Part shown: in pieces, positions 1 to 64,000 of the stretch
How the letters are laid out: the number at the start of each line of letters is the position of its first letter
Position numbering within the stretch: position 1 is the first letter of the stretch
Assembly (NCBI GenBank): GCA_024400635.1
Contig: JAKSMI010000002.1
Location: 120,305-184,304 of the forward strand
Length of the DNA stretch: 64,000 bases
Direction: 5' to 3'
From: Bacteroidales bacterium
Lineage (GTDB): Bacteria; Bacteroidota; Bacteroidia; Bacteroidales; WCHB1-69
Notes under the pieces: generated by a model
Told to the model about the DNA's origin: nothing
Database searches by the model: none
What the model saw: the letters and a program-made list of their open reading frames with translations, nothing else
Program-made: the position numbers and the translations under genes

Positions 1-206
1 TTGAGTTTTCCAAATATCAAAGAACCCTTGTGCCCCTTAACAGTCGAAATAGGAAAATTGGGAATTTCCTTGTATGGAATTTCGAGTTCTATTTTCAAAT
101 CATCAACTAAGCCACCTAAACCTGTACCTAAAACGATAACGACACGTGGCAATGCAGGCATCCTGCTCTTCAAATATTCTGCAGTTTCTTTAATTTTTTG
201 TATCAT
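1..206 (-). CDS. Purine nucleoside phosphorylase, N-terminal fragment (gene runs off the left edge)
   Basis: Reverse-strand translation from the ATG at 204-206 gives MIQKIKETAEYLKSRMPALPRVVIVLGTGLGGLVDDLKIELEIPYKEIPNFPISTVKGHKGSLIFGKL. This matches the PNP N-terminus pattern (GTGLG ... FP.STV.GH.G.L.FG). It is absent from the ORF track because it is open at the window edge. Confidence 0.8.
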   Translation of the reverse strand, partial: MIQKIKETAEYLKSRMPALPRVVIVLGTGLGGLVDDLKIELEIPYKEIPNFPISTVKGHKGSLIFGKL

Positions 207-314
207 AGTAGGTTATAATTTTATTTCAAAATAATAGGGTTTAAAATTTTTATATTTTTTTACTATGAAGCATCGCTTAACTCGCTTCTTTACTCCTTTA
301 TTATTTGGCAAGTT

Positions 315-998
315 TCAAATAAGTTTGGCTTGACTCTTGCTTTGCTCGCTACCACACAGTTCCAACAAATCTTTCGCGCTCTCAATAATAAACTCGGCAT
401 TCTCACTTTCCAGTTCTTGGCGGTCGCGGAAACCCCACAGGACACCGACGGCACGAACACCAGCATTGTGAGCTGTTTTCATATCAACGGCGGTATCGCC
501 TACATACAACGTTTCTTCAGCTGTCACATTAGCGGCTTGCATAATGTCAAAGACAATCTGAGGATGAGGTTTGATGGGAATACCTTCTCGTTGGCCCAAA
601 AATGTAGTAAAGTGGATGCTTGGAAAATATTGTTCCATTAAAGGTGCCATCGCTTTGTTGACTTTGTTGGATGCTACCGCTAACATAATTCCAGCACCTT
701 GTAGTTTTTCCAAAGTTTCCACAATTCCAGGATAGGGCACAGTCTTGTCCGCTTTATGCAAATCATAATAAGCTACCATTTCTTGAAAAAACTCTTCCAG
801 GAATGGCTCCGTCCGTTTGTCTTCTGGAAGGGCTCTCTCTACCAGTTTTTTTATGCCATTGCCGACAAAATAGCGAAAATTATCCAGCGGATGTGTTGGC
901 AGTTGGTGCTTTAGCAAAATGTGATTACACGAATCTGCCAAATCTTCTAAAGTATAGAGAAGAGTGCCGTCTAAATCAAAAATGATAAGTCTGGTCAT
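315..998 (-). CDS. HAD-superfamily hydrolase (phosphoglycolate phosphatase-like)
   Basis: HAD motifs are present: IIFDLDGTLL, VASNK and YVGDTAVDMKTA. There is a 4-nt ATGA overlap with the upstream rmlC. Confidence 0.8.
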   Translation of the reverse strand: MTRLIIFDLDGTLLYTLEDLADSCNHILLKHQLPTHPLDNFRYFVGNGIKKLVERALPEDKRTEPFLEEFFQEMVAYYDLHKADKTVPYPGIVETLEKLQGAGIMLAVASNKVNKAMAPLMEQYFPSIHFTTFLGQREGIPIKPHPQIVFDIMQAANVTAEETLYVGDTAVDMKTAHNAGVRAVGVLWGFRDRQELESENAEFIIESAKDLLELCGSEQSKSQAKLI

Positions 999-1543
999 AG
1001 GGTGAATGGAGATTTAAAGTCTTGGAAACGAACGCCGACGAGGTCTTTTTCTGAAATTAAGGAAGGGTCAATTTTCCAGTCGATATTCAAATCAGGATCG
1101 TTGAAGAGAATGGACGCTTCGGATGCTTTATTGTAAAAAGCACCGCATTTGTAAGAGAAAATGGTATCGTCTTCGAGGGCGACGAAACCATGGGCGAACC
1201 CGGTAGGAATGTAGAATTGCAGAAAATTGTCGCCAGTCAACTCAACAGAAAAATGTTGGCCATAAGTCGGGCTTCCCTGACGAATGTCCAAGGCAACGTC
1301 AAGTACTGTTCCCTTGATGACGCGTACTAATTTGGACTGGGCAAAAGGCGGGCACTGGAAGTGAAGACCACGTACCACGCCTTTTTGCGAAAACGACTGG
1401 TTATCTTGGACAAAACAATCTTCAATACCTAAATCTTTGAAGCGTTTTTCATTATAATTTTCAAAGAAATAACCTCTTTGATCAAAGTATACATCTGGTT
1501 TGATTACCAATAGACCTTCGATGGGAGTCTTTATTATTTCCAT
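995..1543 (-). CDS. rfbC: dTDP-4-dehydrorhamnose 3,5-epimerase
   Basis: 182 aa with cupin motifs typical of RmlC: IEGLLVIKPDVYFDQRGYFFENYN, RGLHFQ and FYIPTGFAHGF. Confidence 0.9.
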   Translation of the reverse strand: MEIIKTPIEGLLVIKPDVYFDQRGYFFENYNEKRFKDLGIEDCFVQDNQSFSQKGVVRGLHFQCPPFAQSKLVRVIKGTVLDVALDIRQGSPTYGQHFSVELTGDNFLQFYIPTGFAHGFVALEDDTIFSYKCGAFYNKASEASILFNDPDLNIDWKIDPSLISEKDLVGVRFQDFKSPFTL

Positions 1544-1759
1544 AATTAATTAGTTGATGATTTTATTAGTAAAAAGCCTATAAAGTTAGTTCAGACTGCA
1601 AAATTAATAAAAAAAATAAAGTTTGACAATATATTATTGTTGATTATATATTTTAGAAACAATGCACAAAAAGTCTTTTATCATTAATAAAAAATGTACT
1701 TTTGCATTTCAATTAATGCTCAATAATTTATTTTAGTTACATATAAAATTTTATAGACC

Positions 1760-3553
1760 TTGAATTTATTCCAACTATTTAAAAACATCAAACCTTTTGT
1801 AAAACCATATAAATGGTTGGTTTTCATTACGTTAATTTTAACCTTGGTGGGTTCGTTTATGGCGCAGGTGAATGCCATCGTGCTGGACCGAACCGTGGAT
1901 GCCGTCAATTCGTTGGTGGGAGCCCCGGATTTTGCCTGGAGCAAGGCCGCCAAAATTCTTACTATCATCACGATTGTGTTGTTGGGCAAGGAAATCCTTT
2001 CCGCCATCATCACTTTCGCGCAGAACTATTTTGGCGAACGTATGCGCATCTTCGTGTCCAAAGATTTGGCACAGTCGGTCATTGAAAAGGTGCTGACTTT
2101 CAAAATGGCCTTTTTCTCCGCCAGCGACAATGAAACCGGCAAATTGCAAACCCGTATCGATCAGGGTGTGAGCAGTTTGTCGCGAACCGTACAGAATTTC
2201 TTCATCGACTTACTGCCGCTGTTCACCAGTGCATTATTGGCTCTAATCCTGATGTTTATGGCCAATGTCTATGTGGGTTTGGTGGCACTCTTCATCGTGC
2301 CTGTCTATTTCTTTATCACTTATCGTCAGGCCAAGCGGCTAAAGGGGTGGAGACGCGATATGCGTCATTATCTGGAAATGAAAAGTCACGGCATTATGAA
2401 CATCATCGAGTCCATCAATGTCATTAAATCCTTCAACCGTGAGCGTATCGAAGGCGACAAGCAATTGAATATTCAAAACCAGGTTACCGAAAATCAGATG
2501 AAGACTCGTCAAGTTAGTTTCTATTACAACGGACTTAAGAGTTTTGTGAAACAGGTCGGTACCGTGCTCGTCATCATCCTTACGGCCTATTTGGTTCTCA
2601 TCGATTATCCCGGTATGAGTATAGGAAAGATTATGTATCACGTGATGTTGTTCAGCAATGTGGTGGCCCCCATCACGCAGTTGCAGCGCATTTTCGATGA
2701 TATGAACGATGCGCTCATCTATGCCGAAGGATTCTTCAGTATCCTTCATTCTGATAAGGATATTGAGCCGTCAGGTGAATATAAATCAGATAAGATTATT
2801 GGAAATTTTGAGTTGAAGAATGTCGATTTTACTTATCCTAACGGGAAAAAGGCACTTCACGACATCAATATGACCATCGAAAGTGGCAAAATTACGGCTT
2901 TTGTCGGACTTTCGGGCGCCGGTAAGAGTACTATTGTGAACCTTTTGGATAAATTTTACGATCCTGACAGCGGAAGCATTACGTTGGACGGGGTTAGTTT
3001 GCAAGATTATGATACCCAATTTTTACGCGACAATATTGGTATTGTATTGCAAAAGAACCATATTTTTGATGGAACCATTGAGGAAAATATTTTGTACGGT
3101 AATCCCAACGCCACTCACGAACAAGTGGTGGATGCTGCCAAGAAGGCCTATATTTACGATCAGATTATGGGCTTGCCGAAGCAGTTTGAAAGCAGTGCCG
3201 AGGAACTTTCCGGCGGTCAGCAGCAACGCATCGCCATTGCCCGACTGTTTTTGAAGAATCCGCCCATCATTTTCCTTGACGAACCAACCGCCAGTTTGGA
3301 TGCCATTGCTACTGAACAGATTAAGAACAGCATTGATGCAATTAAGCAAAATCGTACCGTGATTATTATTTCCCATAGTATTTCCCAGATTATTGATGCT
3401 GATGTCATTTATGCCCTGAAGGATGGTCACGTGGAGCAAAGCGGCGATCCTGATGAAGTTTATGACAAAGGAGGTATCTACAAAGATATTATTGATGCGT
3501 CGGCACGGTCGTTGAATATCGAAAAAATCGCAAAAACGATAGAAAACGCTTGA
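1760..3553 (+). CDS. ABC transporter, fused permease/ATP-binding protein (MsbA-like exporter)
   Basis: An N-terminal multi-TM domain is followed by Walker A GLSGAGKST, signature LSGGQQQR and Walker B IIFLDEPTASLD. The start is TTG as in the ORF track. A TActTTTG promoter box lies about 60 nt upstream. Confidence 0.88.
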   Translation: MNLFQLFKNIKPFVKPYKWLVFITLILTLVGSFMAQVNAIVLDRTVDAVNSLVGAPDFAWSKAAKILTIITIVLLGKEILSAIITFAQNYFGERMRIFVSKDLAQSVIEKVLTFKMAFFSASDNETGKLQTRIDQGVSSLSRTVQNFFIDLLPLFTSALLALILMFMANVYVGLVALFIVPVYFFITYRQAKRLKGWRRDMRHYLEMKSHGIMNIIESINVIKSFNRERIEGDKQLNIQNQVTENQMKTRQVSFYYNGLKSFVKQVGTVLVIILTAYLVLIDYPGMSIGKIMYHVMLFSNVVAPITQLQRIFDDMNDALIYAEGFFSILHSDKDIEPSGEYKSDKIIGNFELKNVDFTYPNGKKALHDINMTIESGKITAFVGLSGAGKSTIVNLLDKFYDPDSGSITLDGVSLQDYDTQFLRDNIGIVLQKNHIFDGTIEENILYGNPNATHEQVVDAAKKAYIYDQIMGLPKQFESSAEELSGGQQQRIAIARLFLKNPPIIFLDEPTASLDAIATEQIKNSIDAIKQNRTVIIISHSISQIIDADVIYALKDGHVEQSGDPDEVYDKGGIYKDIIDASARSLNIEKIAKTIENA

Positions 3554-3571
3554 TATATTAGGCATTTTTAG

Positions 3572-3579
3572 TATCTTTG
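3572..3579 (+). promoter_or_regulatory. Bacteroidota -7 promoter box (TAtcTTTG) upstream of the TM1266-like/hydG pair
   Basis: TATCTTTG matches the TAnnTTTG consensus of Bacteroides primary-sigma promoters. It lies about 90 nt upstream of the ATG at 3670. Confidence 0.45.
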
Positions 3580-3669
3580 CATCATCATTTTAATCTGCGA
3601 AAAGGATTTATTCTTTTCAAAGAAAATGAGATAAAAATTTTATAAATATCTAATCTAAAGGAAATTCCA

Positions 3670-3951
3670 ATGGAAAAGAGAATAGGGAGTATCAGCATAC
3701 TCATCTCCAATCGTACCATAGTTCCGCAGGTTAATCTGCTCCTTTCGGAGTTTGCCGACCTTATTTTGGCTCGGCAGGGATTGCCGATGCGTGAACACGG
3801 ACTTCATTTCATTTCCCTCATCATTGAAGGAACGACTGAGCAAATCAGTGCCTTGACGGGCAAATTAGGCCGTTTGGCCGATGTCGAAGCCAAGTCGATG
3901 GTGGCCAAGAAAACGATACACTCGGCTTCTGTTACCGCATTATCAGTATAA
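3670..3951 (+). CDS. Small ACT-like protein resembling the TM1266-type putative [FeFe]-hydrogenase system regulator
   Basis: A 93-aa protein directly upstream of hydG. The pattern ISILISNR...LHFISLIIEG fits my memory of this family. The assignment rests on recall plus context. Confidence 0.6.
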   Translation: MEKRIGSISILISNRTIVPQVNLLLSEFADLILARQGLPMREHGLHFISLIIEGTTEQISALTGKLGRLADVEAKSMVAKKTIHSASVTALSV

Positions 3952-3983
3952 AGTCAAATATAAATCATTAAAATATATAGATT

Positions 3984-5438
3984 ATGAAATTTAATCCTGA
4001 AAAATGTCGTATTCCCGACGAAATAGGGAAACCATTCATCGACCCGGAAGAAATCTGGGACTATATCAACAACACGAAAAGCACACCGGAACGCGTCCGT
4101 GCCCTGATTCAAAAATCATTGGACAAACAGCGTTTGACGATGGAGGAAACCGCCGTTCTCATCAACACGACCGATCCTGAGTTGGTAGAGGAAATCAAGG
4201 AAGGTGCCCGCGAGTTGAAACGTCGTATCTATGGAAATCGTATCGTGCTTTTTGCTCCTCTTTATGTGGGCAATTACTGTGTCAACAACTGCAAATATTG
4301 CGGGTTCCGTTCTTCGAATCATGAACAGGTGCGTACCACCCTTACCGATGAGGAGTTCGTACACAATATCGAGGCCTTGGAAGAAGATGGCCAAAAGCGT
4401 CTGATTTTGGTGTATGGCGAATCTCCCAAATATTCACCGGAATTTATTGCCCACACCACTCGTCTGGCCTATTCGGTTCATAAGGGCAATGGTTCTATTC
4501 GTCGTGTCAATATCAATGCCGCTCCTTTGGATGTGGAAGGTTTCCGCACGGTGAAGGAAGCCGGTATCGGAACCTATCAGATTTTCCAGGAAACCTATCA
4601 CCCGGAAGCTTATACCTGGTACCATCCGGCCAATACCATTAAGGGAAATTATGAATGGCGCTTGACTTCTATGGACCGTGCCCAGCAGGCCGGCATCGAC
4701 GACAACGGTCTCGGCATTTTGTTCGGCCTTTACGACTGGCGTTTCGAAGTGTTGGCAATGATTCGTCATACCAATCACTTGGAGGCCTGTTTCAATGTTG
4801 GTCCTCACACGATTTCATTCCCGCGTATCAAGGATGCTTCAGGTTTGAATATCGACACCAAGTATTTTGTTGATGACGAAACTTTTGAAAAGATTATTGC
4901 CATTTTCCGTTTGGCAGTGCCTTATACGGGTATGATTTTGACAGCTCGCGAAACCGCCGAATTCCGTGCTAAGGCCATTCAATACGGAATTTCCCAAATC
5001 GATGGCGGTACCAATTTGCAGATTGGCGACTATAAATATCATCACGAAGAAGAAGAAAAAAATAGCGATAAAGTTGAAAACCAAAACCTGCACCGCGAGC
5101 AGTTCAAGATTGGCGATGACCGTAATTTAGGCGAAATCATCGAAGAATTATTAGATGAAAACTTCATCCCGAGTTTCTGTACGGCTTGCTATCGTTTAGG
5201 ACGTACGGGCGAGCATTTTATGGAATTTAGCGTTCCCGGCTTCATCAAGCGTTATTGTACGCCGAACGCCATTCTGACACTTAGTGAATACTTGGTTGAT
5301 TATGCCACCCCAGAAGTCGCCGCGAAAGGTTGGAAGGTTATCGACAACAATATTGTCAATGTGGATGAAAAGTTCCGTGAAGAATTGCTGAAACGTATCG
5401 AACGTATAAAAAATGGCGAAAGAGATTTGTATTTCTAA
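3984..5438 (+). CDS. hydG: [FeFe]-hydrogenase H-cluster radical SAM maturase HydG (ThiH-like)
   Basis: Radical-SAM CX3CX2C motif (CVNNCKYCGF), a C-terminal auxiliary-cluster region (CTACYRLGRTGEHFMEF), and a length of 484 aa typical of HydG. Confidence 0.85.
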   Translation: MKFNPEKCRIPDEIGKPFIDPEEIWDYINNTKSTPERVRALIQKSLDKQRLTMEETAVLINTTDPELVEEIKEGARELKRRIYGNRIVLFAPLYVGNYCVNNCKYCGFRSSNHEQVRTTLTDEEFVHNIEALEEDGQKRLILVYGESPKYSPEFIAHTTRLAYSVHKGNGSIRRVNINAAPLDVEGFRTVKEAGIGTYQIFQETYHPEAYTWYHPANTIKGNYEWRLTSMDRAQQAGIDDNGLGILFGLYDWRFEVLAMIRHTNHLEACFNVGPHTISFPRIKDASGLNIDTKYFVDDETFEKIIAIFRLAVPYTGMILTARETAEFRAKAIQYGISQIDGGTNLQIGDYKYHHEEEEKNSDKVENQNLHREQFKIGDDRNLGEIIEELLDENFIPSFCTACYRLGRTGEHFMEFSVPGFIKRYCTPNAILTLSEYLVDYATPEVAAKGWKVIDNNIVNVDEKFREELLKRIERIKNGERDLYF

Positions 5439-5661
5439 TCGAAATCAGACTTAATGGTTATTTTTTCTCATAACTTGGCGACAATATTGCAAATTATCCG
5501 TAATGTCTCTGTTCTTTTCTGATACAATTAGTATTTGACTCTGGAAAGTAATAGTTTCTTATATCGTTTTTTTGTAATTTTGCATCGTCAAGTTATGATT
5601 CGTAAAAAAATTTGATATTAAAGGTATCTCATTCTTTTGAGGTTTTAAACACTTACAAGTT

Positions 5662-6732
5662 ATGATTACGCAAAATATGTCCGAACGTATCACTTCATTG
5701 CGTTGGTTGTGTATCATTCTTGTGGTGTTGCAGCATTCTGTACAATGGCCTTATTTCCAGTCATCTATGGCTGATTTTTGTTTTGAGCCAGTGTTTGGGT
5801 GGATATATATGGTGGTTGAGTATGGACTGGGCATTGGAATAGTGCCAGTCTTTTTCATAATGTCGGGCTATCTGTATTTTGAAAAGCCTCGCAAATATAG
5901 GGATACTATCGTGAAAAAGAGCAGGGGACTTCTGCTTCCCATAATACTATGGACAGCTATTGTCTGTATAGAATATCTGGTGCTGAAACGGTGGACAGGA
6001 GAGATTGATAGATTCGCTTTTCTGAACAGTTCTTCTCCATTGGAGTGGTTCAAAGGAATAATCGGAGACTACTCCAATATGATGCATGGCGGAATAGGCG
6101 TTCCTGTGTTATACCAATTTTGGTTCATACGAGACCTGTTTATATTGTCGCTTCTGTCACCAGTGATAAACTGGTTACTGCAAAAGATTCCGTGGATATA
6201 TATGACAGTTTGTTTGGCCTTGATGTTTTTCTTGATTTCTCCGGCTGTTGCGCCCCATGCCCTGTTCTTTTATTCGCTCGGCGGGCTCTGTGCAATCAGA
6301 GAATGGAATTTCTTCGATATTGCAGACAAATATGTACCTTGGCCATTGGTAATCATAGGTGCCGTAGCAGCCGTCATATTTGTTCATACAGAAGGAATAT
6401 ATTGCGGTATTACAACTCATTTTCTTGCTCACATGCCAACATTTTTCCTCTTGCTGAAGCTGTCGAAATTTCTCATTGCCAATAAGAAAGTATATGAATT
6501 CACCAGGAAGATGGCACCTCAGTCCATGTTTCTTTATGGAGCCCATACCTATATGCTGATAAACGTCATTGGCATGATGCTGGTAAGTATCATTGACGTA
6601 ACCAGTACATTTGGCATAATTGTCTTTTTTTTGCTGCTTTTTTTCGTGGATGTGTGTATTTGTACAGCGGCGGGAATTGCGGTACGGAAATATTTGCCTA
6701 AAACATTCGGTTTGCTAAGTGGAGGACGTTAG
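5662..6732 (+). CDS. Membrane O-acyltransferase (acyltransferase family 3)
   Basis: Polytopic membrane protein with an N-terminal LRWLCIILVVLQHS motif typical of acyltransferase_3 proteins. It is the first gene of the glycan cluster. Confidence 0.75.
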   Translation: MITQNMSERITSLRWLCIILVVLQHSVQWPYFQSSMADFCFEPVFGWIYMVVEYGLGIGIVPVFFIMSGYLYFEKPRKYRDTIVKKSRGLLLPIILWTAIVCIEYLVLKRWTGEIDRFAFLNSSSPLEWFKGIIGDYSNMMHGGIGVPVLYQFWFIRDLFILSLLSPVINWLLQKIPWIYMTVCLALMFFLISPAVAPHALFFYSLGGLCAIREWNFFDIADKYVPWPLVIIGAVAAVIFVHTEGIYCGITTHFLAHMPTFFLLLKLSKFLIANKKVYEFTRKMAPQSMFLYGAHTYMLINVIGMMLVSIIDVTSTFGIIVFFLLLFFVDVCICTAAGIAVRKYLPKTFGLLSGGR

Positions 6733-6734
6733 AT

Positions 6735-7907
6735 ATGAATGAAGTATATAAACAGGTGTGCCCGGGATTGTATTTCGTAGAGTACGATGATTTCGACTTT
6801 GACAAGGCCGCTGAATGGGCAAACAAAAGATTCTTTCCCGAAGGACCGTTTTGTTCAGCTGTGAGAAAAGGTAGATATGCTGGACGAAATATGGATATCT
6901 TGTCAGAATTCAAGGCCGCCGTTATTATGCTGATGAAAAGCAGTTGTGCTCGTTTTTCCTCTTTGAACACTTCTGAAATCTCATTATTTCCTGCCATTCA
7001 GGATGCCATCGAGAGTCAAGAAAGGAAAGACGTATATTACAAATTACCGCAAATGACATACGATGGCATTAACGAAAAAGGCGTCACGGCAATATCATTG
7101 ATGACATCAAATGGCAATGCATCGGAAGACAAGTCAAAATGGGGAGGCCGGGAGTGGGGCAAGAGTGCGGCATTTACAAAGCCGGATGCCCTGAAGACCT
7201 ATTCTACAACACTGCTGGTAAGGTACGTACTTGACAATGCGGCAAATGTGGATGAAGCCATCGAACTCATAAAGCAAGTCAACTGGTTCGACCCTGACAG
7301 ATTTACCTGGCGAAATCATGCTGGTGCTCTCAAATGGCTAATATCCGATCCGAAAAAATCTGCTGTAGTGGAATTTATTGACAACGAGATTAAAATTCTT
7401 CTTACAGATGATGTCAATAGGCCTTCGCTAAGAACTCTTGCTGCTAATTTCAGTCAATATCTTATGGAAAAAGGGATTGTCCAATATGACGCAACGGGTT
7501 ACGAACGTTTTGACCTGATGTGCGATCTATATAAGAATGTGGATGATTCCATAGATGGTATCCAGTCTGTTCTGAGGTCAGTAATGATGTCGGAAAAACA
7601 TAAGCGAAACATTTCAGACAAATACTTTTTTGCGACAGAATATATGTGGGACGAATCTCCTACGGGCAGACATTTCAATGCAGAAGAGATTTATCAGGGA
7701 AATGCCAGACACGATCCTGATTTTATTAAAATTGTTGAACTGGAAAAGGAAAGACATTACAACAAGTCGCTGAGACCAAAAAACTATCGGACTCACGTTA
7801 CCGTTTATACAACAGTATATGATATGGCAGAAAAAAAATTATGGATACTGCTCAACGAGGGAGTGTCCGACAGCAAATGGTATGAATTCGAATTTTTAAA
7901 TAAATAG
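6735..7907 (+). CDS. Ntn-hydrolase of the choloylglycine hydrolase / linear amide C-N hydrolase family (putative)
   Basis: FCSAVRKGRYAGRNMDI resembles the nucleophile Cys plus the GRN(L/M)D motif of this family. The Cys is at residue 40, so a propeptide would be needed. Confidence 0.5.
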   Translation: MNEVYKQVCPGLYFVEYDDFDFDKAAEWANKRFFPEGPFCSAVRKGRYAGRNMDILSEFKAAVIMLMKSSCARFSSLNTSEISLFPAIQDAIESQERKDVYYKLPQMTYDGINEKGVTAISLMTSNGNASEDKSKWGGREWGKSAAFTKPDALKTYSTTLLVRYVLDNAANVDEAIELIKQVNWFDPDRFTWRNHAGALKWLISDPKKSAVVEFIDNEIKILLTDDVNRPSLRTLAANFSQYLMEKGIVQYDATGYERFDLMCDLYKNVDDSIDGIQSVLRSVMMSEKHKRNISDKYFFATEYMWDESPTGRHFNAEEIYQGNARHDPDFIKIVELEKERHYNKSLRPKNYRTHVTVYTTVYDMAEKKLWILLNEGVSDSKWYEFEFLNK

Positions 7908-7911
7908 AATT

Positions 7912-9120
7912 TTGAAAAATATAGCAATAATATCGCATGATAATATTATGTCGTGGTCTGTGGCGAAGATTGCGGTTGGGTTGAACGATTATTTGAATAA
8001 CAGGGGATTGGCATCCAAACTGTATGTAGCTGTTGGTGAAGACAATTCGTCAGTTTGTGTTTTCTGCAACAAGGTTGATATGGCCATCCACAAATTTCTT
8101 TTCTGGCTTACCGGGAAAGATGGAAATTACTCTCATTATTCCACACGAAAATTGCTCCGGAAACTTGAAGAACGCAAGGTTGATACGATCTATATCCTGA
8201 TGATGCATTCTTTTTTCATCAATGAGTCAATGCTGTTCAACTACATAAAGAAACGAGGTATTTCTGTGGTGAATATTATGCTTGACGAATATGTTTTTTC
8301 TGGCAAATGCCATTTTAACTTCGGATGTAAGGAGTTGGAAGATGAATGTGTGAATTGTCCGCATCTCAGAAAGCACCCTGTCTGTATGATGAAATCAGGA
8401 CCGCACAAGGTGTTCCTCCGTAAGAAGCGAAACTATGAGGGAACCAATATGGTCTTCGTTGGTCCCGAGATGGCACTGAATGGAGCGCGTCGTTCTCCTT
8501 TGCTGAAGGGACGTGTCTTGATAGAGGCCGATGAATGTATCGACACTCTCCGGTTCCGTCCGCGGGATACATCCGCTCTAAGACGGGAATTGGGTATTTC
8601 CCAAGACAAGATCGTTTGTATGTGTGTGGCAGTGTATGATGGTATTCATCATGAACGCAAGGGTGTGCCATATTATATCGAGTTGGCCAGACGGTTTGAG
8701 CAAGACGACAGATTTGTTTTCGTGCAGGTGGCATATATGGCTGATTATCCCGGTGGACTGCCATCCAATTATATTGCAAAAGGTTTCATCCACGATATTG
8801 ATCTCGTTGCTGAATATCTATCACTTGCAGATCTGTTCATCTTTCCGTCTATGGCAGATACAATGCCAAACACTTGCATTGAGGCTATGTCTTGCGGAAC
8901 TCCTTTGCTCTGCTGGAAGGTGTATGGCAACGAGAAAATGGCTCCTTCAGAGATTGCGACGTTTGTTACTCCCGGAAATCTTGATGAAATGGAAGAAGTG
9001 GTGAATCGGCTTGAAAAGAAAAATGAGAATATGATAAACCGATGTCGCGAATATGCCGTTAAGAGATATGATAATCAGGCATATTTCAACAAACTAATGG
9101 AAATAGGAGAAAATTTATGA
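7912..9120 (+). CDS. Glycosyltransferase (GT-B fold, GT4-like)
   Basis: The C-terminal region LADLFIFPSMADTMPNTCIEAMSCGTPLLC matches the GT1/GT4 donor-binding motif. The start is TTG as in the track (MKNIAIISHD). Confidence 0.7.
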   Translation: MKNIAIISHDNIMSWSVAKIAVGLNDYLNNRGLASKLYVAVGEDNSSVCVFCNKVDMAIHKFLFWLTGKDGNYSHYSTRKLLRKLEERKVDTIYILMMHSFFINESMLFNYIKKRGISVVNIMLDEYVFSGKCHFNFGCKELEDECVNCPHLRKHPVCMMKSGPHKVFLRKKRNYEGTNMVFVGPEMALNGARRSPLLKGRVLIEADECIDTLRFRPRDTSALRRELGISQDKIVCMCVAVYDGIHHERKGVPYYIELARRFEQDDRFVFVQVAYMADYPGGLPSNYIAKGFIHDIDLVAEYLSLADLFIFPSMADTMPNTCIEAMSCGTPLLCWKVYGNEKMAPSEIATFVTPGNLDEMEEVVNRLEKKNENMINRCREYAVKRYDNQAYFNKLMEIGENL

Positions 9121-10295
9121 AAATAAAAAAAGATTTTATTCCGTTTTCTCGTCCTTCAATAGGCGAGGATGCCGTTGAATCCGTTGCGGAATCCATCCGT
9201 GCGGGGTGGGTGGCAATGGGTCCTAAAGTCCTGCAATTTGAAAAGGCCATTGCAGAACGTACGGGCGCTTCGTACGCTATATCAATGAACTCGGCAACAG
9301 CAGGTCTGCATTCGTCAGTCATGGCAATGGGTATAGGGAATGGTGACGAGGTAATCACTACACCGATGACTTTTGCTTCAACAGTGAATGCCATAATCTT
9401 CGCTGGCGCAAAACCTGTACTGGTGGATATTGACAGACGGACATTCAATATTGATACGGCAAAAATAGAACAGGCTATAACAGCTCATACGAAAGGAATC
9501 ATACCCGTTCATTTTGCCGGAATGCCTTGCGATATGGATGAAATCGAACGGATAGCTTCCAAATACAACCTCGTGATAATCGAAGATTCCGCCCATGCTT
9601 TAGGAGCTTCGTACAAGGGTAAGGAAATAGGAGCAGACAAAGGCAAAGGACATGTGGCCGTGTTCAGTTTTCATCCTACAAAAAACATCACAACAGCCGA
9701 AGGTGGAATGGTCTGCACTGAAGATGAGGATATCGCCGAATATCTGTCCGTCTTCAGACAGAACGGGATGTCGAAAGGTGCGTGGAATAGATACTCTTCT
9801 TCCGGCAGTACACATTACGATGTTCCTATGCCTGGATTGAAATACCAGATGTCTGACATTCAGGCCTCCATCGGACTTTCCCAGATAAAGCAGCTTGACG
9901 ACTTCAACTGCCGGCGTAGGGAGCTGTGCGAGATATACGAGAGAGAGCTCTCCGATTGTCCGGGCATCACTTTTCAGAAACCGGCAGAATATAATTATGT
10001 GCATAGCAGACATATATTTCCAGTGCTGGTGGATAGTGACGTTCTCAGGATTGATCGAGACTTGTTTATGCAGCAGATGAAGGATAGAAACATAGGCACT
10101 GCTATACACTACAATGCCATCCATCTGTTCAGTGCTTATGCAAAGATAACAGGAAATACAAGAGGCGATTATCCGGAAGCTGAATATGTGTCGGACAGAA
10201 TAGTTTCAATTCCGATGTTTCCGGCTATGAGCTATGACGATTTGTCATACTGTATCGATGCAATTAAAGAAATATGTAGAAACAATATCAGATAA
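9117..10295 (+). CDS. DegT/DnrJ/EryC1/StrS-family sugar aminotransferase (ArnB-like)
   Basis: PLP-lysine motif FSFHPTKNITTAEGGM, with the family pattern throughout. The start overlaps the upstream gene's stop (ATGA). Confidence 0.85.
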   Translation: MKIKKDFIPFSRPSIGEDAVESVAESIRAGWVAMGPKVLQFEKAIAERTGASYAISMNSATAGLHSSVMAMGIGNGDEVITTPMTFASTVNAIIFAGAKPVLVDIDRRTFNIDTAKIEQAITAHTKGIIPVHFAGMPCDMDEIERIASKYNLVIIEDSAHALGASYKGKEIGADKGKGHVAVFSFHPTKNITTAEGGMVCTEDEDIAEYLSVFRQNGMSKGAWNRYSSSGSTHYDVPMPGLKYQMSDIQASIGLSQIKQLDDFNCRRRELCEIYERELSDCPGITFQKPAEYNYVHSRHIFPVLVDSDVLRIDRDLFMQQMKDRNIGTAIHYNAIHLFSAYAKITGNTRGDYPEAEYVSDRIVSIPMFPAMSYDDLSYCIDAIKEICRNNIR

Positions 10296-10305
10296 TGTTT
10301 TTGAA

Positions 10306-11322
10306 ATGAAAATACTTGTTACTGGTATCAACGGATTTATAGGTTCTCATTTTTTGGATTATGTGATTGCAAATACCGATTGGGAAATATTAGGCGTTGA
10401 TATATCTGACAGTTACGTTAGTCGTTATGCAAGAGAAAACAGATTTTCTTTCCATAAATTGGATATTAGTGAAAATCAGGATTCGATCAGAGAGCTGATT
10501 TTACAATCTGATTTGGCAATCCTTCTTGCTGGTATAGCACGTCCCGCAGAATATGTGCAGCACCCGTTGAAGGTCTTTGAACTGGATTTTGAGTATAATT
10601 ATCAAATGGTGAAGATGTGTGCGGATGCCGGTGTGAGGATTATCTTTCCATCTACTTCTGAAGTCTATGGTCTGGGAAATGACCAGCCGATGAATGAAGA
10701 GAAAACAAATCTCGTCCTTGGTCCAATTTGTGAGACAAGATGGATATACAGTAATGCCAAGCAGATGATGGACCGCATAATCTTTGCGTTAGGGCAGGAA
10801 AGAGGACTTGGATTCACCATCATTCGTCCGTTTAACTGGACGGGACCAAGACTTGATTCTTTTGCACACGCGAAACAACACCAGGCGAGGGCAATTACGC
10901 AGATGGTATATGATTCCTTTCACCATCACGAAATAGTCATTGCGGGGGAAGGAAATCAAAAACGCAGTTTTACGTGGATTGGTGATGGTATCGAAGCTAT
11001 TGTATCCATCATCAAAGCAGGTGATGCCGCCTGTGGCAAAATCTTTAATATCGGGAATCCTGACAACAACTGTTCGATCAAGGAATTTGCCGAATTGCTG
11101 TTGTCTGTCATGAAGGAATTTCCAGAGACGGAAGCAGCCGCACGACAAACAGTACTCAAGGAAGAATCGTATGCGTCATATTATGGTATAAATTATGCCG
11201 ATACCATCAACAGGATACCGGATATCAGCAATATAAAATCCGTGACAGGCTGGAGTCCGGTTACGCCAAATTATGAGATCATCAAAAATACAATTGAGTC
11301 TATAATAAGAAATGATGTATGA
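10306..11322 (+). CDS. NAD-dependent sugar-nucleotide dehydrogenase/decarboxylase (extended SDR, similar to the ArnA C-terminal domain)
   Basis: Starting at the ATG at 10306 gives MKILVTGINGFIGSH (Rossmann GxxGxxG). The catalytic YSNAK (YxxxK) is present. RPAEYVQHPLKVFELDFEYN and IIFPSTSEVYG closely resemble the ArnA decarboxylase domain. Confidence 0.8.
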   Translation: MKILVTGINGFIGSHFLDYVIANTDWEILGVDISDSYVSRYARENRFSFHKLDISENQDSIRELILQSDLAILLAGIARPAEYVQHPLKVFELDFEYNYQMVKMCADAGVRIIFPSTSEVYGLGNDQPMNEEKTNLVLGPICETRWIYSNAKQMMDRIIFALGQERGLGFTIIRPFNWTGPRLDSFAHAKQHQARAITQMVYDSFHHHEIVIAGEGNQKRSFTWIGDGIEAIVSIIKAGDAACGKIFNIGNPDNNCSIKEFAELLLSVMKEFPETEAAARQTVLKEESYASYYGINYADTINRIPDISNIKSVTGWSPVTPNYEIIKNTIESIIRNDV

Positions 11323-13067
11323 ACATCGGCAGAAAAAGAAGTGACATTATCAACAAGATGTTCAGTAGTTACATCTTGTCATCAATACTAATAATGGTAT
11401 CTGTCCCCATTCTTGAGATAACAGATGGCATTATGCTTAATCGTGCGGTTTCGCCAGATGCGTTGTCAATGGTTGCTCTGCTGGCACCTGTCAATATTTT
11501 CTTTTTTGCGATCAAAACCATTTTTGTCACTGGACTTTCAATTCTTTCAGCAAAAGCCTTAGGAGAATGCGATTACCATAAAGGATCGCAGCTGTTTACC
11601 GTGGCCATAACTTCAAATGCCATTGTTATAATCGGGCTTACGGCATTGGCATACTTGTTCTTTCCTCAGTTTGTCCAGCTGTTTTGTGATATTGACAGCC
11701 CAATTCATCCTCTTTTGTACGAATATGTCAAGGTAATACTTTTGCAATTTCCTCTTTTGGCAATTTTGTCATCGCTTGACACATATATGCGTCTGGCAGG
11801 AAAGTCCCGTCTTGTTTCTGTTACCATTATTGTTAGTTGCTTCTTGAATATTGTGCTGACTTGGATTTTCTTGTATGTTTTGCATTTGGGAATTAGGGGA
11901 GCTGCCATTGCCACAATAATCTGTGCCATAATCACAAAGATTCCGTATATACCATATCTGATTTCCGGAAAGTTCCCGTTCCGAATCGTCAAAACAAAGT
12001 TGTCAACTTATTTTGAAATGATATGGTTAGGTGTCAAGAGAGGCAGCCCAAGTGCACTGAATGATATTGTTATGAGTGTTATCTTTTTCGCCACGAATGG
12101 CATCGTACTCAATACTCAGGGAGTACAGGGAATGTTTATATGGTCTGTTACACTGCAACTGCTATCTTTAACAGGAATGATTTCAATGGGTTTCAATGGA
12201 GTAATGCAGCATATTGGAGTAATGCTGTTGGGTGAAAATGATAACGAGGGATTTATGATTCTGTCCAAGAAAATGTTCTGGATTCAACTGTCGTCCATTG
12301 TGGTTGTAGTTGCATTATGTCTGATTTCCCCAAGGGATATCCTGTACTTTTTCACAAACGGAACAGTAACTGTCACCGATCAGTTTATCCATTATTTTAT
12401 ACTCGGAATTTTGATGCTTCTTCCAATGAAAACCTGCATTTCTATTACGGAAATAATAAATATTGGAGGACATACCGGCTTGGCATTAATAGTCAATTTG
12501 TTATCTCTTGTATCAATCTTTATTGCTGCTTTTGCCAGTGTGGCTTTAGGAACGAAATATTTCTGGTGGATGCTGCCAACCCTGCAGATGATAGTACTTG
12601 TGATTTTGATGGCAACAACAATCATTATGCATATAAAAAACAGGTATTATTCCTGGTTCGCACTTGTTCCCACAATGCCTGATGGAGTTTCTATGTTGCT
12701 CACTGCAAAATATGACCCTAAGGAAATCGATCCGATGTTGAAAACTGTGTCTAAGTTTCTTGCCATTGCAGAATTGCCTGAAAATGTTGAGAGAGATGCG
12801 CGATTGATATGTGAAGAACTCGTATATCACGTAATTGCTGAAAAGAATGCAAACCCGGATATTACTTTTGAATTGCGTCTTTCTGACAAACCTGATAAGC
12901 TGATTGTTTTTGTTAAAGAAATCGGGAACCCCAAAAATCTCAATGATTTTTTAAATGCTGAAACTTTGAGTACAAAGATGATAAGCACTACGGTTCCTGA
13001 AGCGAAATACGATTATTTCAACGGGGTCTGTGTTATATCAATCTGCATAGGCAAGACACAGGTTTGA
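11319..13067 (+). CDS. MOP/MATE-superfamily polysaccharide or drug exporter with an extra ~130-aa soluble C-terminal domain
   Basis: About 12 predicted TM helices span the first ~450 aa. These are followed by a hydrophilic tail (LTAKYDPKEIDP...RLICEELVYHVIAEKNANPDITFELRLSDKPDKLIVFVKEIGNP). Confidence 0.7.
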   Translation: MNIGRKRSDIINKMFSSYILSSILIMVSVPILEITDGIMLNRAVSPDALSMVALLAPVNIFFFAIKTIFVTGLSILSAKALGECDYHKGSQLFTVAITSNAIVIIGLTALAYLFFPQFVQLFCDIDSPIHPLLYEYVKVILLQFPLLAILSSLDTYMRLAGKSRLVSVTIIVSCFLNIVLTWIFLYVLHLGIRGAAIATIICAIITKIPYIPYLISGKFPFRIVKTKLSTYFEMIWLGVKRGSPSALNDIVMSVIFFATNGIVLNTQGVQGMFIWSVTLQLLSLTGMISMGFNGVMQHIGVMLLGENDNEGFMILSKKMFWIQLSSIVVVVALCLISPRDILYFFTNGTVTVTDQFIHYFILGILMLLPMKTCISITEIINIGGHTGLALIVNLLSLVSIFIAAFASVALGTKYFWWMLPTLQMIVLVILMATTIIMHIKNRYYSWFALVPTMPDGVSMLLTAKYDPKEIDPMLKTVSKFLAIAELPENVERDARLICEELVYHVIAEKNANPDITFELRLSDKPDKLIVFVKEIGNPKNLNDFLNAETLSTKMISTTVPEAKYDYFNGVCVISICIGKTQV

Positions 13068-13123
13068 TAGACTTTCTGATATTTATTAATTCACTGAACG
13101 TCCTCATCGAAATCAATAAAAAT

Positions 13124-13156
13124 AAAAAAAGGGACGATTTGCAGAAATCGCCCCCC
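13124..13156 (-). terminator. Rho-independent terminator downstream of blc
   Basis: On the minus strand, GGGGCGATTT-ctgc-AAATCGTCCC forms a 10-bp stem including one G-U pair. It is followed by TTTTTTT. Confidence 0.7.
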
Positions 13157-13175
13157 TTTCAATAATAGCTAAGAT

Positions 13176-13715
13176 TTATTTACTATGTTTAACCCAAATT
13201 AATTTATTGGTGTCATAGCCACGGTTTTTAGCTTGCTGGAGTACGAACTCCAAGTCTTTTCCATCCATTTCCGGCGTTCGACTCAAAATCCACAGGTATT
13301 TGTCGCTTTCGCTCCCCACTAACGAGAAACGATAGTCTGGAGCCAATTCCATCACATTGTATTGGGAGTAAAAATTCATAAAGAAGGAAACTTCCAATTG
13401 CCCAGGTACGTTTTCGTTGGGGCGTCGGGCCTTGCCGACACTTTGCTTGAATTTGCCGTCTAAGCTGCCACGATAGCCCGAGTTGGTGACCTTGACGGTA
13501 CCATCGCTCTTCAGTTCGTAATCTGCCGTGCATCCTTCCAAATTTCTTTCGAAAGAATGGTCGAAACGGGCAATTTCGTACCAATGGCCCATGTACTTGT
13601 TGATGTCCAATTCGGAAACCGTCGAATTGTTGATGGTTGTACTTTTGCTGCAAGCACAAGATGATAATCCTACGAAGCTGAGGATTCCGCATAAATAAGT
13701 GAAAAGTTTGCTCAT
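13176..13715 (-). CDS. blc: Bacterial lipocalin (outer-membrane lipoprotein Blc)
   Basis: Lipoprotein signal (LSSC) followed by YMGHWYEIARFDHSFE, the signature lipocalin motif. Confidence 0.85.
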   Translation of the reverse strand: MSKLFTYLCGILSFVGLSSCACSKSTTINNSTVSELDINKYMGHWYEIARFDHSFERNLEGCTADYELKSDGTVKVTNSGYRGSLDGKFKQSVGKARRPNENVPGQLEVSFFMNFYSQYNVMELAPDYRFSLVGSESDKYLWILSRTPEMDGKDLEFVLQQAKNRGYDTNKLIWVKHSK

Positions 13716-14011
13716 GGTTTTTTGTTTTTAATGGTTAATACTAATGGTTGATAAAAATTTTATTTTCATGGTTTTGTTTTCGACGACAAAAATAGACCAA
13801 TTTTTTCATTGAAAAAGCATTGTTTTATGAATGTCTCCATTGAAAAAATAGATAGGTTGGCAGAAATGGAGAAAACAATGTTGGTTGCATGTAACTTTGC
13901 TAGTTGAATCTATTTTTTTGTACAAATAAAAAAAAACAAACAAATATGGAATTTTTTTGTATTTTTGCATTCGATTTCAATCAAAATTATTAACCCAAAA
14001 AAATTAAAATT

Positions 14012-14227
14012 ATGAAGAAAGTATTATGTGTTTTGGCAGCTATCGCCATGGTAGCAGCTGTTACAACATCTTGCAACAAAAAATGCACTTGCAAAACTTA
14101 TGTTGATGGTAAAGAAATGATGTCAGTAACCGTTAACCTCGAAGAATTGAACAAACAGCTTGGTACGAAAGAAACTTGCAAATCAATTAGCGAAGGTGAT
14201 AAAAATTACGGTTATATTTGCAAATAA
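14012..14227 (+). CDS. Small Cys-rich lipoprotein, unknown function
   Basis: Signal peptide with a lipobox (AAVTTSC). A TAttTTTG box lies upstream and a strong terminator downstream. Confidence 0.6.
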   Translation: MKKVLCVLAAIAMVAAVTTSCNKKCTCKTYVDGKEMMSVTVNLEELNKQLGTKETCKSISEGDKNYGYICK

Positions 14228-14251
14228 TTTATTGTAAGATTCACAAAAAAA

Positions 14252-14282
14252 ACAGTGTCCTTACAGGCACTGTTTTTTTTTT
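14252..14282 (+). terminator. Rho-independent terminator
   Basis: ACAGTGtCC-ttaca-GGCACTGT hairpin followed by a run of about 11 T residues. Confidence 0.75.
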
Positions 14283-14340
14283 GATTATTTTTGAGCAAAT
14301 TTTGTAATTTTGCCTTGCCATTTTTATAGAAATTAATAGC

Positions 14341-15786
14341 ATGAAAATGAAAAAATTATCTCTTTTATTAGTGTTGGTTTTTGCCATAAATTTCACTTTT
14401 GCCTACGATTATAATATATTGTTAGACAATGATTTAGTTAAAAAAGAAAAGAAAGCTAAAAAGGAGAAGTCGACAGACAGCGTTCGTAGAGGTTGGACTT
14501 TCGGAATCTTGCCCAGCGTTGCCTATGATGCGGATAAAGGCTTTCAAGGCGGTCTGTTGTCTAATGTTTACTATTTTGGCGATGGCACTCAATATCCCGA
14601 CTATATTCATTCATTTTATTTTGAAGCGGCTTATACAACCAAACATTGCGGTCTTTTCAGATTCAATTATGATTCCAAATACTTGATTCCTAAGCATCGT
14701 TTGACTATTGATGTTTCTTATCTGCCTGATGCTATTTGTGATTTTTATGGTTACAATGGCTACCAAACGGTAATGAATCGCGAATGGATTAACGACAAGA
14801 AATTTCCTGATACATACGCAAGTCGTATTTTCTACAAATCGCGTCGCGACATGTTGCGAATAGCTGCTGATATTTCTGGTAATCTTGCCGGCAATTGGTA
14901 TTGGAACGCCGGTATTGGCGTGCAGTGGTTCACTGTTGGAAGTGTTAATGTTGATATGATTAACAAAGGCAAAAAAGAAGAAAAAAAACTGCCCACCGAT
15001 GTTGATGGTTTGTATGAAAAATATTGCAAATGGGGCATTATCGACGACGCTGAGGCTTTAGGTGGTTGGCATCCTTATTTGCGTGCTGGTATCACATTCG
15101 ACACCCGTGATCGACAGCAGAACCCCAACAAAGGTATTTATGCCGATGCTTTCCTGACCTATACCGCTGCTTTTGGTGCACAGAAAAAATTCAATAACTT
15201 GAAGTTGAATGTGGATTTCCGTCATTATGTGCCCGTCTACAAAGATTATGTTTTGTTCGCTTATCGTTTGTCAATGCAGTTGACGACTGCTGGCCATGCG
15301 ACATTTATGGAAAACAACATCTGGAATACGCTTTACATCCAGCGTGCCACTTACGAAGTTGTTGGTGGTGGCAATACTATTCGTGGTATTGCTCGTAATC
15401 GTGTTACGGCCAATGGTTTCGCCTTCGCTAACATCGAATTTCGTTTCAAACTTTGCAAGTTTACCATTAAAAAAGAACATTTCTATATTGGTCTGAATCC
15501 TTTCTTTGACGCGGGCATGGTGCTTCAACCTTATAAACTCAATAAAGAATCCATCATTGACAATATCAAGGAAAATGATCCCGAATTCGACCTCGATAAA
15601 TTAGATCAATATCTTAATTTTGACAATCCACAGATTTATCGTCCTCACATGGCTGCTGGTTTAGGACTTAAAGTTGCTATGAACGAAAACTTTGTGCTCT
15701 CCGTAGATTGGGCTGTTCCCTTTGACAAGCGTGACAATTCCAACCAGTTCACCAATTTTTATGTCAAAATGAACTATATGTTCTAA
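14341..15786 (+). CDS. Outer-membrane beta-barrel protein (Omp85/surface-antigen-like)
   Basis: Signal peptide, alternating beta-strand-like pattern, and a C-terminal aromatic end (YVKMNYMF) typical of OMP barrels. Confidence 0.62.
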   Translation: MKMKKLSLLLVLVFAINFTFAYDYNILLDNDLVKKEKKAKKEKSTDSVRRGWTFGILPSVAYDADKGFQGGLLSNVYYFGDGTQYPDYIHSFYFEAAYTTKHCGLFRFNYDSKYLIPKHRLTIDVSYLPDAICDFYGYNGYQTVMNREWINDKKFPDTYASRIFYKSRRDMLRIAADISGNLAGNWYWNAGIGVQWFTVGSVNVDMINKGKKEEKKLPTDVDGLYEKYCKWGIIDDAEALGGWHPYLRAGITFDTRDRQQNPNKGIYADAFLTYTAAFGAQKKFNNLKLNVDFRHYVPVYKDYVLFAYRLSMQLTTAGHATFMENNIWNTLYIQRATYEVVGGGNTIRGIARNRVTANGFAFANIEFRFKLCKFTIKKEHFYIGLNPFFDAGMVLQPYKLNKESIIDNIKENDPEFDLDKLDQYLNFDNPQIYRPHMAAGLGLKVAMNENFVLSVDWAVPFDKRDNSNQFTNFYVKMNYMF

Positions 15787-15819
15787 CAATATTATAGTTT
15801 TTTATTCTGAATTTCAAAT

Positions 15820-16224
15820 ATGAATTGTACGAATTTAGATATAGATAAGTTGTCTATCGACACTTGTCCTGATGAACTTTTGTTGCAGGAAATACGCAAT
15901 GGTCAGTGGTGCGGCAATTGCGATAATTGTCTCTTCGTTTACATTTATCTGGCAAACTATCTGTCGGAAGAACAGTTGATAGAAATTTTTGGTGCCGACT
16001 TGCTGGAACAGGAAGCCATGAAGCAAGCGCTGGGACGTTTGGCAGGACTGGTGTTAATGCCCGAACCAAACCGAGTACGCATCAACAGAACGCATGAAAT
16101 AATGCAGCGTATCCAAAATAAAATGGAAAACAAACTTTTGGTGAAGCACTATATCAACGAATGCCTTCGTCAGATTAATGACGATTTATTCGAAGATTAT
16201 TTCAATATGTCTTTGGATGTTTAA
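15820..16224 (+). CDS. Hypothetical protein (Cys cluster CGNCDNC), possibly a remnant
   Basis: An ORF only, with no domain recognised. It overlaps the convergent downstream gene by 4 nt. Confidence 0.35.
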   Translation: MNCTNLDIDKLSIDTCPDELLLQEIRNGQWCGNCDNCLFVYIYLANYLSEEQLIEIFGADLLEQEAMKQALGRLAGLVLMPEPNRVRINRTHEIMQRIQNKMENKLLVKHYINECLRQINDDLFEDYFNMSLDV

Positions 16225-17168
16225 GCAATGAATTTGCTTTCGTTCTCAGCCATCAACTTGTTCATCTTATTGTATTTGTTGATGATGATAATTTCCATTG
16301 CAATGTAGAATGCCCAGAAGCAGATAGCTACGATGGCCATGGTTGTATGGTTCAGTTTGTAGAATGAAGGACCATAACCGAAAAATGTAGCATAAAGAAG
16401 AACGCTCATTACAATAACGGAGATGAGGTTTAATCCCCACCAGAAACCCATTCTGAAATCACCATCGGAAGAATTGTTCTTTTCAATGATTCCTTTGTCT
16501 TGCAGAGCATATTCGGTCTCATCATAGATTTCGTGGAAGAAAGTGTAGGGTTTAATCAAGTGGTAAACTGGGATAATCCAAGCCGCGAAAGCCCAAGCGG
16601 GATGACTTGCTTTTTCCATCCAGGAGCAAGCGTTTCTCAATGTGATGGAGTTTTTATAATTCCAGATAGCCCAAACCACAATTTTTACGATAAAGCATAC
16701 CAAAGTGATAATCAGTACGATGAGAAACGTGTTGAAAGCTTTCTGAGTTTGGTCGCAAATATTGTTATATGCTGTTTCCACGGGTTCGAAATTAGCTTTT
16801 CCTTCAGCAATAGCAGCTTCCGTTTCTGCCAAAGCTTTTTCCTTTTCTGAAAGTGTGTTTTTGGTTCTGTCGATATCTTCTTTCAAAGTTTTTGCCGTTT
16901 TCTTGTCGGCAGTTGCTAAGTGTTTTTGAAGAGTATCCAATTTGAAAGCATAGTATTCAACTTCAGCCTGGTTTTGTTTCAAAGGATGTTCGATGGTATG
17001 TAGATTTTCTTTTGCAGCCAAATATGCAGGTTCTTCGACAACTTTATTGACATTGACCTTATCGAATTTCAATAAAAATACCATTGAAAGGATAAAAAAT
17101 ACTAATAAAAGCAGATTTAAAATCTGAGTGAGTTTGCCAAAAGAACTGTTGTTGGAAATTTTTTTCAT
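16221..17168 (-). CDS. Membrane protein with an N-terminal coiled-coil region and a C-terminal multi-TM domain (DUF4328-like)
   Basis: N-terminal TM helix, a Lys/Glu-rich coiled region, then 4-5 TM helices with a WAFAAWIIPVYHLIKPYTFFHEIY motif. Confidence 0.6.
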   Translation of the reverse strand: MKKISNNSSFGKLTQILNLLLLVFFILSMVFLLKFDKVNVNKVVEEPAYLAAKENLHTIEHPLKQNQAEVEYYAFKLDTLQKHLATADKKTAKTLKEDIDRTKNTLSEKEKALAETEAAIAEGKANFEPVETAYNNICDQTQKAFNTFLIVLIITLVCFIVKIVVWAIWNYKNSITLRNACSWMEKASHPAWAFAAWIIPVYHLIKPYTFFHEIYDETEYALQDKGIIEKNNSSDGDFRMGFWWGLNLISVIVMSVLLYATFFGYGPSFYKLNHTTMAIVAICFWAFYIAMEIIIINKYNKMNKLMAENESKFIA

Positions 17169-17309
17169 ACTATTCCTATTTTTATTTTTCTTATAATCAG
17201 TAATTTAAATCAAAAAATTTTTTTCTTGATTCGTATGCAAAAATATAAAAAAATTGACAATAAAGCAAAGGCGATATTTTTTTTGTACTTTTGCCTTCAA
17301 ATTTAATGG

Positions 17310-20201
17310 ATGATGACTTTTCTCGAACTGCTTACAGATAAAATAATTGCTAACAATTCCAATGATTTTAAGGATACGTTGATTGTGCTCCCAAACAAGC
17401 GGGCACGTCGAATGCTCCAGCAGAATCTGTCGGCAAAAATTACTCATCCCTGCTTTTCTCCAACCATCTATTCTATCGACGAACTGCTCAGGAATCTGTC
17501 ACGCTATCGTTTAGGTGATGATATTGAATTGTTAGGTTTGCTGTATCAGGCTTATCAAAATTTGGGAATGGCAAATCAGCAGAATTTAAGCAAGTTTTTT
17601 TCCTGGGGCTTGACTTTCATTCACGATATCAATGAGATTGACATGCAACTGGCCGATGCCAAAGCTGTTTTCGGCAATTTGTCGGATATCAAAGAGCTTG
17701 AAACGGTTTTCGGCAATGAAAATCTAAGTGAAAATCAGAAAAAGTATATTGATTTCTATAGAAAATTGTATCCGCTATATTCGCAATTTAATCAGCTGCT
17801 GAATGAAAAAGAATTGGCATATGAGGGGAAAATATACAAGGATGTGGCGGAACATTTGGTTGATTATGTTGGCAAGTTGAACTATAAACGTTACGTGTTT
17901 GCCGGCTTCCAGACACTATCGCCATCAGAAATCCTTGTGGCAGAATATTTTCACCACGAGCATCAAGCTGAATTTTATTTCGATACGGATAATTTTTACA
18001 AAGATAATTATACCCCTTTTATTCAAAAGCTACGTGATGGACTCAAACTCAGGGATTTTTGTTGGCAGTTTGATGATTTCGCGCAGCAAGAAAAGACGAT
18101 TTCAGTGGTGGGTGCCCCTAAGTCGATGGGACAAATACAATACGCCATCGAGCAATTGGAAAATATTAAATCAAAAGAAGGCTCATTGAATGACACTGTT
18201 TTGGTCTTTTCTGATGAATCTTTGATAACACCTTTCATTCACAGTTATGACTGCTCTCAGGCAAACCTTACGATGGGCTTTCCGCTGATGGCAACACCAG
18301 CTTATGCTTTGCTTTCGATTCTTATCAATGCAAAAAAGAATGCGCAGCGGCTGAATAATGATTCATCAAAAACCGATTTGCCCTACTATCACCGCGACGT
18401 TTTCAGCTTTTTTAGAAATTCTATCGTGAGCAAGCACTTGTTTTTTAGTCCGCAAAACCAATATGTCTTTCTTCAAAATCTGCTTAAGAGCAACAACATT
18501 TTCTTCGATTGCGAACAATTGAAATGCGATTGGGTCGCTTTCCCAGACTTGAATTGCTCACCCATCGATTTTATCAATAGACTTATCGATTTTTTCGAAT
18601 CGCTACTTTCGCATATTTCAAGACAAGATGACGACTTTGACTTCTATTGTATTTCGCTGATAATTGATAAGTTACGTGTTGCATATGGTCAGATTCAGTT
18701 GTTCGACAGCCAATTGTTGGATTTGGATGCGGTGATTTTCATCCTCACTCAGTTGATGCAGGGAATTTCGTTGCCATTAAAAGGTAATGCTGCTGAAGGA
18801 CTTCAGATTATGGGTTTGCTGGAGACGCGCACACTTGATTTCAAAAATGTGATTATCCTTTCCGTCAACGAAGGTGTTTTGCCAACAGGAAGAAGTAGCA
18901 ATTCGCTTCTGCTTTATGAAGTGAAAAGGCACTTTAATCTTCCTACTTACCAAGAGAAGGACAGCGTTTACGGTTATCACTTTTTCCGTTTGCTCCAACG
19001 TGCCCAAAACATACACATTCTTTATGATAATAATTCAAGCACATCGTTGAGCGAGAAAAGTCGCTTCATTTCGCAGCTTGAATTTGAAATCAAGGCAAGA
19101 AATCTTAATAACATTAAATTCAGCGAAAAATGTCTTTCGGGAGTTCTTCCCGAAAATCCAATTTCAAAAATTATTTGTGTCAAAAAAACAGATGAGGTTG
19201 TCAGGACGTTGAAAGAAAAAGAATATTCTTACTCTCATTTGATAGAATATGTCAATTGCCCATTGCAGTTTTATCTTGAACATGTTGCCAATATCAAGCC
19301 CGATACTACAATTTCCGAGGATGTGGAACAGAAAATTGTCGGGAGTGCCGCGCATGACGTCTTATCACACGTTGCAGAGGAAATCATTAAAAATAAAGAT
19401 TTTAATGCCATCATCAATAAAAACTTAAGGGATGAGGTATTGGAACATAACGTCCATGATGCCATGCAGGATGCCATTTTGAAAGATAAAGGGATCGAAA
19501 ATAAGGATGCAGACTACATAAAGATAGATTTTGACCATGGTAAATTGTACTTGGCATCTGTGGTGACAAAGGAAGCTGTGAAATCTTATTTGCAATTGTT
19601 GAAGAAGGATTTGACAGAGCATTTCAAAGATGCTAACAGTTATAAACTCGTCGCTACCGAAAAGAAATTGAAAGCGATTATTGATGTTGGTGGAAACAAA
19701 ATCAAATTGAAAGGCTATGCAGATCGTATTGATTTGAGAAACAATAAAATAGCAATCCTGGACTACAAAACTGGCAAAGTAGATGAAAAAAATTTGAAAT
19801 GTAATGATGATATTTCGGAAATTTTTGTTGATCCGCAGTACAAACAGATGCTACAATTGTTGATGTATGCTTACCTATACGAAAAAAATATTGATGCAAG
19901 TGCCAAAGATTTGCCGAAAAGCGATGAATATGCCTGCGGAATCATCAGTTTCCAAAAAATGTACATGAAGCAGCCTCATGAGATTTACCCGCTTTTCAAA
20001 TATAAGGATTCCGAAGGACAAGAAATACAAACCTCATTGATATCCAAAGAGTTATTATCAATTTTTGAGGAATACCTGCGAGATTTGCTTTCTGATATTT
20101 TCAATGAAGAGAAAGACTTTACCCAGGCGGAAGACCCCGACCGCTGCAAATACTGTGACTACGCAAACATCTGCTGCAAGCAAAATCATTTGGATGAATA
20201 A
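17310..20201 (+). CDS. PD-(D/E)XK nuclease family protein, AddB-like helicase-nuclease subunit
   Basis: 963 aa. The C-terminal nuclease region has GYADRIDL...ILDYKTGK and a terminal Cys cluster (CKYCDYANICC), typical of AddB-type Fe-S nuclease domains. Confidence 0.72.
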   Translation: MMTFLELLTDKIIANNSNDFKDTLIVLPNKRARRMLQQNLSAKITHPCFSPTIYSIDELLRNLSRYRLGDDIELLGLLYQAYQNLGMANQQNLSKFFSWGLTFIHDINEIDMQLADAKAVFGNLSDIKELETVFGNENLSENQKKYIDFYRKLYPLYSQFNQLLNEKELAYEGKIYKDVAEHLVDYVGKLNYKRYVFAGFQTLSPSEILVAEYFHHEHQAEFYFDTDNFYKDNYTPFIQKLRDGLKLRDFCWQFDDFAQQEKTISVVGAPKSMGQIQYAIEQLENIKSKEGSLNDTVLVFSDESLITPFIHSYDCSQANLTMGFPLMATPAYALLSILINAKKNAQRLNNDSSKTDLPYYHRDVFSFFRNSIVSKHLFFSPQNQYVFLQNLLKSNNIFFDCEQLKCDWVAFPDLNCSPIDFINRLIDFFESLLSHISRQDDDFDFYCISLIIDKLRVAYGQIQLFDSQLLDLDAVIFILTQLMQGISLPLKGNAAEGLQIMGLLETRTLDFKNVIILSVNEGVLPTGRSSNSLLLYEVKRHFNLPTYQEKDSVYGYHFFRLLQRAQNIHILYDNNSSTSLSEKSRFISQLEFEIKARNLNNIKFSEKCLSGVLPENPISKIICVKKTDEVVRTLKEKEYSYSHLIEYVNCPLQFYLEHVANIKPDTTISEDVEQKIVGSAAHDVLSHVAEEIIKNKDFNAIINKNLRDEVLEHNVHDAMQDAILKDKGIENKDADYIKIDFDHGKLYLASVVTKEAVKSYLQLLKKDLTEHFKDANSYKLVATEKKLKAIIDVGGNKIKLKGYADRIDLRNNKIAILDYKTGKVDEKNLKCNDDISEIFVDPQYKQMLQLLMYAYLYEKNIDASAKDLPKSDEYACGIISFQKMYMKQPHEIYPLFKYKDSEGQEIQTSLISKELLSIFEEYLRDLLSDIFNEEKDFTQAEDPDRCKYCDYANICCKQNHLDE

Positions 20202-20243
20202 TTTTCATCACTGACCTTTATTATCATCTAAAAAAAAGTTAAA

Positions 20244-20951
20244 ATGAAATCGTTTTTTCGATTCACGTCAGGTGAATGGATTGCGTCTTCCCTGATGTCG
20301 CTGCTCATTTTGGGTGGCATTCTGTATTATTTTCTGTATCACAATTCCGCCTCAGCGAAACCCGATTATTCACAGTACGCCGATATGATTGAGGATTTTG
20401 AAGCTGAACAAGTCCGTTTGGAAGATTCGGTGGTGGAAGCCCGTAAACGGCAGTATTCGTGGAAAAGCAGAAATTTTGCCAGTAATTATCATCGTGTTTC
20501 AGCATTTTCTGGTGATAGTTTAAAGAAAAAAACAAAAAACAGGCAATATGCCATCGAAAAAGTGGAACTAAACACCGCCGATACGACAGACATTTGTAGA
20601 ATTCCACAGTTTGGCAGCAAAAGAGCTGCAAAAATCGTCGAATATCGTGACAAATTGGGTGGTTTTTATTCATTAGAACAGATAAAAGAGATTTATATTT
20701 TGCAAAATGTGAATATGGAATACTTGCAGGAATATTTTTATGTCGATAAAAATAAAATTAAAAAAATACAAATCAACAGTTGTGATTACAAGACTATCGT
20801 ATCTCATCCGTATTTTGACAATTATCTTGCTAAAACGATAATGAGTTACCGCCGAAAAAGCGGAGAAATCAAAGATATGGAACAGTTGCGTGAACTGACG
20901 CATATTTACGCTGAATTGGAAGAAAAACTCCGTTGGTACATTGAATTTTGA
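20244..20951 (+). CDS. ComEA-like helix-hairpin-helix DNA-binding protein
   Basis: N-terminal TM anchor. Two HhH-type segments are present (ELNTADTTDICRIPQFGSKRAAKIVEYRDKLGGF and a second degenerate copy). Confidence 0.72.
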   Translation: MKSFFRFTSGEWIASSLMSLLILGGILYYFLYHNSASAKPDYSQYADMIEDFEAEQVRLEDSVVEARKRQYSWKSRNFASNYHRVSAFSGDSLKKKTKNRQYAIEKVELNTADTTDICRIPQFGSKRAAKIVEYRDKLGGFYSLEQIKEIYILQNVNMEYLQEYFYVDKNKIKKIQINSCDYKTIVSHPYFDNYLAKTIMSYRRKSGEIKDMEQLRELTHIYAELEEKLRWYIEF

Positions 20952-21096
20952 GTTCTGCTCAAAATAATCTTGCCCTTTGAGGTATTGGCGTGCTGTAGGT
21001 TAAAACCATATTTTTACATTATTTTAAGGTAAAATATATTATACTCCCAAAAAAAATTGTAAATTTGCCGTTTTATTATAACAAGTCAATTTTGCA

Positions 21097-22494
21097 ATGA
21101 AAAAACTATTTCTCATCCCTATTTTAGCCCTCGCAGTTGTGGGTTTGTATGCTCAGAATAATGGCGGAATTTCGTCAGAAATGCTTGGTAAAATAAAACA
21201 AGGTTATGTTGATAATGCAGCCAACAAAGCGCTGCGAAATGCTATTGTGGCAAACGATATCAACAAATTGGCTGTCAATGCGGAAAACAGCACCGCTTTC
21301 GATGCACATTTTTCAAACCAGGTCAATTCGAAAGCTGTAACCGACCAAAAATCTTCAGGTCGCTGCTGGATGTTTACGGGTATGAATGTGATGCGCTCCA
21401 AAGCCATCGCAAAGCATAATTTGCCTTCAGATTTCCAATTTTCCCAGGCATATACTTTCTTTTGGGACCAACTGGAAAAATCCAATCTGTTTTTGCAGGC
21501 TATTCTTGATCACCGTGCAAAACCGATGGATGACAAACATGTAGAATGGCTTTTCAAAAACCCCATCGGTGATGGTGGACAGTTTACCGGCGTTGCCGAT
21601 TTGGTGACCAAATATGGTTTGGTGCCTAAAGATGTAATGCCTGAAACTTTCAGTACCAACAGCACTACCCGAATGTCGAACATCCTTTCGCTCAAATTGC
21701 GCGAATATGCTTTGGAGCTGCGCAAAATGGCTAACAATAAAAGCACAACCGAACAAATGTTGCAAGACAGAAAGGTGGAAATGCTGCAGACCATCTACCG
21801 CATCTTGGCAATGACCATCGGCGAACCTCCAACAGAATTTACCTGGACCCAACGTGATGCTTCCGGCAAGGTGGTTTCCACTGAAAAATACACGCCTCAG
21901 TCATTCTTCAAGAAATTTGTGGATGTTGACTTTTCAAAGTATTATATGCTGATGAATGATCCCACCCGTGAATATTATCAGGTTTATGAAATCGAATATG
22001 ACCGTCATGTCTATGATGGTAAGAACTGGGTCTATTTGAATTTGCCGATGGAAGACATCGCTCCCATTGCCATTGCTTCCATCAAGGACAGCACGATGAT
22101 GTATTTTTCTTGCGATGTGGGTAAATTCCTGGACCGCGATAAAGGCTGGCTCGATGTCAACAACTATGATTACGGTTCATTGTTCGGTACGACTTTCAAT
22201 ATGACCAAAAAGGAACGCGTGGCGACTTTCGCCAGCGGTTCGTCTCATGCAATGACGCTTTGCGCCGTTGACTTGGACGACAAAGGTCAGCCAATCAAAT
22301 GGATGGTGGAAAATAGTTGGGGCAGTTCTTACGGCCATAATGGTTTCCTTATCATGACCAACGAGTGGTTCAACGAATATATGTTCCGTGTTGTTGTGGA
22401 AGAAAAGTATATTCCTGCTAAAATATTGAAAATGACCAAGAAGGAACCTATCATGTTGCCACCTTGGGATCCAATGTTTGCTCCAGAAGAATAA
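21097..22494 (+). CDS. pepC: Aminopeptidase C / bleomycin hydrolase (peptidase C1B)
   Basis: Catalytic-Cys motif QKSSGRCWMF, SHAMTL (His) and ENSWG motifs, with a length of 465 aa. Confidence 0.9.
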   Translation: MKKLFLIPILALAVVGLYAQNNGGISSEMLGKIKQGYVDNAANKALRNAIVANDINKLAVNAENSTAFDAHFSNQVNSKAVTDQKSSGRCWMFTGMNVMRSKAIAKHNLPSDFQFSQAYTFFWDQLEKSNLFLQAILDHRAKPMDDKHVEWLFKNPIGDGGQFTGVADLVTKYGLVPKDVMPETFSTNSTTRMSNILSLKLREYALELRKMANNKSTTEQMLQDRKVEMLQTIYRILAMTIGEPPTEFTWTQRDASGKVVSTEKYTPQSFFKKFVDVDFSKYYMLMNDPTREYYQVYEIEYDRHVYDGKNWVYLNLPMEDIAPIAIASIKDSTMMYFSCDVGKFLDRDKGWLDVNNYDYGSLFGTTFNMTKKERVATFASGSSHAMTLCAVDLDDKGQPIKWMVENSWGSSYGHNGFLIMTNEWFNEYMFRVVVEEKYIPAKILKMTKKEPIMLPPWDPMFAPEE

Positions 22495-22519
22495 TGTTGT
22501 TTTGATCAATATCTGAAAA

Positions 22520-23371
22520 ATGAAAAAAATATTTTTTGCATGCCTGTTAGTGATGGCGATGATGATGAATGCCTTTGCCCAGAAATCTGAAATCGGGGCA
22601 TTTGTAGGCACTTCATTTTATATCGGTGACTTGAGCCACTCGACCATTTTTTCGGAATGTGATATTGCAGGTGGCATTGTTTATCGTTACAATTTTACGC
22701 CTCGTTGGGCATTGAAGGCCAACATCATGTTTGCCAAAGTTCACGCTTCTGATGCTAAAAGTAATGGCAAATTTGAAAGAAATCTGAGTTTTAAATCACC
22801 TATTACCGAACTTTCGGTTCAGGCGGAACTCAACTTTTTGAAATTGTATAATCAGAAGGGTTATAATTGTTTTTCTCCTTATATTTTTGCTGGTGTGGCA
22901 GTCTTTTCTTTTAATCCGCAAGCGGAATATAATGGGAAAACCTATGATTTACAGCCACTGGGCACCGAAGGTCAGGGGCTGGTAAAAGGTAAGGAGGGAT
23001 ACCCACTCTGTAGTTTTGCTGTTCCTTTCGGCATAGGCTTGAAAGTCAACATAGGTCGTTATGTGTCCATTGGTGCTGAATGGGGGATGCGTTTTACCTG
23101 TACCGACTATCTTGACGATATCAGTACCGTCTATTATGACAACGATGATTTGCGCTATCGCCGTGGTGATATTATGGCCGATTTAGCCGACCGTTCGCCC
23201 GAAATCGGTGGTCCGCTTCACGAAGGCGGAAGTCAGCGTGGCAACTTCAATACCACCGACTTTTATTCGTTCTGTGGAGGTACCATTACTTTCAAAATCG
23301 GCAACGAAGATCGTATTTGCGATATTAAACATAAACTGAGTTCACGTCATAAACTGGGAAGAAAAAGATAG
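22520..23371 (+). CDS. Outer-membrane beta-barrel protein (DUF6089-like)
   Basis: Signal peptide and a beta-strand-rich sequence. As I recall, this family characteristically sits just upstream of uppS in Bacteroidota. Confidence 0.6.
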   Translation: MKKIFFACLLVMAMMMNAFAQKSEIGAFVGTSFYIGDLSHSTIFSECDIAGGIVYRYNFTPRWALKANIMFAKVHASDAKSNGKFERNLSFKSPITELSVQAELNFLKLYNQKGYNCFSPYIFAGVAVFSFNPQAEYNGKTYDLQPLGTEGQGLVKGKEGYPLCSFAVPFGIGLKVNIGRYVSIGAEWGMRFTCTDYLDDISTVYYDNDDLRYRRGDIMADLADRSPEIGGPLHEGGSQRGNFNTTDFYSFCGGTITFKIGNEDRICDIKHKLSSRHKLGRKR

Positions 23372-23377
23372 TTCGTC

Positions 23378-24130
23378 ATGTCGGATTTTTTTAATCAGAT
23401 TGATAAAACACGGGTTCCTCAACATATTGCCATTATTATGGATGGCAACGGACGTTGGGCTAAACAACAATCGCAAGAACGTGTTTATGGTCATCAGTTT
23501 GGCGTGGAGGCGGTGCGTCGTGTCATTGAGGCTGCCGCTGAAGTTGGTGTCAAATATTTGACGCTTTATACTTTTTCAACTGAAAATTGGAATCGTCCGA
23601 AAGCTGAAGTTGAGGCTTTGATGGGGCTGTTGGTGAAGGCAGTTCACGATGAATTGGAAAAACTGAAAAAAAACAACGTGCGTCTGAAGGCCATTGGACA
23701 GATATCGGATTTGCCCGATCATTGTCGTGCCGAATTGCAACGTGCTTTGGATGAAACCGCTGAAGATACCGGTTTGACGGTTGTCTTGGCGTTGAGCTAC
23801 GGTAGTCGTCAGGAGATGGTGGAGGTTACGCGTCGTGCTGCGGAAAAGGTGCGGTTGGGCGAATGGCAGCCAGAAGACATTAATGTCCAAAACCTCAGTG
23901 CACTGATGTATGATGGCGAACTTCCCGATCCCGACATTCTTATCCGCACCGGAGGCGAGTGCCGCATCAGCAATTTCCTGCTTTGGCAATTGGCATACAG
24001 CGAACTTTTCTTCTTGCCCGTGATGTGGCCCGATTTCCAGAAACAGGATTTGTGGCAAGTCATTTGCCAATTTCAAAATCGAGAACGCCGTTTTGGTAAA
24101 ACCAGCGAACAAGTTCAAACACATTTATAA
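23378..24130 (+). CDS. uppS: Isoprenyl transferase (undecaprenyl-diphosphate synthase)
   Basis: HIAIIMDGNGRWA and RTGGECRISNFLLWQLAYSELFF motifs. Confidence 0.93.
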   Translation: MSDFFNQIDKTRVPQHIAIIMDGNGRWAKQQSQERVYGHQFGVEAVRRVIEAAAEVGVKYLTLYTFSTENWNRPKAEVEALMGLLVKAVHDELEKLKKNNVRLKAIGQISDLPDHCRAELQRALDETAEDTGLTVVLALSYGSRQEMVEVTRRAAEKVRLGEWQPEDINVQNLSALMYDGELPDPDILIRTGGECRISNFLLWQLAYSELFFLPVMWPDFQKQDLWQVICQFQNRERRFGKTSEQVQTHL

Positions 24131-24140
24131 TTCACCTTTT

Positions 24141-24148
24141 TATCTTTG
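24141..24148 (+). promoter_or_regulatory. Bacteroidota -7 promoter box (TAtcTTTG) upstream of ileS
   Basis: TATCTTTG lies 31 nt upstream of the ileS ATG. Confidence 0.45.
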
Positions 24149-24178
24149 CCAACTATTGTAAAAAAAACATTTTATTCT

Positions 24179-27100
24179 ATGAAATATACTGAATATAAAG
24201 GACTTAATCTTTCTGAAACAGGAAAGGAAATGAAACAATACTGGGAAGAAAACCAGATTTTTGAAAAAACTTTGAAAACCAGCGAAGGTCACCCCGCTTT
24301 CGTTTTTTATGAAGGTCCACCATCTGCCAACGGCAAACCTGGCATTCATCACGTTTTGGCTCGTTCCCTCAAAGATATCGTTTGCCGTTATCAAACCCTT
24401 AAAGGCAAAAGTGTAGGTCGTAAGGGTGGTTGGGATACGCATGGACTTCCTGTTGAACTTGGCGTTGAAAAAACTCTTGGCATCACAAAGGAAGATATTG
24501 GCAAGAAAATTTCTGTCGAAGACTACAATAAAGCTTGTCGTACCGAAGTGATGAAATTTAAGGATATGTGGGACGATATCACCCGCCGTATGGGCTATTG
24601 GGTTGACCTCGAAAATCCATACATTACGTTCGATAATAAGTATATTGAATCTGTATGGTATTTATTATCAGAACTTTATAAAAAAGGATTGTTGTATAAA
24701 GGTTATACGATTCAGCCGTATTCTCCAGCTGCTGGTACTGGTTTAAGTTCTCATGAATTGAATTTGCCCGGCTGCTATCGCGATGTGAAAGATACCACTT
24801 GTGTTGGTCAGTTCCACGTGAAGGCAAGCCAGTTGGGAAAAATTCAGAAATTGTTCCCGAACTTTTCAGAAGATAATCTTGACAATTTCTATTTCATCGC
24901 TTGGACGACTACACCTTGGACTTTGCCATCCAATACTGCTTTGGCCGTTGGGCCCAAGATCGATTACGTTTTGGTAAAATCTTTCAATGCTTATTCAGGA
25001 AATCCTATTTATGTGGTTTTGGCAAAGAAATTGCTCAATGCTCATTTCCCTGAAAAGAATGCTGAATTGTCGTTCGAAGATTATAAACCAGGCGACAAGA
25101 ACATCCCGTTTGCTGTTTTGGGCGAAGTTAAAGGAACAGATTTGGTTGGTATTGAATACGAGCAACTGATTCCTTATGTCAATCCTGGAGAAAATGCTTT
25201 CCGCGTTATCCCCGGCGATTACGTTACCACAGAAGACGGTACGGGTATCGTTCATATTGCTCCAACTTTCGGCGCCGATGATAAACGTGTAGCCGCGGAT
25301 GCGGGCATTGATGGTCTCATGGTCATCGACAGGGCCGGTGTTGCTCAGCCAATGGTTGACAAGACTGGTAAGTTCTTCAAAATCGAAGATTTGGATGAGG
25401 AATTTGTCAAGAAATCCGTCAATGTTGAGCTTTATCAAACTGTGGCGGGTCGCTATGTAAAATCCGATTACGAAAAGCCAGAAGAAAAACATGATGAATC
25501 GTTGGATATCTTCATTTGCTTGTGGTTGAAATCTCAGAATAAGGTTTTCAAAATCGAAAAACATGTTCACAATTATCCTCACTGCTGGCGTACCGATAAG
25601 CCCGTTTTGTACTATCCTTTGGATTCTTGGTTTATTAGAACAACAGCATACAAGGATAGAATGATAGAACTTAACAAGACCATTAACTGGAAGCCTGAAG
25701 CCACTGGTTTGGGTCGTTTCGGTAACTGGCTGGAAAACCTGGTAGACTGGAACTTGTCTCGTTCTCGTTTTTGGGGAACCCCACTTCCCATTTGGGTAAC
25801 CGAAGATAGAAAGGAACAAATCTGTATTGGTTCTATTGAACAGTTGGTTAAGGAAATTGACAAAGCTGTTGCCGCAGGCCTGATGAAAGATAATCCTTAC
25901 AAGGATTTTATTCCTGGCGATTTCAGCAAAGAAAATTACGATAAAATTGATTTGCATCGTCCCTACGTGGATGAGATTTTCCTGGTATCGCCGAGTGGCC
26001 AGAAGATGACGCGCGAACCCGACCTTATTGATGTTTGGTTCGACTCAGGTGCAATGCCTTATTGCCAATTGCACTACCCGTTTGAAAATAAGGAAATCTT
26101 TGAAAAGCGTTTCCCTGCTGATTTCATTGCGGAAGGCGTTGACCAGACTCGTGGCTGGTTTTTCACTTTGCACGCCATTGCTACGATGTTGTTCGATTCT
26201 GTAGCATACAAGGCGGTTGTTTCCAATGGTTTGGTACTTGACAAGCAAGGCAATAAGATGTCAAAACGTCTTGGCAATGCTGTTGACCCATTTGAAACCA
26301 TCGAAAAATACGGTGCTGATGCAACCCGCTGGTATATGATTACCAATGCACAGCCTTGGGACAACCTTAAATTCGATCCGGAAGGCATTGCTGAGGTTCA
26401 GCGCAAGTTCTTTGGCACATTGTATAATACTTATAATTTCTTCGCAATGTATGCCAACATAGACGGTTTTGACTATAAGGAGGCTGACATTCCTAATGCG
26501 GAACGCCCTGAAATCGACCGTTGGATTTTGTCTGAACTTAATACCTTGGTAAAACATTGTGACGAATATTATAGCGAATACGAACCGACTAAGGCAGGTC
26601 GTGAAATCCAGGATTTCGTAAACGAATACCTCAGCAACTGGTATGTTCGCCTCTGCCGTCGCCGTTTCTGGAAGGGTGAAGGGAAAGATAAGATTTCCGC
26701 GTACCAGACACTGTATACCTGTATGGAAACTATTGCAAAAATCGCTTCCCCAATTGCTCCATTCTTTATGGATAAACTCTTCTTGGATTTGAATAATATC
26801 ACTCATCGTGAAGATGTGATTTCGGTTCATCTTTCAACCTATCCAAAGGTTCATGAAGAACTGATTGACAATGAATTGGAAGAACGTATGCGTATGGCTC
26901 AGCAGATTTGCTCAATGGTTTTGTCATTGCGTAAGAAATCGAATCTGCGTGTTCGTCAGCCGTTGGCAAAAATTATGATTCCTGTTACTGAATCTTCAAA
27001 TTTGAAAGAACAGATTGAAAAAGTTCAGAATCTGATTTTGCATGAAGTGAATGTCAAGGGCATTGAATTCGTTAGCGATGAGGCAGGTGTCTTTGTAAAG

Positions 27101-27619
27101 AGAATCAAGCCTGATTTCAAAAAACTGGGTCCCAAGTGCGGTAAAATCATGAAGCAGGTGGCTGCGGCAATTACGGCTTTCAGTCAAGAAGAAATTCGTG
27201 CCATTGAAAAGAATGGCAATGCTTCGTTAAATATTGATGGTCTGGAAGTTGTTATTGATGTTGCCGATGTTGAAATCGTGGCAGAAGATATTCCGGGTTG
27301 GGTTGTTGCCAATCAGGATACACTTACCGTGGCGTTGGATATCGAACTCAATGAAGAATTGCTCAATGAGGGTTATGCTCGCGAATTCGTTAATCGAATT
27401 CAGAACTATCGTAAAGACTCGAATATGGATGTTTCTGACCGCATTTCCATCGAATTGGGAAGCAATGCTCAGTTGGATAAGGCATTTACTGATTTTGCTA
27501 ATTATATTCAGACAGAAACCTTATGTACACATTTTGAAATCAAGCCACAGGTTGATGGTGAAGAATTCGAAATCGCCGAAGGCTTAAATGTGAAAGCAAA
27601 AATTGAAGTGGTAAAATAG
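24179..27619 (+). CDS. ileS: Isoleucine--tRNA ligase (type 2)
   Basis: HIGH-type motif (PPSANGKPGIHH), KMSKS motif (GNKMSKRLGN) and the editing domain. I start at the ATG at 24179 (MKYTEYKGLNLS...) rather than the TTG at 24146. Confidence 0.95.
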   Translation: MKYTEYKGLNLSETGKEMKQYWEENQIFEKTLKTSEGHPAFVFYEGPPSANGKPGIHHVLARSLKDIVCRYQTLKGKSVGRKGGWDTHGLPVELGVEKTLGITKEDIGKKISVEDYNKACRTEVMKFKDMWDDITRRMGYWVDLENPYITFDNKYIESVWYLLSELYKKGLLYKGYTIQPYSPAAGTGLSSHELNLPGCYRDVKDTTCVGQFHVKASQLGKIQKLFPNFSEDNLDNFYFIAWTTTPWTLPSNTALAVGPKIDYVLVKSFNAYSGNPIYVVLAKKLLNAHFPEKNAELSFEDYKPGDKNIPFAVLGEVKGTDLVGIEYEQLIPYVNPGENAFRVIPGDYVTTEDGTGIVHIAPTFGADDKRVAADAGIDGLMVIDRAGVAQPMVDKTGKFFKIEDLDEEFVKKSVNVELYQTVAGRYVKSDYEKPEEKHDESLDIFICLWLKSQNKVFKIEKHVHNYPHCWRTDKPVLYYPLDSWFIRTTAYKDRMIELNKTINWKPEATGLGRFGNWLENLVDWNLSRSRFWGTPLPIWVTEDRKEQICIGSIEQLVKEIDKAVAAGLMKDNPYKDFIPGDFSKENYDKIDLHRPYVDEIFLVSPSGQKMTREPDLIDVWFDSGAMPYCQLHYPFENKEIFEKRFPADFIAEGVDQTRGWFFTLHAIATMLFDSVAYKAVVSNGLVLDKQGNKMSKRLGNAVDPFETIEKYGADATRWYMITNAQPWDNLKFDPEGIAEVQRKFFGTLYNTYNFFAMYANIDGFDYKEADIPNAERPEIDRWILSELNTLVKHCDEYYSEYEPTKAGREIQDFVNEYLSNWYVRLCRRRFWKGEGKDKISAYQTLYTCMETIAKIASPIAPFFMDKLFLDLNNITHREDVISVHLSTYPKVHEELIDNELEERMRMAQQICSMVLSLRKKSNLRVRQPLAKIMIPVTESSNLKEQIEKVQNLILHEVNVKGIEFVSDEAGVFVKRIKPDFKKLGPKCGKIMKQVAAAITAFSQEEIRAIEKNGNASLNIDGLEVVIDVADVEIVAEDIPGWVVANQDTLTVALDIELNEELLNEGYAREFVNRIQNYRKDSNMDVSDRISIELGSNAQLDKAFTDFANYIQTETLCTHFEIKPQVDGEEFEIAEGLNVKAKIEVVK

Positions 27620-27640
27620 GGGAATTGAATATGTTTTCAA

Positions 27641-27669
27641 AAAGGGAAGGCAAAAGCCTTCCCTTTTTA
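27641..27669. terminator. Bidirectional rho-independent terminator between ileS and the convergent repeat-protein gene
   Basis: AGGGAAGGC-aaaa-GCCTTCCCT is a 9-bp perfect stem flanked by an A-run and a T-run. Confidence 0.75.
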
Positions 27670-27696
27670 ATTATTGAAAACTATGACACAAATTTC

Positions 27697-28119
27697 TTAC
27701 AAAATCAAACACGCGATAACCCACTTTTCGGGCACTCCATCGAAATAATAAACTTTATCGCCCCATTTGTCCTTGATGCGGATGGTATTGCCATCAATGT
27801 AGTAGAGAACCGTACCCCATTGGTCTTTCTGGCGAATCTTATTGCCATCAAAATAAAGGAGTTTTTCTCCCCATTGGTCCTTTAGGCGAACCGTATTCCC
27901 ATCTATATACAAAAGTTTTTCTCCCCACCGGTCTCGGTGCTTGACTGTCGTTCCATCAAAATACACCAGCTTTTCACCCCATTGGTCTTTTATTTTCAAA
28001 GTGTGTTTGTCAACATAATAGAGTTTCGCACCCCATTGGTCTTTTTGACGGATTGTGGTTTGTGACATCATATTAAAAAATGTTAAGATGAGGACTACGG
28101 AAAATAAAGCTTTTTTCAT
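27697..28119 (-). CDS. Secreted protein made of six tandem 18-aa repeats (consensus KDQWGEKLLYFDGNT(V/I)R(L/I))
   Basis: A signal peptide is followed by six consecutive units, each containing (K/R)D(Q/R/K)WG..(L/V)(Y/L)Y(F/V/I)DG. The DNA shows the matching 54-nt periodicity. Confidence 0.7.
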   Translation of the reverse strand: MKKALFSVVLILTFFNMMSQTTIRQKDQWGAKLYYVDKHTLKIKDQWGEKLVYFDGTTVKHRDRWGEKLLYIDGNTVRLKDQWGEKLLYFDGNKIRQKDQWGTVLYYIDGNTIRIKDKWGDKVYYFDGVPEKWVIACLIL

Positions 28120-28141
28120 GGTTAATCTGTATAATATTGTT

Positions 28142-29359
28142 TTATAGCATTTTATTAAAACTTGATAAGAATATTTCCCATTTTTGAGATCCTTGCGGCA
28201 TGAAATTGTTGTGCCATAAGGCTACCATTTCACCACCCACTTTTTTCACTTCCGCAAGCAATTCATTCAAGTTATTTTCATATTGTTCGAAAGTAATATC
28301 TCCGCTAAATGCTGCTGAATCCATAAATAATAAGGGATGGATTGTCAGTGTGGTGGTTTTGTTTTGACTTAAGTCAAAGAAAGGGTAGGGAAGTGCCATT
28401 CCGTTGCGAAAACCAATGCGGTCGTAAAAGCCTAAGGAAAAATCGTCACTAATCCCTGTCGAAATAAGATTTTGGAAGGTTTCCGGCATTTTTTCTTTCA
28501 AAAAATGCTGCCGCGAATAATTCACCTTCAAACCAGAAATCTTTTCTAATTTATTTTTTTGATAAATTATATCTTCTTGATTATTAGAATAATAAGATGT
28601 ATGAAGTCCGATAGTGGAAAAAGATTTAAGTTTATCTATCAAAGCTGAAAAATGTGCTGATTTTGGCGAAATGTTGCGGTCGTAACGAGTGCGACGACTT
28701 GTCAGCATAAAATAAATCGGTTTCAAATGGTTACGCTCGCAGAGTTCCTTTTCTTGGTCATAGCCATCGTATGGGTCGTCGAAATCATCATGATGTCTTG
28801 CCTGTAAAATATTCTTTATTTGTGATTTATGAAAACATAAACAGGCTTTGGCTAAGGCGCCGCAAAAGTGGAAAAAGCTTTTCCCTTTGTAGGCATACGC
28901 AATATCGACGTCGAAAGTCGGCAGAAAACGATACTGTGATTCCCTCCATTGAAAATCTGCTTGCTGTTTTGAAAGTAACTCTTTGTATTTCAATGCAATA
29001 TTGTGCACCGTAGGTGTTTTTTCCAAATGATGACGTACGACGAAGGATTTTTCGTGCACGATGCGCTGGTGCTGGTCACGAGGACAATCGGGCAAATATT
29101 CTTCGTAATTGCTCAAAAGATAAAATGCCAAGGCAACTTTATCATTTAAGATTTGATTTTCATCTTGCGGATGGATATTGTCTTCAAAAACTATTTGAGA
29201 TTGAGGAAGATAGCGTAATTTTAATCCCTGATGATTCTGATATTTTGCCGTATCCGTAGTGATGTCGAAATCCAATGACAATATGTTTTTGAAGATGACT
29301 TCGCAAACATACCGCAAACGTGGCGACAGCTGGGGCGACAAAATCAGCAGCGAATTCAT
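28142..29359 (-). CDS. Hypothetical protein (possibly polysaccharide-deacetylase-like)
   Basis: A 405-aa ORF with good coding appearance, immediately downstream of miaB. The family assignment is from weak recall only. Confidence 0.45.
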   Translation of the reverse strand: MNSLLILSPQLSPRLRYVCEVIFKNILSLDFDITTDTAKYQNHQGLKLRYLPQSQIVFEDNIHPQDENQILNDKVALAFYLLSNYEEYLPDCPRDQHQRIVHEKSFVVRHHLEKTPTVHNIALKYKELLSKQQADFQWRESQYRFLPTFDVDIAYAYKGKSFFHFCGALAKACLCFHKSQIKNILQARHHDDFDDPYDGYDQEKELCERNHLKPIYFMLTSRRTRYDRNISPKSAHFSALIDKLKSFSTIGLHTSYYSNNQEDIIYQKNKLEKISGLKVNYSRQHFLKEKMPETFQNLISTGISDDFSLGFYDRIGFRNGMALPYPFFDLSQNKTTTLTIHPLLFMDSAAFSGDITFEQYENNLNELLAEVKKVGGEMVALWHNNFMPQGSQKWEIFLSSFNKML

Positions 29360-29361
29360 AT

Positions 29362-30681
29362 CTATTTGACTATAACACCTTTAAGTGTGGCGGTTGAGCA
29401 GGATTCGACTTTTACTTTTACATAATCTCCGAAATGGCAGTCTTCTTTTGGGAAGACGAGCACTTTGTTTTGGCTGTTGCGTCCAAAATAGTCGTTTTCT
29501 GAGCGTTTAGAGGCACCTTCAACAAGGACTTCAAAGGTTTTGCCAATGTCGTTCTTGTTGCTTTCGAGCGATAGTTCCTGTTGCAAAGCGATGATTTCTT
29601 CTAAACGACGGCCTTTAACCTCATCGGGGATGTCGTCTTTGAAGCGTTTGGCGGCCATGGCGCATTCGCGTTCCGAATATTTGAACATGTAGGCGGCACT
29701 ATAGCCCACTTCGCGCATCAGCGACAACGTTTGCTGGTGGTCTTCTTCGGTTTCGCCGCAGAAACCCGCGATGATGTCGGTGGCGATGGCACAATCGGGA
29801 ATCATCCGCTTGATAGTGGCAATGCGTTCCAAATAGTATTCACGCGTATAAACACGGTTCATGCGTTGTAGCATTACGTTGCTGCCGGCTTGCACGGGCA
29901 GATGTATATATTTACAGCAATTGTCGTATTTGGCAATCGTGGCGATGAGTTCGTCGGAAATGTCCTTGGGGTGTGAGGTGGCAAAGCGAACCCGCACATG
30001 GGGTGACAATAATGCCACTTTTTCGAGTAGACGGGCAAAATTGACCACTTCCCCGTTTTCTTCTGAACGATAGGAATTGACATTCTGACCTAAAAGTGTG
30101 ATTTCTTTATATCCTTGATTTATAAGTTGTTGAGCTTCTCTAATGATGGTTTGTGAACTGCGGCTGCGTTCGCGCCCGCGAGTGTAGGGAACGACGCAGT
30201 AGGTGCAGAAATTGTTGCATCCACGCATAATGGAAATGAAGGCCGAAATGCCGTTCGTGTCGTAACGGATGGGATCAATATCATCGTAGGTTTCTTCCAA
30301 AGACAGCATTACGTTGAAAGTTTTCTTGCCGATGGCGGCCTCTTGAATTAAGGCGGGCAGACTGCGGTAGGCATCGGGCCCGGCGATGAGGTCGAGGGCA
30401 TTTTCTTCATTGAGAAGTTTCTCTTTTACGCGTTCGGCCATGCAGCCCAAAAGTCCAATTTGCAAAAACGGTTTCTTCTTTTTCATAATGCCTAGTTCGG
30501 CCAGGCGTTTGCGTATGCGTTGCTCCGCGTGGTCGCGGACCGAACAGGTGTTGATCAAAATCAAATCCGCTTCATTAATGTCTTTGCTTATCTGATATTC
30601 ATCGGCCAATATTGAAGCAACAACTTCACTATCAGCTACATTCATTTGACAACCGTATGTTTCGATATATAGTTTTTTCAT
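29362..30681 (-). CDS. miaB: tRNA-2-methylthio-N6-dimethylallyladenosine synthase
   Basis: N-terminal YIETYGCQMN, radical-SAM motif GCNNFCTYCVVP, and a C-terminal TRAM domain. Confidence 0.92.
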   Translation of the reverse strand: MKKLYIETYGCQMNVADSEVVASILADEYQISKDINEADLILINTCSVRDHAEQRIRKRLAELGIMKKKKPFLQIGLLGCMAERVKEKLLNEENALDLIAGPDAYRSLPALIQEAAIGKKTFNVMLSLEETYDDIDPIRYDTNGISAFISIMRGCNNFCTYCVVPYTRGRERSRSSQTIIREAQQLINQGYKEITLLGQNVNSYRSEENGEVVNFARLLEKVALLSPHVRVRFATSHPKDISDELIATIAKYDNCCKYIHLPVQAGSNVMLQRMNRVYTREYYLERIATIKRMIPDCAIATDIIAGFCGETEEDHQQTLSLMREVGYSAAYMFKYSERECAMAAKRFKDDIPDEVKGRRLEEIIALQQELSLESNKNDIGKTFEVLVEGASKRSENDYFGRNSQNKVLVFPKEDCHFGDYVKVKVESCSTATLKGVIVK

Positions 30682-30684
30682 GGG

Positions 30685-31554
30685 TTAGTCGTTTTTAAGT
30701 TGATCAAAATTCTTACCGAACACGCCGTAAGTTTTAGAGATGGTGATGAAAGCTGTATCATCCATGGATTTGATGATGCGGGTGATGAGAACCTTATCGG
30801 TTTTATGAGCAATGATGAGCAGAATTTCGCTTTCTTCCTTGGTATAGGAACCATAACTTTTAATCAAGGTGGCTCCGCGGTGAAGGTCATTGTTGATTTT
30901 GTCGGCGATTTCTCGGTTTTTCTTCGAGAAAACCATAATCTGGTAACTTTGTTTGTAACCATCAATGACAACGTCGGAAATAAGGGTGTAGACAAACATC
31001 ACCACCATACTGTAAACTAATTTTTCGACGTCTTGGACGATAAAATAGGAAGAACCAACGATGAATATATTTGTGTAGAAAGATATTCTTCCGTAGGAAA
31101 TGTTGCGGTATTTGCCTATCATCAAAGCGATGATGTCCGTGCCGCCAGTGTTACCGCCGAAATTGATGGCCATTCCAACGCCAAAAGCAGCGAGGCCGGC
31201 ACCAATCATTGAACACATGAATGTGTCATCGACAAGAGGTTGTGTGAATATTGCCTGGCCAATGGAAAAAAATGACGAAAGTATGACGGTGCAAATCATG
31301 GTGTTGACACAAAAACGTTTCCCCAACACTTTCCAAGCGATTGCTACGAGGATGAAGTTGAGAACGAAAGTGGTGATACCAACAGGAATGGTTTGGGTCG
31401 CAAAATAAATAATGGCGGCAATACCGCTGACACCACCACCCGTGAGGTGGTTGGGAATAAGGAAGGCGGTCCACCCAAAAGCAAAAATTGCTAAACCAAT
31501 GGTGATGAATACGAAATTTTTAATCTCTTTGAGCAATTCTTTTTTTGAAATCAT
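30685..31554 (-). CDS. YitT-family membrane protein (with C-terminal DUF2179-like domain)
   Basis: Five to six TM helices followed by a soluble C-terminal domain, with the typical GGTGGTDI motif region (GGNTGGTDIIAL). Confidence 0.78.
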   Translation of the reverse strand: MISKKELLKEIKNFVFITIGLAIFAFGWTAFLIPNHLTGGGVSGIAAIIYFATQTIPVGITTFVLNFILVAIAWKVLGKRFCVNTMICTVILSSFFSIGQAIFTQPLVDDTFMCSMIGAGLAAFGVGMAINFGGNTGGTDIIALMIGKYRNISYGRISFYTNIFIVGSSYFIVQDVEKLVYSMVVMFVYTLISDVVIDGYKQSYQIMVFSKKNREIADKINNDLHRGATLIKSYGSYTKEESEILLIIAHKTDKVLITRIIKSMDDTAFITISKTYGVFGKNFDQLKND

Positions 31555-31702
31555 CGTGAAAAAGTATTATTGTTTTTATGGTTGTAAAATCTTAATATGT
31601 TAATTATCAATTGTTTGTTTTATTATTACAGTGAAATAAAATGCAAAGTTACGAAAAAAATCAAAAAAAGAAAAAAATTGTTGCCAGAAAAGAAAAAAGT
31701 TG

Positions 31703-31710
31703 TATTTTTG
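31703..31710 (+). promoter_or_regulatory. Bacteroidota -7 promoter box (TAttTTTG) upstream of tRNA-Asn
   Basis: TATTTTTG lies 32 nt upstream of the mature tRNA 5' end. Confidence 0.45.
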
Positions 31711-31741
31711 CAGCGTCAAAACGGAAACGTAAGGACGTAAC

Positions 31742-31815
31742 GCTTCCTTAGCTCAGTCGGTTAGAGCATCTGACTGTTAATCAGAGGGTCCTAGGTTCAA
31801 GTCCTAGAGGGAGCG
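31742..31815 (+). tRNA. tRNA-Asn (anticodon GTT)
   Basis: Manual cloverleaf: acceptor GCTTCCT/AGGGAGC; D stem GCTC/GAGC; anticodon stem TCTGA/TCAGA with loop CTGTTAA; T arm CTAGG-TTCAAGT-CCTAG; discriminator G. CCA is not encoded. Confidence 0.93.
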
Positions 31816-31867
31816 CAAAGAAAAGCACCTATTCTCAATGAATTAGGTGCTTTTTTTGTTGCCTTCC
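31773..31867 (+). repeat. Direct repeat 1 (attL-like): tRNA-Asn anticodon loop to 3' end plus terminator
   Basis: It matches 47860-47955. The tRNA portion (ACTGTTAATCAGAGGGTCCTAGGTTCAAGTCCTAGAGGGAGCGCA) is identical, as is ATTCTCAATGAATTAGGTGCTTTTTTTGTTGCCTTCC. The copies differ only in the ~12 nt between these two blocks. Confidence 0.9.
31823..31856 (+). terminator. Rho-independent terminator of tRNA-Asn
   Basis: GCACCTA-ttctcaatgaat-TAGGTGC followed by TTTTTTT. A second copy lies at about 47912-47945 inside the downstream direct repeat. Confidence 0.7.
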
Positions 31868-31971
31868 GGATAGGGGAAAATGTGGCGATTTCAACAGGTT
31901 TTGGGTAAAAAATCTATAATAGTTCACTAATTTTCGGTGAGCTCAACTTGTTGGAAATCAAGATAACAGCA

Positions 31972-33180
31972 ATGGCAACAATAGGATATGAAATCAGCAA
32001 TTATGCAAAGGGAAACGGCTCCATTAGTGTTCGTCTCCGTTTGACACATAACAAGAAGAACAAGTATTTCAGCAGTGGTATCTTCGTCTCAAGAGACGAC
32101 CTGACAAAATGTGGAAAGATACGAAATAAGGAGATTGCTTCACTAATTAGTGAAATGGTTCTGGACTACACCAGACGGATAGCAGAATGTTCAATAGAAA
32201 TCAACCGATGTTCCGATGTAAATGAAGTGTATCGTATTATTACAAAAGAAGATAAACTAATTCACCGAGATATAGATTTCTTTGACTATGCACAAAAGTT
32301 TATGGAAAATAAAGAGAGTGAAAAGACTGCTTCTGGATATAGAACAATGCTATCTTCATTTCAAACATTTATTAAGAAGAAAACAATTGCTTTCAATGAT
32401 ATCACACCAACCGTATTACGTTCATACATAGATTATCTTGACCCAAAGCGGCGACGTTCGTCACAATATCTGACCCTAATAAAGTCAATCTTCAATTCTG
32501 CCATTAAAGAATATAATGACGAAGCAATCGTTATTAAGAACCCATTTTCAAAGATAGATATGCCCAAACCCCCTGTTCCTGAAAAACGTGGACTAACAGT
32601 TGAACAGATACGGGCAATTGCCAATCATAAATCTACGGGCAAACGAGAACAATTTGCCAAAGAAATGTTCCTTTTATCTTTTTGCCTTGTCGGAATAAAT
32701 GCAATTGACCTCTACGATTGTGACCAGATAGAAGGGGATAAAATAACCTACTATCGTCATAAGACCCGTGGACGGAGAGATGATAATGCTAAAATGGTTG
32801 TTGCTATACCTCCTATTGTGAAAAGTGTTGTTGAGAAGCACCGGGATAATACCAATAAAAAGGTTTTCAATCTGCATATCCGTTATGCTGAAAGCGGTAA
32901 TCTAAATGCAAATATCAATAAGGGATTGAAGGTAATTGGTAAAAAGTTGGGTATAGAGAACCTTCAAATGTATTGTGCAAGACATAGTTGGGCAACCATT
33001 GCTGCAAATGACTGTCGTATGGATATATATACAATTCATAAAGCACTGAACCATACCACCAGTAAATTGAAAATAACGGAAACTTATATTAGGGAAAATT
33101 GGGATTGGTTGGAAAGAGCGAATAATCAGGTGCTGGATTATGTCTTTGGTGAAGCAGATATCAATGATTTTCTGCTCTAA
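31972..33180 (+). CDS. Tyrosine recombinase / phage-type integrase (Bacteroidota type)
   Basis: C-terminal catalytic residues lie in ARHSWATIAAN...IHKALNHTT...TETYI (R, H-x-x-R-like, Y). It is adjacent to attL. I start at the ATG at 31972. Confidence 0.85.
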   Translation: MATIGYEISNYAKGNGSISVRLRLTHNKKNKYFSSGIFVSRDDLTKCGKIRNKEIASLISEMVLDYTRRIAECSIEINRCSDVNEVYRIITKEDKLIHRDIDFFDYAQKFMENKESEKTASGYRTMLSSFQTFIKKKTIAFNDITPTVLRSYIDYLDPKRRRSSQYLTLIKSIFNSAIKEYNDEAIVIKNPFSKIDMPKPPVPEKRGLTVEQIRAIANHKSTGKREQFAKEMFLLSFCLVGINAIDLYDCDQIEGDKITYYRHKTRGRRDDNAKMVVAIPPIVKSVVEKHRDNTNKKVFNLHIRYAESGNLNANINKGLKVIGKKLGIENLQMYCARHSWATIAANDCRMDIYTIHKALNHTTSKLKITETYIRENWDWLERANNQVLDYVFGEADINDFLL

Positions 33181-33325
33181 TGTATATCACATGGAAAGCA
33201 AACAGACAGATTCACATGATTCGTTATCATGGACGAAGTAGAGCATGTATTATTCGACAAAAAGCTTTCTCTGTATAATAAATATTGGACAGCGGACTGT
33301 GCCATGTTTTTTCACACCAATTGCT

Positions 33326-33333
33326 TATCTTTG
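33326..33333 (+). promoter_or_regulatory. Bacteroidota -7 promoter box (TAtcTTTG) upstream of the WYL regulator gene
   Basis: TATCTTTG lies 20 nt upstream of the ATG at 33353. Confidence 0.45.
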
Positions 33334-33352
33334 CCGCAAAAAAGAAATTGTC

Positions 33353-34282
33353 ATGAGCAAGAATTTGATTAACAGGTATATTTGGTTGGTAGACACCATT
33401 TACCAAGCTGGTTCTTCGGGAATTACACTCCGAGAAATTTCAGAAAAATGGGAAAGCAACTGGCGAATGTCTGGAAAGGAGGAGTATGCAAGACGCACCT
33501 TCATGCATCACAAAAAGGACATTTGGGACATCTTCGGCATTGAAATAGGATGTCACAAGCACACCAATTGCTACTATATTGTGGATAGCAGGGATATTTC
33601 CGACTCGTCGGGTTTTCGGCGGTGGATGTTCGAGACGTTAGCAGTGAATAACCACGTTAATGAGAGTGCCCAATTGCGCGACCGTATCTTATTGGAGAAC
33701 AACCCCTCTGGAGGTGAGTTCCTTTCCACCACCTTGGAAGCGATGCGCGACGGAAAGATGATCACATTTGATTATCGTCCGTTTTGGTTTGAGGCCGAAA
33801 ACTATTCCAGCTACTACCATGTGGAGCCTTATGCTCTGAAGGTGTTCAAACGCCGCTGGTATCTGTTGGGCAAATACGGCGACTCACCTTTGAAGATATA
33901 TGCACTAGACCGCTTTCTGAATATCGACATCGAATTCGAGGACTTCACAATGCCGCAAGGCTTCAATGCAAATGCCTACTTCTCCACCTGTTTTGGAATC
34001 ATCGTTGGTGATGAAGATCCGCAATTCATCAAACTAAAAGTGGCTTACTATCAGGCAAACTATCTCCGTTCATTGCCGCTTCACCACTCCCAGAAAGAGA
34101 TGGAGATTACCGATAACCATACCATCTTCAGCTATTATTTGCGTCCATCTTTTGACTTTGTGCAGGAGCTGCTTTCCTTGGGAGAAACTGTTGAGGTGCT
34201 TGAACCCGCTTCCTTGCGCTTGGAGATGGAGAGAATCGGGAAGGAGATTGCGAAGAATCATAAAAGGGAGCGACGGAAATAA
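33353..34282 (+). CDS. WYL-domain transcriptional regulator (wHTH + WYL)
   Basis: N-terminal wHTH-like region (INRYIWLVDTIYQAGSSGITLREISEKW). The central motif EPYALKVFKRRWYLLGKY is the hallmark WYL segment. I start at the ATG at 33353. Confidence 0.8.
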   Translation: MSKNLINRYIWLVDTIYQAGSSGITLREISEKWESNWRMSGKEEYARRTFMHHKKDIWDIFGIEIGCHKHTNCYYIVDSRDISDSSGFRRWMFETLAVNNHVNESAQLRDRILLENNPSGGEFLSTTLEAMRDGKMITFDYRPFWFEAENYSSYYHVEPYALKVFKRRWYLLGKYGDSPLKIYALDRFLNIDIEFEDFTMPQGFNANAYFSTCFGIIVGDEDPQFIKLKVAYYQANYLRSLPLHHSQKEMEITDNHTIFSYYLRPSFDFVQELLSLGETVEVLEPASLRLEMERIGKEIAKNHKRERRK

Positions 34283-34305
34283 CATCAGTTGCAAAAGGAA
34301 TCCTT

Positions 34306-34821
34306 TTACACTATCGGATCTGGACACACATTGCGCCGTTGGCACTTTTCGCACTCGCTACCACGCCACACTTTATCGAATTCCTCAATGACAGCGGTTA
34401 CGAGAGCGTGATCATCGGTGAGGACACCTGCTTCGAAATTGCGGCGGAGGGGCGACTTCATCCCCATTCCCGCGCCCGTGAGGTTCGCGCTGCCCACGTA
34501 GCAGACCGTCTGGTCGATGACGATGATTTTGAAATGTACCCGCGGACACATCACCCGTTCCAGCATCTTGGCCAGTCGTGGGTAGCGGTCGAAGTCGGCG
34601 CGGAAGTTCGGTCCTGGTTCCTTTGCGTGGATCAGCCGCACCTCCACGCCCCTTCCCAGCAGTTCCGCCAGCACCCCGAGAAACGGCTTCTCGATTTTAC
34701 CCTGCAACACGTATAGGTCTTTGATGTCAGCGGTACCAATCCACAACGAGTGCTTGGCCTTCATCGCAAGGTCAAGCACGGTGGTGCAGTGGGAGGAGTC
34801 GGAGATGAGGGTAGTGGGCAT
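34306..34821 (-). CDS. Phospholipase D-family (single-HKD, Nuc-like) nuclease
   Basis: HKD motif HFKIIVIDQTVCYVGSANLTG, and a C-terminal Cys pair (CEKCQRRNVC). The gene is visibly GC-richer than its surroundings. Confidence 0.8.
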   Translation of the reverse strand: MPTTLISDSSHCTTVLDLAMKAKHSLWIGTADIKDLYVLQGKIEKPFLGVLAELLGRGVEVRLIHAKEPGPNFRADFDRYPRLAKMLERVMCPRVHFKIIVIDQTVCYVGSANLTGAGMGMKSPLRRNFEAGVLTDDHALVTAVIEEFDKVWRGSECEKCQRRNVCPDPIV

Positions 34822-34865
34822 TATAAATCGATTATTATCAGTTGTTTAGTGAGCTATATTTCGCA

Positions 34866-34873
34866 CAAATATA
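34866..34873 (-). promoter_or_regulatory. Bacteroidota -7 promoter box (TAtaTTTG, minus strand) upstream of the PLD nuclease gene
   Basis: The plus-strand sequence CAAATATA is the reverse complement of TATATTTG. It lies 45 nt upstream of the ATG at 34821. Confidence 0.4.
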
Positions 34874-34951
34874 ATATTGAAAATTGTACGAAACAGAATT
34901 GGAAAATTTTTGGAACTGCATAAATTTTCGTATGAATTTTTATGATTGCCT

Positions 34952-35024
34952 GCAGACCTACGGTCTGCGTCAAATCCTCGTGCTGTTTCGTTGCTACCAA
35001 GCCCGGCAGACCAAACGGCCTGCC
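34952..35024 (-). other. GC-rich structured intergenic element (two strong hairpins), possible terminator or small RNA
   Basis: Hairpin 1 is GCAGACC-tac-GGTCTGC (34952-34968). Hairpin 2 is an 8-bp stem at 35005-35024 whose single non-Watson-Crick pair is A-C on the plus strand but G-U on the minus strand. Confidence 0.35.
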
Positions 35025-35083
35025 TCCTTTGCAGCGGTTGTCTGAACCATTGTTGGAGGTTTGAGTATATGTTAAAAGCTTTT

Positions 35084-36103
35084 TTATATTGTTTCAAGGC
35101 CAGCGATACCTGTTCTTAGCAACATTTCAGCAAACGTTTTGCCATTGATAAGACGGACATTGTTTTCTTCAGCCTTTCTCATGGCTTCGTCCGAAAAATC
35201 ATCACAAGAGGATATCACCCATAGGACAGAATGATATTCAGTATTTTGGTATTTTTCAGAATTCACAACTATTTGCTTAACTGCGTCATCAGAGGTAGTG
35301 TCTTTATGCCATTTAGCTTGAACCCGTATTGCAACTTTCAATTCTTCAAAATAAGCTACAGCATCAGTGTCCCCATCTTCAGTTCGACTTGAATTTTTAG
35401 CTGGAACTTCAACACGAGCACCCAAGTGTTCAAAATAACTTTTTACAAGCTCCTCGAATTTATTATCCCCTGGCATTTTTCTGATTTTTTCGAGAATTAT
35501 TCCACAAGTGTTTTCTTTGATTTCTGAGTACAGATTTAAAGGTTGTCCTGTTTCAGCACGATTGAGAGCGTCTTCAACATTAGAAGACAAAGATGTTATG
35601 TCTGAATTTATTTGCTGAATTTTCATACGTGAAAACAAAGGACCATCAGCATAAACTCTCGGTATCTTAGTCTTGATAGGTTTAACGTTCCAAAAGAAAC
35701 CTATATCAATTATTCTGTTTGTGTCTTTTTGATAGATATACCCTTCCCGGTATTCAACTTCATTTCCATTCCAATCCTTTGCTCCATTTAGGTCAAGTTT
35801 TTCACATGAATATGGTCGTTCGCCCACAATCTCGAAAAGGCTGAATTCATAAGGTGTTGGAACGAGCACAACATCCCCTTTTTTCATTTCTTTTAGAAAT
35901 CGGTACAAACACCATCTGTTGCGAGGATTTCCCCATGCTTCAAATTTCTCATTGAACTCAGTGTCAAAATTATCAATAAAAGATTCTTCCGAGAAATCAG
36001 ACCAACCAATAGAAAGGATGTTTTTTTCAAACAATAATGGGGTTGATAAAACGATTCCTATCTCTCCGCTTTTGATGCGATGTAACCAATAATTTTTACT
36101 CAT
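35084..36103 (-). CDS. Mrr-type restriction endonuclease with an N-terminal PUA/EVE-like domain (candidate modification-dependent, type IV-like)
   Basis: The C-terminal GDTDAVAYFEELKVAIRVQAKWH fits the Mrr-cat D...(E/Q)xK core. The N-terminal MSKNYWLHRI...NPRNRWCLYRFLKEMKKGDVVLV resembles EVE/PUA-like readers. The start is taken at the ATG at 36103; ATGs at 36139 and 36187 are also possible. Confidence 0.65.
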   Translation of the reverse strand: MSKNYWLHRIKSGEIGIVLSTPLLFEKNILSIGWSDFSEESFIDNFDTEFNEKFEAWGNPRNRWCLYRFLKEMKKGDVVLVPTPYEFSLFEIVGERPYSCEKLDLNGAKDWNGNEVEYREGYIYQKDTNRIIDIGFFWNVKPIKTKIPRVYADGPLFSRMKIQQINSDITSLSSNVEDALNRAETGQPLNLYSEIKENTCGIILEKIRKMPGDNKFEELVKSYFEHLGARVEVPAKNSSRTEDGDTDAVAYFEELKVAIRVQAKWHKDTTSDDAVKQIVVNSEKYQNTEYHSVLWVISSCDDFSDEAMRKAEENNVRLINGKTFAEMLLRTGIAGLETI

Positions 36104-36146
36104 AAATTTATTGTTTAATTTATTGCTTATTGTATGCATGTTTTTT

Positions 36147-36812
36147 TTACAAGAAAACTGAAATTTGGGAAAGTACTTCAAAAGCACCGCAATTATATTC
36201 TCTTATACTATCAATAGCAAGCTGCAACCCCAAAAGTTGTAGCTGACATTTTTCTCTAGTATTCTTGCTCATTTCCATAATTTCCTCTCTATCTGGCACA
36301 ACACCAGATAATGTGAGTTCGCTAAAAGCTTTAGTTGTGATTAAATCATCATCGTCTTTTGATAAAATACCGACAAGAATTGTTTCCATAACGCTAACAG
36401 CATTATTATCTTTATTGTTAAAGCCGATTGTTTTTAGCGCACTTCTTGCCACCTCTTTTAGAACGATTGAATATACATCGGATTCGGGTTGTTCGTATAC
36501 ACCGCCATCAACATATTCAATTTGTTCATCATCTTCTTTATAATCATTCAATCCAAATTGTATGCGTACTGAATATATGGCTTCATCTATTTTATCAAAC
36601 AAGTCTTCTATTTGTTCCTTAACAATCAGATTGTAATCTGGATTATTGTCAGAATAGTCAATAGACTTATTGATTTCATCCTTTAGTTGAGGCAAGTCAT
36701 CATATTCAATCTGGTCAATCTGTTCTTCCAGATAGTTAATATCAGCATCCTGCAGCTGTTTTAGACTCTCTAATCGATTTAAAATTGCTGTAAGCTTGTC
36801 AATGATTTCCAT
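36147..36812 (-). CDS. Highly acidic hypothetical protein
   Basis: The ORF is rich in D/E runs (DDLPQLKDE, YKEDDEQIEYVDGG, SKDDDDL). No domain was recognised. I start at the ATG at 36812 (MEIIDKL). Confidence 0.55.
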   Translation of the reverse strand: MEIIDKLTAILNRLESLKQLQDADINYLEEQIDQIEYDDLPQLKDEINKSIDYSDNNPDYNLIVKEQIEDLFDKIDEAIYSVRIQFGLNDYKEDDEQIEYVDGGVYEQPESDVYSIVLKEVARSALKTIGFNNKDNNAVSVMETILVGILSKDDDDLITTKAFSELTLSGVVPDREEIMEMSKNTREKCQLQLLGLQLAIDSIREYNCGAFEVLSQISVFL

Positions 36813-36886
36813 GTCGCTTTTAATTAACAAACACATGTTTTTCCACTCCGCAAAATTACAAAATTATCCCATTCACCATCATTGCC

Positions 36887-37093
36887 TCAAACAACAATTC
36901 CCTCCTCCTTTTCCACCTTTTCAATGCACTCCTCAATGTCAGCAATCAATTCTTTCAAAAACTCTATTTTTGCCGACTTGTCCGGGAAATTGTCAGGATT
37001 TGCTTCAAATTCACTCTCGATCAAGTCGCTGATTGTGAATTCACATCCTAAATCTTCTTCATCTGGGGCTACATAAAAATAATAATCGTTCAT
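36887..37093 (-). CDS. Very acidic 68-aa hypothetical protein
   Basis: Hand count: 21 D/E versus 5 K and no R in 68 residues. It is tightly packed in the minus-strand operon. Confidence 0.5.
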   Translation of the reverse strand: MNDYYFYVAPDEEDLGCEFTISDLIESEFEANPDNFPDKSAKIEFLKELIADIEECIEKVEKEEGIVV

Positions 37094-37099
37094 GTCTAT

Positions 37100-37612
37100 T
37101 CAATTTTTCTTTTGGTTTTTCTCGTTTGGAATGATTATTCGCTCAATATCATTTACAATTTGATTCCATCCTTGACTATTTTGTTCCTCAAAGGTGGTCA
37201 TGATGTCAATGAAGTTAAAAGAGACGATCGGCTGCTGTTTCAGCCACTTGATGGTTTTATATGATTCCGGCACGAAAACATTCGGTGCCAATTCGCAACT
37301 GTAACGATGCCCCCACAGACAAATCACAGACGTGGGAATGCGTGCAGCAAGATGATACTCTATTCTTCCCTTCAAATCTTCGTTTGTATCTTCGAATGGG
37401 TCCATTCAGGCCACAAAACAGCAGAGGGTCTTTTTTTCGTCAATGCTTGTCTCAATCTTGTCCCATCTTTCACTGGAGCAGCATTCGAACGCCTCGCTTT
37501 CTGCGCTTCTTGACATTATGTATTCCATTATCTCCACCGCTTTTGCTCCCAACGGGACAACGATGACTTTTTCAAAATGTGTGTTGGGGTTGTTAATAAT
37601 ATTCTTGATCAT
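37100..37612 (-). pseudogene. Hypothetical gene interrupted by an in-frame TGA that directly abuts an ATG (68-aa and 101-aa ORFs)
   Basis: ORFs 37406-37612 and 37100-37405 share one frame. They are separated only by TGA (37406-37408), which is followed directly by ATG (37403-37405). Both halves weakly resemble successive parts of the 186-aa protein at 39049-39609. Confidence 0.45.
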
Positions 37613-37730
37613 AACGTTTATATTGTTTTGGAACTAGTAGAATCAACCTCTGTCCGATTTTGATGCGGCAAAAACAGCGCATAGCTGTGCAAAAACGTAG
37701 CGCTGTAGGGTTGTCGCAATTCGGCACCCC

Positions 37731-38225
37731 TCACAATAACCGCATCGCAATCCTCGCACACGCCTCCGCGTCGGCGAGGGCGTGGTGGTGATGCTCCAGA
37801 TGATAGCCGCAGGCTGCCGCTACGGTGTGCAGTTGGTGGTCGGGGAGCTGTTGCCCGAAATGATGACGGGAGGCGCTGCAGGTGCAGTGAAATTCGTAAT
37901 CGGGATAGTCCATCTGATAGACTCGGAACACCGCCCGCAGACAGCTTTCGTCAAACGGGCTGTTGTGTGCCACTAAAGGCAATCTCTCAATCAGTGGCTC
38001 AATTTGTTGCCACACTCCTGGGAACACTGGCGCGTTGTCTGTGTCCTCGTGTGTGAGACCATGAACCTCCTGACAGAACCAGACATAGTAGTCGGGCTCA
38101 GGCTTGATGAGACTGTAAAACGTGTTGGCGATGAGACCGTTGCGCACAATCACCACGCCCACGCTGCATACGCTGCTGCGCTGTCCGTTGGCGGTTTCAA
38201 AATCAATGGCGGCGAAATCTTGCAT
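37731..38225 (-). CDS. DEDDh 3'-5' exonuclease (DnaQ/epsilon-like)
   Basis: ExoI AIDFETAN, ExoII HNSPFDESCL and ExoIII HHALADAEACARI motifs. I start at the ATG at 38225. The gene is visibly GC-rich. Confidence 0.85.
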   Translation of the reverse strand: MQDFAAIDFETANGQRSSVCSVGVVIVRNGLIANTFYSLIKPEPDYYVWFCQEVHGLTHEDTDNAPVFPGVWQQIEPLIERLPLVAHNSPFDESCLRAVFRVYQMDYPDYEFHCTCSASRHHFGQQLPDHQLHTVAAACGYHLEHHHHALADAEACARIAMRLL

Positions 38226-38272
38226 GATTGAACATTCTTTGGGTGTATTATAATGATTGCTTTCTTCCACGC

Positions 38273-38974
38273 TCAATCCAAACTTATCAGCTGATCCATA
38301 AACGCTTCTTGGCAGATATGATAGGTGGTCATACGCATGATGTCAGGAATGCTGAAGCACTGACTGTTACAAAGTTCACAGAAAGAGTAGCAAAACGAGA
38401 TTTCATAGGGCAGCGCGAGGTCTATTTCACACGACTCCTTAAGGGGCAAGCCGTTGTGGTAGGAGTCGTAAAAGTCTCCGCTGCAATAATATAAGCTGTC
38501 GGTCATTTCTATGCTATGTATTGTGTCGAGAATCTCTATGATGTCGTTCCATTGCGAACCGTAGAAACCGTCGTCTTCCCTGATGACAAGTTGCGGATTC
38601 TGATTGTCATGGAAGTAAGTCAAACTGGTGTTTAACTTGTAATCTGGGTGGATGGTTATCAGCTGTTGGTGTCTTTGTTTATGGACTTCCAAAACCTTTG
38701 CTTCCATCTGTACAAGCCGCCTGTTGGTCATTTCCAAATCCCGGATGTTGGCCTCTGAATAGCTCAATTCAAACATGCGATTCAGCAGCGCACAACGTAT
38801 CTCGGCTTTTGTCAATATTCTGTCCTGATTGCTGATGATGAACACCTCCTTGTCATTCTCATCGTAAGAGAGCCTCATAATCTCACTTTCACATTGTCTT
38901 ACATACCGCCGCAGATAGTCTGTGTCAGTTTGCTCTTGTATCTTAATGATTTCTAGATTGTTTTGATTAGTCAT
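38273..38974 (-). CDS. Hypothetical protein (233 aa)
   Basis: A long ORF in the operon with no domain recognised. Confidence 0.5.
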   Translation of the reverse strand: MTNQNNLEIIKIQEQTDTDYLRRYVRQCESEIMRLSYDENDKEVFIISNQDRILTKAEIRCALLNRMFELSYSEANIRDLEMTNRRLVQMEAKVLEVHKQRHQQLITIHPDYKLNTSLTYFHDNQNPQLVIREDDGFYGSQWNDIIEILDTIHSIEMTDSLYYCSGDFYDSYHNGLPLKESCEIDLALPYEISFCYSFCELCNSQCFSIPDIMRMTTYHICQEAFMDQLISLD

Positions 38975-39013
38975 ATTAATAATTTGAATTACACTGGCAA
39001 AAATGGAATGTAT

Positions 39014-39032
39014 GTGTGCTAAAATGTGGCAC
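39014..39032. promoter_or_regulatory. Palindromic operator-like site TGTGCtA-N5-TGGCACA
   Basis: Inverted repeat in the 74-nt gap upstream of the gene starting at 38974. It has the same half-sites and spacing as the site at 39652-39670. Confidence 0.4.
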
Positions 39033-39048
39033 AGTAAACTGCTGGCTA

Positions 39049-39609
39049 TTAGCTATTAGCCGTTGGTTCTCTATTCTTTGGTTTCCTCCCCACAATCATC
39101 TCCGCAACTCTTAGTTCCATGCTTGCCAAAAAGTCCACCAATGGCATATTGCCATAAGCTTTAGATAGTTCTTCCTGCATGTCAATCACGTGGATGTCAT
39201 CCACGCCCAAGAAACGGCGGTCGAGGGGACGGTCGTACAGTTTGGAGGCGAATCGTGGCGGCAAGAGGTAGATGAGATGTCGCTTGATGTTGGCGTGATG
39301 CGCTTTGCACCATAAGAGGTTAACCCCTATGGCTGCAATTTGCAGCTCCGTGTTCGAGCAACCGTGATTTACATTCGGATTCGGGTGAGGCTTGGGTACC
39401 ATGTTCGAGGGCGAGTCCCACACGAGGAGCCACACCTCCACGGACGGGTCGTATAGTCCATCCTCCGCACAATAGAGGTTCTCCCTGACAAAATTTTCAC
39501 TTTCCATCCATTCGTATGCGTATGAGGAGGGCAGGTGCTGCATAATACCCTCTTTGCACTGCACGGCGTTGTAGCCCACAGGAATAATGATGTGTTTCGT
39601 TCTATCCAT
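39049..39609 (-). CDS. Hypothetical protein (186 aa), first gene of the minus-strand operon
   Basis: An ORF with no domain recognised. It shows weak similarity to the split gene at 37100-37612 (HIIIPVGYNAVQCKEGIM vs KVIVVPLGAKAVEIMEYIM; LLWCKAHH vs ICLWGHRY). Confidence 0.5.
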   Translation of the reverse strand: MDRTKHIIIPVGYNAVQCKEGIMQHLPSSYAYEWMESENFVRENLYCAEDGLYDPSVEVWLLVWDSPSNMVPKPHPNPNVNHGCSNTELQIAAIGVNLLWCKAHHANIKRHLIYLLPPRFASKLYDRPLDRRFLGVDDIHVIDMQEELSKAYGNMPLVDFLASMELRVAEMIVGRKPKNREPTANS

Positions 39610-39651
39610 TTTCTTTAATGTTTAAATACGCTGACAAAAATAGAACATCGC

Positions 39652-39670
39652 TGTGCCATATTTTGGCACA
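39652..39670. promoter_or_regulatory. Perfect palindromic operator-like site TGTGCCA-N5-TGGCACA in the divergent promoter region
   Basis: A perfect 7-bp inverted repeat in the 100-nt gap between the divergent operons (39609 minus, 39710 plus). It sits 10 nt upstream of the TAttTTTG box at 39680. Confidence 0.45.
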
Positions 39671-39679
39671 CAATCATTC

Positions 39680-39687
39680 TATTTTTG
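39680..39687 (+). promoter_or_regulatory. Bacteroidota -7 promoter box (TAttTTTG) upstream of the AAA+ ATPase operon
   Basis: TATTTTTG lies 23 nt upstream of the ATG at 39710. Confidence 0.45.
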
Positions 39688-39709
39688 CAACGTTCAAAAT
39701 TATAATGCT

Positions 39710-41440
39710 ATGAAAAAAGAAAACATTTTGCAGACATTGAGTTTTCTGGCGCTGAAAATGGAAAACTCCGGAACTGCCTTGTTAGAGGCAATTGCGCCTG
39801 ATTCTATTGCACATTTAGACTACACATTTACACGGCAGAACGAATCCACCATTCATAAAGAGTTTAGCAAAACAGAGATATGTGAGATTGTTAAAAAGTT
39901 GGAGGATGTCGCCAAATTCCTCGGTATCTCAACCATTCAGGCTGTTATTATGATGGTTGCCTTCTGCAATAAATTCCAAGACAATTATATAGATTGGAAC
40001 GATGTCCACAAATTTTTCAATGTAAAGAGTATGGTGCTGCTTCCTTTGAAAAAAGAATTTGACCGTCTGGTATCTGGTAAATTCCTAAAACGAGCTGGTA
40101 AAAGACATTCTGAATATTATGATATTGAGCAAAAAGTGGTGGACTCCGTAATGAATGAACATCCATTTGACCCTTGTATATTGAAAGAAGCACGTCTCGA
40201 TCGATATAAATTTGTCAACGAAATTTCCGATTTGATCGAGCTACGTAGTGATGACGAGATATCCACCTCCGATCTTTTTGAACGTTCATATGAGATGGAA
40301 CAACAGAACAATACTCTTACTTTTGTTCAGAATGTCAAGAAATTGAATCTTGAGACTAAAGACAGAGTCTTATTCTATGAGATTTGCGACGATTTTCTTG
40401 CTCATGGTGAAACGGGAATCAATTGTACGCTGAAGGACATGTATAGTAATCCTAGCACTCGTTTTCGAATTGCAAAGGAGTTGATGGACGAAAAGCAGAT
40501 TCTGCAAAAGTTAGATTTAGTGATCCTCCTTCGTGACACAATTTTCTCTGATAGTAATTTGACCCTGACCGAAAAAGGGAAACAACTCTTTTTAGAGGAA
40601 GATTTCGAGCTTTTTGCCAAATCCAAAAATCGAGACCATAAAACAATATACCCCGAAGACATTCAAGAAAAGTCCTTGTTTTATGATGAAGAACTCTCGC
40701 GACAGCTAAATCTGCTGAAAGAAAATCTCCAAGAAGAGCGTTTCACAGAGCTGCAAAAACGATTGGAAGAACAGTCGCTACCTAAGGGGGTTGCTGCCAT
40801 CTTCCATGGGCAACCTGGCACAGGGAAAACCGAAACTGCGATGCAAATTGCCAAAGCTACAGGTCGTGCAGTGTGTCACGTGGACATTGCAAGTTCCAAA
40901 AGTTGCTGGTTTGGTGAAAGCGAAAAACTTATTAAGCGTATATTTACCGATTATGCTGGACTGTGCAAAAAATCCCCTCTTAAGCCGATTCTACTTTTCA
41001 ACGAAGCAGACGCTCTCTTTTCCAAACGCAAGGATAGCATTTCATCAAACGTGGCGCAAACAGAGAATGCCATCCAAAACATTATCCTTGAAGAAATGGA
41101 AAAACTGGATGGAATACTCATAGCTACCACCAATCTCATAGATAACTTGGACAGAGCTTTTGAACGACGTTTTCTATTCAAAATCCATTTCAACAATCCC
41201 ACGGTGGAAGCAAAACAATCTATCTGGAAGAGCAAACTCTCTTGGTTGTCTGAAAACGAAAGTCGCATACTCGCAGAACGCTACAATTTCTCAGGCGGCG
41301 AAATCGACAACATCGTCCGCAAGGTTATTATGGATGAGGTACTCAACGGAATACACCCTGACATGCAATTCGTTGAAGAACTATGTCGCTATGAAAAGAT
41401 TGGCAACAAGGAGACGAGCTTTATTGGGTTTAGAAAATGA
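39710..41440 (+). CDS. AAA+ ATPase (classical AAA module at the C-terminus, ~350-aa unknown N-terminal region)
   Basis: Walker A GQPGTGKT, Walker B ILLFNEADALF, sensor-1 ATTN and an arginine-finger region ERRF. I start at the ATG at 39710. Confidence 0.8.
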   Translation: MKKENILQTLSFLALKMENSGTALLEAIAPDSIAHLDYTFTRQNESTIHKEFSKTEICEIVKKLEDVAKFLGISTIQAVIMMVAFCNKFQDNYIDWNDVHKFFNVKSMVLLPLKKEFDRLVSGKFLKRAGKRHSEYYDIEQKVVDSVMNEHPFDPCILKEARLDRYKFVNEISDLIELRSDDEISTSDLFERSYEMEQQNNTLTFVQNVKKLNLETKDRVLFYEICDDFLAHGETGINCTLKDMYSNPSTRFRIAKELMDEKQILQKLDLVILLRDTIFSDSNLTLTEKGKQLFLEEDFELFAKSKNRDHKTIYPEDIQEKSLFYDEELSRQLNLLKENLQEERFTELQKRLEEQSLPKGVAAIFHGQPGTGKTETAMQIAKATGRAVCHVDIASSKSCWFGESEKLIKRIFTDYAGLCKKSPLKPILLFNEADALFSKRKDSISSNVAQTENAIQNIILEEMEKLDGILIATTNLIDNLDRAFERRFLFKIHFNNPTVEAKQSIWKSKLSWLSENESRILAERYNFSGGEIDNIVRKVIMDEVLNGIHPDMQFVEELCRYEKIGNKETSFIGFRK

Positions 41441-41517
41441 GTGTCTAATAATTCGCATAGGTCGCACCATTTTCTATCTAATACGTGCGCTGTTTTACCA
41501 TATTAAGACATGCCGTT

Positions 41518-42147
41518 ATGTTAAAATTTTTACGGGAAACACTTTCTATCGGGGACTTTGTGGAGGTAGAAACTTCCACAGGATTAGTGCGTGGCTCCAT
41601 CTTGGAAATACCACCTGATTGTTTGGTGATGCTAACTGATGGCGAACTGCACGAATATTCAGAGGAGCAGTTGTTGAGTATCAAATACTTTTCCGATGAT
41701 CACGATGCCTATCGGGATTGTTATATCCAAAAGTTTATACCAGAAGAAAAGAGTGAGAGATATTTTTGGGCAGAAAACCACAATGGATCGTTGTGTTGCA
41801 CGAATTTCGACAACATCATCACAATTTTTATGGGCTGGAATATGCGTTTCCAACGCGGTCATCTTGACTTGCCCGACTTGATTGATGTGGAGGACGAATA
41901 CTATAATATAGAAGTCTTGAGCAATGATTGTGATGATTGTTTTTCAGACTATATCACTTCCGTCAAGTTACCGAAACATTTGAAGAGTATTGAGCTACTA
42001 TTCATAGGAAGAATCTTCCTCCAGAAAATATATGTTCCCGATACTTTAGTTTATTCGGGAGGGTACAAAATAGGCGGTTGCACCACATGTCAAGTTTTCG
42101 ACATGAATGGAAAACTTTTGGATTGGGAGTTTGAAGAGGATTGGTAA
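41518..42147 (+). CDS. Hypothetical protein (209 aa)
   Basis: An ORF following the ATPase gene with no domain recognised. The start is taken at the ATG at 41518 (MLKFLRETL). Confidence 0.5.
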   Translation: MLKFLRETLSIGDFVEVETSTGLVRGSILEIPPDCLVMLTDGELHEYSEEQLLSIKYFSDDHDAYRDCYIQKFIPEEKSERYFWAENHNGSLCCTNFDNIITIFMGWNMRFQRGHLDLPDLIDVEDEYYNIEVLSNDCDDCFSDYITSVKLPKHLKSIELLFIGRIFLQKIYVPDTLVYSGGYKIGGCTTCQVFDMNGKLLDWEFEEDW

Positions 42148-42177
42148 ACAGTGCCGCACTTTTGCACACTCCCGATA

Positions 42178-42185
42178 TATTTTTG
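42178..42185 (+). promoter_or_regulatory. Bacteroidota -7 promoter box (TAttTTTG) upstream of leader copy A
   Basis: TATTTTTG lies 19 nt upstream of the conserved leader element. Confidence 0.4.
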
Positions 42186-42203
42186 CCGCAGGTTCCATAC
42201 CAT

Positions 42204-42273
42204 ACGCCCTCGCCGAAAAGCGTTCAATAGAGTAGGCATTTTTAAAAGTTGTGCCCGACACGTACTAGGGAGA
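42204..42273 (+). repeat. Conserved leader element, copy A (upstream of the 79-aa ORF)
   Basis: ACGCCC..GCCGAAAAGCGTTCAATAGAGTAGGCA - variable spacer - AGTTGtGCCCGACACGTAcTAGGGA. It ends 0-5 nt before an ATG. Its counterpart lies at 43647-43720. Confidence 0.8.
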
Positions 42274-42513
42274 ATGATTATGCCGCAAATGATAGTCTAT
42301 AATGGGGAACTGATACGTATTAGCCCCAAAAACAAGAGAAAAATAGAGGTGTCTACTAATCATGGTGGATCATGGATGACCCGCTGTGTTGGATCTGCCA
42401 GCACTGGAGAATTCCTTGATTTGGTAAACAATGGATCTGAGATAATTGCCACCACCGAAAAAGGGCTGTTCGTCTCTTCCAACAACGGAGGATCTTGGAT
42501 AAGAAGAAGTTAA
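42274..42513 (+). CDS. Small protein with two degenerate BNR/Asp-box-like motifs (STNHGGSW, SSNNGGSW)
   Basis: A 79-aa ORF starting right after leader copy A. The S-x-N-x-G-G-S-W motif occurs twice. Confidence 0.5.
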   Translation: MIMPQMIVYNGELIRISPKNKRKIEVSTNHGGSWMTRCVGSASTGEFLDLVNNGSEIIATTEKGLFVSSNNGGSWIRRS

Positions 42514-42539
42514 CAATTATCCCTAAAAAATATACCACT

Positions 42540-42818
42540 ATGAGAAATTTAAAAAACAACATGCTGGCACTGATACTTGTGATTTGCAATTTTGCTGTCT
42601 ATGCAGAAACTGCTTCGGAAGCTGCCAACCCTTCAGAATCCAACATTTTCATTGAGATCTTGGTTTACGCTTTGATTTTCGGAATCCCATTGTTGGTGAT
42701 TATCCGAAAAATTAGGCGAAAAATCAGGAACTTCAAGGAGGATGTAAAAAGTGGCGGTTTCGGAGAAGCAACCATGAGCCGTTTGGAAGACCATTTCGAC
42801 AGAAAGAACAAGAAATAG
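42540..42818 (+). CDS. Small secreted/membrane protein (signal peptide + one TM + basic tail)
   Basis: MRNLKNNMLALILVICNFAVYA signal, a TM helix (IFIEILVYALIFGIPLLVII), and then RKIRRKIRNFK. Confidence 0.5.
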   Translation: MRNLKNNMLALILVICNFAVYAETASEAANPSESNIFIEILVYALIFGIPLLVIIRKIRRKIRNFKEDVKSGGFGEATMSRLEDHFDRKNKK

Positions 42819-42838
42819 TAGACTAAACGCTTCTCGTC

Positions 42839-43678
42839 ATGAATCTTAAATTCTTTTTCAGTTCCATTGTTTCGAACCGCTATTTTGAGTGGACGATAAC
42901 GATTGTTATTCTCGTGAACGCGGTACTTATCGGTATCGAACTAAATGTTTGTGATCCCACCATCGAACTGATACAGAGGATTATTTTGCTGATTTTTACC
43001 GTGGAAATCCTGATGCGATTCATGGCGAGAGAAAATGTGAGGGAGTTTTTCTCTAACGGTTGGAACATCTTCGACCTCGCTCTTGTGTTGATTGGTTATA
43101 TTCCAGAGGATCTTTTTGCCAATGCTTCCGCCATGATGGCTATTAGGGTGCTCCGTGTATTGCGCGTACTTCGATTGCTCAGGGCTGGAAAAGAAATCAA
43201 ACTTATCACTACTGTGCTTACCAAATCGATGGTTTCAATGGTGTGGTACGTCATCCTGTTTGCGATTTTCATTTACCTGTTTGCTATAATAGGGGTAAGC
43301 ATGTTCAAGTTGCCCGACCCCGAAAAGCTAACGCAAGAAGACCGCTCAAGATACGAACAGTTTATGCGTGAAGTTCACAACGCCCCCGACAACTCTCCTG
43401 ACCCGTTCGGGTCGTTGTCGGAAGCAATGTTTACTCTATTTCGCGAGCTAACAGGCGAGGATTGGACAGACCTGCGTTACAACACTATCTCCGCCTACGA
43501 GTACGGCGTTATCCGAGTGAATCCTGTGGTCATCACGACCTACCACATACTTTGGTTTTCGCTGTCAGTCTTCCTGTTGCTGAACTTAGTTACAGGATCA
43601 ATCATCAATAACTATCAAAACATAAAGGAAGAGCAAAATAGTCAAAACGCCCCAGCCGAAAAGCGTTCAATAGAGTAG
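42839..43678 (+). CDS. Six-TM voltage-gated-type cation channel (BacNav/ion_trans family) with a TGEDW selectivity-filter motif
   Basis: S1-S6 can be laid out by eye. S4 is RVLRVLRVLRLLR, with Arg at every third position. The pore helix and filter read AMFTLFRELTGEDWTDLRY. Confidence 0.82.
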   Translation: MNLKFFFSSIVSNRYFEWTITIVILVNAVLIGIELNVCDPTIELIQRIILLIFTVEILMRFMARENVREFFSNGWNIFDLALVLIGYIPEDLFANASAMMAIRVLRVLRVLRLLRAGKEIKLITTVLTKSMVSMVWYVILFAIFIYLFAIIGVSMFKLPDPEKLTQEDRSRYEQFMREVHNAPDNSPDPFGSLSEAMFTLFRELTGEDWTDLRYNTISAYEYGVIRVNPVVITTYHILWFSLSVFLLLNLVTGSIINNYQNIKEEQNSQNAPAEKRSIE

Positions 43679-43720
43679 GCAAAAAATTCTAGCAGTTGCG
43701 CCCGACACGTATTAGGGAAA
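43647..43720 (+). repeat. Conserved leader element, copy B (overlaps the channel gene 3' end, upstream of the 73-aa ORF)
   Basis: Same blocks as copy A: a 27-nt identical core GCCGAAAAGCGTTCAATAGAGTAGGCA, then AGTTGcGCCCGACACGTAtTAGGGA. Confidence 0.8.
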
Positions 43721-43725
43721 CGAAA

Positions 43726-43947
43726 ATGAGTAAGGTTTATAGAATCACACCGAAAGCTATTCACAGAACAAACAACACCGTTCTGACTCCTGAGATGGAA
43801 ATCATCGTGACTTTAGAGCGTCACACATCCGATCCATTCTACAATGGTGCAAAAGAAATCAAAGCCATGTATATGGACAGATATGGTTTTGATTATGAGC
43901 GGGCGAATGCTACAAAAGCTTGGTTTGATTATGAGAGATTAGACTAA
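43726..43947 (+). CDS. Small soluble hypothetical protein (73 aa)
   Basis: An ORF starting 5 nt after leader copy B (MSKVYRITPKAIHRTNNTVLTPEMEIIVT...). It resembles small proteins I recall from Bacteroidota mobile elements, but I cannot name a family with certainty. Confidence 0.5.
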   Translation: MSKVYRITPKAIHRTNNTVLTPEMEIIVTLERHTSDPFYNGAKEIKAMYMDRYGFDYERANATKAWFDYERLD

Positions 43948-43971
43948 CCATTTGTTAAACACAAATACTAC

Positions 43972-44003
43972 ATGACGGGCAGGATTTTACTCCTGCCCGT
44001 CAT
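43972..44003. terminator. Perfect 13-bp hairpin between convergent genes (probable terminator, no clear U-tract)
   Basis: ATGACGGGCAGGA-ttttac-TCCTGCCCGTCAT. Confidence 0.5.
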
Positions 44004-44093
44004 ATTGAAAAACCTTTCTTGGTATACTTTTCTATAACATTTACACCAAAGAAGCCATATACCAATCTTATTGATTATCAACAATTCACAAAC

Positions 44094-44173
44094 AAAGTTC
44101 TCTTAAAGTTCTCTTAAAGTTCTCTTAAAGTTCTCTTAAAGTTCTCTTGAAACTCCCCTACTTTAAGAGAACT
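44094..44173. repeat. Iteron-like array: five tandem 11-bp repeats (AAAGTTCTCTT) plus one inverted copy
   Basis: Five perfect head-to-tail units span 44094-44148. The inverted copy TTAAGAGAACT at 44163-44173 overlaps the stop codon of the minus-strand gene. Confidence 0.9.
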
Positions 44174-45860
44174 ATTTTCGTCTCCATAACTTCTTCTCTC
44201 CAAAAACTATTTTGTCTGCTTTTCGTAGAGACGTTAGCAAGTTACCTATCTTGGATACTTTCTGTTTGTCAGTTAAAGCTTCGGGTAATTTCGTCATCAA
44301 CAGCGTATCAATTTCAGGACGACTCATTGTCACATGTTGATCCAATGCTTTTAGGATAAGATCCTTGTAGTAATTATCATCGAATCCCTTGTTACGAGTG
44401 TATTCCGCTTTTTGACCTGTAGCTTTGGCCACACTCTTGGCAAAAAACAATGCATTCTTTCGACCTTCAATCAGTTTGCGCTTTCTCAAGTAAGCAATTT
44501 CCTCATCACTTAGTGGACGATTGGTTTGTAACCTGCTCAACATTTCAATGTCAAGCAAAGTCAGTGTTTTGTCTCTGGTCAAGAGCATGGCATAGTCAAT
44601 GTCCACCACTTTGCCGATAATCGTCACTTTAACCCTATCGTCACTAAATTCATAATCAGGCATAGGGAATAAGCGTTCGCGTTGTTTGTTAAACATCCGT
44701 CTGATACCGCTGCCAATCGTATCCACCATGCCCAATTCCACCATTGCTGTTGCCAGAAACCTGTTACGATAATGTTCCTCAGGAGCATCGTTTATCAACA
44801 CATTCTTAATGCTGTTGGGAATGAAAGTCCCCAAATTGGTAAAGATCAGTCGGTCTTCTTCCTCTATTACGTTAATCATTCCATAACGTCCATAGTCCTG
44901 ATGAGCTATGGCATTATTTAATGCTTCCCGAATGATAAAAGGGTCGTATGTATCCAGCTCGTCTGGCACTAGCGAAAGAAGTTCTGGATTCATATATCTG
45001 TACTTCCAGTTGCGTATTTTCCTGTAAACCGTATTAGCTGCAATAACAAACGGACATGTTTCAATGGAGAAATCTTTCTCTTCACCGTTGGAATCCTTGT
45101 ATATCCATCTGATACGTGCAACAGCTGGCGAAATAAAATGTTCGCTCTCGGTGCGTCCCAACAATAATATTGCGGTATTGGTTATCTGGCCTTGTTTGGT
45201 TATCTTTGCTTTGTTCAGAAACCTCACATCATCCCACGATTTCATCTCCACTATCAGGTCTTCGTGTTTCTTGGCGTACATCTTGCGAGCTTCTTTGATG
45301 GCATCGGGATCAAGATCGTCAAATGTGGCATCTTTTACGATTTCGGCACTCCAGTCTTTCTGTGAGTTGTATATTTGGCGAACATAGTCTGGAAAATCTT
45401 TGAGTTTCGTCAGATTGCTTCCAACCCTCACATAAGCAGCTCCCTTGAAATTTACAGGTTCTCCTGCCGCAGCCTGTATCTCGAAAATAACAATGTGTTT
45501 GTCTTCGTACTCGAACTCCTCTATTTCAAAGGGGGTAATGGGCGAACAGTTTTTTCTAAGCCATAGTTCATAATCCTGATTGCCATATTTAGCTGTCGGC
45601 ATTCTCAGATTAGTTCCAACCACATTCCATGTCCCATCCTCCACTCCTAGAACCAAATAACCGTGTGATTTGTATTTCAAGCAGGCTGAATTGGAAAGAC
45701 CAGAGATGTAGTTTCCAACCCCCTCATACGTAACGCTGCATCGAGACTCGCCAATATTAGTCTTAAACTCCATCCATTCCGTTTCTCCAGCACTTTGGCG
45801 TTGGCGAGCCTGTGCCAACAGATCCTCCAACAGTATATATTGTTCTTCAATTGTTTTCAT
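44172..45860 (-). CDS. AlbA_2/Schlafen-like DNA-binding domain protein with a GHKL-type ATPase-like region and C-terminal wHTH (often annotated RecG-like or putative transcriptional regulator)
   Basis: 562 aa and a paralogue of 55175-56845. Shared blocks include FLNKAKIT..G.IT.TA.LLLG, ARIRW, REALNNAIAHQDY and RMFNKQRERLFPMPDY. The family call is from recall. Confidence 0.65.
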   Translation of the reverse strand: MKTIEEQYILLEDLLAQARQRQSAGETEWMEFKTNIGESRCSVTYEGVGNYISGLSNSACLKYKSHGYLVLGVEDGTWNVVGTNLRMPTAKYGNQDYELWLRKNCSPITPFEIEEFEYEDKHIVIFEIQAAAGEPVNFKGAAYVRVGSNLTKLKDFPDYVRQIYNSQKDWSAEIVKDATFDDLDPDAIKEARKMYAKKHEDLIVEMKSWDDVRFLNKAKITKQGQITNTAILLLGRTESEHFISPAVARIRWIYKDSNGEEKDFSIETCPFVIAANTVYRKIRNWKYRYMNPELLSLVPDELDTYDPFIIREALNNAIAHQDYGRYGMINVIEEEDRLIFTNLGTFIPNSIKNVLINDAPEEHYRNRFLATAMVELGMVDTIGSGIRRMFNKQRERLFPMPDYEFSDDRVKVTIIGKVVDIDYAMLLTRDKTLTLLDIEMLSRLQTNRPLSDEEIAYLRKRKLIEGRKNALFFAKSVAKATGQKAEYTRNKGFDDNYYKDLILKALDQHVTMSRPEIDTLLMTKLPEALTDKQKVSKIGNLLTSLRKADKIVFGEKKLWRRK

Positions 45861-45990
45861 ATAAGCTATCTTCGTTCAAATTCATTCTACAAATAATAGA
45901 AAATTTCAATTTGCAAAAGTACACAATTTCCGCCAATCAAGCTTTGTGCGGAATTCTCAACCGACTCTATATGCCTGCCCACTCCAATGG

Positions 45991-46302
45991 TTAATCCCCG
46001 AAATCACATAAGTCGTCTATAAGATCAAAATCATCCTCCATCATGTCTCTCGTCTGTGCTGGATCCCGATAGTAAACGGCTACGCGTTCCAAAGGCAATT
46101 CCACTCCGAACAATGAAGCCCACGAATGGATTTGATCAAGCACCTCCACGCCGTCGAAGTTATTGGAATCAACCAGACATTGCACACAGAACCTGCCGTC
46201 TTCTTCTATCACTTCAATGGATACGTTTGTTGGCTCCCCGTTAAGAACCATTTTAGTTTCAAGTTCGTTTCTTTTTGCCTTTGTTTCAATACTAGTGGCC
46301 AT
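45991..46302 (-). CDS. Acidic hypothetical protein (~103 aa)
   Basis: An ORF between the integrase and the AlbA_2-like gene. The start is taken at the ATG at 46302 (MATSIETKAK). The C-terminus is MMEDDFDLIDDLCDFGD. Confidence 0.45.
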   Translation of the reverse strand: MATSIETKAKRNELETKMVLNGEPTNVSIEVIEEDGRFCVQCLVDSNNFDGVEVLDQIHSWASLFGVELPLERVAVYYRDPAQTRDMMEDDFDLIDDLCDFGD

Positions 46303-46365
46303 ATTTTTGTTGTTTATATTATTGGTTTTGTTGTTAAATGTCGCAAAACAGGTCAAGAGTACTCT

Positions 46366-47628
46366 CTACATCACCTCTTTGTAGAGTTGTTCTTTTATTG
46401 CTTTGCTCTGCATCATTGCACTTGTCCGTAACGAGTTAATGTATCCTTGCGTGGTTGTGGGGTTGGCGTGTCCCATATCCATTTGTATATCCATTAGAGA
46501 CCTCCCATTCTCACACTGAAAACTCGCATAAGTATGCCTTGCCTGCGCCATAGTGGTGTGCGGTAATCCGAGTTCTTCGGTGACCATACGGAGTCCCATA
46601 TTGGCACGGTAGTTAATATCGTTGATTCTGTCGTTAATTTGTCTCTCTGTATGAGTGTTAGCAAGAAAGGGGAAGATGTAGTCGTTAGGGCACGACTTAT
46701 TCACGCTCCCATATTTCGTGATGAGTTGCATCCCCAAGTCTGTAGGATAGATCGAAACGGGTATCGCGTGGCGTTTTGTTTTGTGTCTAACAAACTCGAT
46801 TTTCCACCCCACTTCCGTCAGACTAATGTTTTTGTTCTTGAGGCGCAAGATGTCACTCAAGTAATGTCCGTTGAGGTCAAATGATAGAACAAAAAAGTCT
46901 CTGCCAAATTGCGCCTTCTCATCAGAACTTCTGTATGCAAGTATTTGCTGGAGGCTATGAACCGTCAAGCCGTAATTAACCTTCCTTGTTGAAGTGAGTG
47001 AAAACTTCTTAAACGGGCGTTTGTCCTCAATGTATCCTTTCTCTACCGCGTAATTATAGACCGCCCTTATGCTCCTAAAATACATATTGACGGTGTTTTG
47101 CGAAATATCAGGTCTGTAGCGGTGCATAAAGGTGTCCAGCCGCGATAGCATTTCTCCCGTGATTTCATCCAATGTGATTCTGTCCTTGAACTTCACTATC
47201 CAATTCAAAGCAGTGTGATATGCTGATATGGTTCTGTCCGATAGTGGTCGAGTTCTATTGGCGTCTGACAAGTACTCTGCAAAAATAGTTCGCATATCGT
47301 AGGCACTGGAAGTTTCTCCGCGAATCATCTTTTTATAGTCTCGGTAGAATGATTCAAAACTAAACGAGTCTCCGAGTTTTCCTATTATCTCAATAGCGGC
47401 GTTGTAGTCAGCGCGAATCTCCTCATAAGCCTCCTTGTACTTCTTGAGGTGCTTGTTCTGGAACTCCGCCGCCGTTAATTGTATTGTGCTATTGGTTGCG
47501 AAATAGCGGGGGATCCGATTATATGTGATCCGCAACTCAAGTGTGCGTTTGTCACTAATTGGTTCGGACATTGTTTTACTCCTCCTGTGATTTCGCACTA
47601 TTTCAACGGCTGGTTTTTTCATACTCAA
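46366..47628 (-). CDS. Tyrosine recombinase / integrase (second, distinct from the one at 31972)
   Basis: The catalytic region is ARHTYASFQCENGRSLMDIQMDMGHANPTTTQGYI. It is adjacent to attR and transcribed into the island. Confidence 0.85.
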   Translation of the reverse strand: MSMKKPAVEIVRNHRRSKTMSEPISDKRTLELRITYNRIPRYFATNSTIQLTAAEFQNKHLKKYKEAYEEIRADYNAAIEIIGKLGDSFSFESFYRDYKKMIRGETSSAYDMRTIFAEYLSDANRTRPLSDRTISAYHTALNWIVKFKDRITLDEITGEMLSRLDTFMHRYRPDISQNTVNMYFRSIRAVYNYAVEKGYIEDKRPFKKFSLTSTRKVNYGLTVHSLQQILAYRSSDEKAQFGRDFFVLSFDLNGHYLSDILRLKNKNISLTEVGWKIEFVRHKTKRHAIPVSIYPTDLGMQLITKYGSVNKSCPNDYIFPFLANTHTERQINDRINDINYRANMGLRMVTEELGLPHTTMAQARHTYASFQCENGRSLMDIQMDMGHANPTTTQGYINSLRTSAMMQSKAIKEQLYKEVM

Positions 47629-47721
47629 AATTTTTCCCTCTTTATAGTAATATAATAAAAAAAATTATAATTTTGCGCCACAATCAAAAAAAGTAATGAA
47701 AGTGTTGTCAACATATATGGT

Positions 47722-47744
47722 ATGGACTAACAAATGGACTAACA
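47722..47744 (+). repeat. Two direct 11-nt repeats (ATGGACTAACA) near attR, candidate arm-type sites
   Basis: ATGGACTAACA occurs at 47722-47732 and 47734-47744, between the integrase start and the att repeat. Confidence 0.5.
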
Positions 47745-47859
47745 TTTGCCACAATCTTCACTAAACAAACAAAAACGTTTTTGTCATAATATACTGATTT
47801 TCTGGCTATTATTAGTGTCTTGCGAAAATAAAAAAAACTATGAAAAAAAACATAACATA

Positions 47860-47955
47860 ACTGTTAATCAGAGGGTCCTAGGTTCAAGTCCTAGAGGGAG
47901 CGCAACCACAAAGCACCAATTCTCAATGAATTAGGTGCTTTTTTTGTTGCCTTCC
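47860..47955 (+). repeat. Direct repeat 2 (attR-like): displaced 3' half of tRNA-Asn plus terminator
   Basis: See repeat 1. It lacks the 5' half of the tRNA, so it is not a functional tRNA gene. Confidence 0.9.
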
Positions 47956-48067
47956 CCGAAGTATCATGTTTTTTTAATTTGATTTACGAACAATCTACTT
48001 GGTTTTTCTGTTGATGCATTCAATGAAGAAAGCGTGAAAATTAAAAGTGTTATTTGCGTGTTTTTTC

Positions 48068-48075
48068 TATATTTG
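48068..48075 (+). promoter_or_regulatory. Bacteroidota -7 promoter box (TAtaTTTG) upstream of hsdM
   Basis: TATATTTG lies 28 nt upstream of the hsdM ATG. Confidence 0.45.
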
Positions 48076-48102
48076 CATTTCGTAATTTTATAATAATATT
48101 CA

Positions 48103-49653
48103 ATGACTAAAGAACAAGAACGTGCGGAACTGCACCGTGCTATATGGCAAATTGCTAACGACCTGCGTGGCAGCGTGGACGGCTGGGATTTCAAGGCATA
48201 CGTCTTGGGTATGCTGTTCTACCGATTCATTTCTGAAAACCTTACCGAATACATTAACAAGGGCGAGCACGAAGCAGGCAATCCCGACTTCAACTATGCC
48301 GAGCTTGATGACGCACAAGCGGAGTATGGTCGTGAGGATACCGTCAAGGAGAAAGGTTTCTACATTCTGCCGAGCGAGTTGTTCGTGAATGTCCGCAAGC
48401 AAGCCAAGAATGATGAGAACCTTAACGAGACTTTGGCAAAGGTTTTTGATAACATTGAGAAATCTGCTATCGGTACGGAATCCGAAGATGACCTGCGTGG
48501 TTTGTTCGATGACATTGATGTCAATTCCAACAAACTGGGTGCCACGGTTGCCAAACGGAATGAGAAGTTGGTGAAGATTTTGGATGCCATTGGCGATTTG
48601 AAGTTGGGTCGTGTTGAGGACAACACCAACGATTTGTTCGGCGATGCCTACGAATACCTTATGACGATGTATGCCAGCAGTGCAGGTAAGAGCGGTGGCG
48701 AGTTTTACACACCGCAGGAGGTTTCGGAGCTGTTGGCGAAGATTACCTTGGTCGGAAGGAAAGAAGTGAACAAGGTTTATGACCCTGCCTGCGGTAGCGG
48801 TTCCCTGTTGTTGAAGTTTGCCAAGGTGTTGGGTAAGGAAAAGGTGCGTCAAGGATTCTATGGTCAAGAGATAAACATTAGCACCTACAATCTGTGCCGA
48901 ATCAATATGTTCCTGCACAATATCAACTATGAGAAGTTTGACATTGCCCACGGCGATACCTTGCTGGAGCCGAAGCATTGGGATGATGAACCCTTTGACT
49001 GCATTGTTTCCAACCCGCCTTATAGCATTAAGTGGGCTGGCGATGACAATCCGTTGCTGATTAACGATGAGCGATTCTTACCCGCAGGGGTGTTGGCTCC
49101 AAAAAGCAAAGCGGACTTGGCTTTCACGATGCATATGCTGGCGTGGTTATCTACAAGCGGAACGGCTGCAATCGTTGAGTTCCCTGGCGTGTTGTATCGT
49201 GGCGGTGCGGAACAAAAAATCAGAAAGTATCTCATTGACAACAACTATGTGGACACCGTGTTCCAGCTGCCACCTGATTTGTTTTTCGGTACAAGCATTG
49301 CCACCTGCATTATCGTTTTGAAGAAGTCTAAAAAAGACAACAGCATTCTGTTCGTGGATGGCAGTGCTGAGTTTGTTCACGAAGGAAATAAGAACAAACT
49401 TTCGCAGGCGAACATTGACAAACTGCTGAACGCATTTAAGGAGCGCAAGGACGTTGACCATTTCTGCAAGTTGGTATCTTGCGAAGATGTGGTGGCCAAC
49501 GACTGCAACCTTTCCGTCAGCAGTTATGTGGAGCAAGAGGACACACGAGAGGAAATCAATATAGTGGAGTTGAACCGCAGCATTGCTGAAATCGTTGCCC
49601 GCCAACAAGTGCTGCGGACGGAAATTGACAAGATAGTTGCGGATTTGGAATAA
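48103..49653 (+). CDS. hsdM: Type I restriction-modification system methyltransferase subunit
   Basis: SAM motif DPACGSGSLL, catalytic motif NPPYSIKW, and an HsdM N-terminal domain. Confidence 0.92.
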   Translation: MTKEQERAELHRAIWQIANDLRGSVDGWDFKAYVLGMLFYRFISENLTEYINKGEHEAGNPDFNYAELDDAQAEYGREDTVKEKGFYILPSELFVNVRKQAKNDENLNETLAKVFDNIEKSAIGTESEDDLRGLFDDIDVNSNKLGATVAKRNEKLVKILDAIGDLKLGRVEDNTNDLFGDAYEYLMTMYASSAGKSGGEFYTPQEVSELLAKITLVGRKEVNKVYDPACGSGSLLLKFAKVLGKEKVRQGFYGQEINISTYNLCRINMFLHNINYEKFDIAHGDTLLEPKHWDDEPFDCIVSNPPYSIKWAGDDNPLLINDERFLPAGVLAPKSKADLAFTMHMLAWLSTSGTAAIVEFPGVLYRGGAEQKIRKYLIDNNYVDTVFQLPPDLFFGTSIATCIIVLKKSKKDNSILFVDGSAEFVHEGNKNKLSQANIDKLLNAFKERKDVDHFCKLVSCEDVVANDCNLSVSSYVEQEDTREEINIVELNRSIAEIVARQQVLRTEIDKIVADLE

Positions 49654-49654
49654 T

Positions 49655-49682
49655 GTAGAATTTAGAATTTAGAATGTAGAAT
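49655..49682 (+). repeat. Heptamer array (GTAGAAT TTAGAAT TTAGAAT GTAGAAT) directly after the hsdM stop
   Basis: Four tandem 7-nt units start 2 nt after the stop codon. Confidence 0.85.
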
Positions 49683-49712
49683 GTTTTACTACAACAGAAG
49701 GAGGGCTGACGT

Positions 49713-50588
49713 ATGAGCAAGATTTCGTTTAGGTTTTATAAAGACCGTGAGGTAAGAGCCGTGTGGGATGACACTACCAGTAAGTGGTTCTTTTCTGTTC
49801 TTGATGTGCTTGGTGCTATCAATGAGCAGGATGACCATACCAAGACAAGGAACTACTGGAAATATCTCAAAAACAAATTGAAGAAGGAAGGTTCTGAGCT
49901 GGTTAGTATCACTACCCAACTGAAGTTAAAGGCTGCTGATGGCAAAAGATACAACACTGATGTGCTGGATGCTTATGGTATTGAAGAATTAGCCAAGAAT
50001 ATTCCCAATAGTAAGGCGATGGAGTTTCTTGACTGGCTTACCTATAGCGACAACACTATCGACGGGAAAAGCAAGAAGAAGGCATACGAGTTGTGGGGAA
50101 GTGGAATGCTGGCGACTCTTGAAGTCGGCACAACCAAAGCACTTCAGCAGATACACGCGTACATCTTTGGCGGCTTGTATGACTTTGCCGGCCAGATTCG
50201 AACAAAGACTATCTCCAAGGGTGGCTTTACCTTCTGTTTGGCTCAATACCTGCCACAACAATTGGACATTATTGAAAAGATGCCCGAAGCAAGCATAGAT
50301 GACATCTTCAACAAATATGTAGAGATGAATGTTGCTCACCCCTTCATGGAGGGTAATGGCAGAAGCACCCGGATATGGCTCGACCTCATGCTGAAAGCAA
50401 GAGTTGCTAAATGTATTGACTGGAGTCAGATAAACAAGAATGACTATCTGCAAGCAATGACACAGAGTGTTGCAGATGCCACTTTCGTCAAGCAGTTGCT
50501 CACTAATGCTCTCACCGACAACATCAACAGCCGCGAGCTCTTTATGAAGGGCATCGATTATTCATATTATTATGAACAGGAGGACTAA
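49713..50588 (+). CDS. Fic/DOC-family protein with an N-terminal Bro-N-like DNA-binding domain
   Basis: Fic motif HPFMEGNGRSTRIW. The N-terminal REVRAVWDDTTSKWFFSVLDVLGAI resembles Bro-N domains. Confidence 0.8.
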   Translation: MSKISFRFYKDREVRAVWDDTTSKWFFSVLDVLGAINEQDDHTKTRNYWKYLKNKLKKEGSELVSITTQLKLKAADGKRYNTDVLDAYGIEELAKNIPNSKAMEFLDWLTYSDNTIDGKSKKKAYELWGSGMLATLEVGTTKALQQIHAYIFGGLYDFAGQIRTKTISKGGFTFCLAQYLPQQLDIIEKMPEASIDDIFNKYVEMNVAHPFMEGNGRSTRIWLDLMLKARVAKCIDWSQINKNDYLQAMTQSVADATFVKQLLTNALTDNINSRELFMKGIDYSYYYEQED

Positions 50589-50590
50589 CA

Positions 50591-51730
50591 ATGAAAAAGA
50601 TTGATAAACCGACGAACGAAGTGAGCGCAGTGCGTACATTGCGATATGTTTGCACGCCTGATTTGGTGAACGATGTCAAGCAGATTATCGGCGAAGCACA
50701 ACGCTTTGCCTACAATGCCGTGAACGTCGCCTTGGTGCAACGCAACTGGCTGTTAGGCAAGCGCATTGCCGAAGAAGAACTGAAAGGAGAAGACCGTGCC
50801 GAATATGGTGCTGCGGTGATTAAGAATCTTTCGACAGAACTGACAGCGGAATATGGCAAAGGGTTTTCGGAACGGAATTTATGGAAATACAAGCAATTTT
50901 ACTTGATGTTCAAGAACTTACCGATAGTGCCGACAGTGTCGGCACTATCGGATGCGCAAAAACTGCCGACAGTGTCGGCACAATTCCAGCAACTGAGCTG
51001 GAGCCACTACGAAAGACTTATGCGTGTCGCAAATGAAGAAGAACGTAATTGGTATTTAAAGGAAACTATCGAACAAATGTGGTCTTACCGAACGCTTGAC
51101 CGCAACATTTCCACACTTTACTACAGACGTTTGCTTTCCTCGTCAGATAAAACGCCGGTAACGGATGAGATGCGGAAGAAAACGGCAGACTTTCAGAACA
51201 ATAAATTTGATTTCATAAAGAATCCCTCCGTGCTCGAATTTTTGGGGCTGCCTGCTAATAAGGTATATACAGAAACAGCATTGGAGCAGGCTATTATTAA
51301 CCAAATGCAATCGTTCCTTCTTGAACTTGGCAAGGGGTTTTCTTTCGTGGCACGCCAACAACTTATACGTACCGACACCCAGAATTTCTTTATCGACTTA
51401 GTGTTTTACAATTATATTCTAAAATGTTTTGTAATTGTAGAACTGAAAAATCACGCACTGACCCACCAGGATATTGGGCAGTTGGATATGTATGTGCGGA
51501 TGTATGATGATTTAAAAAAACGTACCGACGACAATCCGACCATTGGAATTTTGCTATGTACCGAAACCGACAAAACCATTGCCAGATATTCGGTATTGAA
51601 TGAGAACAAACAACTTTTCGCTTCTAAGTACATTGACTATTTGCCAACGGAAAAAGAATTGGAGGAAGAGATAGAACGGCAAAGAATGTTGTTTGACCTA
51701 CAAGCACACCATTACGAACTGGAGGACTAA
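50591..51730 (+). CDS. YhcG-like PD-(D/E)XK nuclease (DUF1016 family), copy 1
   Basis: The C-terminal FIDLVFYNYILKCFVIVELK block (D...E-x-K) and the overall pattern are shared with copy 2. Confidence 0.75.
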   Translation: MKKIDKPTNEVSAVRTLRYVCTPDLVNDVKQIIGEAQRFAYNAVNVALVQRNWLLGKRIAEEELKGEDRAEYGAAVIKNLSTELTAEYGKGFSERNLWKYKQFYLMFKNLPIVPTVSALSDAQKLPTVSAQFQQLSWSHYERLMRVANEEERNWYLKETIEQMWSYRTLDRNISTLYYRRLLSSSDKTPVTDEMRKKTADFQNNKFDFIKNPSVLEFLGLPANKVYTETALEQAIINQMQSFLLELGKGFSFVARQQLIRTDTQNFFIDLVFYNYILKCFVIVELKNHALTHQDIGQLDMYVRMYDDLKKRTDDNPTIGILLCTETDKTIARYSVLNENKQLFASKYIDYLPTEKELEEEIERQRMLFDLQAHHYELED

Positions 51731-51732
51731 CA

Positions 51733-52821
51733 ATGAACAAGATTGATAAACCGACGAACGAAGCCAGAGTGACAGCCGTGTACGATAATGCCGCTGTGGG
51801 AATACATAGTTGCATTGAAGACATCAGACAGATAATAGACAGTGGGCGAAAGGCGGCATACCTTTCCGTCAATGCCGTAATGGTTCAAACCTATTGGAAC
51901 ATTGGCAGGCGTATCGTGGAAGAAGAACAGAATGGAAAAGAACGAGCGGACTATGGCGAATTTTTGATCACCACGCTTGCGGATAGTTTGACACACACAT
52001 TTGGAAATACGTTTAGTAAAAGAAATTTGCAGTATTTTAGAAAATTCTATCAGTTGTTTCCTGATTTTGAGATTGTGAACACGCGTGTTCACAATCTGAC
52101 ATGGTCGCATTATCGGCGACTACTCACAGTGCACGAGTCAGACGCCCGATATTGGTATCTGAACGAAGCCAACGAACAGATGTGGAGCGTACGCACTTTG
52201 GACAGGAATGTCTCGACACAATATTACCATCGTCTTATGCAGTCGCCCAAGAAAGAAAAGGTGATTGCAGAGATGCAGCAGAAGACAGCAGATTTTCAGA
52301 AAAACAAGTACGAACTCATCAAAAGTCCCGTCGTTGCCGAATTCCTTGGTTTCAGTTCTACCGATTACAGCGAAACGGATTTGGAAAAGGCCATCATCAC
52401 ACATCTTCGTGATTTCTTGATGGAACTGGGACGCGGTTTTGCATTCGTGGCGCGACAACAGCATATCGTTACCGAAACCGATGATTATTTTATCGACCTC
52501 GTGTTCTACAATATCGAACTGAAATGCTACGTCCTGATTGATTTGAAAATCGGGAAAATCACGCACCAAGACGTCGGACAGATGGATATGTATGTGCGTA
52601 TGTATGATGATCTTAAACGGAAAAACGACGACAATCCCACAATCGGCATCGTGCTGTGCTCAGAAACAGATAAGGATATTGCAAGATATTCTATTCTTCA
52701 CGATTCAAATCAGATTTTTATGGCTAAATATATGCCATATCTGCCCTCCGAAGACGAACTCCGTGCCGAAATAGAAACGCAGAAACAAATGTTTTACCTG
52801 CAACAAAAAGAAAGACAATAA
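51733..52821 (+). CDS. YhcG-like PD-(D/E)XK nuclease (DUF1016 family), copy 2
   Basis: FIDLVFYNIELKCYVLIDLK, with long conserved blocks shared with copy 1 (for example QDxGQxDMYVRMYDDLK..DDNPTIGI.LC.ETDK.IARYS.L). Confidence 0.75.
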   Translation: MNKIDKPTNEARVTAVYDNAAVGIHSCIEDIRQIIDSGRKAAYLSVNAVMVQTYWNIGRRIVEEEQNGKERADYGEFLITTLADSLTHTFGNTFSKRNLQYFRKFYQLFPDFEIVNTRVHNLTWSHYRRLLTVHESDARYWYLNEANEQMWSVRTLDRNVSTQYYHRLMQSPKKEKVIAEMQQKTADFQKNKYELIKSPVVAEFLGFSSTDYSETDLEKAIITHLRDFLMELGRGFAFVARQQHIVTETDDYFIDLVFYNIELKCYVLIDLKIGKITHQDVGQMDMYVRMYDDLKRKNDDNPTIGIVLCSETDKDIARYSILHDSNQIFMAKYMPYLPSEDELRAEIETQKQMFYLQQKERQ

Positions 52822-52852
52822 TATAATGTAGAACTTTTACAATAACTTGATT

Positions 52853-53325
52853 ATGGATAAGCTAAAAATCACTCGGTATAAAGAATCATTTGATGCGATT
52901 GCAAACTATATAGAAAACGAGCAGAAAGACCAAGTTGAAATCTGGTTTGCCCGCGAATTGCAAACTGTATTGGGATATGCCAGATGGGAAAATTTCGTTG
53001 TGGCGATAAATAGAGCCATCGAGTCGTGTAAAACAATGAATATCAATGTAGAAGACCATTTTCGTGAGGTCACGAAAATGGTCGCTTTAGGAAGCGGTTC
53101 GCAACGGGAAATTTCAGATTTCATGCTCACTCGTTTTGCCTGCTACCTGATTGCACAAAACGGAGACCCGAAAAAATGCTGGGTAAACGTGGAATAAAAC
53201 CCGAAGAACTGCCGCCAGCCGAAGACATAAAGAAAATGGAACGCAAGGCTGCAGGTGATGAGAAGAAAATTGAACAATCAACGAAAAAACTGCCTAAAAC
53301 AGATGCGAATGATGAGCAAGATTGA
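52853..53325 (+). pseudogene. dinD-like (DNA-damage-inducible protein D) gene with an internal deletion or frameshift
   Basis: The N-terminal 115 aa (WFARELQTVLGYARWENF...LTRFACYLIAQNGDPKK) match DinD. The frame then breaks at about 53185. A C-terminal-like segment (GKRGIKPEELPPAEDIKKMERK...) continues in another frame to about 53325, and the middle of the protein is missing. Confidence 0.6.
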
Positions 53326-53446
53326 TAAACCGATGAAACTGGGCGTGATTTTTATTTGACGGTTATTTGATATATGACAGAATGTAAATCTTAACAGGTT
53401 GATTTTCAATATATTTTTATTTGATGACTATTTGATGATTTAGGTT

Positions 53447-54640
53447 ATGAGCAAGATAGAAGAACTAATTAAGAAACATTGTCCAAACGGGGTGGAATAT
53501 ATTCCTATTGGGCAATTGATTTCAAGAGTAAGAGAAAAAGGCAAAAACAATCCTGATATTCAAACAGTGTATGCCATTAGCAACAAATTAGGTGTTGTTA
53601 AATCTTCAGATTATCACGATTTTGAAATACATAGCAGCGACACCTCTAATTATGTTGTATTACGAAAAGGTAATTTCGCATATAATCCTGCACGTTTAAA
53701 TATTGGTTCTATAGCATATTTGCAAACTAACGAAGCAGGATTAGTAAGTCCTATGTATGTTGTATTTCAAATCAATGAAAAACTGATTACGCAAGAATAT
53801 TTGTTTTTGGTAATAAAATCTCAAAGAGTAATATCATTAATAAATGGACTTACAGAAGAAGGAGCAAGGTTCCGTTTTGATTTTGAACGTTGGAATAAAA
53901 TTTCCATCCCCCTCCCGCCGCTCCCCGTGCAGGAGGAAATCGTGCGGATATTGGACAAGTTCACTACGCTGGAAGCAGAGCTGCAAGCAGAGCTGGAAGC
54001 ACGGCGGAAACAGTATGAGTACTATCGGGATAAGCTGCTGAATGTAGATTGTAGAATGCAGAATGTAGAATGGAAGAAGTTGGGAAACATTGGTAAGGTC
54101 TGCATGTGTAAGAGGATATTGAAGCAGCAAACCTCAGCAGAAGGCGATATCCCATTTTTCAAAATAGGAACTTTTGGAGGAGAAGCGGATGCATATATTT
54201 CACGAGAGTTATTTGAATTATACAAATCGAAGTATTCATATCCTAAAAAAGGAGATGTGCTTATATCTGCTGCTGGGACAATTGGAAGAACTATTGTTTT
54301 TGATGGAGAACCAGCGTATTTCCAAGATAGTAATATTGTTTGGTTAAAACATGATGAGACAGTTGTATTAAACTCGTATTTAAGATATTGCTACTCAATG
54401 AATCCTTGGGCGGTTTCTACAGGTGGCACTATCGCTAGATTATATAATGATAATATACTTAATGCTGTTATCCCGGTTCCGCCCCTTCCCGAGCAGGAGC
54501 GCATCGTTTCAATCCTCGACCGCTTCGACACTCTCGTGAACGACATCTCCCAAGGCCTGCCCGCCGAGATAGAGGCACGCAAGAAGCAGTACGAATATTA
54601 TAGGGATAAATTGTTGACGTTTAGAGAATGTAGAATGTAG
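53447..54640 (+). CDS. hsdS: Type I restriction-modification system specificity subunit (two TRDs)
   Basis: There are two target-recognition regions. Each is followed by a conserved region: LPPLPVQEEIVRILDKFTTLEAELQAELEARRKQYEYYRDKLL, and PPLPEQERIVSILDRFDTLVNDISQGLPAEIEARKKQYEYYRDKLLTF. Confidence 0.9.
   Translation: MSKIEELIKKHCPNGVEYIPIGQLISRVREKGKNNPDIQTVYAISNKLGVVKSSDYHDFEIHSSDTSNYVVLRKGNFAYNPARLNIGSIAYLQTNEAGLVSPMYVVFQINEKLITQEYLFLVIKSQRVISLINGLTEEGARFRFDFERWNKISIPLPPLPVQEEIVRILDKFTTLEAELQAELEARRKQYEYYRDKLLNVDCRMQNVEWKKLGNIGKVCMCKRILKQQTSAEGDIPFFKIGTFGGEADAYISRELFELYKSKYSYPKKGDVLISAAGTIGRTIVFDGEPAYFQDSNIVWLKHDETVVLNSYLRYCYSMNPWAVSTGGTIARLYNDNILNAVIPVPPLPEQERIVSILDRFDTLVNDISQGLPAEIEARKKQYEYYRDKLLTFRECRM
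54037..54071 (+). repeat. Heptamer array inside hsdS, directly after the central conserved region
   Basis: GCTGAAT GTAGATT GTAGAAT GCAGAAT GTAGAAT is translated as NVDCRMQNVEW. The GCAGAAT unit supplies CAG at the position where the terminal array supplies the TAG stop. Confidence 0.85.
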
Positions 54641-54678
54641 AATGTAGAATGTAGAATGCAGAATTTAGAATGTAGAAT
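54623..54678 (+). repeat. Heptamer array (8 units) spanning the hsdS stop codon and ending 1 nt before the four-helix-bundle gene ATG
   Basis: AGAGAAT, then GTAGAAT x4, then GCAGAAT TTAGAAT GTAGAAT. The hsdS stop TAG (54638-54640) lies inside the array. Confidence 0.9.
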
Positions 54679-54679
54679 T

Positions 54680-55054
54680 ATGAAGGAGAATATTTTATTG
54701 AATAAAAGTAAGTTGTTGGCGTTAAGGATTATTCGTTTATATCAATATTTGTGCGAGGAGAAGAAGGAGTTTGTTTTGTCGAAGCAAGTGCTTCGTAGCG
54801 GTACAAGTATCGGTGCGAATGTGAGGGAAGCCAATCGTTCCCAATCTAAAAAAGAGTTTATCGCCAAACTGAATATTTCACTAAAAGAAACTGACGAAAC
54901 AATGTATTGGCTTGAATTACTTCACGAAAGCAATTATATCGAAACCGAACCTTATAACAGTATCTATGCCGATACAGAAGAAATACTCAAACTATTAGTA
55001 TCTATTATAAAATCAACAAAGAAGAACGTAAAGAATGCAGAATGCAGAAGGTAG
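54680..55054 (+). CDS. Four-helix-bundle protein (23S rRNA intervening-sequence protein / Avd-like family), copy 1
   Basis: 124 aa with the LRSGTSIGANVREA motif typical of the family. I start at the ATG at 54680. Confidence 0.8.
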   Translation: MKENILLNKSKLLALRIIRLYQYLCEEKKEFVLSKQVLRSGTSIGANVREANRSQSKKEFIAKLNISLKETDETMYWLELLHESNYIETEPYNSIYADTEEILKLLVSIIKSTKKNVKNAECRR

Positions 55055-55106
55055 AATGTAGAATGGATAACCCACCCAATTCTACATTCATAATTCTACA
55101 TTCTAC
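55030..55106. repeat. Forward heptamer array and inverted heptamer array forming a hairpin at the 3' end of cassette 1
   Basis: The forward units are AAAGAAT GCAGAAT GCAGAAG GTAGAAT GTAGAAT (55030-55064). The loop is ATAACCCACCC. The inverted units are ATTCTAC ATTCATA ATTCTAC ATTCTAC (55079-55106). Confidence 0.85.
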
Positions 55107-55174
55107 ATTAATTAAAATGAAGCAGTACGAATATTACCGAAACAAATTGTTGACATTCAAAGAAAAACAGCATA

Positions 55175-56845
55175 ATGACAGAACAAGAAATCAAAGCTTA
55201 TATCAAACAGAATTTCCCATACGAGAACGAATCTTGTGATTGGAAAAACTACGCCAATTTGAAAAATACGTTGTGCGGACACGAAGGAGACGATGTGGTA
55301 TCGTATGTGTCGGCATTATCCAACGTAAACGGTGGCGCATTGGTGATTGGCGTTGAAGATAAGACCCTGGATATTATAGGTATTCAAGATTTTGCCAACT
55401 ATACTCCCGAATCTGCCAAATATCGCATAGTAGAAAAATGCCGAAATCTTAATTCGGAGAATCTTGAAATTTTACCATTGTTTGCCGAAGATTCGCATAA
55501 AACAGTTTGGATTGTAAATGTACCAAAACACTCTCCAAGATTGCCTGTTTATGCCCACAACAAAGCGTGGCAGCGCATTGGCGATTCACTCGTTGAAATG
55601 ACACAAGAAAGGCGTGAGGCTATTCTTTCTGAAATCGTTGTAGAAGAAGATTGGAGTTCTGCCATTATAGAAGATGCTACTATCGATGACTTGGATAGCG
55701 ATGCCATAGAAAAAGCAAAAAAGGAATTTGCGAAACGTAATCCTCACAAAGTGGATGAAATGCAGATTTGGGATGATATTACGTTTCTCAATAAAGCCAA
55801 ACTAACCATACGTGGGAAAATAACCCGCACTGCTTTGATGCTTTTAGGTAAAGAAGAATCAGAATTTCTATTAAATCCATTTGTCGCTAAAATCAGATGG
55901 TCGCTTCGTAGTTTGGGTTCAAATGAAAATAAGGATTACGATGTCTTTTCTATGCCATTACTGCTTAGCGTTGACAAACTGTACAACAAAATTCGCAATG
56001 TCAAATATCGTCTTGTTCGTCCTGATTCTCTCTTCCCTGATGAAATGCTCAGGTATGATATGTTCAACATTCGCGAACCCTTGAATAATGCCATTGCGCA
56101 CCAAGATTACACAAAACGAGCCCGCATTGAAGTGGTTGAATTTGAAGACGACCACCTTGTGTTTCAAAACGCTGGAACATTCCTGCCTAAAAGCGTTGAA
56201 GATGTGATAAATAAAGATTGTCCCGAATCTATTTATAGAAACACATTTCTTGTTGAAGCAATGCGAAACCTGAATATGGTAGAAACCGAAGGCGGCGGAA
56301 TAAAGAAAATGTTCCAAAAACAGAAAATCCGTTTTTTCCCTATGCCAGAATATGACCTTAGCAACAATCTTGTCAAAGTTGAAATTATAGGCAAAGTGGT
56401 AGATGAGGAATTTGCCAAACTTTTGACAAAGAATCCACAACTTTCATTATCAGATATTCTCTTGCTTGACAAAGTTCAAAAACGAAAAGTTTTGAATGAT
56501 GGCGAAATTGCATATTTAAGAAAAAAAGGATTTATCGAAGGTAGGAAACCAAATTTCTTTTTGTCGGAGAATGTTGTAAAACCAATTGACAATAAAAAAC
56601 TGAAGGCCGATTATATTAAAAACCGCAATTTCGATGATTCGCATTATAAGGATATGATTCTTAATTACATTAAGAAATACAAAAAAGCGAGTAAATCAGA
56701 TATAAGCAATCTAATTATAGACAAATTATCTCCTGTGCTTTCGGATAAGCAAAAACAGAGCAAAGTTTCCAATTTGCTTTCTTCTTTAAGAATAGATGGT
56801 AAAATAGAATGCGTTAATCGCTTTTGGGTAATAAAGAAAAATTAA
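55175..56845 (+). CDS. AlbA_2/Schlafen-like DNA-binding domain protein with a GHKL-type ATPase-like region and C-terminal wHTH, copy 2
   Basis: 556 aa and a paralogue of 44172-45860, with the same conserved blocks. Confidence 0.65.
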   Translation: MTEQEIKAYIKQNFPYENESCDWKNYANLKNTLCGHEGDDVVSYVSALSNVNGGALVIGVEDKTLDIIGIQDFANYTPESAKYRIVEKCRNLNSENLEILPLFAEDSHKTVWIVNVPKHSPRLPVYAHNKAWQRIGDSLVEMTQERREAILSEIVVEEDWSSAIIEDATIDDLDSDAIEKAKKEFAKRNPHKVDEMQIWDDITFLNKAKLTIRGKITRTALMLLGKEESEFLLNPFVAKIRWSLRSLGSNENKDYDVFSMPLLLSVDKLYNKIRNVKYRLVRPDSLFPDEMLRYDMFNIREPLNNAIAHQDYTKRARIEVVEFEDDHLVFQNAGTFLPKSVEDVINKDCPESIYRNTFLVEAMRNLNMVETEGGGIKKMFQKQKIRFFPMPEYDLSNNLVKVEIIGKVVDEEFAKLLTKNPQLSLSDILLLDKVQKRKVLNDGEIAYLRKKGFIEGRKPNFFLSENVVKPIDNKKLKADYIKNRNFDDSHYKDMILNYIKKYKKASKSDISNLIIDKLSPVLSDKQKQSKVSNLLSSLRIDGKIECVNRFWVIKKN

Positions 56846-57092
56846 ACGAGTTATTCGGTTATGTGCGATCGGTTGCATTCTATCTATATAACTGTCAATG
56901 ATATGGACAACTAAAATTTAAACGATTTAATTGATTTTGCACTTGATAAAACAATATAAATATTTGATAACCAACGTCATAACTTGTCGAAATTTAAACG
57001 ATTTAAACAAGAACAATGACTAATAATAAAGTGCCGAGATTGAATCCCGCAGAAAACAATACGAATATTACCGCGATAAATTATTGACGTTT

Positions 57093-57155
57093 AGAGAATG
57101 CAGAAGGCAGAATGTAGAATGCAGAATGTAGAATTTAGAATGCAGAATGTAGAAT
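57093..57155 (+). repeat. Heptamer array (9 units) upstream of four-helix-bundle gene copy 2
   Basis: AGAGAAT GCAGAAG GCAGAAT GTAGAAT GCAGAAT GTAGAAT TTAGAAT GCAGAAT GTAGAAT, followed by T and then ATG. Confidence 0.9.
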
Positions 57156-57156
57156 T

Positions 57157-57531
57157 ATGAAGGAAAATGTTTTATTGAATAAAAGTAAGTTGTTGGCTTT
57201 AAGGATTATTCGTTTATATCAATATTTGTGCGAGGAGAAGAAGGAGTTTGTTTTGTCGAAGCAAGTGCTTCGTAGCGGTACAAGTATCGGTGCGAATGTG
57301 AGGGAAGCCAATCGTTCCCAATCTAAAAAAGAGTTTATCGCCAAACTGAATATTTCACTAAAAGAAACTGACGAAACAATGTATTGGCTTGAATTACTTC
57401 ACGAAAGCAATTATATCGAAACCGAACCTTATAACAGTATCTATGCCGATACAGAAGAAATACTCAAACTATTAGTATCTATTATAAAATCAACAAAGAA
57501 GAACGTAAAGAATGCAGAATGCAGAAGGTAG
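57157..57531 (+). CDS. Four-helix-bundle protein (23S rRNA intervening-sequence protein / Avd-like family), copy 2
   Basis: It differs from copy 1 at a single residue (I5V). Confidence 0.8.
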   Translation: MKENVLLNKSKLLALRIIRLYQYLCEEKKEFVLSKQVLRSGTSIGANVREANRSQSKKEFIAKLNISLKETDETMYWLELLHESNYIETEPYNSIYADTEEILKLLVSIIKSTKKNVKNAECRR

Positions 57532-57583
57532 AATGTAGAATGGATAACCCACCCAATTCTACATTCATAATTCTACATTCTAA
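57507..57583. repeat. Forward and inverted heptamer arrays at the 3' end of cassette 2
   Basis: Same arrangement as 55030-55106. The inverted units lie at 57556-57583. Confidence 0.85.
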
Positions 57584-57657
57584 ATTAATTAAAATGAAGC
57601 AATACGAATATTACCGCGATAAATTATTGACATTCAAAAGAAAGGAAGCATAGTCAA

Positions 57658-57745
57658 ATTTGAATCATCGAAAAAATGTTGGTTTTTATGATTTGAATCA
57701 TCGAAAAAATGTTTATTTTTGCAATTTGAATCATCGAAAAAGTGT
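57658..57745 (+). repeat. Three tandem 33-bp repeats (core ATTTGAATCATCGAAAAA) upstream of the DUF4143-type ATPase gene
   Basis: The cores start at 57658, 57691 and 57724. A TAttTTTG box (57714-57721) lies within the second unit. Confidence 0.85.
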
Positions 57746-57771
57746 ATTCTGCAAAAAAATATGTAAACGTC

Positions 57772-59079
57772 ATGTACAGGAAAATCATTGAGAGACTGAA
57801 AGAATGGAAGACCAGTGACGACAGAAAACCGCTTGTTCTTCTCGGAGCGAGGCAGGTTGGAAAGACTTGGCTTATGAAAGAGTTCGGACAGACATGTTAC
57901 GACTCTATGGCATACTTGAATTGCGACAACGAGCCGTTGGCGAAAGATTTGTTCAACGCCGACTACAACATTCCGCGGATTCTGCTTGCCATCCAAGCCA
58001 TAACCGGCGTGAAGGTTGAACCCGGCAGAACACTCATTGTTATCGACGAGATACAAGAAGTTCAGCGCGGCCTGCACAGCCTCAAGTATTTCTGCGAAAA
58101 CGCCCCTGAATATCACGTGGTTGCAGCAGGCTCGCTGCTTGGCGTGACACTCGGACAAAAAGAGTCTTTTCCCGTGGGAAAGGTGAACATGCTTCAGGTA
58201 CAGCCCATGGATTTTGAAGAGTTCATGATAGCGACCGGACATCAAAACCTGCTCGACAGCATGCGCCAAGGCGACTGGTCCTTGCTCGACATGCTTGATG
58301 CAAAATATCAGGAACTGTTGAGGCAGTATTATTTTGTCGGCGGCATGCCCGAAGCAGTAAAGCAGTATGTGCTGCATCAGGATTTGAAACAGGTGAGGAC
58401 CATTCAGAGCGAGATAATGGAATCATACAGAAAGGACATCGCCAAACATGCCACCAAAGCAGAAGCCGTCCGCATCACGCAAGTGCTCGACACCATTGTC
58501 TCCCAGCTGACAAAGGAAAACAAGAAATTCATATATGGGGTAATCAAGAAAGGGGCGAGGGCCGCGCAGTATGAATTAGCCATACAGTGGCTCATTGACG
58601 CGGGTATAGTGTACAAGGTGCCGCGGGTCTCTGCAATCAAAATGCCCCTGAAAGCATACGAGGATGCAGGAGCGTTCAAGCTGTTCCTTCTCGACTGCGG
58701 ACTCTTTGGCCTGCTAGCCGATGCCCCCGCCAATCTGGTGCTGACAAGCAACAACATCTTCAAGGAATATAAAGGGGCTTTCACAGAGCAATATGTCTTC
58801 CAGCAGTTGTCGGCTTTGAATATACATCCTCATTATTGGAGTAATGACGGCACTCCGGCGGAAATAGACTTTGTGATTCAGGCAGAAGGGAGACCCATCC
58901 CCATTGAAGTGAAAGCTGAAGAAAATGTGCGTGCAAAAAGTATGTCGGAATATATCAAAAACCATCCTGATGATCAGTTGAAAGGATTACGTATCTCAAT
59001 GCGAGAATATGTCAATCAGGATTGGATGGAGAACATACCTCTGTATGCCATCGCGAAATATATGTCGAATGTCAAGTGA
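57772..59079 (+). CDS. AAA-family ATPase (AAA_14 + DUF4143-type)
   Basis: Walker A GARQVGKTWL and Walker B LIVIDEIQ. I start at the ATG at 57772 (MYRKIIERL). Confidence 0.75.
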   Translation: MYRKIIERLKEWKTSDDRKPLVLLGARQVGKTWLMKEFGQTCYDSMAYLNCDNEPLAKDLFNADYNIPRILLAIQAITGVKVEPGRTLIVIDEIQEVQRGLHSLKYFCENAPEYHVVAAGSLLGVTLGQKESFPVGKVNMLQVQPMDFEEFMIATGHQNLLDSMRQGDWSLLDMLDAKYQELLRQYYFVGGMPEAVKQYVLHQDLKQVRTIQSEIMESYRKDIAKHATKAEAVRITQVLDTIVSQLTKENKKFIYGVIKKGARAAQYELAIQWLIDAGIVYKVPRVSAIKMPLKAYEDAGAFKLFLLDCGLFGLLADAPANLVLTSNNIFKEYKGAFTEQYVFQQLSALNIHPHYWSNDGTPAEIDFVIQAEGRPIPIEVKAEENVRAKSMSEYIKNHPDDQLKGLRISMREYVNQDWMENIPLYAIAKYMSNVK

Positions 59080-59089
59080 AATCAGCATT

Positions 59090-62000
59090 ATGACCCAATA
59101 TAACATCATCGCCGAAACCCCCGAATGCACGGTGGTCAGCGACTACCAAGCTCCCTACAATTCCCGTTCCACCGCATACCAAAGTGAAGCGGCATTGGAA
59201 ATGGCGTTCATTGAGGAACTGCAAAAGCAGGCATACGACTACCTGCCAATCAAATCGGAGCAGGAGTTGATTTTTAACCTGCGAAACCAGTTGGAAATCC
59301 TCAATGATTATCTGTTCACGCCAACCGAATGGGAACGGTTCTACACCACCATTATCGCCAAGGCCGATAGCGGCATTGTGGAAAAGACAACCCTCATTCA
59401 AGAGGACTGCGTGCAGGTATTGAAAAGGGATGACGGCAGTTTCAAGAACATAAAACTGATAGACAAAGACCATATCCACAACAACCGTCTGCAAGTAATC
59501 AATCAGTATGTTCCGCAAGGCGGTAAGGCCGAAAACCGTTATGACGTGAGCGTGTTGGTCAATGGTCTGCCGTTGGTTCACATAGAACTGAAACGCAGGG
59601 GCGTGGACATTAAGGAAGCGTTCAACCAAATCAACCGTTATCAACGAGAAAGTTTTTGGAGTGGGTGCGGTCTGTTCGAGTTTGTGCAGATATTCGTAAT
59701 CAGCAACGGAACCTACACCAAGTACTATTCCAACACAACCCGTTTCGCCCATATCAAGGAGCAGGCGGGTAAACCGAATCACAAGGGCAAACGCACCAGC
59801 AATTCATTTGAGTTCACTTCGTGGTGGGCAGACGCAAACAACACGCCGATAACCGACTTGATGGACTTTGCCAGGACTTTCTTTGCCAAGCACACCATAC
59901 TGAACATACTGACCAAATACTGCGTGTTCACGGAGGAAAGATTATTATTGGCGATGCGTCCCTATCAAATCGTGGCCACGGAAAGAATCATAAGCAAAAT
60001 CAACATTGCCACCCAATACAAGAAGTTTGCCCCTGCCGAAAGTGGTGGATACATTTGGCATACCACAGGCAGCGGCAAGACTTTAACCAGTTTCAAGACC
60101 GCACAAATCGCAAGCAAACTGCCGTACATTGACAAGGTGCTGTTCGTGGTAGATAGGAAGGATTTGGACTACCAGACAATGAAGGAGTATGACCGCTTTG
60201 AAAAGGGAGCGGCCAATGGCAATACTAGTACGGCGATTCTCAAGAAACAGTTGGAGAATGCTGAATGCAAGATAATCATTACGACCATACAGAAGTTGTC
60301 AATCTTCACTAAGAAGAATACGGGACACGAGGTGTTCAAGAAGCATTTGGTATTGATATTTGACGAATGCCACCGTTCCCAATTTGGCGATATGCACCGC
60401 CTCATTACCAAGCATTTCAAGCAGTGCCATTTGTTCGGATTTACGGGAACACCTATTTTTGCAGTCAACTCCAGCTCCAATGCCGCCGCCGACCTCAAGA
60501 CCACGGCACAGGCATTCGGGGAGAAACTACACACCTACACCATTGTAGATGCCATCAACGACAAGAACGTGCTGCCGTTCCGTGTAGATTACATTAAGAC
60601 AATCAAGGAAGAAGAACATATCATTGACAAGAAAGTCAGCGACATAGATAGAGAAAAGGCACTATTGTCGAAAGAACGAATCAGCAATGTGGTTTCGTAC
60701 ATTTTGGAACATTTCAATCAGAAAACCAAGCGCAACGAATACTACCAACTGAAGGAACGCCGATTGCGCGGATTCAACTCCATATTCTGCGTGCAAAGCA
60801 TTGAGGCCGCAAAACTCTACTACACGGAGTTCAAGAAGCAGATGGCATTGCTTCCACCTGACCAGCAGTTGAAAGTCGCAACCATTTACAGTTATGCCGC
60901 CAACGAAGCCGATGACGAAAACGGCTTTATGGGGGATGAGAACAACGAGGACACCGAGAGTTTGGATATGGTCAGCAAGGACTTTTTGCAGCAGGCGGTT
61001 TACGACTACAACAAAATGTTCAGCACCAACTTTGACATATCTGCCGATAAGTTTCAAAACTACTACAAGAACTTGTCGCAAAGGGTAAAGAATCGTGAGG
61101 TTGATTTGCTGATAGTGGTCAATATGTTCCTCACGGGCTTTGACGCAACAACCCTCAATACTTTGTGGGTAGATAAGAACCTGCGATTGCACGGCTTGTT
61201 GCAAGCATATTCACGCACCAACCGAATCCTCAACTCCGTCAAGACCTTTGGCAATATTGTATGTTTCCGAAACCTTGAAGACGCAACCAACGAGAGCATA
61301 GGGCTGTTTGGCGACAAGGACGCAGGCGGCATTGTACTGCTGAAAACATACGAAGACTACTACGAAGGCTACACTGACAAGAAAGACAAGGAACACAAGG
61401 GATACAAGGTGCTGATAGAGGAATTGCAGGAAAGATTCCCCGTCGGCAAACTGATAGTCAGCGAACAGAATCAAAAGGATTTCGTCAGATTATACAATGC
61501 AATCTTGAAATTGAAAAACATACTGACCGCATTTGACAAGTTTGCGGGCAATGAGATTCTTTCCGACCGAGATTTCCAGGACTACCACAGCACCTACATT
61601 GACATATACAATGCCATTCGTCCGCAAGTTGGACAAAAGGAGAATATCAATGACGACCTTGTCTTTGAAATGGAACTTATCAAGCAGGTCGAAATCAACA
61701 TTGATTACATTCTAATGCTCATTAAGAAGTATCACGAAAGCCATTTGCAAGATAAGGAAATCGTAGTCAATATCAGCAAGGCAATCAGTTCAAGTATGGA
61801 ACTTCGATACAAGAAGCAGTTGATAGAACAGTTCATTGACAGTCTCACCCCAGCAAGCGATGTGGATAGTGATTGGCGGGCATACGTTCAGCGGCAGAAG
61901 GAGGACGAACTGAACGCCATTATCGCAGACGAAAAGTTGAAGGAAGAAGAAACCAAAGCGTTTATGGAAAATGCGTTCAAAGATGGAGAACTACAAACAA

Positions 62001-62131
62001 CGGGTACGGCATTCGCAGGCATTCTGCCACCAGTTTCACGTTTCTCACCTACGCAGGAGCGCACCCAAAAGCGTGAACGCATATTGGAACGAATCAAGGC
62101 ATTTTTTGAGCGGTTCAGAGATTTGGTGTAG
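59090..62131 (+). CDS. hsdR: Type I restriction endonuclease subunit R
   Basis: N-terminal PD-(D/E)xK nuclease (VNGLPLVHIELKRRG), helicase motif I TTGSGKTLT, and motif II FDECHRSQ. I start at the ATG at 59090. Confidence 0.92.
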   Translation: MTQYNIIAETPECTVVSDYQAPYNSRSTAYQSEAALEMAFIEELQKQAYDYLPIKSEQELIFNLRNQLEILNDYLFTPTEWERFYTTIIAKADSGIVEKTTLIQEDCVQVLKRDDGSFKNIKLIDKDHIHNNRLQVINQYVPQGGKAENRYDVSVLVNGLPLVHIELKRRGVDIKEAFNQINRYQRESFWSGCGLFEFVQIFVISNGTYTKYYSNTTRFAHIKEQAGKPNHKGKRTSNSFEFTSWWADANNTPITDLMDFARTFFAKHTILNILTKYCVFTEERLLLAMRPYQIVATERIISKINIATQYKKFAPAESGGYIWHTTGSGKTLTSFKTAQIASKLPYIDKVLFVVDRKDLDYQTMKEYDRFEKGAANGNTSTAILKKQLENAECKIIITTIQKLSIFTKKNTGHEVFKKHLVLIFDECHRSQFGDMHRLITKHFKQCHLFGFTGTPIFAVNSSSNAAADLKTTAQAFGEKLHTYTIVDAINDKNVLPFRVDYIKTIKEEEHIIDKKVSDIDREKALLSKERISNVVSYILEHFNQKTKRNEYYQLKERRLRGFNSIFCVQSIEAAKLYYTEFKKQMALLPPDQQLKVATIYSYAANEADDENGFMGDENNEDTESLDMVSKDFLQQAVYDYNKMFSTNFDISADKFQNYYKNLSQRVKNREVDLLIVVNMFLTGFDATTLNTLWVDKNLRLHGLLQAYSRTNRILNSVKTFGNIVCFRNLEDATNESIGLFGDKDAGGIVLLKTYEDYYEGYTDKKDKEHKGYKVLIEELQERFPVGKLIVSEQNQKDFVRLYNAILKLKNILTAFDKFAGNEILSDRDFQDYHSTYIDIYNAIRPQVGQKENINDDLVFEMELIKQVEINIDYILMLIKKYHESHLQDKEIVVNISKAISSSMELRYKKQLIEQFIDSLTPASDVDSDWRAYVQRQKEDELNAIIADEKLKEEETKAFMENAFKDGELQTTGTAFAGILPPVSRFSPTQERTQKRERILERIKAFFERFRDLV

Positions 62132-62164
62132 AGGAAAGGATGCGGATTAAAAACGATCTCAATT

Positions 62165-63007
62165 TTATCGTTCCCACAAAGCTAACAATTTATATACCAG
62201 CACTGCGGCCAGCACGTCTGACGATTTATCGTAGGCTTGCGGACAAAGTTCCACTATGTCGAAGGCAACGATTTTACGCGAAGCGAACAATTTTTCGAGA
62301 AACGTCAGTAGCGTGTACCAAGACAAACCTCCAGGCAATGGTGTTCCCGTCGAAGGCAAAACTGAAGGATCTAATCCATCAAGGTCGATGGTGAGGTAAA
62401 CGTGGTTGGTAAGCCGAGCAATGGCGGCATCCATCCAATCGGTGTTGTTATGCATCTCATGAGCATAGAAAATGTTTTCTTCCACGATGTTGTGCATTTC
62501 TTCGGTGCAAACGTTGCGAATGCCAACCTGTACCACGCGGGCATAATCCTGTGCCCTACGCATGACGCAGGCATGATTGTAAATGGAATTGTGGTAGTCG
62601 TCGCGCAAGTCGGCATGGGCATCTACCTGCAATACCGACAAGTCGGGATATTTTTCACTGAAAGCTTTGATGGAACCTACGGAAACCGAATGCTCTCCAC
62701 CTAATAAGCCGATGCGTTTTTGTGCTTTAATAAAATGTTTAACACGTTGATATACAGAAGCAACCATTGCATCCGGTGTGCTGAAATCATAGTCAAAATG
62801 ATCCGTATGAATGCCGGCCAGATAAGGTTCTGCCTTGTATTGCACATCGTAAAGTTCAATGCTGTCGGAGGCGTCAATGATAGCTTGCGGGCCTTTGTCG
62901 GCTCCCTTTACAAAAGTGCTGGTGCCATCGTAACCGACGGGAAGAAGCACGTATTTTGCATTTTCCAAGCGAGCATATTGCTCATCCATATCCAAATAGT
63001 ACTCCAT
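62165..63007 (-). CDS. speB: Agmatinase (arginase/ureohydrolase family)
   Basis: Mn-binding motifs GGEHSVS, DAHADLRD and TIDLDGLDPS. Confidence 0.85.
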   Translation of the reverse strand: MEYYLDMDEQYARLENAKYVLLPVGYDGTSTFVKGADKGPQAIIDASDSIELYDVQYKAEPYLAGIHTDHFDYDFSTPDAMVASVYQRVKHFIKAQKRIGLLGGEHSVSVGSIKAFSEKYPDLSVLQVDAHADLRDDYHNSIYNHACVMRRAQDYARVVQVGIRNVCTEEMHNIVEENIFYAHEMHNNTDWMDAAIARLTNHVYLTIDLDGLDPSVLPSTGTPLPGGLSWYTLLTFLEKLFASRKIVAFDIVELCPQAYDKSSDVLAAVLVYKLLALWER

Positions 63008-63030
63008 ATCTTGTTGTTTTCGTTCAAAAA

Positions 63031-63636
63031 TTATTCGTTTTTAGAGTTTTCGCGTTGTTTTATCATCTCATTGTAGCAATGGCGGCAAAGCGGTTCGTAA
63101 CTGTCTTTTTCACCCAACAAAACTTGGCGGTCGTTGGAAACGAGACGGTGCGAATATTGGGCGAGGTCACCGCAGTGCGTGCAAATGGCATGTACTTTCG
63201 ACACGTATTCCGCCGAAGCTAACAAACCTGGCATTGGCCCGAACGGATTACGCAGAAAATCCATATCCAATCCAGCTACGATGACGCGTATTCCACTGTC
63301 AGCAAGTTTGTTACAAACATCAACAATGCCTTCATCAAAAAATTGAACCTCATCAATGCCTACCACTTCAACACTTTCCATATTCACATAAAGCAGAATT
63401 TCAGATGAATTTTGAACGGGCGTCGATACCATCGATGTCGAATCGTGCGAAACCACATCGTTTTCATCGTAGCGTACGTCCACCGCCGGCTTGAACAATT
63501 CCACCTTCTGGTTGGCAAAAGTGGCCCGCCGAATGCGTCGCAGCAATTCTTCCGTTTTACCCGAAAACATCGACCCGCATATAACCTCGATCCATCCCCG
63601 ACTTTTACTCCTGCTTGCTTTACTTTCTAAAAACAT
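63031..63636 (-). CDS. tdk: Thymidine kinase
   Basis: P-loop [14 protein letters not shown] and C-terminal zinc-ribbon cysteines (CTHCG...CRHCY). Confidence 0.92.
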
Positions 63637-63740
63637 TTTTTTTACTCAATTGATTGATAATTTTTGTATTTTTGAACGCTTTTTTAATGTGGCAAAATTA
63701 AGAAAATATCGTCATCATTTTTGAAATTTCTATTCAAATT

Positions 63741-64000
63741 ATGGAAAATAAAAAAGAATTATTAAGTCAAATTATTGATAATCTTACAATTATTAAAAAC
63801 AGTAAAACTGAATTTTCTCCAATCGAAAAAGATATCGTTTTGCAGAATCTTCGTGATGCTTACCTTTTGATTCTTAATGATTTTTCACAGGATTTAGAAC
63901 CTCAAGAAAATGTTAGTGAAGAGGACGGTGATGTAGAAACAATTGATAATCAAGAAAATATCCTACAGGAAGAAACTACAGCCCAGTTCCAAAATGAAGC
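63741..64000 (+). CDS. Hypothetical protein, N-terminal fragment (runs off the right edge)
   Basis: The frame is open from the ATG at 63741 to the window end (MENKKELLSQIIDNLTIIKNSK...). It is not in the ORF track because it is open-ended. Confidence 0.35.
   Translation, partial: MENKKELLSQIIDNLTIIKNSKTEFSPIEKDIVLQNLRDAYLLILNDFSQDLEPQENVSEEDGDVETIDNQENILQEETTAQFQNE

What the first reader, a model, noticed from the sequence alone, without database searches (positions are those of the whole stretch)
42839..43678. Mobile-element-borne BacNav-like channel with a calcium-channel-type TGEDW(T)D filter
The protein has the full 6-TM layout. S4 has five Arg residues at every third position (RVLRVLRVLRLLR). 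The pore reads FTLFRELTGEDWTDLRY.

Characterised bacterial sodium channels have TLESW in this position. The engineered Ca-selective CavAb has TLDDWSD or TLDDWSN. LTGEDW is the motif I recall from domain II of eukaryotic Cav channels. The extra acidic residues (E, D and a following D) suggest divalent-cation selectivity.

Two further features are atypical. The S5-to-pore linker is long and charged (about 40 aa, PDPEKLTQEDRSRYEQFMREVHNAPDNSPDP). The gene is cargo of a genomic island in an anaerobe-type genome rather than a core gene.
Basis: partly seen in the sequence, partly recalled or inferred. Interest (0 to 1): 0.7.

Follow-up and report, generated by a model that had tools for sequence, protein, structure and literature searches.

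The report
Island-borne Bacteroidales voltage-gated cation channel
This is a real, intact voltage-gated cation channel gene from an uncharacterised clade of gut and rumen Bacteroidales; this copy rides on a tRNA-Asn genomic island full of anti-phage genes, and its acidic pore motif most resembles bacterial channels that conduct sodium and are blocked by calcium, not proven calcium channels.

Summary
The ORF (42839-43678, +, 279 aa) is exactly as described. It is a full 6-TM Ion_trans protein with five S4 arginines, and TGEDWTD sits at the selectivity-filter position. It belongs to a large, uncharacterised, mostly Bacteroidales clade with an almost invariant TG[ED]DWTD filter, an inserted turret helix and no C-terminal coiled coil. 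In my tree the clade is separate from the Bacillus BacNavs, NavAb-like channels and eukaryotic repeats, and it does not group with the AnclNavs.

The TGEDW core does match eukaryotic Cav domain II. The whole filter, however, is NavPp's TLEDWTD with Leu2 changed to Gly. NavPp is Na+-preferring and Ca2+-blocked, and the same Leu-to-Gly change in NavAb creates Ca2+ block. Calcium selectivity is therefore possible but not the best-supported prediction.

The island claim holds. A 16.1-kb element is bounded by a ~95-nt tRNA-Asn direct repeat and two integrases, and it carries defence-type genes. This applies only to the subclade at 74% identity or above. There the channel always follows a small membrane protein, often behind a DUF805b-type leader. 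More distant relatives sit among housekeeping genes.

The parts
42839..43678 (+). Channel gene, 279 aa: single-domain 6-TM voltage-gated cation channel of the TG[ED]DWTD clade
   Evidence: ORF. Pfam Ion_trans E=2.3e-45. AF2 pLDDT 86.6. Foldseek hits NavAb, CavAb, NaChBac and CatSper with target-normalised TM 0.7-0.83. dN/dS is 0.17 and 0.03 against relatives.
43124..43192 (+). S4 voltage sensor (aa 96-118): R103, R106, R109, R112, R115 and K118 at every third position
   Evidence: Translation. R103, R106, R109 and R112 are nearly invariant in 66 relatives. The countercharges E56 and D79 are invariant.
43307..43414 (+). S5-P1 turret (aa 157-192), a 36-aa charged insertion containing a predicted helix at 166-178
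   Evidence: About 26-aa gap in the alignments to NaChBac and NavPp. AF2 helix 166-178 with block pLDDT 86-90. The LPDP...Y..F...NSPDPFG pattern is conserved in the family consensus.
43451..43471 (+). Selectivity filter TGEDWTD (aa 205-211), between the P1 and P2 helices
   Evidence: Aligned to TLESW, TLEDWTD and TGEDWN filters. 119 of 120 close homologues have TGEDWTD and one has TGEGWTD. W209 is invariant; T205, G206, E207, D208, T210 and D211 are at least 90% conserved.
42540..42818 (+). orf92: small membrane protein (signal or N-terminal segment, one TM, conserved basic tail IRKIRRKIRNFKEDVK..GGFGEATMSRLED). It lies 20 nt upstream of the channel and is its constant partner in the island-borne subclade.
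   Evidence: Homologues directly upstream of the channel in L005, L006, L085, L086 and L094. In L006 and L094 it carries an SH3_3 ectodomain. In L089-L093 an SH3_3 multi-TM protein occupies the same position. No Pfam or PADLOC hit.
42274..42513 (+). orf79: small protein with two 'GGSW' repeats, the first gene after leader copy 1
   Evidence: ORF. Homologues at 44-46% identity in L006, L094 and L095, and 95% in L005. No gene was called here on the metagenome contigs, so coding status is uncertain.
42203..42271 (+). Leader copy 1: a DUF805b-like RNA motif (42203-42238) plus the conserved 17-mer GTTGTGCCCGACACGTA, ending just before the orf79 ATG
   Evidence: Rfam RF02914, 32 bits, E=1e-6, below the gathering score of 35.6. 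Direct repeat with copy 2. The 17-mer is conserved upstream of the module in L005, L006, L085 and L086.
43646..43718 (+). Leader copy 2: DUF805b RNA motif (43646-43681) plus the 17-mer. It overlaps the last codons and stop of the channel gene and precedes the DUF6140 gene.
   Evidence: Rfam RF02914, 37.4 bits, above the gathering score of 35.6. The alignment shows a 4-bp stem with one G-C to C-G flip relative to the consensus.
43726..43947 (+). DUF6140-like small protein (73 aa), downstream of the channel
   Evidence: Weak Pfam DUF6140 hit. The precomputed annotation gives PF19637. An 84%-identical homologue occurs elsewhere in the L092/L093 islands.
31742..31816 (+). tRNA-Asn (GTT), the integration target
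   Evidence: ARAGORN. Rfam tRNA, 72.6 bits.
31773..31867 (+). attL: the 3' half of tRNA-Asn plus its downstream terminator hairpin
   Evidence: Direct-repeat families D5 and D6, 98-100% identical to 47860-47955. Only two copies exist in the window.
47860..47955 (+). attR: duplicated tRNA-Asn 3' half plus terminator. The island spans about 16.1 kb between the repeats.
31948..33180 (+). Integrase-like gene next to attL (Arm-DNA-binding and SAM-like N-terminal domains). No catalytic-domain hit was reported.
   Evidence: Pfam Phage_int_SAM_5, SAM_1 and Arm-DNA-bind_5.
46366..47628 (-). Tyrosine integrase next to attR
   Evidence: Pfam Phage_integrase plus SAM-like domains. 100% identical on metagenome contigs L002 and L003, and 61% identical in L005.
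33245..41440 (.). Defence-type island cargo: WYL regulator (33245-34282, +), PLD nuclease (34306-34821, -), Mrr-like nuclease (35084-36187, -), DEDDh/RNase_T exonuclease (37731-38276, -) and an IetA-like AAA ATPase (39653-41440, +), plus unknown ORFs
   Evidence: Pfam. PADLOC hits to WYL, DrmC-like, PDC-S02/ZorD nuclease, DEDDh/PDC-S48 and IetA.
44172..45860 (-). Schlafen AlbA_2 plus HATPase_c_4 protein (defence-type cargo), between the channel module and the integrase
   Evidence: Pfam. Weak PADLOC hits to pAgo-associated domains.

Best explanation
The gene encodes a functional single-domain channel subunit that assembles as a homotetramer into a voltage-gated cation channel. S4 carries five arginines, and the conserved acidic countercharges in S2 and S3 let it sense depolarisation. 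The S6 NLxxGxxxNN hinge opens the gate. Ions pass a filter built from four copies of TGEDWTD, which gives 12 acidic side chains.

The protein belongs to a distinct, uncharacterised clade that is mostly Bacteroidota. It shares a fold and general mechanism with the BacNav and AnclNav channels. It differs by Gly at filter position 2, a structured 36-aa acidic turret and the absence of a C-terminal coiled coil.

The most likely permeation phenotype is inferred, not shown. I expect a Na+-conducting, partly Ca2+-permeable channel whose filter binds divalent cations tightly enough to be blocked or modulated by external Ca2+/Mg2+. I think a highly Ca2+-selective channel is less likely.

This copy belongs to a subclade that travels as a small module: a DUF805b-type leader, a small ORF, a small membrane protein (single-TM or SH3_3-bearing) and the channel. 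The module sits on tRNA-Asn-integrating Bacteroidales islands that otherwise carry anti-phage genes.
For: Shown. Intact ORF and full-length Ion_trans match. Confident 6-TM/P1/P2 model with NavAb, CavAb and NaChBac as best structural matches. The filter is in register with known filters. The motif is present in 119 of 120 homologues, and gating residues are invariant. Purifying selection, dN/dS 0.03-0.17. The clade has 100% bootstrap support and is separate from the Bacillus (99.5%), NavAb-like (92%) and eukaryotic (96%) groups. The median tail after S6 is 20 aa. att repeats, tRNA-Asn and integrases are present. The module and its defence-type surroundings recur in at least 7 arrangements.

Inferred from published experiments. 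NavPp (TLEDWTD) has PCa/PNa 0.31 with Ca2+ block, and its T6S and T6A mutants are still not Ca2+-selective (PMC7041947). NavAb L176G acquires Ca2+ block with low Ca2+ permeability because of a cavity under the filter (PMC10349818; PDB 8HA1/8HA2 are among the fold hits). EukCatB has TGESWSE with a very long turret and is Na+-selective (PMC8002053).
Against: No electrophysiology exists for any clade member. In canonical BacNav backgrounds the same acidic pattern does give Ca2+ selectivity (TLEDWSD in NavAb, TLEDWAD in NaChBac; cited). The Asp after the filter Glu is universally conserved in Cav domain II and is thought to be needed for Ca2+ selectivity (PMC4436565). Background dependence therefore cuts both ways. 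The clade is only 28-29% identical to NavPp and NaChBac. The acidic turret could change local ion concentrations. Tetramer assembly without a coiled coil is assumed, not modelled.
Confidence: 0.55

Rival explanations
1. It is a native homotetrameric Ca2+-selective channel (a prokaryotic Cav). Four copies of E207, D208 and D211 form a high-affinity Ca2+ site as in CavAb or Cav domain II.
For: The TGEDW core is identical to Cav1 domain II, and its Asp is universally conserved in Cavs (eukaryotic repeat II). TLEDWSD in NavAb and TLEDWAD in NaChBac are Ca2+-selective (cited in PMC7041947). There are three acidic residues per subunit and an acidic turret.
Against: NavPp has the same E, D, T and D residues and prefers Na+ (PCa/PNa 0.31) with Ca2+ block. 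Grafting the 'Cav' filters into NavPp did not give Ca2+ selectivity. CavMr needs Gly4 and Val6, and its G4D mutant loses selectivity. Leu-to-Gly at position 2 in NavAb produced block, not permeation. Authors in the field state that selectivity cannot be predicted from acidic-residue counts (PMC8002053).
Confidence: 0.3
2. In this subclade, the pair of small membrane protein and channel is itself an anti-phage or island-benefit module. The channel would act as an effector that collapses or reads membrane potential, as in abortive infection. It would not be a housekeeping ion pathway.
For: In every sampled locus of the subclade at 74% identity or above, the pair lies among GmrSD, McrBC, Mrr, PLD, WYL, DEDDh, Fic/RhuM, KAP-NTPase, IetA-like AAA and Schlafen genes. 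The arrangements differ, and integrases are sometimes adjacent. The pair shares a leader element with other island cassettes. The partner gene is conserved. The channel is under strong purifying selection.
Against: The evidence is association only. There is no PADLOC match for the channel or its partners. There are no homologues in phage records. The wider family sits in ordinary chromosomal contexts without the partner, so the channel has an autonomous function. WYL, PLD and RNase_T recur with it, so all of them may be island backbone genes rather than independent associations.
Confidence: 0.15
3. The gene derives from a eukaryotic Cav repeat by horizontal transfer. Conversely, the clade could be the closest prokaryotic relative of the eukaryotic four-domain channel repeats.
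For: The top solved-structure sequence hits are Cav3, Cav2 and Cav1, and those alignments run through the turret and pore. The clade shares TGEDW and a long S5-P1 loop with eukaryotic repeats. The split that keeps the AnclNav, Bacillus and NavAb-like groups together and apart from the TG clade and eukaryotes was the most frequent deep split (34.5%).
Against: The Cav ranking comes from summing four repeats. The best single repeat scores 60 bits in the solved-structure search, against 81-91 bits for NaChBac and NavRh. Eukaryotic repeats from the metagenome library reach 50-85 bits, against 87-94 bits summed for NaChBac and the AnclNavs. Eukaryotic repeats form their own clade (96%), and the TG clade is deep and broad within Bacteroidota, down to 40% identity. 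The tree is unrooted NJ and the deep nodes are unresolved.
Confidence: 0.07

Closest known systems
NavPp (Plesiocystis pacifica) and other 'ancestor-like' BacNavs (AnclNav; Shimomura et al. 2020, PMC7041947)
   Same: Single 6-TM subunit. The filter TLEDWTD differs from TGEDWTD at one position only. The P1/P2 context is the same (FRxxTxEDWTDxxY). The P2-S6 loop is longer than in NavAb. This group gives the best summed similarity among characterised channels (89-94 bits).
   Different: Gly instead of Leu or Phe at filter position 2. A 26-aa turret insertion with a helix. No long C-terminal tail or coiled coil. Only 28% identity. It did not group with the AnclNavs in the NJ tree (3%), although the AnclNavs themselves were not recovered as monophyletic.
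NavAb L176G mutant (PDB 8HA1/8HA2; Irie et al. 2023, PMC10349818)
   Same: It has Gly at filter position 2 (TGESW). The fold is the same, with target-normalised TM 0.81-0.83. It is the only experimental test of that substitution, and it gave divalent-cation block.
   Different: It is an engineered mutant in a TLESWSM background, without Asp at positions 4 and 7.
Eukaryotic Cav1/Cav2 repeat II (TGEDWNS)
   Same: The five-residue core TGEDW is identical. The S5-P1 loop is long. The alignment runs contiguously through the pore.
   Different: It is one of four non-identical repeats forming an EEEE locus, whereas here the filter is a homotetramer with 4 x (E, D, D). The eukaryotic repeats form a separate clade (96%).
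CavMr (Meiothermus ruber), the only native prokaryotic Cav
   Same: Single-domain channel with E3 and D7 in the filter (TLEGWVD).
   Different: Its Ca2+ selectivity depends on Gly4 and Val6, and here those positions are Asp4 and Thr6. CavMr G4D loses Ca2+ selectivity. One natural relative of the window protein has TGEGWTD.
EukCatB (Emiliania huxleyi), a single-domain eukaryotic channel with filter TGESWSE
   Same: Thr-Gly at filter positions 1-2 and an unusually long S5-to-pore loop. It is Na+-selective (PMC8002053).
   Different: Ser4 rather than Asp4, a C-terminal EF-hand and a eukaryotic host. No sequence was available here for a phylogenetic test.
Canonical BacNavs (NaChBac, NavAb, NavMs)
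   Same: Fold, S4 pattern and the S6 NLxxGxxxNN hinge. 29% identity to NaChBac over the full length.
   Different: Filter TLESW, short turret, C-terminal four-helix bundle, and separate clades.

Membership tests
Voltage-gated cation channel superfamily (Pfam Ion_trans, 6-TM) | Full-length match to PF00520 above the gathering score | tested here: met
   155.1 bits against a cut-off of 25; profile positions 1-240 of 241.
Voltage-gated cation channel superfamily (Pfam Ion_trans, 6-TM) | S4 with basic residues at every third position, plus acidic countercharges in S2 and S3 | tested here: met
   R103, R106, R109, R112 and R115. E56 and D79 are invariant, and F53 and R60 are at least 90% conserved.
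Voltage-gated cation channel superfamily (Pfam Ion_trans, 6-TM) | Re-entrant P-loop (P1 helix, filter, P2 helix) between S5 and S6 | tested here: met
   AF2 helices at 193-204 and 209-221 flank TGED. Structural matches to NavAb and CavAb.
Canonical BacNav (NaChBac / NavAb groups) | Filter motif TLESW | tested here: not met
   The filter is TGEDW.
Canonical BacNav (NaChBac / NavAb groups) | C-terminal coiled-coil / four-helix bundle after S6 | tested here: not met
   21 residues follow the S6 NN motif here, and the family median is 20. The tails are 40-58 residues in the NaChBac, NavAb and NavPp sequences.
Canonical BacNav (NaChBac / NavAb groups) | Phylogenetic grouping with the Bacillus or NavAb-like clades | tested here: not met
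   The TG clade has 100% support on its own. TG plus Bacillus was recovered in 0.5% of bootstraps.
AnclNav (ancestor-like BacNav, Shimomura 2020) | Filter of the type T[LF]E[DG]W[TV][DE] | tested here: inconclusive
   6 of 7 positions match NavPp. Position 2 is Gly, which none of the 16 AnclNav sequences used here has.
AnclNav (ancestor-like BacNav, Shimomura 2020) | Phylogenetic grouping with CavMr and NavPp | tested here: inconclusive
   TG plus AnclNav was recovered in 3% of bootstraps. The AnclNavs alone were recovered in only 5.5%, so the NJ tree cannot decide. The AnclNavs give the highest summed bit scores.
Native prokaryotic Cav (CavMr type) | Gly at filter position 4 and Val at position 6, shown to be required for Ca2+ selectivity | tested here: not met
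   The residues here are Asp4 and Thr6.
Native prokaryotic Cav (CavMr type) | Measured PCa/PNa much greater than 1 | not testable with these tools
   This requires electrophysiology.
Eukaryotic four-domain Cav | Four homologous repeats in one polypeptide | tested here: not met
   279 aa with a single Ion_trans domain.
Eukaryotic four-domain Cav | Repeat II filter TGEDW | tested here: met
   Identical five-residue core.
tRNA-integrated genomic island | A tRNA gene at one boundary and a direct repeat of its 3' end at the other | tested here: met
   tRNA-Asn at 31742-31816. The repeats at 31773-31867 and 47860-47955 are 98-100% identical, and there are only two copies.
tRNA-integrated genomic island | Tyrosine recombinase next to an att site | tested here: met
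   46366-47628 has Phage_integrase. 31948-33180 has Arm-binding and SAM-like domains.
tRNA-integrated genomic island | An empty site in a related genome | not tested
   L005 carries the same island family with a diverged integrase. No empty tRNA-Asn site was retrieved.
Known or candidate anti-phage defence systems (PADLOC-DB 2.0) | HMM match of the channel or its partner proteins | tested here: not met
   No hits for the channel, orf92, orf79, orf209 or DUF6140.
DUF805b RNA motif (Rfam RF02914) | Covariance-model score at or above the gathering threshold | tested here: met
   43646-43681 scores 37.4 against 35.6. L085 and L086 score 35.6. 42203-42238 scores 32 and falls below.

The most novel reading that the evidence does not exclude
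A two- or three-gene module (a small periplasm-facing SH3_3 or single-TM membrane protein plus a voltage-gated cation channel, under a DUF805b-type leader shared with other cassettes) is a resident functional unit of Bacteroidales defence islands. It could be a new kind of anti-phage or island-maintenance system whose effector or sensor is a voltage-gated channel. Separately, the whole clade could be a natural homotetramer carrying the Cav domain II filter, whose selectivity is set by Gly2 and Asp4.
Probability: 0.15. Interest if true: 0.85.

Novelty: new variant of a known kind. Interest (0 to 1): 0.55.

Why it matters
No voltage-gated channel from the dominant gut and rumen Bacteroidales has been characterised. 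This clade combines the NavPp/ancestral WTD filter tail, the Cav domain II TGEDW core and the Gly2 residue that was only recently linked to divalent block. All of this sits in a small homotetramer that could be expressed and crystallised. Measuring it would test directly how Gly2 and Asp4 set Na+/Ca2+ selectivity versus block, which is an open question in the CavAb, CavMr and NavPp literature.

The clade's turret helix and missing coiled coil make it look more like a eukaryotic repeat than other bacterial channels do. That bears on the origin of four-domain channels.

The consistent pairing with a membrane partner inside defence islands is an unexplored link between bacterial electrical signalling and mobile or defence genetics.

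Tried and rejected
1. 'Closest to eukaryotic Cav'. The solved-structure ranking results from summing four repeats. Per-repeat scores are lower than for BacNavs and AnclNavs.

2. The 72-nt direct repeat as a cassette or recombination scar, or as a structured RNA. It has only two copies in the window, and folding is no better than for shuffled sequences. It turned out to be two copies of a DUF805b-type leader plus a conserved 17-mer that precedes several genes in related islands. The scar idea was dropped.

3. A conserved family-wide neighbourhood or partner. Clustering of flanking ORFs in 80 loci found none; the best cluster covers 11 loci.

4. A tandem island array. There is no third att copy.

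5. Phage or plasmid carriage. No phage hit, and the plasmid hits are only distant chromid genes.

6. A known defence family. No PADLOC hit.

7. Literature on this clade or on TGEDWTD. Nothing was found in the searchable library.

8. EukCat sequences for the tree. They could not be found by name in the supplement. The two CatSper sequences that were retrieved are more distant.

9. A pseudogene or decaying cargo. Rejected on the intact ORF and low dN/dS.
Full report
OBSERVATION. The ORF is present exactly as reported: 42839..43678 on the + strand, ATG start, 279 aa. It matches Pfam Ion_trans end to end (E=2.3e-45, profile positions 1-240 of 241). S4 reads AIRVLRVLRVLRLLRAGK, with Arg at 103, 106, 109, 112 and 115. 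The pore reads FTLFRELTGEDWTDLRY. The S5-P1 linker is 36 aa, with 8 acidic and 5 basic residues. BLASTP to NaChBac (29% identity) and NavPp (28%) aligns the full length. It puts TGEDW on TLESW and TLEDW and leaves a gap of about 26 aa in the turret. An 84-sequence MAFFT alignment puts it in the same column as the filters of the BacNavs, the AnclNavs and all four eukaryotic repeats.

An AlphaFold2 model built on 66 relatives is confident (pLDDT 86.6, pTM 0.71). It shows S1-S4, S4-S5/S5, an extra helix at 166-178 inside the turret, P1 (193-204), the filter, P2 (209-221) and S6. Foldseek returns NavAb, CavAb, NaChBac and CatSper. The refutation condition 'TGEDW is not at the filter, or there is no pore helix' is therefore not met.

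WHAT FAMILY IT IS. A word-indexed search found 1609 homologues. The top 120 are at least 57% identical, 260-330 aa long, and named only 'ion transporter' or 'voltage-gated sodium channel' in Bacteroidales, Muribaculaceae, Bacteroidaceae and Limisoma MAGs. Of those, 119 carry TGEDWTD and one carries TGEGWTD. A scan of species-representative genomes found 192 loci. All 80 listed loci are from Bacteroidales-type genomes, including Prevotella, Muribaculaceae, Paludibacteraceae, Alistipes, Barnesiella and Dysgonomonas. The closest has 98% protein identity and comes from a water-buffalo reticulum MAG.

The exhaustive representative search adds single-domain relatives at 37-54% identity. These carry TG[ED]DWTDLRY, and one has TLEDWTD. 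They include Saprospiraceae and the rumen gammaproteobacterium Ruminobacter, which has TGDDWSN. Across 66 aligned members, W209, E56, D79, G253, N249 and N258 are invariant. The four main S4 arginines and T205, G206, E207, D208, T210 and D211 are at least 90% conserved. The family has only about 20 residues after S6, so it lacks the BacNav C-terminal coiled coil.

RELATION TO KNOWN CHANNELS. The solved-structure search ranks eukaryotic Cav3, Cav2 and Cav1 first. This happens because four repeats are summed. The best single repeat there scores about 60 bits, against 81-91 for NaChBac and NavRh. In a local per-domain comparison the summed scores are 89-94 bits for the AnclNavs, 87 for NaChBac and 62 for NavAb. 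Single eukaryotic repeats score 50-85 bits, and CatSper scores 30-62.

I built a bootstrapped NJ tree (241 columns, 200 replicates). The TG[ED]DWTD proteins form a clade in 100% of replicates, separate from the Bacillus BacNavs (99.5%), the NavAb-like channels (92%) and eukaryotic repeats (96%). Grouping with the AnclNavs was recovered in 3% of replicates. The AnclNavs themselves were recovered in only 5.5%, so deep relationships are unresolved. I therefore treat this as a distinct clade of the BacNav/AnclNav-type superfamily. I do not file it as a member of any named group. No paper in the searchable library mentions TGEDWTD or this clade.

ION SELECTIVITY. The closest characterised whole filter, however, is TLEDWTD of NavPp, which is also the predicted ancestral BacNav filter. 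NavPp prefers Na+ (PCa/PNa 0.308) and is blocked by external Ca2+. Converting its filter to the 'Cav' sequences TLEDWSD or TLEDWAD did not make it Ca2+-selective. CavMr's selectivity needs Gly4 and Val6 and falls with G4D. The single difference from NavPp, Gly at position 2, has been tested. NavAb L176G gains divalent-cation block, with low Ca2+ permeability. Crystal structures (8HA1, 8HA2) show an extra cavity under the filter where hydrated Ca2+ stalls (PMC10349818). EukCatB has TGESWSE with a very long turret and is Na+-selective (PMC8002053).

Against this, the same acidic pattern does confer Ca2+ selectivity in the NavAb and NaChBac backgrounds. My estimates are about 0.55 for a Na+-conducting, partly Ca2+-permeable, divalent-blocked channel and about 0.3 for a Ca2+-selective one. 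Only electrophysiology can decide.

GENOMIC CONTEXT IN THE WINDOW. Core genes lie to the left: IleRS, UppS, a MiaB-like radical-SAM gene and YitT. tRNA-Asn is at 31742-31816. Its 3' half plus the downstream terminator (31773-31867) is repeated at 47860-47955 with 98-100% identity, and there is no third copy. The 16.1 kb in between carries integrase genes at both ends (31948-33180 + and 46366-47628 -). It also carries a WYL regulator, a PLD nuclease, an Mrr-like nuclease, a DEDDh exonuclease, an IetA-like AAA ATPase and a Schlafen/AlbA_2 protein. Several of these match PADLOC defence models. The channel lies inside this element.

To the right of attR is a type I R-M cluster interrupted by Fic, YhcG, Schlafen and AAA_14 genes, followed by core genes. 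Identical copies of the island segment occur on contigs from four metagenome runs. L005 carries the same island family, with 95.8% nucleotide identity over 6.9 kb, a diverged integrase and a tRNA-Asn-like end.

IS THE FAMILY GENERALLY MOBILE? No. None of the window's island genes recurs next to the channel in L007-L084. There is no family-wide conserved neighbourhood. Members at about 60% identity sit next to Rnf and polysaccharide-utilisation genes, next to PEPCK, UPRTase and guanylate kinase, or next to what look like priA, guaA and aroK.

The subclade at 74% identity or above behaves differently. It includes the window, L005, L006, and the loci of P0002, P0007, P0009 and P0010. In every locus of this subclade the channel is directly preceded by a small membrane protein. 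This is either the orf92 type (one TM plus a conserved basic tail) or an SH3_3-bearing TM protein. The surroundings are GmrSD, McrBC, PLD, WYL, RNase_T, Fic/RhuM, KAP-NTPase, PDDEXK_4 and AAA_14/DUF4143 genes, in at least seven arrangements. Integrases are adjacent in L092 and L093. WYL, PLD and RNase_T recur at 60-90% identity, so this is one island family. The channel in this subclade is under strong purifying selection, with dN/dS of 0.17 against L005 and 0.03 against L089.

CIS ELEMENT. The ~72-nt direct repeat at 42203-42271 and 43646-43718 is not a scar. Its first half matches the Rfam DUF805b cis-regulatory motif. The downstream copy scores 37.4 bits, above the gathering score, and the upstream copy scores 32 bits. 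One stem pair is flipped in a compensatory way. Its second half is a 17-mer, GTTGYGCCCGACACGTA, about 15-20 nt before an ATG. The motif or its core precedes the channel module in L005, L006, L085 and L086, and it precedes other cassettes in L090 and L094. It is absent from the other 80 loci fetched at that point (L007-L084, L087, L088). Copy 2 overlaps the channel's last codons (AEKRSIE*). The unit therefore reads: leader, orf79, orf92, channel, leader, DUF6140.

VERDICT. The object is a new, uncharacterised variant clade of a known kind of channel. It has an unexpected, consistent association with a membrane partner and defence islands in one subclade. The defence-module reading rests on association only; there is no PADLOC match and no phage homologue. 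I give it about 0.15.

Noticed in passing
window 42203-42271 and 43646-43718; also L005, L085, L086, L089, L090, L094, L095: A DUF805b-type Rfam motif plus a conserved 17-mer (GTTGYGCCCGACACGTA) acts as a repeated leader in front of several different cassettes in this family of Bacteroidales islands, not only the channel. It may be a shared promoter or operator, for example for the island's WYL regulator.
   Followed up: partly
window 44083-44159: A tandem array of an 11-nt unit (AAAGTTCTCTT, about 6 copies) lies between the DUF6140 gene and the 3' end of the Schlafen gene (family D2).
   Followed up: no
window 31948-33180: The attL-proximal integrase-like protein has Arm-DNA-binding and SAM-like N-terminal domains. 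No Phage_integrase catalytic-domain hit was reported at E<=0.01. One att-bounded island therefore has two recombinase genes, and one of them may be divergent or degenerate.
   Followed up: no
window 48103-62131: A type I R-M system (HsdM 48103, HsdS 53447, HsdR 59009) is interrupted by a Fic/Bro gene, two YhcG nucleases, two 23S_rRNA_IVP genes, a second Schlafen/AlbA_2 gene and an AAA_14/DUF4143 ATPase. This forms a chromosomal defence hotspot directly adjacent to the tRNA-Asn island.
   Followed up: partly
protein P-series hit (1 of 120): One natural family member carries TGEGWTD, which has the CavMr-like Gly at filter position 4. It is a ready-made comparison for selectivity experiments.
   Followed up: no
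P0129 / P0274 (Ruminobacter, WP_093140261.1): A TG-clade channel with filter TGDDWSN occurs in the rumen gammaproteobacterium Ruminobacter. This suggests inter-phylum transfer within the rumen.
   Followed up: no
L027, L068, L029 and about 8 other loci: In 9-11 of the 80 loci the channel lies near a recurring set of genes. From the sequences these look like an SPFH/band-7-like 466-aa protein, a zinc-ribbon 289-aa protein, a GYF-like 116-aa protein and a small multi-TM protein. This may be a membrane-stress module. These domain labels were not checked against Pfam.
   Followed up: no
L028 and L032 (the same MAG, Muribaculaceae Horse_feces112): Two paralogous TG-clade channel genes occur in one genome.
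   Followed up: no
P0121 (414 aa): The best representative hit has an N-terminal extension of about 120 aa before the channel domain. This may be a fused domain.
   Followed up: no
window 27761-28053 (within ORF 27697-28119, minus strand): 54-nt tandem repeats encode the repeats of a beta-flower-type protein. This is coding repetition and is unrelated to the finding.
   Followed up: no

What the first reader, a model, noticed from the sequence alone, without database searches (positions are those of the whole stretch)
49655..57583. Heptamer (G/T)(T/C)AGAAT arrays mark nearly every gene junction in the R-M locus
Tandem 7-nt units occur at six places:
- right after the hsdM stop (49655-49682, 4 units);
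- inside hsdS after its central conserved region (54037-54071);
- across the hsdS stop up to 1 nt before the next ATG (54623-54678, 8 units);
- across the stop of each four-helix-bundle gene (55030-55064 and 57507-57541);
- upstream of the second four-helix-bundle gene (57093-57155, 9 units).

Inverted copies (ATTCTAC) lie at 55079-55106 and 57556-57583. I did not notice the motif in the other 50 kb of the window.

A perfect GTAGAAT array contains a TAG in every 21 nt, whichever frame is read, so it terminates translation in all frames. It also creates C-terminal tails such as ...ECRM and ...AECRR. The arrays therefore behave like universal cassette boundaries. They may be recombination substrates, slippage-prone phase-variation tracts, or binding or processing sites. 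I do not know of a description of this arrangement, but I cannot search the literature.
Basis: seen in the sequence. Interest (0 to 1): 0.65.

Follow-up and report, generated by a model that had tools for sequence, protein, structure and literature searches.

The report
Heptamer-repeat arms of IVS-like gene cassettes
The 7-base repeat arrays are real and mostly belong to two copies of a small selfish gene cassette, of the kind known from inside 23S ribosomal RNA genes, that here sits inside a restriction-modification operon flanked by inverted arrays of a lineage-specific 7-base unit.

Summary
(G/T)(T/C)AGAAT dimers occur 21 times in the window, all within 49655-57583, against 0.01 expected.

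The sites are not independent. Six of the eight arrays come from one ~600-bp unit present twice (96% identical). Each unit is a direct array, then a four-helix-bundle (PF05635, "23S rRNA intervening-sequence protein") ORF, then a direct array across the stop, then an inverted array.

In 80 metagenome loci encoding relatives of this protein, 75 have a period-7 array upstream and 74 have one downstream. The heptamer differs from locus to locus, with about 27 unit types. The downstream array is the reverse complement of the upstream one in 24 of 28 scored loci. Array length peaks sharply at about 32 nt. Four of these relatives lie inside true 23S rRNA genes and show the same architecture.

The arrays are therefore best read as the stem arms of an IVS-type cassette outside rRNA, plus solitary arrays of the same family that change length by slippage.

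The "all-frame terminator" property is only compositional, and R-M specificity is not supported: (GTAGAAT)3 occurs in many phyla next to unrelated genes. Unit number and cassette content do vary among relatives.

The parts
48103..49653 (+). hsdM (type I R-M methylase), context gene. Its stop directly precedes the first array.
   Evidence: Pfam N6_Mtase 2e-116 and HsdM_N. In relative L204 the hsdM stop lies inside the array.
49652..49684 (+). Solitary direct array, 33 nt (GTAGAAT TTAGAAT TTAGAAT GTAGAAT), with no inverted partner.
   Evidence: Among hsdM relatives the same junction has 0 units (L205, L210), about 3 degenerate units (L207), or about 10 units (L204).
52824..52836 (+). Single-unit relic (AATGTAGAAC + TTTTACAATAAC) after the second DUF1016 gene. 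It is conserved in L204.
53447..54640 (+). hsdS (specificity subunit). Its C-terminal tail RECRM* is read from the array.
   Evidence: Pfam Methylase_S 1e-39, two stretches.
54037..54072 (+). In-frame intragenic array (NVDCRMQNVEW). It consists of the native linker NVEW plus a 21-nt (3-unit) expansion, with the in-frame TAG removed (GCAGAAT).
   Evidence: The same 33-nt in-frame tract (NVDCRMKNVEW) is present in L204 hsdS, which has different TRDs. Other HsdS of this family have ..VEWKxLGE at this point.
54620..54679 (+). Cassette A, upstream direct array (8 units). It forms the 5' arm of the inverted repeat and abuts the ATG.
   Evidence: Inverted repeat I3: 54648-54679 / 55078-55109, 32 nt, 91% complementary.
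54680..55054 (+). Cassette A ORF: four-helix-bundle protein (PF05635 / TIGR02436), 124 aa.
   Evidence: Pfam 3.7e-29; TIGR02436 1.9e-32; PDB 2RLD 1.9e-53 with the family profile.
55030..55065 (+). Cassette A, direct array across the ORF stop (34 nt). It supplies the tail NAECRR*.
   Evidence: P0001/L201 has the tail NAEGRM in place of NAECRR; in DNA this is a TGC-to-GGC substitution in the second unit plus additional GTAGAAT units.
55078..55109 (+). Cassette A, inverted array (ATTCTAC units). It forms the 3' arm.
   Evidence: The RNA fold pairs it with the upstream array and encloses the ORF.
55119..55164 (+). Second copy of the hsdS 3' conserved segment (MKQYEYYRNKLLTFKEK..), directly after cassette A.
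   Evidence: family D3.
57053..57098 (+). Third copy of the hsdS 3' segment (..RRKQYEYYRDKLLTF), directly before cassette B.
57093..57156 (+). Cassette B, upstream direct array (9 units). It differs from cassette A by one 7-nt indel.
57157..57531 (+). Cassette B ORF: second four-helix-bundle gene.
   Evidence: HMM hit 1.3e-63. It belongs to the same 90% cluster as copy A.
57507..57542 (+). Cassette B, direct array across the stop.
57555..57586 (+). Cassette B, inverted array (3' arm).
   Evidence: Inverted repeat I9: 57125-57156 / 57555-57586, 32 nt, 84% complementary.
57596..57641 (+). Fourth copy of the hsdS 3' segment. Together with 57057-57088 it forms a perfect 32-nt direct repeat around cassette B.
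59009..62131 (+). hsdR, the end of the operon (context).
   Evidence: Pfam HSDR_N, SWI2_SNF2, EcoR124_C.

Best explanation
**What it is.** The arrays are the repeat arms of an IVS-type selfish cassette. [quoted passage not shown] A purine-rich tandem heptamer array of about 32 nt or more abuts its ATG. A pyrimidine-rich inverted array of the same heptamer lies just past its stop.

**In this window.** Two nearly identical copies sit downstream of hsdS and account for six of the eight arrays. The other two arrays, after hsdM and inside hsdS, are solitary arrays of the same heptamer family. They sit on native heptamer-like sequence (the hsdM 3' end and DUF1016 5' end; the hsdS NVEW linker). They change length by replication slippage.

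**Shown.** The anatomy, the generality of the architecture, its presence in true 23S rRNA IVSs, the unit-number variation, and the co-divergence of heptamer and protein.

**Inferred mechanism.** In the operon transcript the two arms pair into a stem of about 30 bp that loops out the inserted ORF. As in rRNA IVSs, the stem is probably cut by RNase III. This would make the insertion tolerable inside an operon. The purine-rich 5' arm may also serve as the leader for translating the ORF.

**Side effects.** Slippage of the 7-nt unit changes the C-terminal tails of hsdM, hsdS and the bundle protein. I saw no case where it switches a gene on or off.
For: **In the window**
- 32-nt arms that are 91% and 84% complementary enclose each ORF exactly.
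- The MFE and centroid RNA folds pair the upstream array with the downstream inverted array.

**Generality**
- Of 80 metagenome loci with relatives 52-69% identical, 75 have a period-7 array upstream, 74 downstream and 71 both.
- Array density is 2.89/kb within 200 nt of the ORF and 0.058/kb elsewhere in the same loci. Other periods are nearly absent: period 8 occurs at 0.07/kb and the rest at zero.
- There are about 27 different heptamer units. Flanking arrays are inverted in 24 loci and direct in 4.
- Loci where the strict detector failed still show heptamer-based inverted arms.
- Pairs of proteins >=70% identical share the heptamer in 77-95% of cases, against 7-8% below 60% identity.
- Array length peaks at 30-34 nt (110 of 236 arrays).
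- Polarity: the upstream array is purine-rich in 56 of 65 loci and the downstream array pyrimidine-rich in 54 of 63.
- An independent sample from viral contigs gives the same picture for relatives >=50% identical.

**Link to true IVSs**
- In L162, L163, L170 and L195 the homolog lies inside LSU rRNA.
- L162 carries (GAAAATT)5 before the ATG and an inverted (AATTATC)4 after the stop. Its fold has z = -7.4.
- The L124 cassette, in an R-M operon, folds the same way.

**Literature.** The Coxiella IVS has a 28-bp terminal stem cut by RNase III. It also has 2-3 tandem GACAGAT heptamers before the S23p ATG, with copy number varying between strains (PMC4990558).

**Mobility and slippage**
- A 96%-identical ORF with the same heptamer lies next to yebC in L201.
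- There is a 7-nt indel between copies A and B.
- Upstream arrays have 8, 9, about 4.5 and 5 units in relatives.
- The hsdM-end array has 0, about 3, 4 or about 10 units.
Against: - No RNA data: pairing and RNase III cleavage in an mRNA are predictions only.
- The whole-cassette fold has only z = -2.2 in the window.
- A local hairpin (55051-55064 with the inverted array) competes with the long-range stem.
- Arm complementarity could be maintained by template-switch repair of quasi-palindromes rather than by selection.
- Solitary direct arrays at other junctions (window; L124) are not explained by a local stem, yet they show the same ~32-nt length.
- (GTAGAAT)3 arrays are common in many phyla without any PF05635 gene nearby: only 4 of 120 loci have one.
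- Relatives at 41-44% identity lack heptamer arrays.
- The hsdS 3'-segment duplications around the cassettes are not explained by this model.
Confidence: 0.6

Rival explanations
1. The arrays are ordinary intergenic heptanucleotide microsatellites (long simple sequence repeats). They arise by polymerase slippage wherever sequence is unconstrained, and they have no function and no special link to the neighbouring genes.
For: - (GTAGAAT)3 occurs in more than 120 loci from Cyanobacteria, Bacteroidota, CPR, Firmicutes, Proteobacteria and even an archaeon.
- 146 of 163 of those arrays are intergenic.
- Flanking ORFs fall in 291 Pfam families with no dominant one.
- Heptanucleotide repeats are reported as the most abundant long SSR class in prokaryotes. 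TAACTGA arrays show a similar scattered distribution (PMC4679880).
- The hsdM-end array sits on native heptamer-like sequence, and its length varies from 0 to about 10 units among relatives.
Against: - Arrays are about 50-fold enriched next to PF05635 ORFs, and only period 7 is enriched.
- The inverted arrangement holds in 24 of 28 loci despite about 27 different units.
- The sharp 32-nt length mode is not what neutral slippage predicts.
- Strand polarity is strong.
- The heptamer co-diverges with the protein.
- All eight arrays cluster in 8 kb of a 64-kb window.
Confidence: 0.12
2. The arrays are recombination sites that define exchangeable gene cassettes, comparable to integron attC sites or portable homology. 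Genes are inserted, deleted or swapped by recombination between arrays, perhaps with help from the tyrosine recombinase next to hsdM.
For: - Arrays sit at junctions of accessory genes in the window and at every junction in L124.
- Gene content between hsdM and hsdS differs among close relatives: none in L210/211, AlbA_2 in L205, DUF1016 in L207, and Fic plus two DUF1016 genes in the window.
- Direct arrays on both sides of the ORF could delete it. ORF-less array hairpins exist (L103 3110-3290; L147 8745-8834).
- A Phage_integrase gene lies at 46366-47628.
- 61% of distant arrays share the heptamer of the locus's cassette, against 15% in the cross-locus control.
Against: - Insertions occur at the same junction without arrays (L205/206).
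- The Fic, DUF1016 and AlbA_2 junctions in the window lack arrays.
- The breakpoint relative to L204 lies about 15 nt past the array.
- Cassette flanks are inverted rather than direct in 24 of 28 loci. This is not what Campbell-type integration leaves behind.
- Other sequences mark the junctions instead: duplicated hsdS 3' and 5' ends.
- No flanking target duplication is seen in 80 other loci.
- Relatives L205 and L208 have no integrase beside hsdM.
Confidence: 0.12
3. The arrays are phase-variation tracts. Gain or loss of a 7-nt unit shifts the frame and switches hsdS (for example to a half-length specificity subunit) or neighbouring genes on and off.
For: - The unit length is not a multiple of three.
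- Unit number differs between copies and between relatives.
- One array lies inside hsdS just after the central conserved region, where truncation would leave a half-HsdS.
- C-terminal tails of hsdM, hsdS and the bundle protein change with unit number.
Against: - The intragenic array has the same 33-nt length and frame in L204 despite different TRDs, and the in-frame TAG has been removed by substitution.
- All other arrays lie at or after stop codons, where slippage alters only a few terminal residues.
- No half-length HsdS ending in array-encoded residues was found among 120 short HsdS fragments.
Confidence: 0.05

Closest known systems
23S rRNA intervening sequences (IVS) carrying an S23p / PF05635 ORF (Leptospira, Coxiella burnetii; PMC4990558)
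   Same: - The ORF belongs to the same protein family. The same subfamily is found inside LSU rRNA in L162, L163, L170 and L195.
- Terminal inverted repeats form a stem of about 28-32 bp around the ORF.
- Tandem heptamers lie directly before the ATG, with copy number varying between strains.
   Different: - Here the element lies between protein-coding genes of a type I R-M operon, not in an rRNA helix.
- The stem arms are built entirely of heptamer arrays.
- RNase III excision is untested.
- The element is present twice, and each copy is bracketed by hsdS 3'-end fragments.
Intergenic heptamer direct repeats such as TAACTGA in Beggiatoaceae, Cyanobacteria and Bacteroidetes (MacGregor 2015, PMC4679880), and heptanucleotide long SSRs (Mrazek 2007, as cited there)
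   Same: - Tandem 7-nt units, mostly intergenic and often immediately upstream of start codons.
- A scattered cross-phylum distribution.
- Indels in 7-nt steps between strains.
   Different: - That work reports no associated protein gene, no inverted pairing and no length mode.
- Here the arrays come as inverted pairs around one gene family, and the unit differs between lineages.
REP/REPIN sequences and their RAYT transposases
   Same: - A small gene is flanked by inverted copies of a repeat.
- The same repeat is dispersed at other intergenic sites nearby.
- The repeat family co-diverges with the protein.
   Different: - The protein is a four-helix bundle with no transposase or nuclease domain.
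- The repeat is a tandem heptamer array, not a palindromic REP.
- Mobilisation has not been shown.
DGR accessory protein Avd
   Same: The fold family is the same. There is a weak NCBIfam hit to DivGenRetAVD (E 5e-4, below its cut-off), and PF05635 is described as Avd-like (PMC10053308).
   Different: - No reverse transcriptase and no template/variable repeat pair lie near the cassette.
- The protein does not reach the Avd family cut-off.

Membership tests
IVS element with S23p/PF05635 ORF | ORF of the PF05635 / TIGR02436 four-helix-bundle family | tested here: met
   Pfam 3.7e-29, 101.5 bits against a cut-off of 33.8. TIGR02436 111.7 bits against a cut-off of 24.
IVS element with S23p/PF05635 ORF | Complementary termini that form a stem enclosing the ORF | tested here: met
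   32-nt arms that are 91% (copy A) and 84% (copy B) complementary. They are paired in the MFE and centroid folds.
IVS element with S23p/PF05635 ORF | Tandem heptamers directly upstream of the ORF start, with copy number varying between strains (as described for Coxiella) | tested here: met
   8 and 9 units end 1 nt before the ATG. Close relatives have about 4.5 and 5 units.
IVS element with S23p/PF05635 ORF | Inserted in a helix of an rRNA gene | tested here: not met
   There is no rRNA match in the window. The cassettes lie between hsdS and hsdR.
IVS element with S23p/PF05635 ORF | Excised from the transcript by RNase III at the stem | not testable with these tools
   Requires RNA end mapping or an rnc mutant.
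Phase-variable simple-sequence contingency locus | A repeat tract placed so that unit changes switch a gene on or off (in the 5' coding region or the promoter) | tested here: not met
   Seven arrays lie at or after stop codons or before the bundle ORF. The intragenic tract is conserved in length and frame in L204.
Phase-variable simple-sequence contingency locus | Unit number differs between strains or copies | tested here: met
Integron-type gene cassette array | Each cassette ends in an imperfect-palindrome attC site, next to an IntI integrase with attI | tested here: not met
   The Fic, DUF1016 and AlbA_2 junctions have no array or palindrome. The arrays are tandem repeats. A tyrosine recombinase is adjacent, but relatives lack it. 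Whether it is of the IntI type was not tested.
hsdS shufflon (invertible type I specificity genes) | Inverted copies of hsdS conserved segments that allow inversion by a nearby recombinase | tested here: not met
   All five copies of the hsdS conserved segment are on the + strand.
REP/RAYT system | A Y1 (IS200/IS605-like) transposase gene flanked by inverted REPs | tested here: not met
   The flanked gene is PF05635, not a transposase. Only the flanking geometry is shared.
Generic heptanucleotide long SSR | Tandem 7-nt units, intergenic, with a sporadic phylogenetic distribution | tested here: met

The most novel reading that the evidence does not exclude
The heptamer arrays are cognate binding sites of the pentameric four-helix-bundle protein. 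One ~32-nt module carries five cores spaced 7 nt apart, one per subunit. This would resemble TRAP on its triplet repeats, or a RAYT with its REPs.

Each protein lineage would then have its own heptamer. Copies of the module at other junctions of the same operon would be bound in the RNA or single-stranded DNA. The protein would thereby control the processing, translation or spread of the modules.

This reading would account for four observations:
- the 7-nt period;
- the sharp 32-nt length mode even in solitary arrays;
- the co-divergence of heptamer and protein;
- the sharing of one heptamer family within a locus (61% against 15%).

It is also consistent with the pentameric crystal forms: 2RLD has five chains, and XCC0516 is a homopentamer as cited in PMC4990558.
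Probability: 0.2. Interest if true: 0.85.

Novelty: new variant of a known kind. Interest (0 to 1): 0.66.

Why it matters
PF05635 proteins are very numerous: 7,997 of the 8,000 candidates scored for this one subfamily matched. They turn up in rRNA genes, R-M operons and cas loci, yet their function is unknown. The nature of bacterial IVS elements has been open since about 1990.

The same cassette architecture occurs both in 23S rRNA and inside ordinary operons. It consists of the ORF between inverted ~32-nt arrays of a lineage-specific heptamer, with fixed polarity. This gives the element a defined anatomy and suggests that it is one mobile entity tolerated by looping itself out of the transcript.

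It also yields direct experiments: RNase III mapping on operon mRNAs, and binding of the pentamer to five-unit arrays.

For annotation, it explains three things:
- the odd C-terminal tails (..ECRM, ..AECRR) on hsdM, hsdS and the bundle protein;
- assembly breaks at these loci;
- the apparent "punctuation" of defence operons in Bacteroidales.

Tried and rejected
- **All-frame terminator as a selected property.** Rejected. 51 of 71 upstream heptamers contain a stop, against 71% expected from shuffled letters.
- **R-M specificity of GTAGAAT arrays.** Rejected.
- **Target-site duplication as a general feature of the cassette.** Only the window shows flanking direct repeats, 32 nt and 18 nt. None was found in 80 other loci.
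- **Known RNA family.** There is no Rfam hit in the arrays.
- **Sigma-70 promoters and intrinsic terminators.** Both are at chance level.
- **Close relatives of the cassette among pattern-found loci.** tblastn found only 2 of 120, and an HMM found 4 of 120.
- **Exact look-up of the window's bundle protein.** It returned only its own assembly, without DNA.
- **Search for half-length HsdS ending in the central array.** None was found. The short HsdS fragments end in unrelated tails.
- **ORFs enclosed by +/- GTAGAAT array pairs in cyanobacterial loci (L008, L036).** These turned out to be other heptamer arrays or ordinary genes, not cassettes.
- **RNAduplex comparison of own against cross-locus flanks.** It supports pairing (median -62 against -44 kcal/mol, p = 5e-11). 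The absolute energies are inflated by long looped duplexes, so I give it little weight.
- **Literature.** Searches for the heptamer, PF05635/TIGR02436, four-helix-bundle proteins, and IVS plus heptameric found only the Coxiella note.


Full report
**1. Observation**

The region 49400-58000 was read directly. Tandem Repeats Finder reports eight period-7 arrays:

| Coordinates | Type |
|---|---|
| 49652-49684 | direct |
| 54040-54072 | direct |
| 54625-54678 | direct |
| 55032-55065 | direct |
| 55079-55109 | inverted |
| 57095-57155 | direct |
| 57509-57542 | direct |
| 57556-57586 | inverted |

The two-unit pattern KYAGAATKYAGAAT occurs 21 times, all between 49655 and 57583, against 0.01 expected from shuffles.

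The sites are not independent. 54560-55180 and 57030-57660 align at 96% identity, and the only indel is one 7-nt unit in the upstream array.

**2. Gene content**

Pfam and NCBIfam give the following order:

| Coordinates | Gene |
|---|---|
| 46366-47628 (minus) | tyrosine recombinase |
| 48103-49653 | hsdM |
| 49713-50588 | Bro-N/Fic adenylyltransferase |
| 50591-51730, 51733-52821 | two YhcG/DUF1016 nucleases |
| 52847-53197 | truncated DinD/Bro-N gene |
| 53447-54640 | hsdS |
| 54680-55054 | four-helix-bundle ORF (PF05635, "23S rRNA intervening sequence protein"; TIGR02436) |
| 55175-56845 | SLFN/AlbA_2 gene |
| 57157-57531 | second four-helix-bundle ORF |
| 57742-59079 | AAA_14/DUF4143 ATPase |
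| 59009-62131 | hsdR |

The window comes from a Bacteroidales MAG, GCA_024500545.1.

**3. Anatomy of the repeated unit**

Each copy has this order:
- a fragment of the hsdS 3' conserved segment (..KQYEYYRDKLLTF);
- a direct array of 8 or 9 units ending 1 nt before the ATG;
- the 124-aa ORF;
- a ~34-nt direct array across its TAG;
- an 11-nt spacer;
- a 31-nt inverted array;
- another hsdS 3' fragment.

The repeat finder reports arms 54648-54679 / 55078-55109 (32 nt, 91% complementary, 398 nt apart). For copy B it reports 57125-57156 / 57555-57586 (84%). The arms therefore enclose the ORF exactly. Folding 54600-55125 as RNA pairs the upstream array with the downstream inverted array in both the MFE and the centroid structure.

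**4. Is GTAGAAT special to R-M loci? No.**

The loci come from Cyanobacteria (Moorena, Symploca), many Bacteroidota, CPR lineages, Firmicutes, Proteobacteria, Chloroflexi and one archaeon.
- 146 of 163 arrays have fewer than 80 open codons upstream, so they are intergenic.
- The 133 flanking ORFs hit 291 Pfam families. The most frequent are Response_reg (5), AAA_14 (4), PF05635 (3) and DUF4143 (3).
- Only 4 of the 120 loci hold a PF05635-like gene.

This fits what is known. Heptanucleotide units are the most abundant long SSR class in prokaryotes, and TAACTGA arrays have a similarly scattered distribution (PMC4679880).

**5. The converse is very strong**

I fetched 80 metagenome loci that encode relatives of the window's bundle protein at 52-69% identity.

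- **Enrichment.** With a strict detector, period-7 arrays occur at 2.89/kb within 200 nt of the ORF and at 0.058/kb elsewhere in the same loci. Periods 5, 6, 9, 10 and 11 are absent near the ORF, and period 8 occurs at 0.07/kb.
- **Coverage.** With TRF at a lower threshold, 75 of 80 loci have an array upstream, 74 downstream and 71 both. Loci missed by the strict detector still show heptamer-built inverted arms on inspection.
- **Unit diversity.** The unit differs from locus to locus, with about 27 types, for example ACAAATC, GGAATTC, GCGGAAT, GACAATT, GAAAATT, AAGGTAA and TTAAACA.
- **Inverted pairing.** In 24 of 28 loci scored, the downstream array is the reverse complement of the upstream one. 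Four are direct. This amounts to covariation at the level of whole arrays.
- **Co-divergence.** Protein pairs >=70% identical share the unit (distance <=1) in 77-95% of cases, against 7-8% below 60% identity.
- **Length.** Array length has a sharp mode at 30-34 nt (110 of 236 arrays; mode 32 nt, about 4.6 units). Six of the window's eight arrays are 31-34 nt.
- **Polarity.** The cassette is polar. The upstream array is purine-rich on the sense strand in 56 of 65 loci, and the downstream array is pyrimidine-rich in 54 of 63.
- **Replicate.** Viral contigs give the same result for relatives >=50% identical. More distant relatives (41-44%) lack heptamer arrays.

**6. Link to classical intervening sequences**

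- In four of the 80 loci (L162, L163, L170, L195) the homolog lies inside a bacterial LSU rRNA gene (Rfam RF02541). These are true 23S rRNA IVSs.
- L162 has (GAAAATT)5 before the ATG and an inverted (AATTATC)4 after the stop, inside an outer GC-rich stem. It folds into a terminal stem enclosing the ORF with z = -7.4.
- For the Coxiella burnetii IVS, the literature describes a 28-bp terminal stem cut by RNase III, an S23p (PF05635) ORF in the loop, and 2-3 tandem GACAGAT heptamers directly before the ATG. Copy number differs between strains (PMC4990558).
- PF05635 genes have also been noted inside cas loci (PMC3936711) and in CPR rRNA insertions. L045 shows direct array | cas1 | bundle ORF | inverted array | cas2.

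The window's cassettes therefore meet every sequence-level feature of an IVS except location in rRNA.

**7. Where the cassettes sit**

- Of 88 ORFs adjacent to the 80 bundle genes, 76 are co-directional.
- About 20 are R-M related: N6_N4_Mtase 9, Methylase_S 6, N6_Mtase 2, Eco57I 2, DUF4391 2. The rest are ordinary operons, including arabinose and rhamnose genes.
- An hsdS C-terminus lies directly upstream of the cassette in L121, L126 and L172 as well.
- L124 repeats the window's gene order (hsdM|DUF1016|DUF1016|hsdS|bundle ORF|hsdR). It has ACAATGA/ACAATGT arrays of about 32 nt at every junction, and only the last is inverted.
- Arrays far from the bundle ORF share its heptamer family in 61% of cases, against 15% for cross-locus controls. 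Solitary arrays also cluster at 30-34 nt.

**8. Variation among relatives**

*hsdM junction.* hsdM proteins >=90% identical to the window's gave seven comparison loci.

| Locus | State of the junction after hsdM |
|---|---|
| L210/L211 | hsdM, 4 nt, then the same hsdS TRD1 as the window; no array, no inserted genes |
| L205/L206 | hsdM then AlbA_2; no array |
| L207 | about three degenerate units, then DUF1016 |
| L204 | about ten units, and the hsdM stop lies inside the array (..DLEFRI*) |
| window | four units |

The native hsdM end (GATTTAGAAAGATAG) and the DUF1016 start (ATGATGAATGA) already resemble the unit. The solitary array may therefore have grown by slippage from proto-repeats, although the direction of change cannot be proved.

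*L204 compared with the window.* L204 lacks Fic and most of DUF1016, and the breakpoint lies about 15 nt after the array. It keeps the in-frame hsdS tract (NVDCRMKNVEW). It has only about 4.5 units between hsdS and the bundle ORF.

*L201.* L201 carries a 96%-identical ORF with (TTAGAAT)4 GTAGAAT before its ATG, next to a divergent yebC gene. Its C-terminal tail is NAEGRM instead of NAECRR. In DNA this reflects a substitution in the second unit (TGC to GGC), and the contig shows at least four GTAGAAT units after it, against two in the window.

*hsdS linker.* Other HsdS proteins of this family have ..VEWKxLGE at the same point. The intragenic tract is therefore the native NVEW plus a 21-nt in-frame expansion, with the in-frame TAG removed.

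**9. What the arrays are not**

- **Selected all-frame terminators.** The stop content of other cassettes' heptamers equals the compositional expectation.
- **Necessary cassette boundaries.** Insertions occur without them.
- **A shufflon.** All hsdS conserved segments are on one strand.
- **Known RNA families, promoters or terminators.** There is no match above chance.

**10. Mechanism**

*Shown:* the anatomy, generality, polarity, length mode and co-divergence, the presence of the architecture in true IVSs, and slippage-type variation.

*Inferred:* in the transcript the arms pair and loop out the ORF. The stem of about 30 bp is a plausible RNase III substrate, as in rRNA IVSs. The purine-rich 5' arm may also serve as the translation leader.

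*Unexplained:*
- why the period is 7;
- why solitary arrays keep the 32-nt length;
- why every gene inserted after hsdS is bracketed by an hsdS 3' fragment, including a perfect 32-nt direct repeat around copy B;
- why genes inserted before hsdS begin with the hsdS-like ATGAGCAAGAT.

The most novel reading is that the pentameric protein (2RLD has five chains) binds five-core arrays of its own heptamer. The data do not exclude this, and I have not tested it.

**11. Novelty and score**

Full-text searches found only the Coxiella note of heptamers in one IVS. I did not find the general architecture, or its occurrence in operons as well as rRNA, described in that library.

I rate this a new variant of a known kind, with interest 0.66.

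Noticed in passing
window 54011, 54587, 55123, 57057, 57600 (all + strand): There are five copies of the hsdS conserved segment (Q-Y-E-Y-Y-R..). The three outside hsdS bracket the bundle cassettes and the AlbA_2 gene, and copy B is flanked by a perfect 32-nt direct repeat. The pattern looks like repeated insertion or recombination at the hsdS 3' end.
   Followed up: partly
window 49713, 50591, 51733, 53312, 53447: Fic, both DUF1016 genes, a DUF1016 5' remnant and hsdS all begin with nearly the same 11-26 nt (ATGAGCAAGAT.., MSKI/MKKI). The 5' end of hsdS may therefore also be a recurrent junction for inserted genes.
   Followed up: partly
window 46366-47628 (-) and 44172-45860 (-): A tyrosine recombinase (Phage_integrase) and a second SLFN/AlbA_2 paralog lie immediately upstream of hsdM. 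Relatives L205 and L208 have an acetyltransferase there instead.
   Followed up: partly
window 53968-54001: A 12-nt tandem repeat (GCTGGAAGCAGA x2.8) encodes LEAE/LQAE tetrapeptide repeats in the hsdS central coiled coil. L204 has LEKE x3 at the same place. From my own knowledge, such repeats set the spacer length of the recognition sequence in EcoR124-type enzymes.
   Followed up: no
window 44094-44148: A perfect 11-nt tandem repeat (AAAGTTCTCTT x5) lies just beyond the 3' end of the minus-strand AlbA_2 gene.
   Followed up: no
window 57657-57745: A 33-nt tandem repeat (ATTTGAATCATCGAAAAAATGTT.. x2.7) lies directly upstream of the AAA_14/DUF4143 ATPase gene. It is possibly a regulatory region.
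   Followed up: no
window 27815-27934: A 54-nt tandem repeat, 2.2 copies, 78% matches.
   Followed up: no
window 43646-43681 and 31742-31815: Rfam hits: the DUF805b cis-regulatory RNA motif (37.4 bits, just above its gathering score) and one tRNA.
   Followed up: no
window 52847-53197: The DinD/Bro-N gene is truncated to 116 aa here, but it is a full 291-aa ORF in relative L204 (7513-8388).
   Followed up: partly
L204 8577-8815: Three copies of a GC-rich palindrome (GTAGAGACGGGGCATGCCCCGTCTCTAC) are inserted at the hsdS 5' end, flanked by a duplicated hsdS start (acaacaattATGagcaagataga). The insert looks like a REP/MITE-type element with a long target duplication.
   Followed up: no
L103 3110-3290; L147 8745-8834: These are ORF-less hairpins made of a direct array followed closely by an inverted array of the same heptamer. 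They are the counterpart of ORF-less IVSs.
   Followed up: partly
L162 about 130-700: The same 23S rRNA fragment carries a second, upstream IVS at the helix-45 region. Its ORF is a much more distant PF05635-like sequence (HMM E 6e-4).
   Followed up: no
P0174-P0187: Many short HsdS fragments end ..LLSFDNVGGARSRVEENRGNL*. They look like +1 frameshifts of ..DNVGGQEVEWK.. at a GGAGGAG run just after the central conserved region. This could be a separate truncation hotspot in hsdS.
   Followed up: no

Follow-up and report, generated by a model that had tools for sequence, protein, structure and literature searches.

A heptamer-armed four-helix-bundle cassette, present twice in a Type I restriction-modification operon of a Bacteroidales bacterium, resembles rRNA intervening sequences

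A small gene of the four-helix-bundle (4HB) family occurs twice in the Type I restriction-modification (R-M) operon studied here, and the question is what kind of element carries it and how pieces of hsdS came to lie on both sides of it. The window, i.e. the whole 64,000-nt stretch of DNA that was analysed, contains two near-identical cassettes of about 0.55 kb (approximately 54563-55165 and 57033-57653), which can be aligned end to end. Each consists of a forward heptamer array, a 124-aa gene of the PF05635/TIGR02436 family, and a hairpin of forward and inverted heptamers, and is flanked on either side by copies of an hsdS 3' block. The explanation favoured here, with a probability of about 60%, is that the cassette is an element of the intervening sequence (IVS) type, belonging to a widespread class, and that the hsdS blocks are joints of module exchange and not target-site duplications. 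The two cassettes comprise the following features.

54625-54678, + strand: forward heptamer array of cassette A, 7.7 units
54680-55054, + strand: four-helix-bundle gene, copy A, 124 aa (PF05635, E 3.7e-29; TIGR02436, E 1.9e-32)
55032-55109, + strand: 3' hairpin of cassette A (forward 55032-55065, loop, inverted 55079-55109; local fold -27.6 kcal/mol)
57095-57156, + strand: forward heptamer array of cassette B, 8.7 units with a 21-nt super-period
57157-57531, + strand: four-helix-bundle gene, copy B, 99.2% identical to copy A
57509-57586, + strand: 3' hairpin of cassette B (forward 57509-57542, inverted 57556-57586)

The arrays at 54625-54678, 55032-55065 and 55079-55109 (inverted) in cassette A, and at 57095-57156, 57509-57542 and 57556-57586 (inverted) in cassette B, are period-7 arrays reported by TRF. 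The heptamers exceed chance, with 33 matches to GTAGAATGYAGAAT at no more than two mismatches against 1.16 expected. The two 375-nt ORFs differ at 3 nt, all in the first 42 nt, and I5V is the single amino-acid change; alignment thus confirmed an earlier observation, made in a preliminary description of this DNA, of near-identical duplicated segments whose proteins differ at one residue. Most of the divergence between the cassettes lies in the hsdS-derived flanks (about 11-13% in blocks of ~45 nt) and in the heptamer arrays, whose length differs by one extra unit. The upstream arrays, of 7.7 and 8.7 units, stop 1 nt short of the 4HB ATG, and the forward units at 55032-55065 encode the C-terminus of the copy A ORF.

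Membership of the PF05635/TIGR02436 family is above the curated cut-offs, at 101.5 bits for PF05635 (cut-off 33.8; E 4e-29) and 111.7 bits for TIGR02436 (cut-off 24; E 2e-32). PDB entry 2RLD, which has 5 chains, matches residues 1-116 of the 4HB protein by sequence (E 1.8e-38). Since the 4HB ORFs are intact and conserved across phyla, the protein may have some role; none of the PADLOC models match the gene. Avd proteins of diversity-generating retroelements (DGR) and 4HB proteins form a homologous four-helix-bundle fold family (PMC10053308). The suggested kinship with Avd was borne out to the extent of a weak match to the Avd model NF033474, which at 20.4 bits against a cut-off of 80 leads to rejection of a DGR Avd identity. 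The window also differs from a DGR in its unrelated genomic setting and in having no template repeat, no variable repeat and no reverse transcriptase among all ORFs of at least 300 aa, a scan that left out two antisense ORFs taken as spurious (24995-25957, inside a tRNA-synthetase gene, and 48100-48978, inside hsdM).

The operon that hosts the cassettes, and the hsdS-derived blocks (c-blocks) within it, are arranged as follows.

48103-49653, + strand: hsdM, first gene of the Type I R-M operon (PF02384 and PF12161)
49647-49690, + strand: solo forward heptamer array of TAGAATK units, beginning within the hsdM stop codon
53447-54640, + strand: hsdS (PF01420, Methylase_S)
54008-54042, + strand: c0, central conserved hsdS block
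54040-54072, + strand: in-frame heptamer array inside hsdS, after the central block, translated NVDCRMQNVEW
54584-54628, + strand: c1, hsdS C-terminal block, left flank of cassette A (family D3)
55117-55176, + strand: ATG, block c2 and native hsdS tail, with a stop overlapping the AlbA_2 start
55175-56845, + strand: AlbA_2/HATPase_c_4 gene, in its native position directly 3' of hsdS
56846-57032, + strand: spacer moving together with the AlbA_2 gene, conserved in L204 and L206
57033-57098, + strand: c3, hsdS 3'-end remnant AEIESRRKQYEYYRDKLLTFRE, left flank of cassette B
57594-57653, + strand: ATG, block c4 and an intact natural hsdS tail, MKQYEYYRDKLLTFKRKEA followed by the stop
57772-59079, + strand: AAA_14/DUF4143 ATPase gene, the next embedded module (PADLOC candidate PDC-S01)
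59090-62131, + strand: hsdR, end of the operon

The KQYEYYR(D/N)KLL block occurs five times on the + strand (54008, 54584, 55120, 57054 and 57597), with none expected. The four copies counted in the preliminary description are therefore real, and the count was incomplete, the fifth being the hsdS central region at 54008. The last four codons of hsdS (ECRM-stop) fall within the heptamer array of cassette A, and natural hsdS tails elsewhere read LLTFKEKTA-stop, TFKRKEA-stop and similar. In L204 and L206 an intact hsdS 3' end directly abuts AlbA_2, and the stretch 55117-55176 can be aligned with it; the tail of c2 is frameshifted because one A has been lost. The tail of c4, MKQYEYYRDKLLTFKRKEA, is the end of a real hsdS in L189. 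Genes between hsdM and hsdR beside the cassette encode Fic, DUF1016 (twice), Bro-N and AAA_14, so that the cassette sits among accessory defence candidates of Type I R-M operons such as PADLOC PDC-S01, S02, S04 and S13; the 4HB gene differs from these in lacking a PADLOC match and in that the majority of its relatives are found in housekeeping operons.

Comparison with related loci shows that the cassette is an insertion, because both of its positions are empty elsewhere. Locus L204 is allelic to the operon studied here (97% identity over 5.7 kb, and likewise 97% across the ATPase, hsdR, arginase and TK genes), and the adjacency of hsdS and AlbA_2 is seen in L204-L209. The first site, at the hsdS/AlbA_2 junction, is empty in L204 and in L206, and the second, at the hsdS remnant 3' of AlbA_2, is empty in L206, where remnant c3 is present without a cassette. 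Alignments of filled and empty states thus reveal presence/absence polymorphism at otherwise conserved sites for both positions, and the search for hsdS alleles with and without the insertion, proposed in the preliminary description, found both.

The preliminary description had proposed target-site duplication by an element that homes to the 3' end of hsdS, followed by duplication around AlbA_2; spelled out, this would be a transposon-like element with a target-site duplication of ~45 nt, the pair being duplicated later. In agreement with this, the three filled sites, two of them in the window and the third in L204, share the same pair of junctions and lie in hsdS 3' blocks, c3 and c4 are identical across 32 nt, and relatives with 81% and with 67-68% identity are also located at hsdS 3' ends. 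However, none of the 72 related loci has host-derived direct repeats flanking the element. Most relatives lack hsdS flanks, and the downstream block is missing from L077/L078 and L004/L005/L072; no downstream block accompanies the 81%-identical copies between hsdS and hsdR. A close copy with the same heptamer in L073 (95% DNA identity to the window copies and 98.9% to the L204 copy) adjoins a divergent yebC-type gene and has no hsdS block upstream, the contig ending before its right side. The two blocks of L204 do not match at 4 of 35 positions, although the DNA around them is 97% conserved; the right-hand one is therefore not a fresh duplicate of the left. AlbA_2 by itself is also bracketed by hsdS-end repeats, as in L206, where an AlbA_2 module lacking the 4HB gene lies between repeats of ~80 nt. 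We know of no precedent for a 45-nt target-site duplication. Homing with target-site duplication is thus largely refuted and appears highly improbable. The related expectation that 4HB genes elsewhere would retain hsdS flanks and heptamers held for the heptamers, which persist, and failed for the flanks, which are commonly absent.

The hsdS 3' blocks look like recombination joints of a mosaic operon. Every boundary that separates hsdS, 4HB, AlbA_2, the AbiEii module and AAA_14 carries one, and the blocks coincide with breaks in homology: in the comparison of the window with L204, similarity sets in precisely at c2 and is lost again at the c4 tail. In L204, hsdS 3' blocks bound a module of a 192-aa ORF and AbiEii that is absent from the window. 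Block c2 is a hybrid, its left part resembling c4 and its right part the resident block of L204. An identical junction, TTAATTAAAATG/AAGCA, characterises the three filled sites, and no other occurrence of it was detected. Copy B is 95% identical to the L204 copy at the same site; the two window ORFs are 99.2% alike, yet just 95% like the L204 ORF.

Repeated sites at every module boundary are also a property of shufflons and integrons, and recombinase-driven hsdS shufflons, in which conserved repeats within hsdS are the substrate, are an established feature of other bacteria. A tyrosine recombinase could accordingly use the hsdS 3' block as an att-like core, with circular modules (4HB, AlbA_2, AbiEii) integrating and excising; a candidate is the divergent integrase encoded at 46366-47628 beside hsdM, about 470 nt upstream of that gene. 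L076 and L206, however, share the block structure with no integrase among the called genes of the compared stretches, all c-blocks are direct and none inverted, and hybrid blocks with variable switch points fit homologous exchange better than a fixed core. Site-specific shuffling is therefore considered very unlikely.

Under the favoured explanation, the four extra hsdS 3' blocks would be joints at which operon modules (hsdS alleles, the 4HB cassette, AlbA_2 with its spacer, the 192-aa ORF with AbiEii, and AAA_14) were exchanged, duplicated and deleted, presumably by homologous or unequal recombination and gene conversion through the sole sequence that the modules have in common. The cassette may first have become linked to a c-block pair at the remnant 3' of AlbA_2, the state seen in L204, and a second copy may then have arisen by c-block recombination at the hsdS/AlbA_2 junction in the lineage of the window. 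The origin of the first unit of c-block, cassette and c-block is not accounted for by this model.

Whether the heptamer arms belong to the gene or to this operon can be seen from a survey of 72 homologous 4HB loci from many phyla, with 463 control ORFs. An inverted-repeat score of at least 16 was obtained for 57% of the 4HB ORFs and 0.2% of the controls, and period-7 arrays occur at 1.36 per kb beside 4HB genes compared with 0.039 per kb elsewhere; period 7 alone is enriched, since no arrays of periods 5, 6 or 8-11 were present beside 4HB genes. When both arms are taken from one locus they are complementary in 25 of 30 cases; for arms paired from different loci the figure is 18%. Arm-bearing loci have 20 distinct heptamer units, and sharing of the unit rises from 12-16% of pairs below 60% protein identity to 84-100% above 70%. 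The heptamer unit therefore drifts but changes jointly on both arms, and the arms are a trait of the family. The stem-enclosed, IVS-like ORF noted earlier in the window is thus a family-wide architecture with arms that change together. L006 and L023 have near arrays that are direct, not inverted.

In these loci the cassettes occupy the space from the stop codon of one gene to the start codon of the next, with both genes in the same orientation. Upstream neighbours are co-oriented in 59 of 62 cases (95%; p = 2e-14) and downstream ones in 56 of 66 (85%; p = 7e-9), the median start of the array lies 5 nt inside the upstream ORF, measured from its end, and the next ORF begins a median of 5 nt past the last array. 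Most neighbours are housekeeping genes, and R-M operons make up about 15-20% of the contexts. Such placement might suggest a resident regulatory module that is not selfish, in which the arrays are cis sites in mRNA and the 4HB protein or the stem controls translation of its own and the flanking genes. The median distance from array end to ATG, which is 13 nt for the 4HB gene and 5 nt for the gene after it, conservation of the ORF across phyla, the share of R-M contexts, and the 17 of 120 hsdS genes followed by a 4HB-plus-suffix gene are all consistent with it, as is the translational control proposed for TAACTGA repeats (PMC4679880). On the other hand, the neighbours are functionally unrelated to each other, presence/absence varies among near-identical loci, and the 4HB-plus-suffix genes next to hsdS lack heptamers. 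A resident regulatory module is quite unlikely, and the cassette is probably selfish.

The best-described relatives of this arrangement are the IVSs of 23S rRNA in Leptospira and in Coxiella burnetii (S23p), which share the PF05635 family and an ORF within an inverted-repeat stem of about 28-33 bp. In Coxiella, two to three GACAGAT repeats and a degenerate one precede the S23p ATG, the terminal stem is 28 bp, and mapping placed the cut made by RNase III where the first repeat begins (PMC4990558). The window cassettes likewise have complementary termini (32-nt arms) around an S23p-type ORF and tandem heptamers immediately 5' of it, and the Coxiella 5' arm is also of variable copy number (PMC4990558). 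The IVS-like reading is supported because the Coxiella IVS has heptamers before the S23p ORF and is cut there by RNase III. There are also differences: the heptamer is GTAGAAT here and GACAGAT there, the ORF is intact and conserved here and decaying in Coxiella, the window cassettes have an extra local 3' hairpin, cleavage here is a prediction by analogy, and the host transcript is a protein-coding Type I R-M operon and not rRNA. The hosts are hsdS and AlbA_2; Rfam gave no rRNA at 49-59 kb of the window, and at 15 related loci scanned there was none either, with one locus lying between two tRNA genes.

The upstream and inverted arrays pair around the ORF in the minimum free energy structure (z = -2.8). 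Array 54625-54678 pairs with 55078-55109 over 32 nt at 91% complementarity (-39.0 kcal/mol), and the arms of the other cassette are 84% complementary over 32 nt (-30.6 kcal/mol); both duplexes are stronger than the local 3' hairpin, which competes with the long-range stem. Once transcribed as part of the operon, the arms would form an interrupted duplex of ~30 bp, with 11-12 and 12-17 continuous pairs and a small internal loop. By analogy with the heptamer stem of the Coxiella 23S IVS, RNase III may cut this duplex, which would free the 4HB RNA and separate hsdS from the downstream cistrons, and the element would be tolerated wherever RNA fragmentation does no harm. Mismatches between arms that are G:U-compatible on the sense strand show no excess (69 versus 84; p = 0.26); the data therefore do not establish that an RNA stem is under selection, and the complementarity could have its cause at the DNA level. 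The direct near arrays at some loci, the competing local hairpin, and this lack of a G:U excess are observations against the favoured explanation, as are the intact and widely conserved 4HB ORFs, which suggest an active protein.

A mobile element acting as DNA would have the arrays as terminal inverted repeats, bound by a pentameric 4HB protein or a host factor, with ORF-less hairpins as non-autonomous derivatives. Besides the missing G:U signature, it would explain the 98.9%-identical ORFs in the two unrelated contexts of L204 and L073, the co-variation of heptamer unit and protein lineage, the ORF-less forward/inverted hairpins (one of them in frame in a type III res gene), and a mean array length of 4.7 heptamers in the survey loci, which is near the five subunits of the 2RLD crystal entry. 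It is opposed by the absence of a target-site duplication and of a known transposase fold, by many positions that are stable across species (L047/48, L050/57/58 and L033/37/49), and by the strong co-orientation, which symmetric terminal repeats would not produce unless it is selected. DNA transposition is thus considered unlikely.

Heptamer arrays at gene boundaries have been described before as STRR/TAACTGA repeats of cyanobacteria, Beggiatoaceae and Bacteroidetes. The TAACTGA arrays lie at gene boundaries with period 7, are sometimes translated in frame, and were proposed to function in translational control; 169 sets were direct and a single one inverted, and the main text of that paper (MacGregor 2015) mentions neither 23S IVSs nor four-helix-bundle genes (PMC4679880). 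The arrays studied here likewise are tandem, of period 7, at ORF boundaries, overlapping upstream ORF ends and stopping just before start codons, but they form complementary pairs around a PF05635 gene, whereas the repeats described there are almost only direct. Units of the TAACTGA/TAACTGG type flank the 4HB gene in L042 and L053. One tentative and rather doubtful extension is a widespread, hitherto undescribed class of element with the heptamer-armed 4HB cassettes as its autonomous members, in which a pentameric 4HB protein would recognise about five heptamers per arm, as RNA or DNA, and promote spread or processing; the 23S IVS would be one special insertion site, and STRR/TAACTGA arrays would be ORF-less or solo derivatives. 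If so, the 23S IVSs would fall into one class with the intergenic heptanucleotide repeats of cyanobacteria, Beggiatoaceae and Bacteroidota, which have long lacked an explanation.

Two further forward-only arrays of the cassette heptamer occur in the operon, at 49647-49690 and 54040-54072. The window hsdM has 85% DNA identity to that of L076, where the array at the same position is longer (67 nt) and provides the hsdM stop; a duplex of the solo array 49647-49690 with the R array has an energy of -33.8 kcal/mol. The in-frame array of hsdS has CAG where an in-frame TAG would stand, and it is also present in the hsdS alleles of L076 and L206 despite different TRDs. Rickettsia palindromic elements and MITE-like repeats are similar in being short pieces of DNA, bordered by repeats, that genomes tolerate in intergenic positions and even in frame inside genes, but here the arms are variable tandem heptamers without a conserved consensus, and many copies carry a conserved ORF. 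In-frame examples are the array inside hsdS and, in L006, the ORF-less heptamer hairpin inside the res gene.

Between 48.1 and 62.1 kb, the window is occupied by a single Type I restriction-modification (R-M) operon on the + strand, with the following genes.

48103-49653, +, hsdM
49713-50588, +, Fic/Bro-N gene
50591-52821, +, two DUF1016/YhcG genes
52853-53197, +, dinD-like gene, truncated
53447-54640, +, hsdS
54680-55054, +, 124-aa PF05635/TIGR02436 four-helix-bundle (4HB) gene, first copy
55175-56845, +, AlbA_2 + HATPase_c_4 gene
57157-57531, +, 124-aa PF05635/TIGR02436 gene, second copy
~57772-59079, +, AAA_14/DUF4143 ATPase
~59090-62131, +, hsdR

Four interleaved gene families of the operon (PDC-S01, S02, S04, and S13) are defence candidates according to PADLOC, and no PADLOC model matches the 124-aa 4HB protein. 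A homologue of the AlbA_2 gene is assigned to a Bacteroidales MAG (NCBI naming).

The preliminary description recognized here a duplicated cassette, in which forward heptamers, the 4HB gene, and a forward/inverted heptamer hairpin lie between copies of an hsdS block. This is confirmed by the alignment of the two segments (cassette A, ~54563-55165; cassette B, ~57033-57653) and by the near identity of their ORFs, which differ at 3 of 375 nt, all within the first 42 nt, leading to one amino-acid change; it is extended below. The divergence is uneven, with 0.8% in the ORF, 11-13% in the hsdS-derived flanking blocks, and ~29% in the stretch just upstream of the left block. Heptamer matches in the window number 33, against 1.16 expected, and every array listed previously was recovered by TRF. 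The repeated hsdS blocks are also real, but five copies are counted instead of four, all direct, against 0 expected: c0 in the centre of hsdS, c1 and c2 on either side of cassette A, and c3 and c4 on either side of cassette B.

Two arrays had been missed. A forward-only array of the same heptamer begins in the hsdM stop codon (49647-49690), and an in-frame array lies within hsdS just past the central conserved block (54040-54072), where it encodes NVDCRMQNVEW and avoids the in-frame TAG, that position reading CAG. Phase variation through these in-frame heptamers is unsupported since the array has equal length in three hsdS alleles. At the same position, directly after an hsdS conserved block, other alleles carry simple-sequence repeats, namely G9 (L077:~90-110 and L078:~890-910), (CA)n (L101), and (GACA)n (L158 and L176), and these are candidate phase-variation switches.

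The decisive comparison loci for the cassettes were obtained via homologues of the AlbA_2 protein. Locus L204 is allelic to the window, with 97% identity along a 5.7-kb stretch that begins at the ATPase gene and takes in hsdR, arginase, and thymidine kinase. Its hsdS is a different allele, ending in ...RRQQYEYYRNKLLTFKEKTA*, and abuts AlbA_2 with overlapping stop and start codons (gcaTAATGaca), so that the first site is empty; the second site, the hsdS remnant after AlbA_2, is filled by the cassette with both junctions as in the window. In L206, which has another chromosomal context, the order is hsdS, AlbA_2, spacer, hsdS remnant, AAA_14, and hsdR, and the cassette is absent at both sites. 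The filled/empty alignments (A4 and A5) show one clean gap of ~540 nt per site. Therefore, the cassette is an insertion.

It had been proposed that the flanking hsdS blocks are target-site duplications left by an element homing to the 3' end of hsdS. Host-derived direct repeats outside the arrays were found in none of 72 homologue loci, and near relatives of the window's gene occur without one or the other block. The copy in L073-75 (95% DNA and 96% protein identity to the window's, 98.9% to that of L204) adjoins a divergent yebC-type gene and has no hsdS block upstream; its contig ends in the 3' forward array, so that the right side is unseen. The copies in L077 and L078, which are 81% identical to the window's and share its GTAGAAT unit, are preceded by hsdS (...LLTFKRM*) and followed by the hsdR ATG, no block being present downstream; such a block is likewise missing in L004, L005, and L072. 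In L204, the right block AAGCAATACGAATATTACCGCGATAAATTATTGAC differs from the left one at 4 of 35 positions, whereas two identical blocks would be expected from a fresh duplication. The left one is similar to the resident remnant of L206; over a 32-nt core, the right one equals c3 and c4 of the window, and it departs from c3 at one more position, at the 5' end.

Instead of target-site duplications, the hsdS 3' blocks appear from these comparisons to be recombination joints of R-M operon modules. In L206, which has no 4HB gene here, the AlbA_2 module is flanked on each side by a ~80-nt copy of the hsdS 3' end, and the two copies differ at 3 positions. Homology between the window and L204 starts exactly at c2 and breaks again at the c4 tail, where L204 has an extra 1.4-kb module (a 192-aa ORF and AbiEii) and the window has another natural hsdS tail (KRKEA*, as in L189). 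Block c2 is a hybrid, like c4 in its left third and like the resident block of L204 in the remainder, and c1 is closer to the L204 left block and the L206 remnant than to c3. Since the two ORFs of the window are 99.2% alike and only 95% like that of L204, recent copying or conversion within the window lineage is indicated. A single simple tandem duplication, the alternative offered by the preliminary description, was considered and is insufficient, because divergence is uneven (0.8% in the ORF versus 11-29% in the flanks), the allelic L204 has one cassette, and c2 and c4 are followed by different tails. An L204-like ancestor could have given rise to the observed layout by unequal crossover between c-blocks followed by deletion of a c-block or, alternatively, by a single gene conversion templated by a unit of cassette and flanking c-blocks. 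A site-specific mechanism via the integrase encoded beside hsdM (46366-47628) would be a less likely route. The ATG before c2 and c4 could plausibly have originated by microhomology, through recombination of an hsdR start (MKQY..., as in L121) with the hsdS block (KKQYEYY), but a donor in which exactly this hsdR start follows a 4HB cassette was not found. In the metagenome collection, the exact junction of inverted array, ATG, and c-block (TAAAATGAAGCARTACGAATATTAC) had 0 matches, and the junction of TTAATTAAAATG with AAGCA had no match elsewhere.

Short conserved junctions elsewhere in the operon are further evidence of module swaps. The junction of an upstream gene end with a DUF1016 start is kept before both DUF1016 genes (50569-50621 and 51711-51763) while the gene bodies differ, and a third DUF1016 start survives as a stump (53312-53337) 3' of the dinD gene, which is truncated in the window versus full-length (291 aa) in the related locus L076. 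The hsdS 3' block appears to serve as a joint for swapping specificity alleles and embedded accessory genes, which bears on the diversification of defence operons.

The heptamer arms, on the other hand, are a trait of the 4HB gene family. A homologue scan with one genome per species gave the 72 loci (37-78% identity), from Bacteroidota, Clostridia, Deltaproteobacteria-type lineages, Treponema, Ignavibacteria, Lentisphaeria, cyanobacteria, and others. In protein-coding operons, the design of a heptamer stem with an ORF is seen in at least eight phylum-level groups, always with a period of 7. By eye, nearly all of the loci have tandem heptamers upstream and their reverse complements downstream, with a unit that varies by locus (e.g. 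AATTACG, AATTAGG, AGTGCAG, ACAATGA, GATGAAT, CAGTTAC, and CGGAGCG). When the 150 nt upstream were locally aligned to the reverse complement of the 200 nt downstream, a score of at least 16 was reached by 57% of the 4HB ORFs, compared with 0.2% of 463 control ORFs from those loci. Period-7 arrays number 60 in 44 kb of 4HB flanks versus 20 in 518 kb elsewhere; this is the sole enriched period, and no arrays of period 5, 6, or 8-11 were found beside the 4HB gene.

Where both arrays were detected, the arms are complementary within the locus in 25 of 30 cases, against 18% for cross-locus pairings, and the loci with complementary arms have 20 distinct units. The unit is shared by 12-16% of locus pairs with protein identity below 60%, by 55% at 60-70%, by 84% at 70-80%, and by 100% above 80%. 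Therefore, the heptamer unit is inherited with the gene, both arms changing together. Forward/inverted hairpins without an ORF also exist, in frame within a type III res gene (L006) and in an intergenic region (L015); the unit of L006 is AATTCGG, and its arrays (7297-7400, 343-376, and 4411-4442) fall within long ORFs belonging to a type III R-M locus. A general role of the forward arrays as three-frame stops was rejected, since a stop triplet is present in 29 of 40 versus 82% expected from shuffled units. The downstream arrays show a modest enrichment (74% versus 47%) because the 4HB stop codon often falls inside them.

By median values, an array is 4.7 units long, the forward array begins 5 nt ahead of the upstream ORF's end and stops 13 nt short of the 4HB ATG, and the following ORF begins 5 nt past the last array; the downstream array begins at the 4HB stop codon. 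Neighbours are on the same strand in 59 of 62 cases upstream and 56 of 66 downstream, and they are mostly unrelated housekeeping genes (purE-type carboxylase, M20 peptidases, Mur ligases, ABC transporters, thyA, pflB, and others). Therefore, the element is a cassette inserted in the gap that separates co-transcribed genes. In L070 (4786-5547), a family member whose arrays are long and degenerate has a tRNA gene on either side and hence lies inside a transcript that is processed anyway. In L076 (8250-8390), the 4HB gene is cut after ~83 codons by unrelated DNA with a strong hairpin, ggcagaaagcccaacgttgggctttctgcc, at which the contig ends.

R-M genes (ResIII, hsdM, hsdR, RhuM, and Fic) constitute ~15-20% of the neighbours, or about one in six. 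Furthermore, in 17 of 120 metagenomic loci, the next gene after the hsdS 3' end, with stop and start overlapping as ATGA, is a distant family member carrying TIGR02436 and the TIGR04258 suffix domain (e.g. L094, L096, L099, L100, L110, L113, L124, and L139), and no heptamers were found beside these 17 genes. Hence, a second, distant branch of the family is habitually embedded in Type I R-M operons. Overall, gene neighbourhoods point to a real but loose tie to hsdS, R-M operons often being hosts of the family, which may reflect either a function or tolerance of insertions.

In the minimum free energy structure predicted for 54600-55130, the ORF is enclosed by pairing of the upstream with the inverted array (z = -2.8). 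The long-range duplex has a computed energy of -39.0 kcal/mol in cassette A, where a 3-nt internal loop separates perfect runs of 11 and 17 bp, and of -30.6 kcal/mol in cassette B, with two 12-bp runs; the local 3' hairpins are weaker (-29.5 and -26.9 kcal/mol) and, having no T-run on their 3' side, are unlike an intrinsic terminator. By prediction, these inverted arrays could also form duplexes with the solo arrays after hsdM (-33.8 kcal/mol) and inside hsdS (-37.0 kcal/mol). To tell RNA-level from DNA-level selection on the arms, mismatches were examined for a sense-strand G:U excess, and none was found (69 G:U-type versus 84 A:C-type, p = 0.26; transversions were commonest); selection at the RNA level is plausible by analogy. 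The Rfam scan of 49-59 kb of the window gave nothing relevant, its sole hit being a sub-threshold CRISPR-DR9 match (54506-54526) taken as chance.

The family takes its name from ORFs inside 23S rRNA intervening sequences (IVS). Bacteroides thetaiotaomicron, the source of PDB entry 2RLD, encodes TIGR02436 genes. The IVS of Coxiella burnetii has a 28-bp terminal stem and, directly before the S23p start codon, two or three tandem GACAGAT heptamers and one degenerate copy, their number differing from strain to strain, and it is cleaved by RNase III at the first repeat (PMC4990558). Its architecture is the same as that of the window cassettes, although the host is rRNA in Coxiella and an mRNA operon in the window. 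The likeness to a stem-enclosed IVS ORF, suggested in the preliminary description, is thus supported by the cross-locus comparison and by this experimental precedent, and the element is best filed as an intervening sequence that bears an ORF and a heptamer stem and resides in mRNA operons, not in rRNA.

MacGregor described direct repeats of the heptamer TAACTGA in Beggiatoaceae, cyanobacteria, and five Bacteroidetes, which extend over the ends of ORFs, finish shortly before start codons, and were described as of unknown function (PMC4679880); the 4HB gene family is not mentioned in the main text of that paper (PMC4679880). Units of the TAACTGA/TAACTGG type flank the 4HB gene in L042 and L053. 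A literature search (PF05635, TIGR02436, S23p, four-helix-bundle, and heptamers) found no paper linking the arms to the family except the single-species Coxiella note. As far as searched, period-7 arms across phyla, their ORF-less derivatives, and the overlap with heptanucleotide repeats are undescribed. This wider pattern is of more interest than the window cassettes, and it brings three long-separate puzzles into one frame: ORF-bearing rRNA intervening sequences, stand-alone Avd-like 4HB genes, and gene-boundary heptanucleotide repeats.

The cassettes also affect annotation, since they change the annotated C-termini of upstream genes. Short-read contigs (L073-L075, L202, and L203) end in heptamer arrays or at cassette borders, so that assemblies are fragmented by cassettes, and exact-protein look-ups with the window proteins returned only fragments of the same sample, broken at repeats. 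The cassettes are probably under-counted in metagenomes.

Other repeats occur in the window. The interval from the c4 tail to the AAA_14/DUF4143 gene contains 2.7 copies of a 33-nt unit (ATTTGAATCATCGAAAAAATGTTG...; 57657-57745); this repeat is absent from L204, where the 192-aa ORF and AbiEii occupy that place. A ~16-kb island (31900-47700) separates the YitT gene from hsdM, a gap of only ~350 nt in L076. It encodes two tyrosine integrases (31948-33180, +; 46366-47628, -), a WYL/WCX regulator, a Mrr-type nuclease, an IetA/TRIP13-like AAA ATPase, an ion-channel gene, and a second AlbA_2/HATPase_c_4 paralogue (44172-45860, -), directly downstream of which lie five copies of a perfect 11-nt tandem repeat, AAAGTTCTCTT (44094-44148). 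Finally, a 54-nt unit is repeated 2.2 times (78% matches) at 27815-27934, just 3' of a class I tRNA-synthetase gene.
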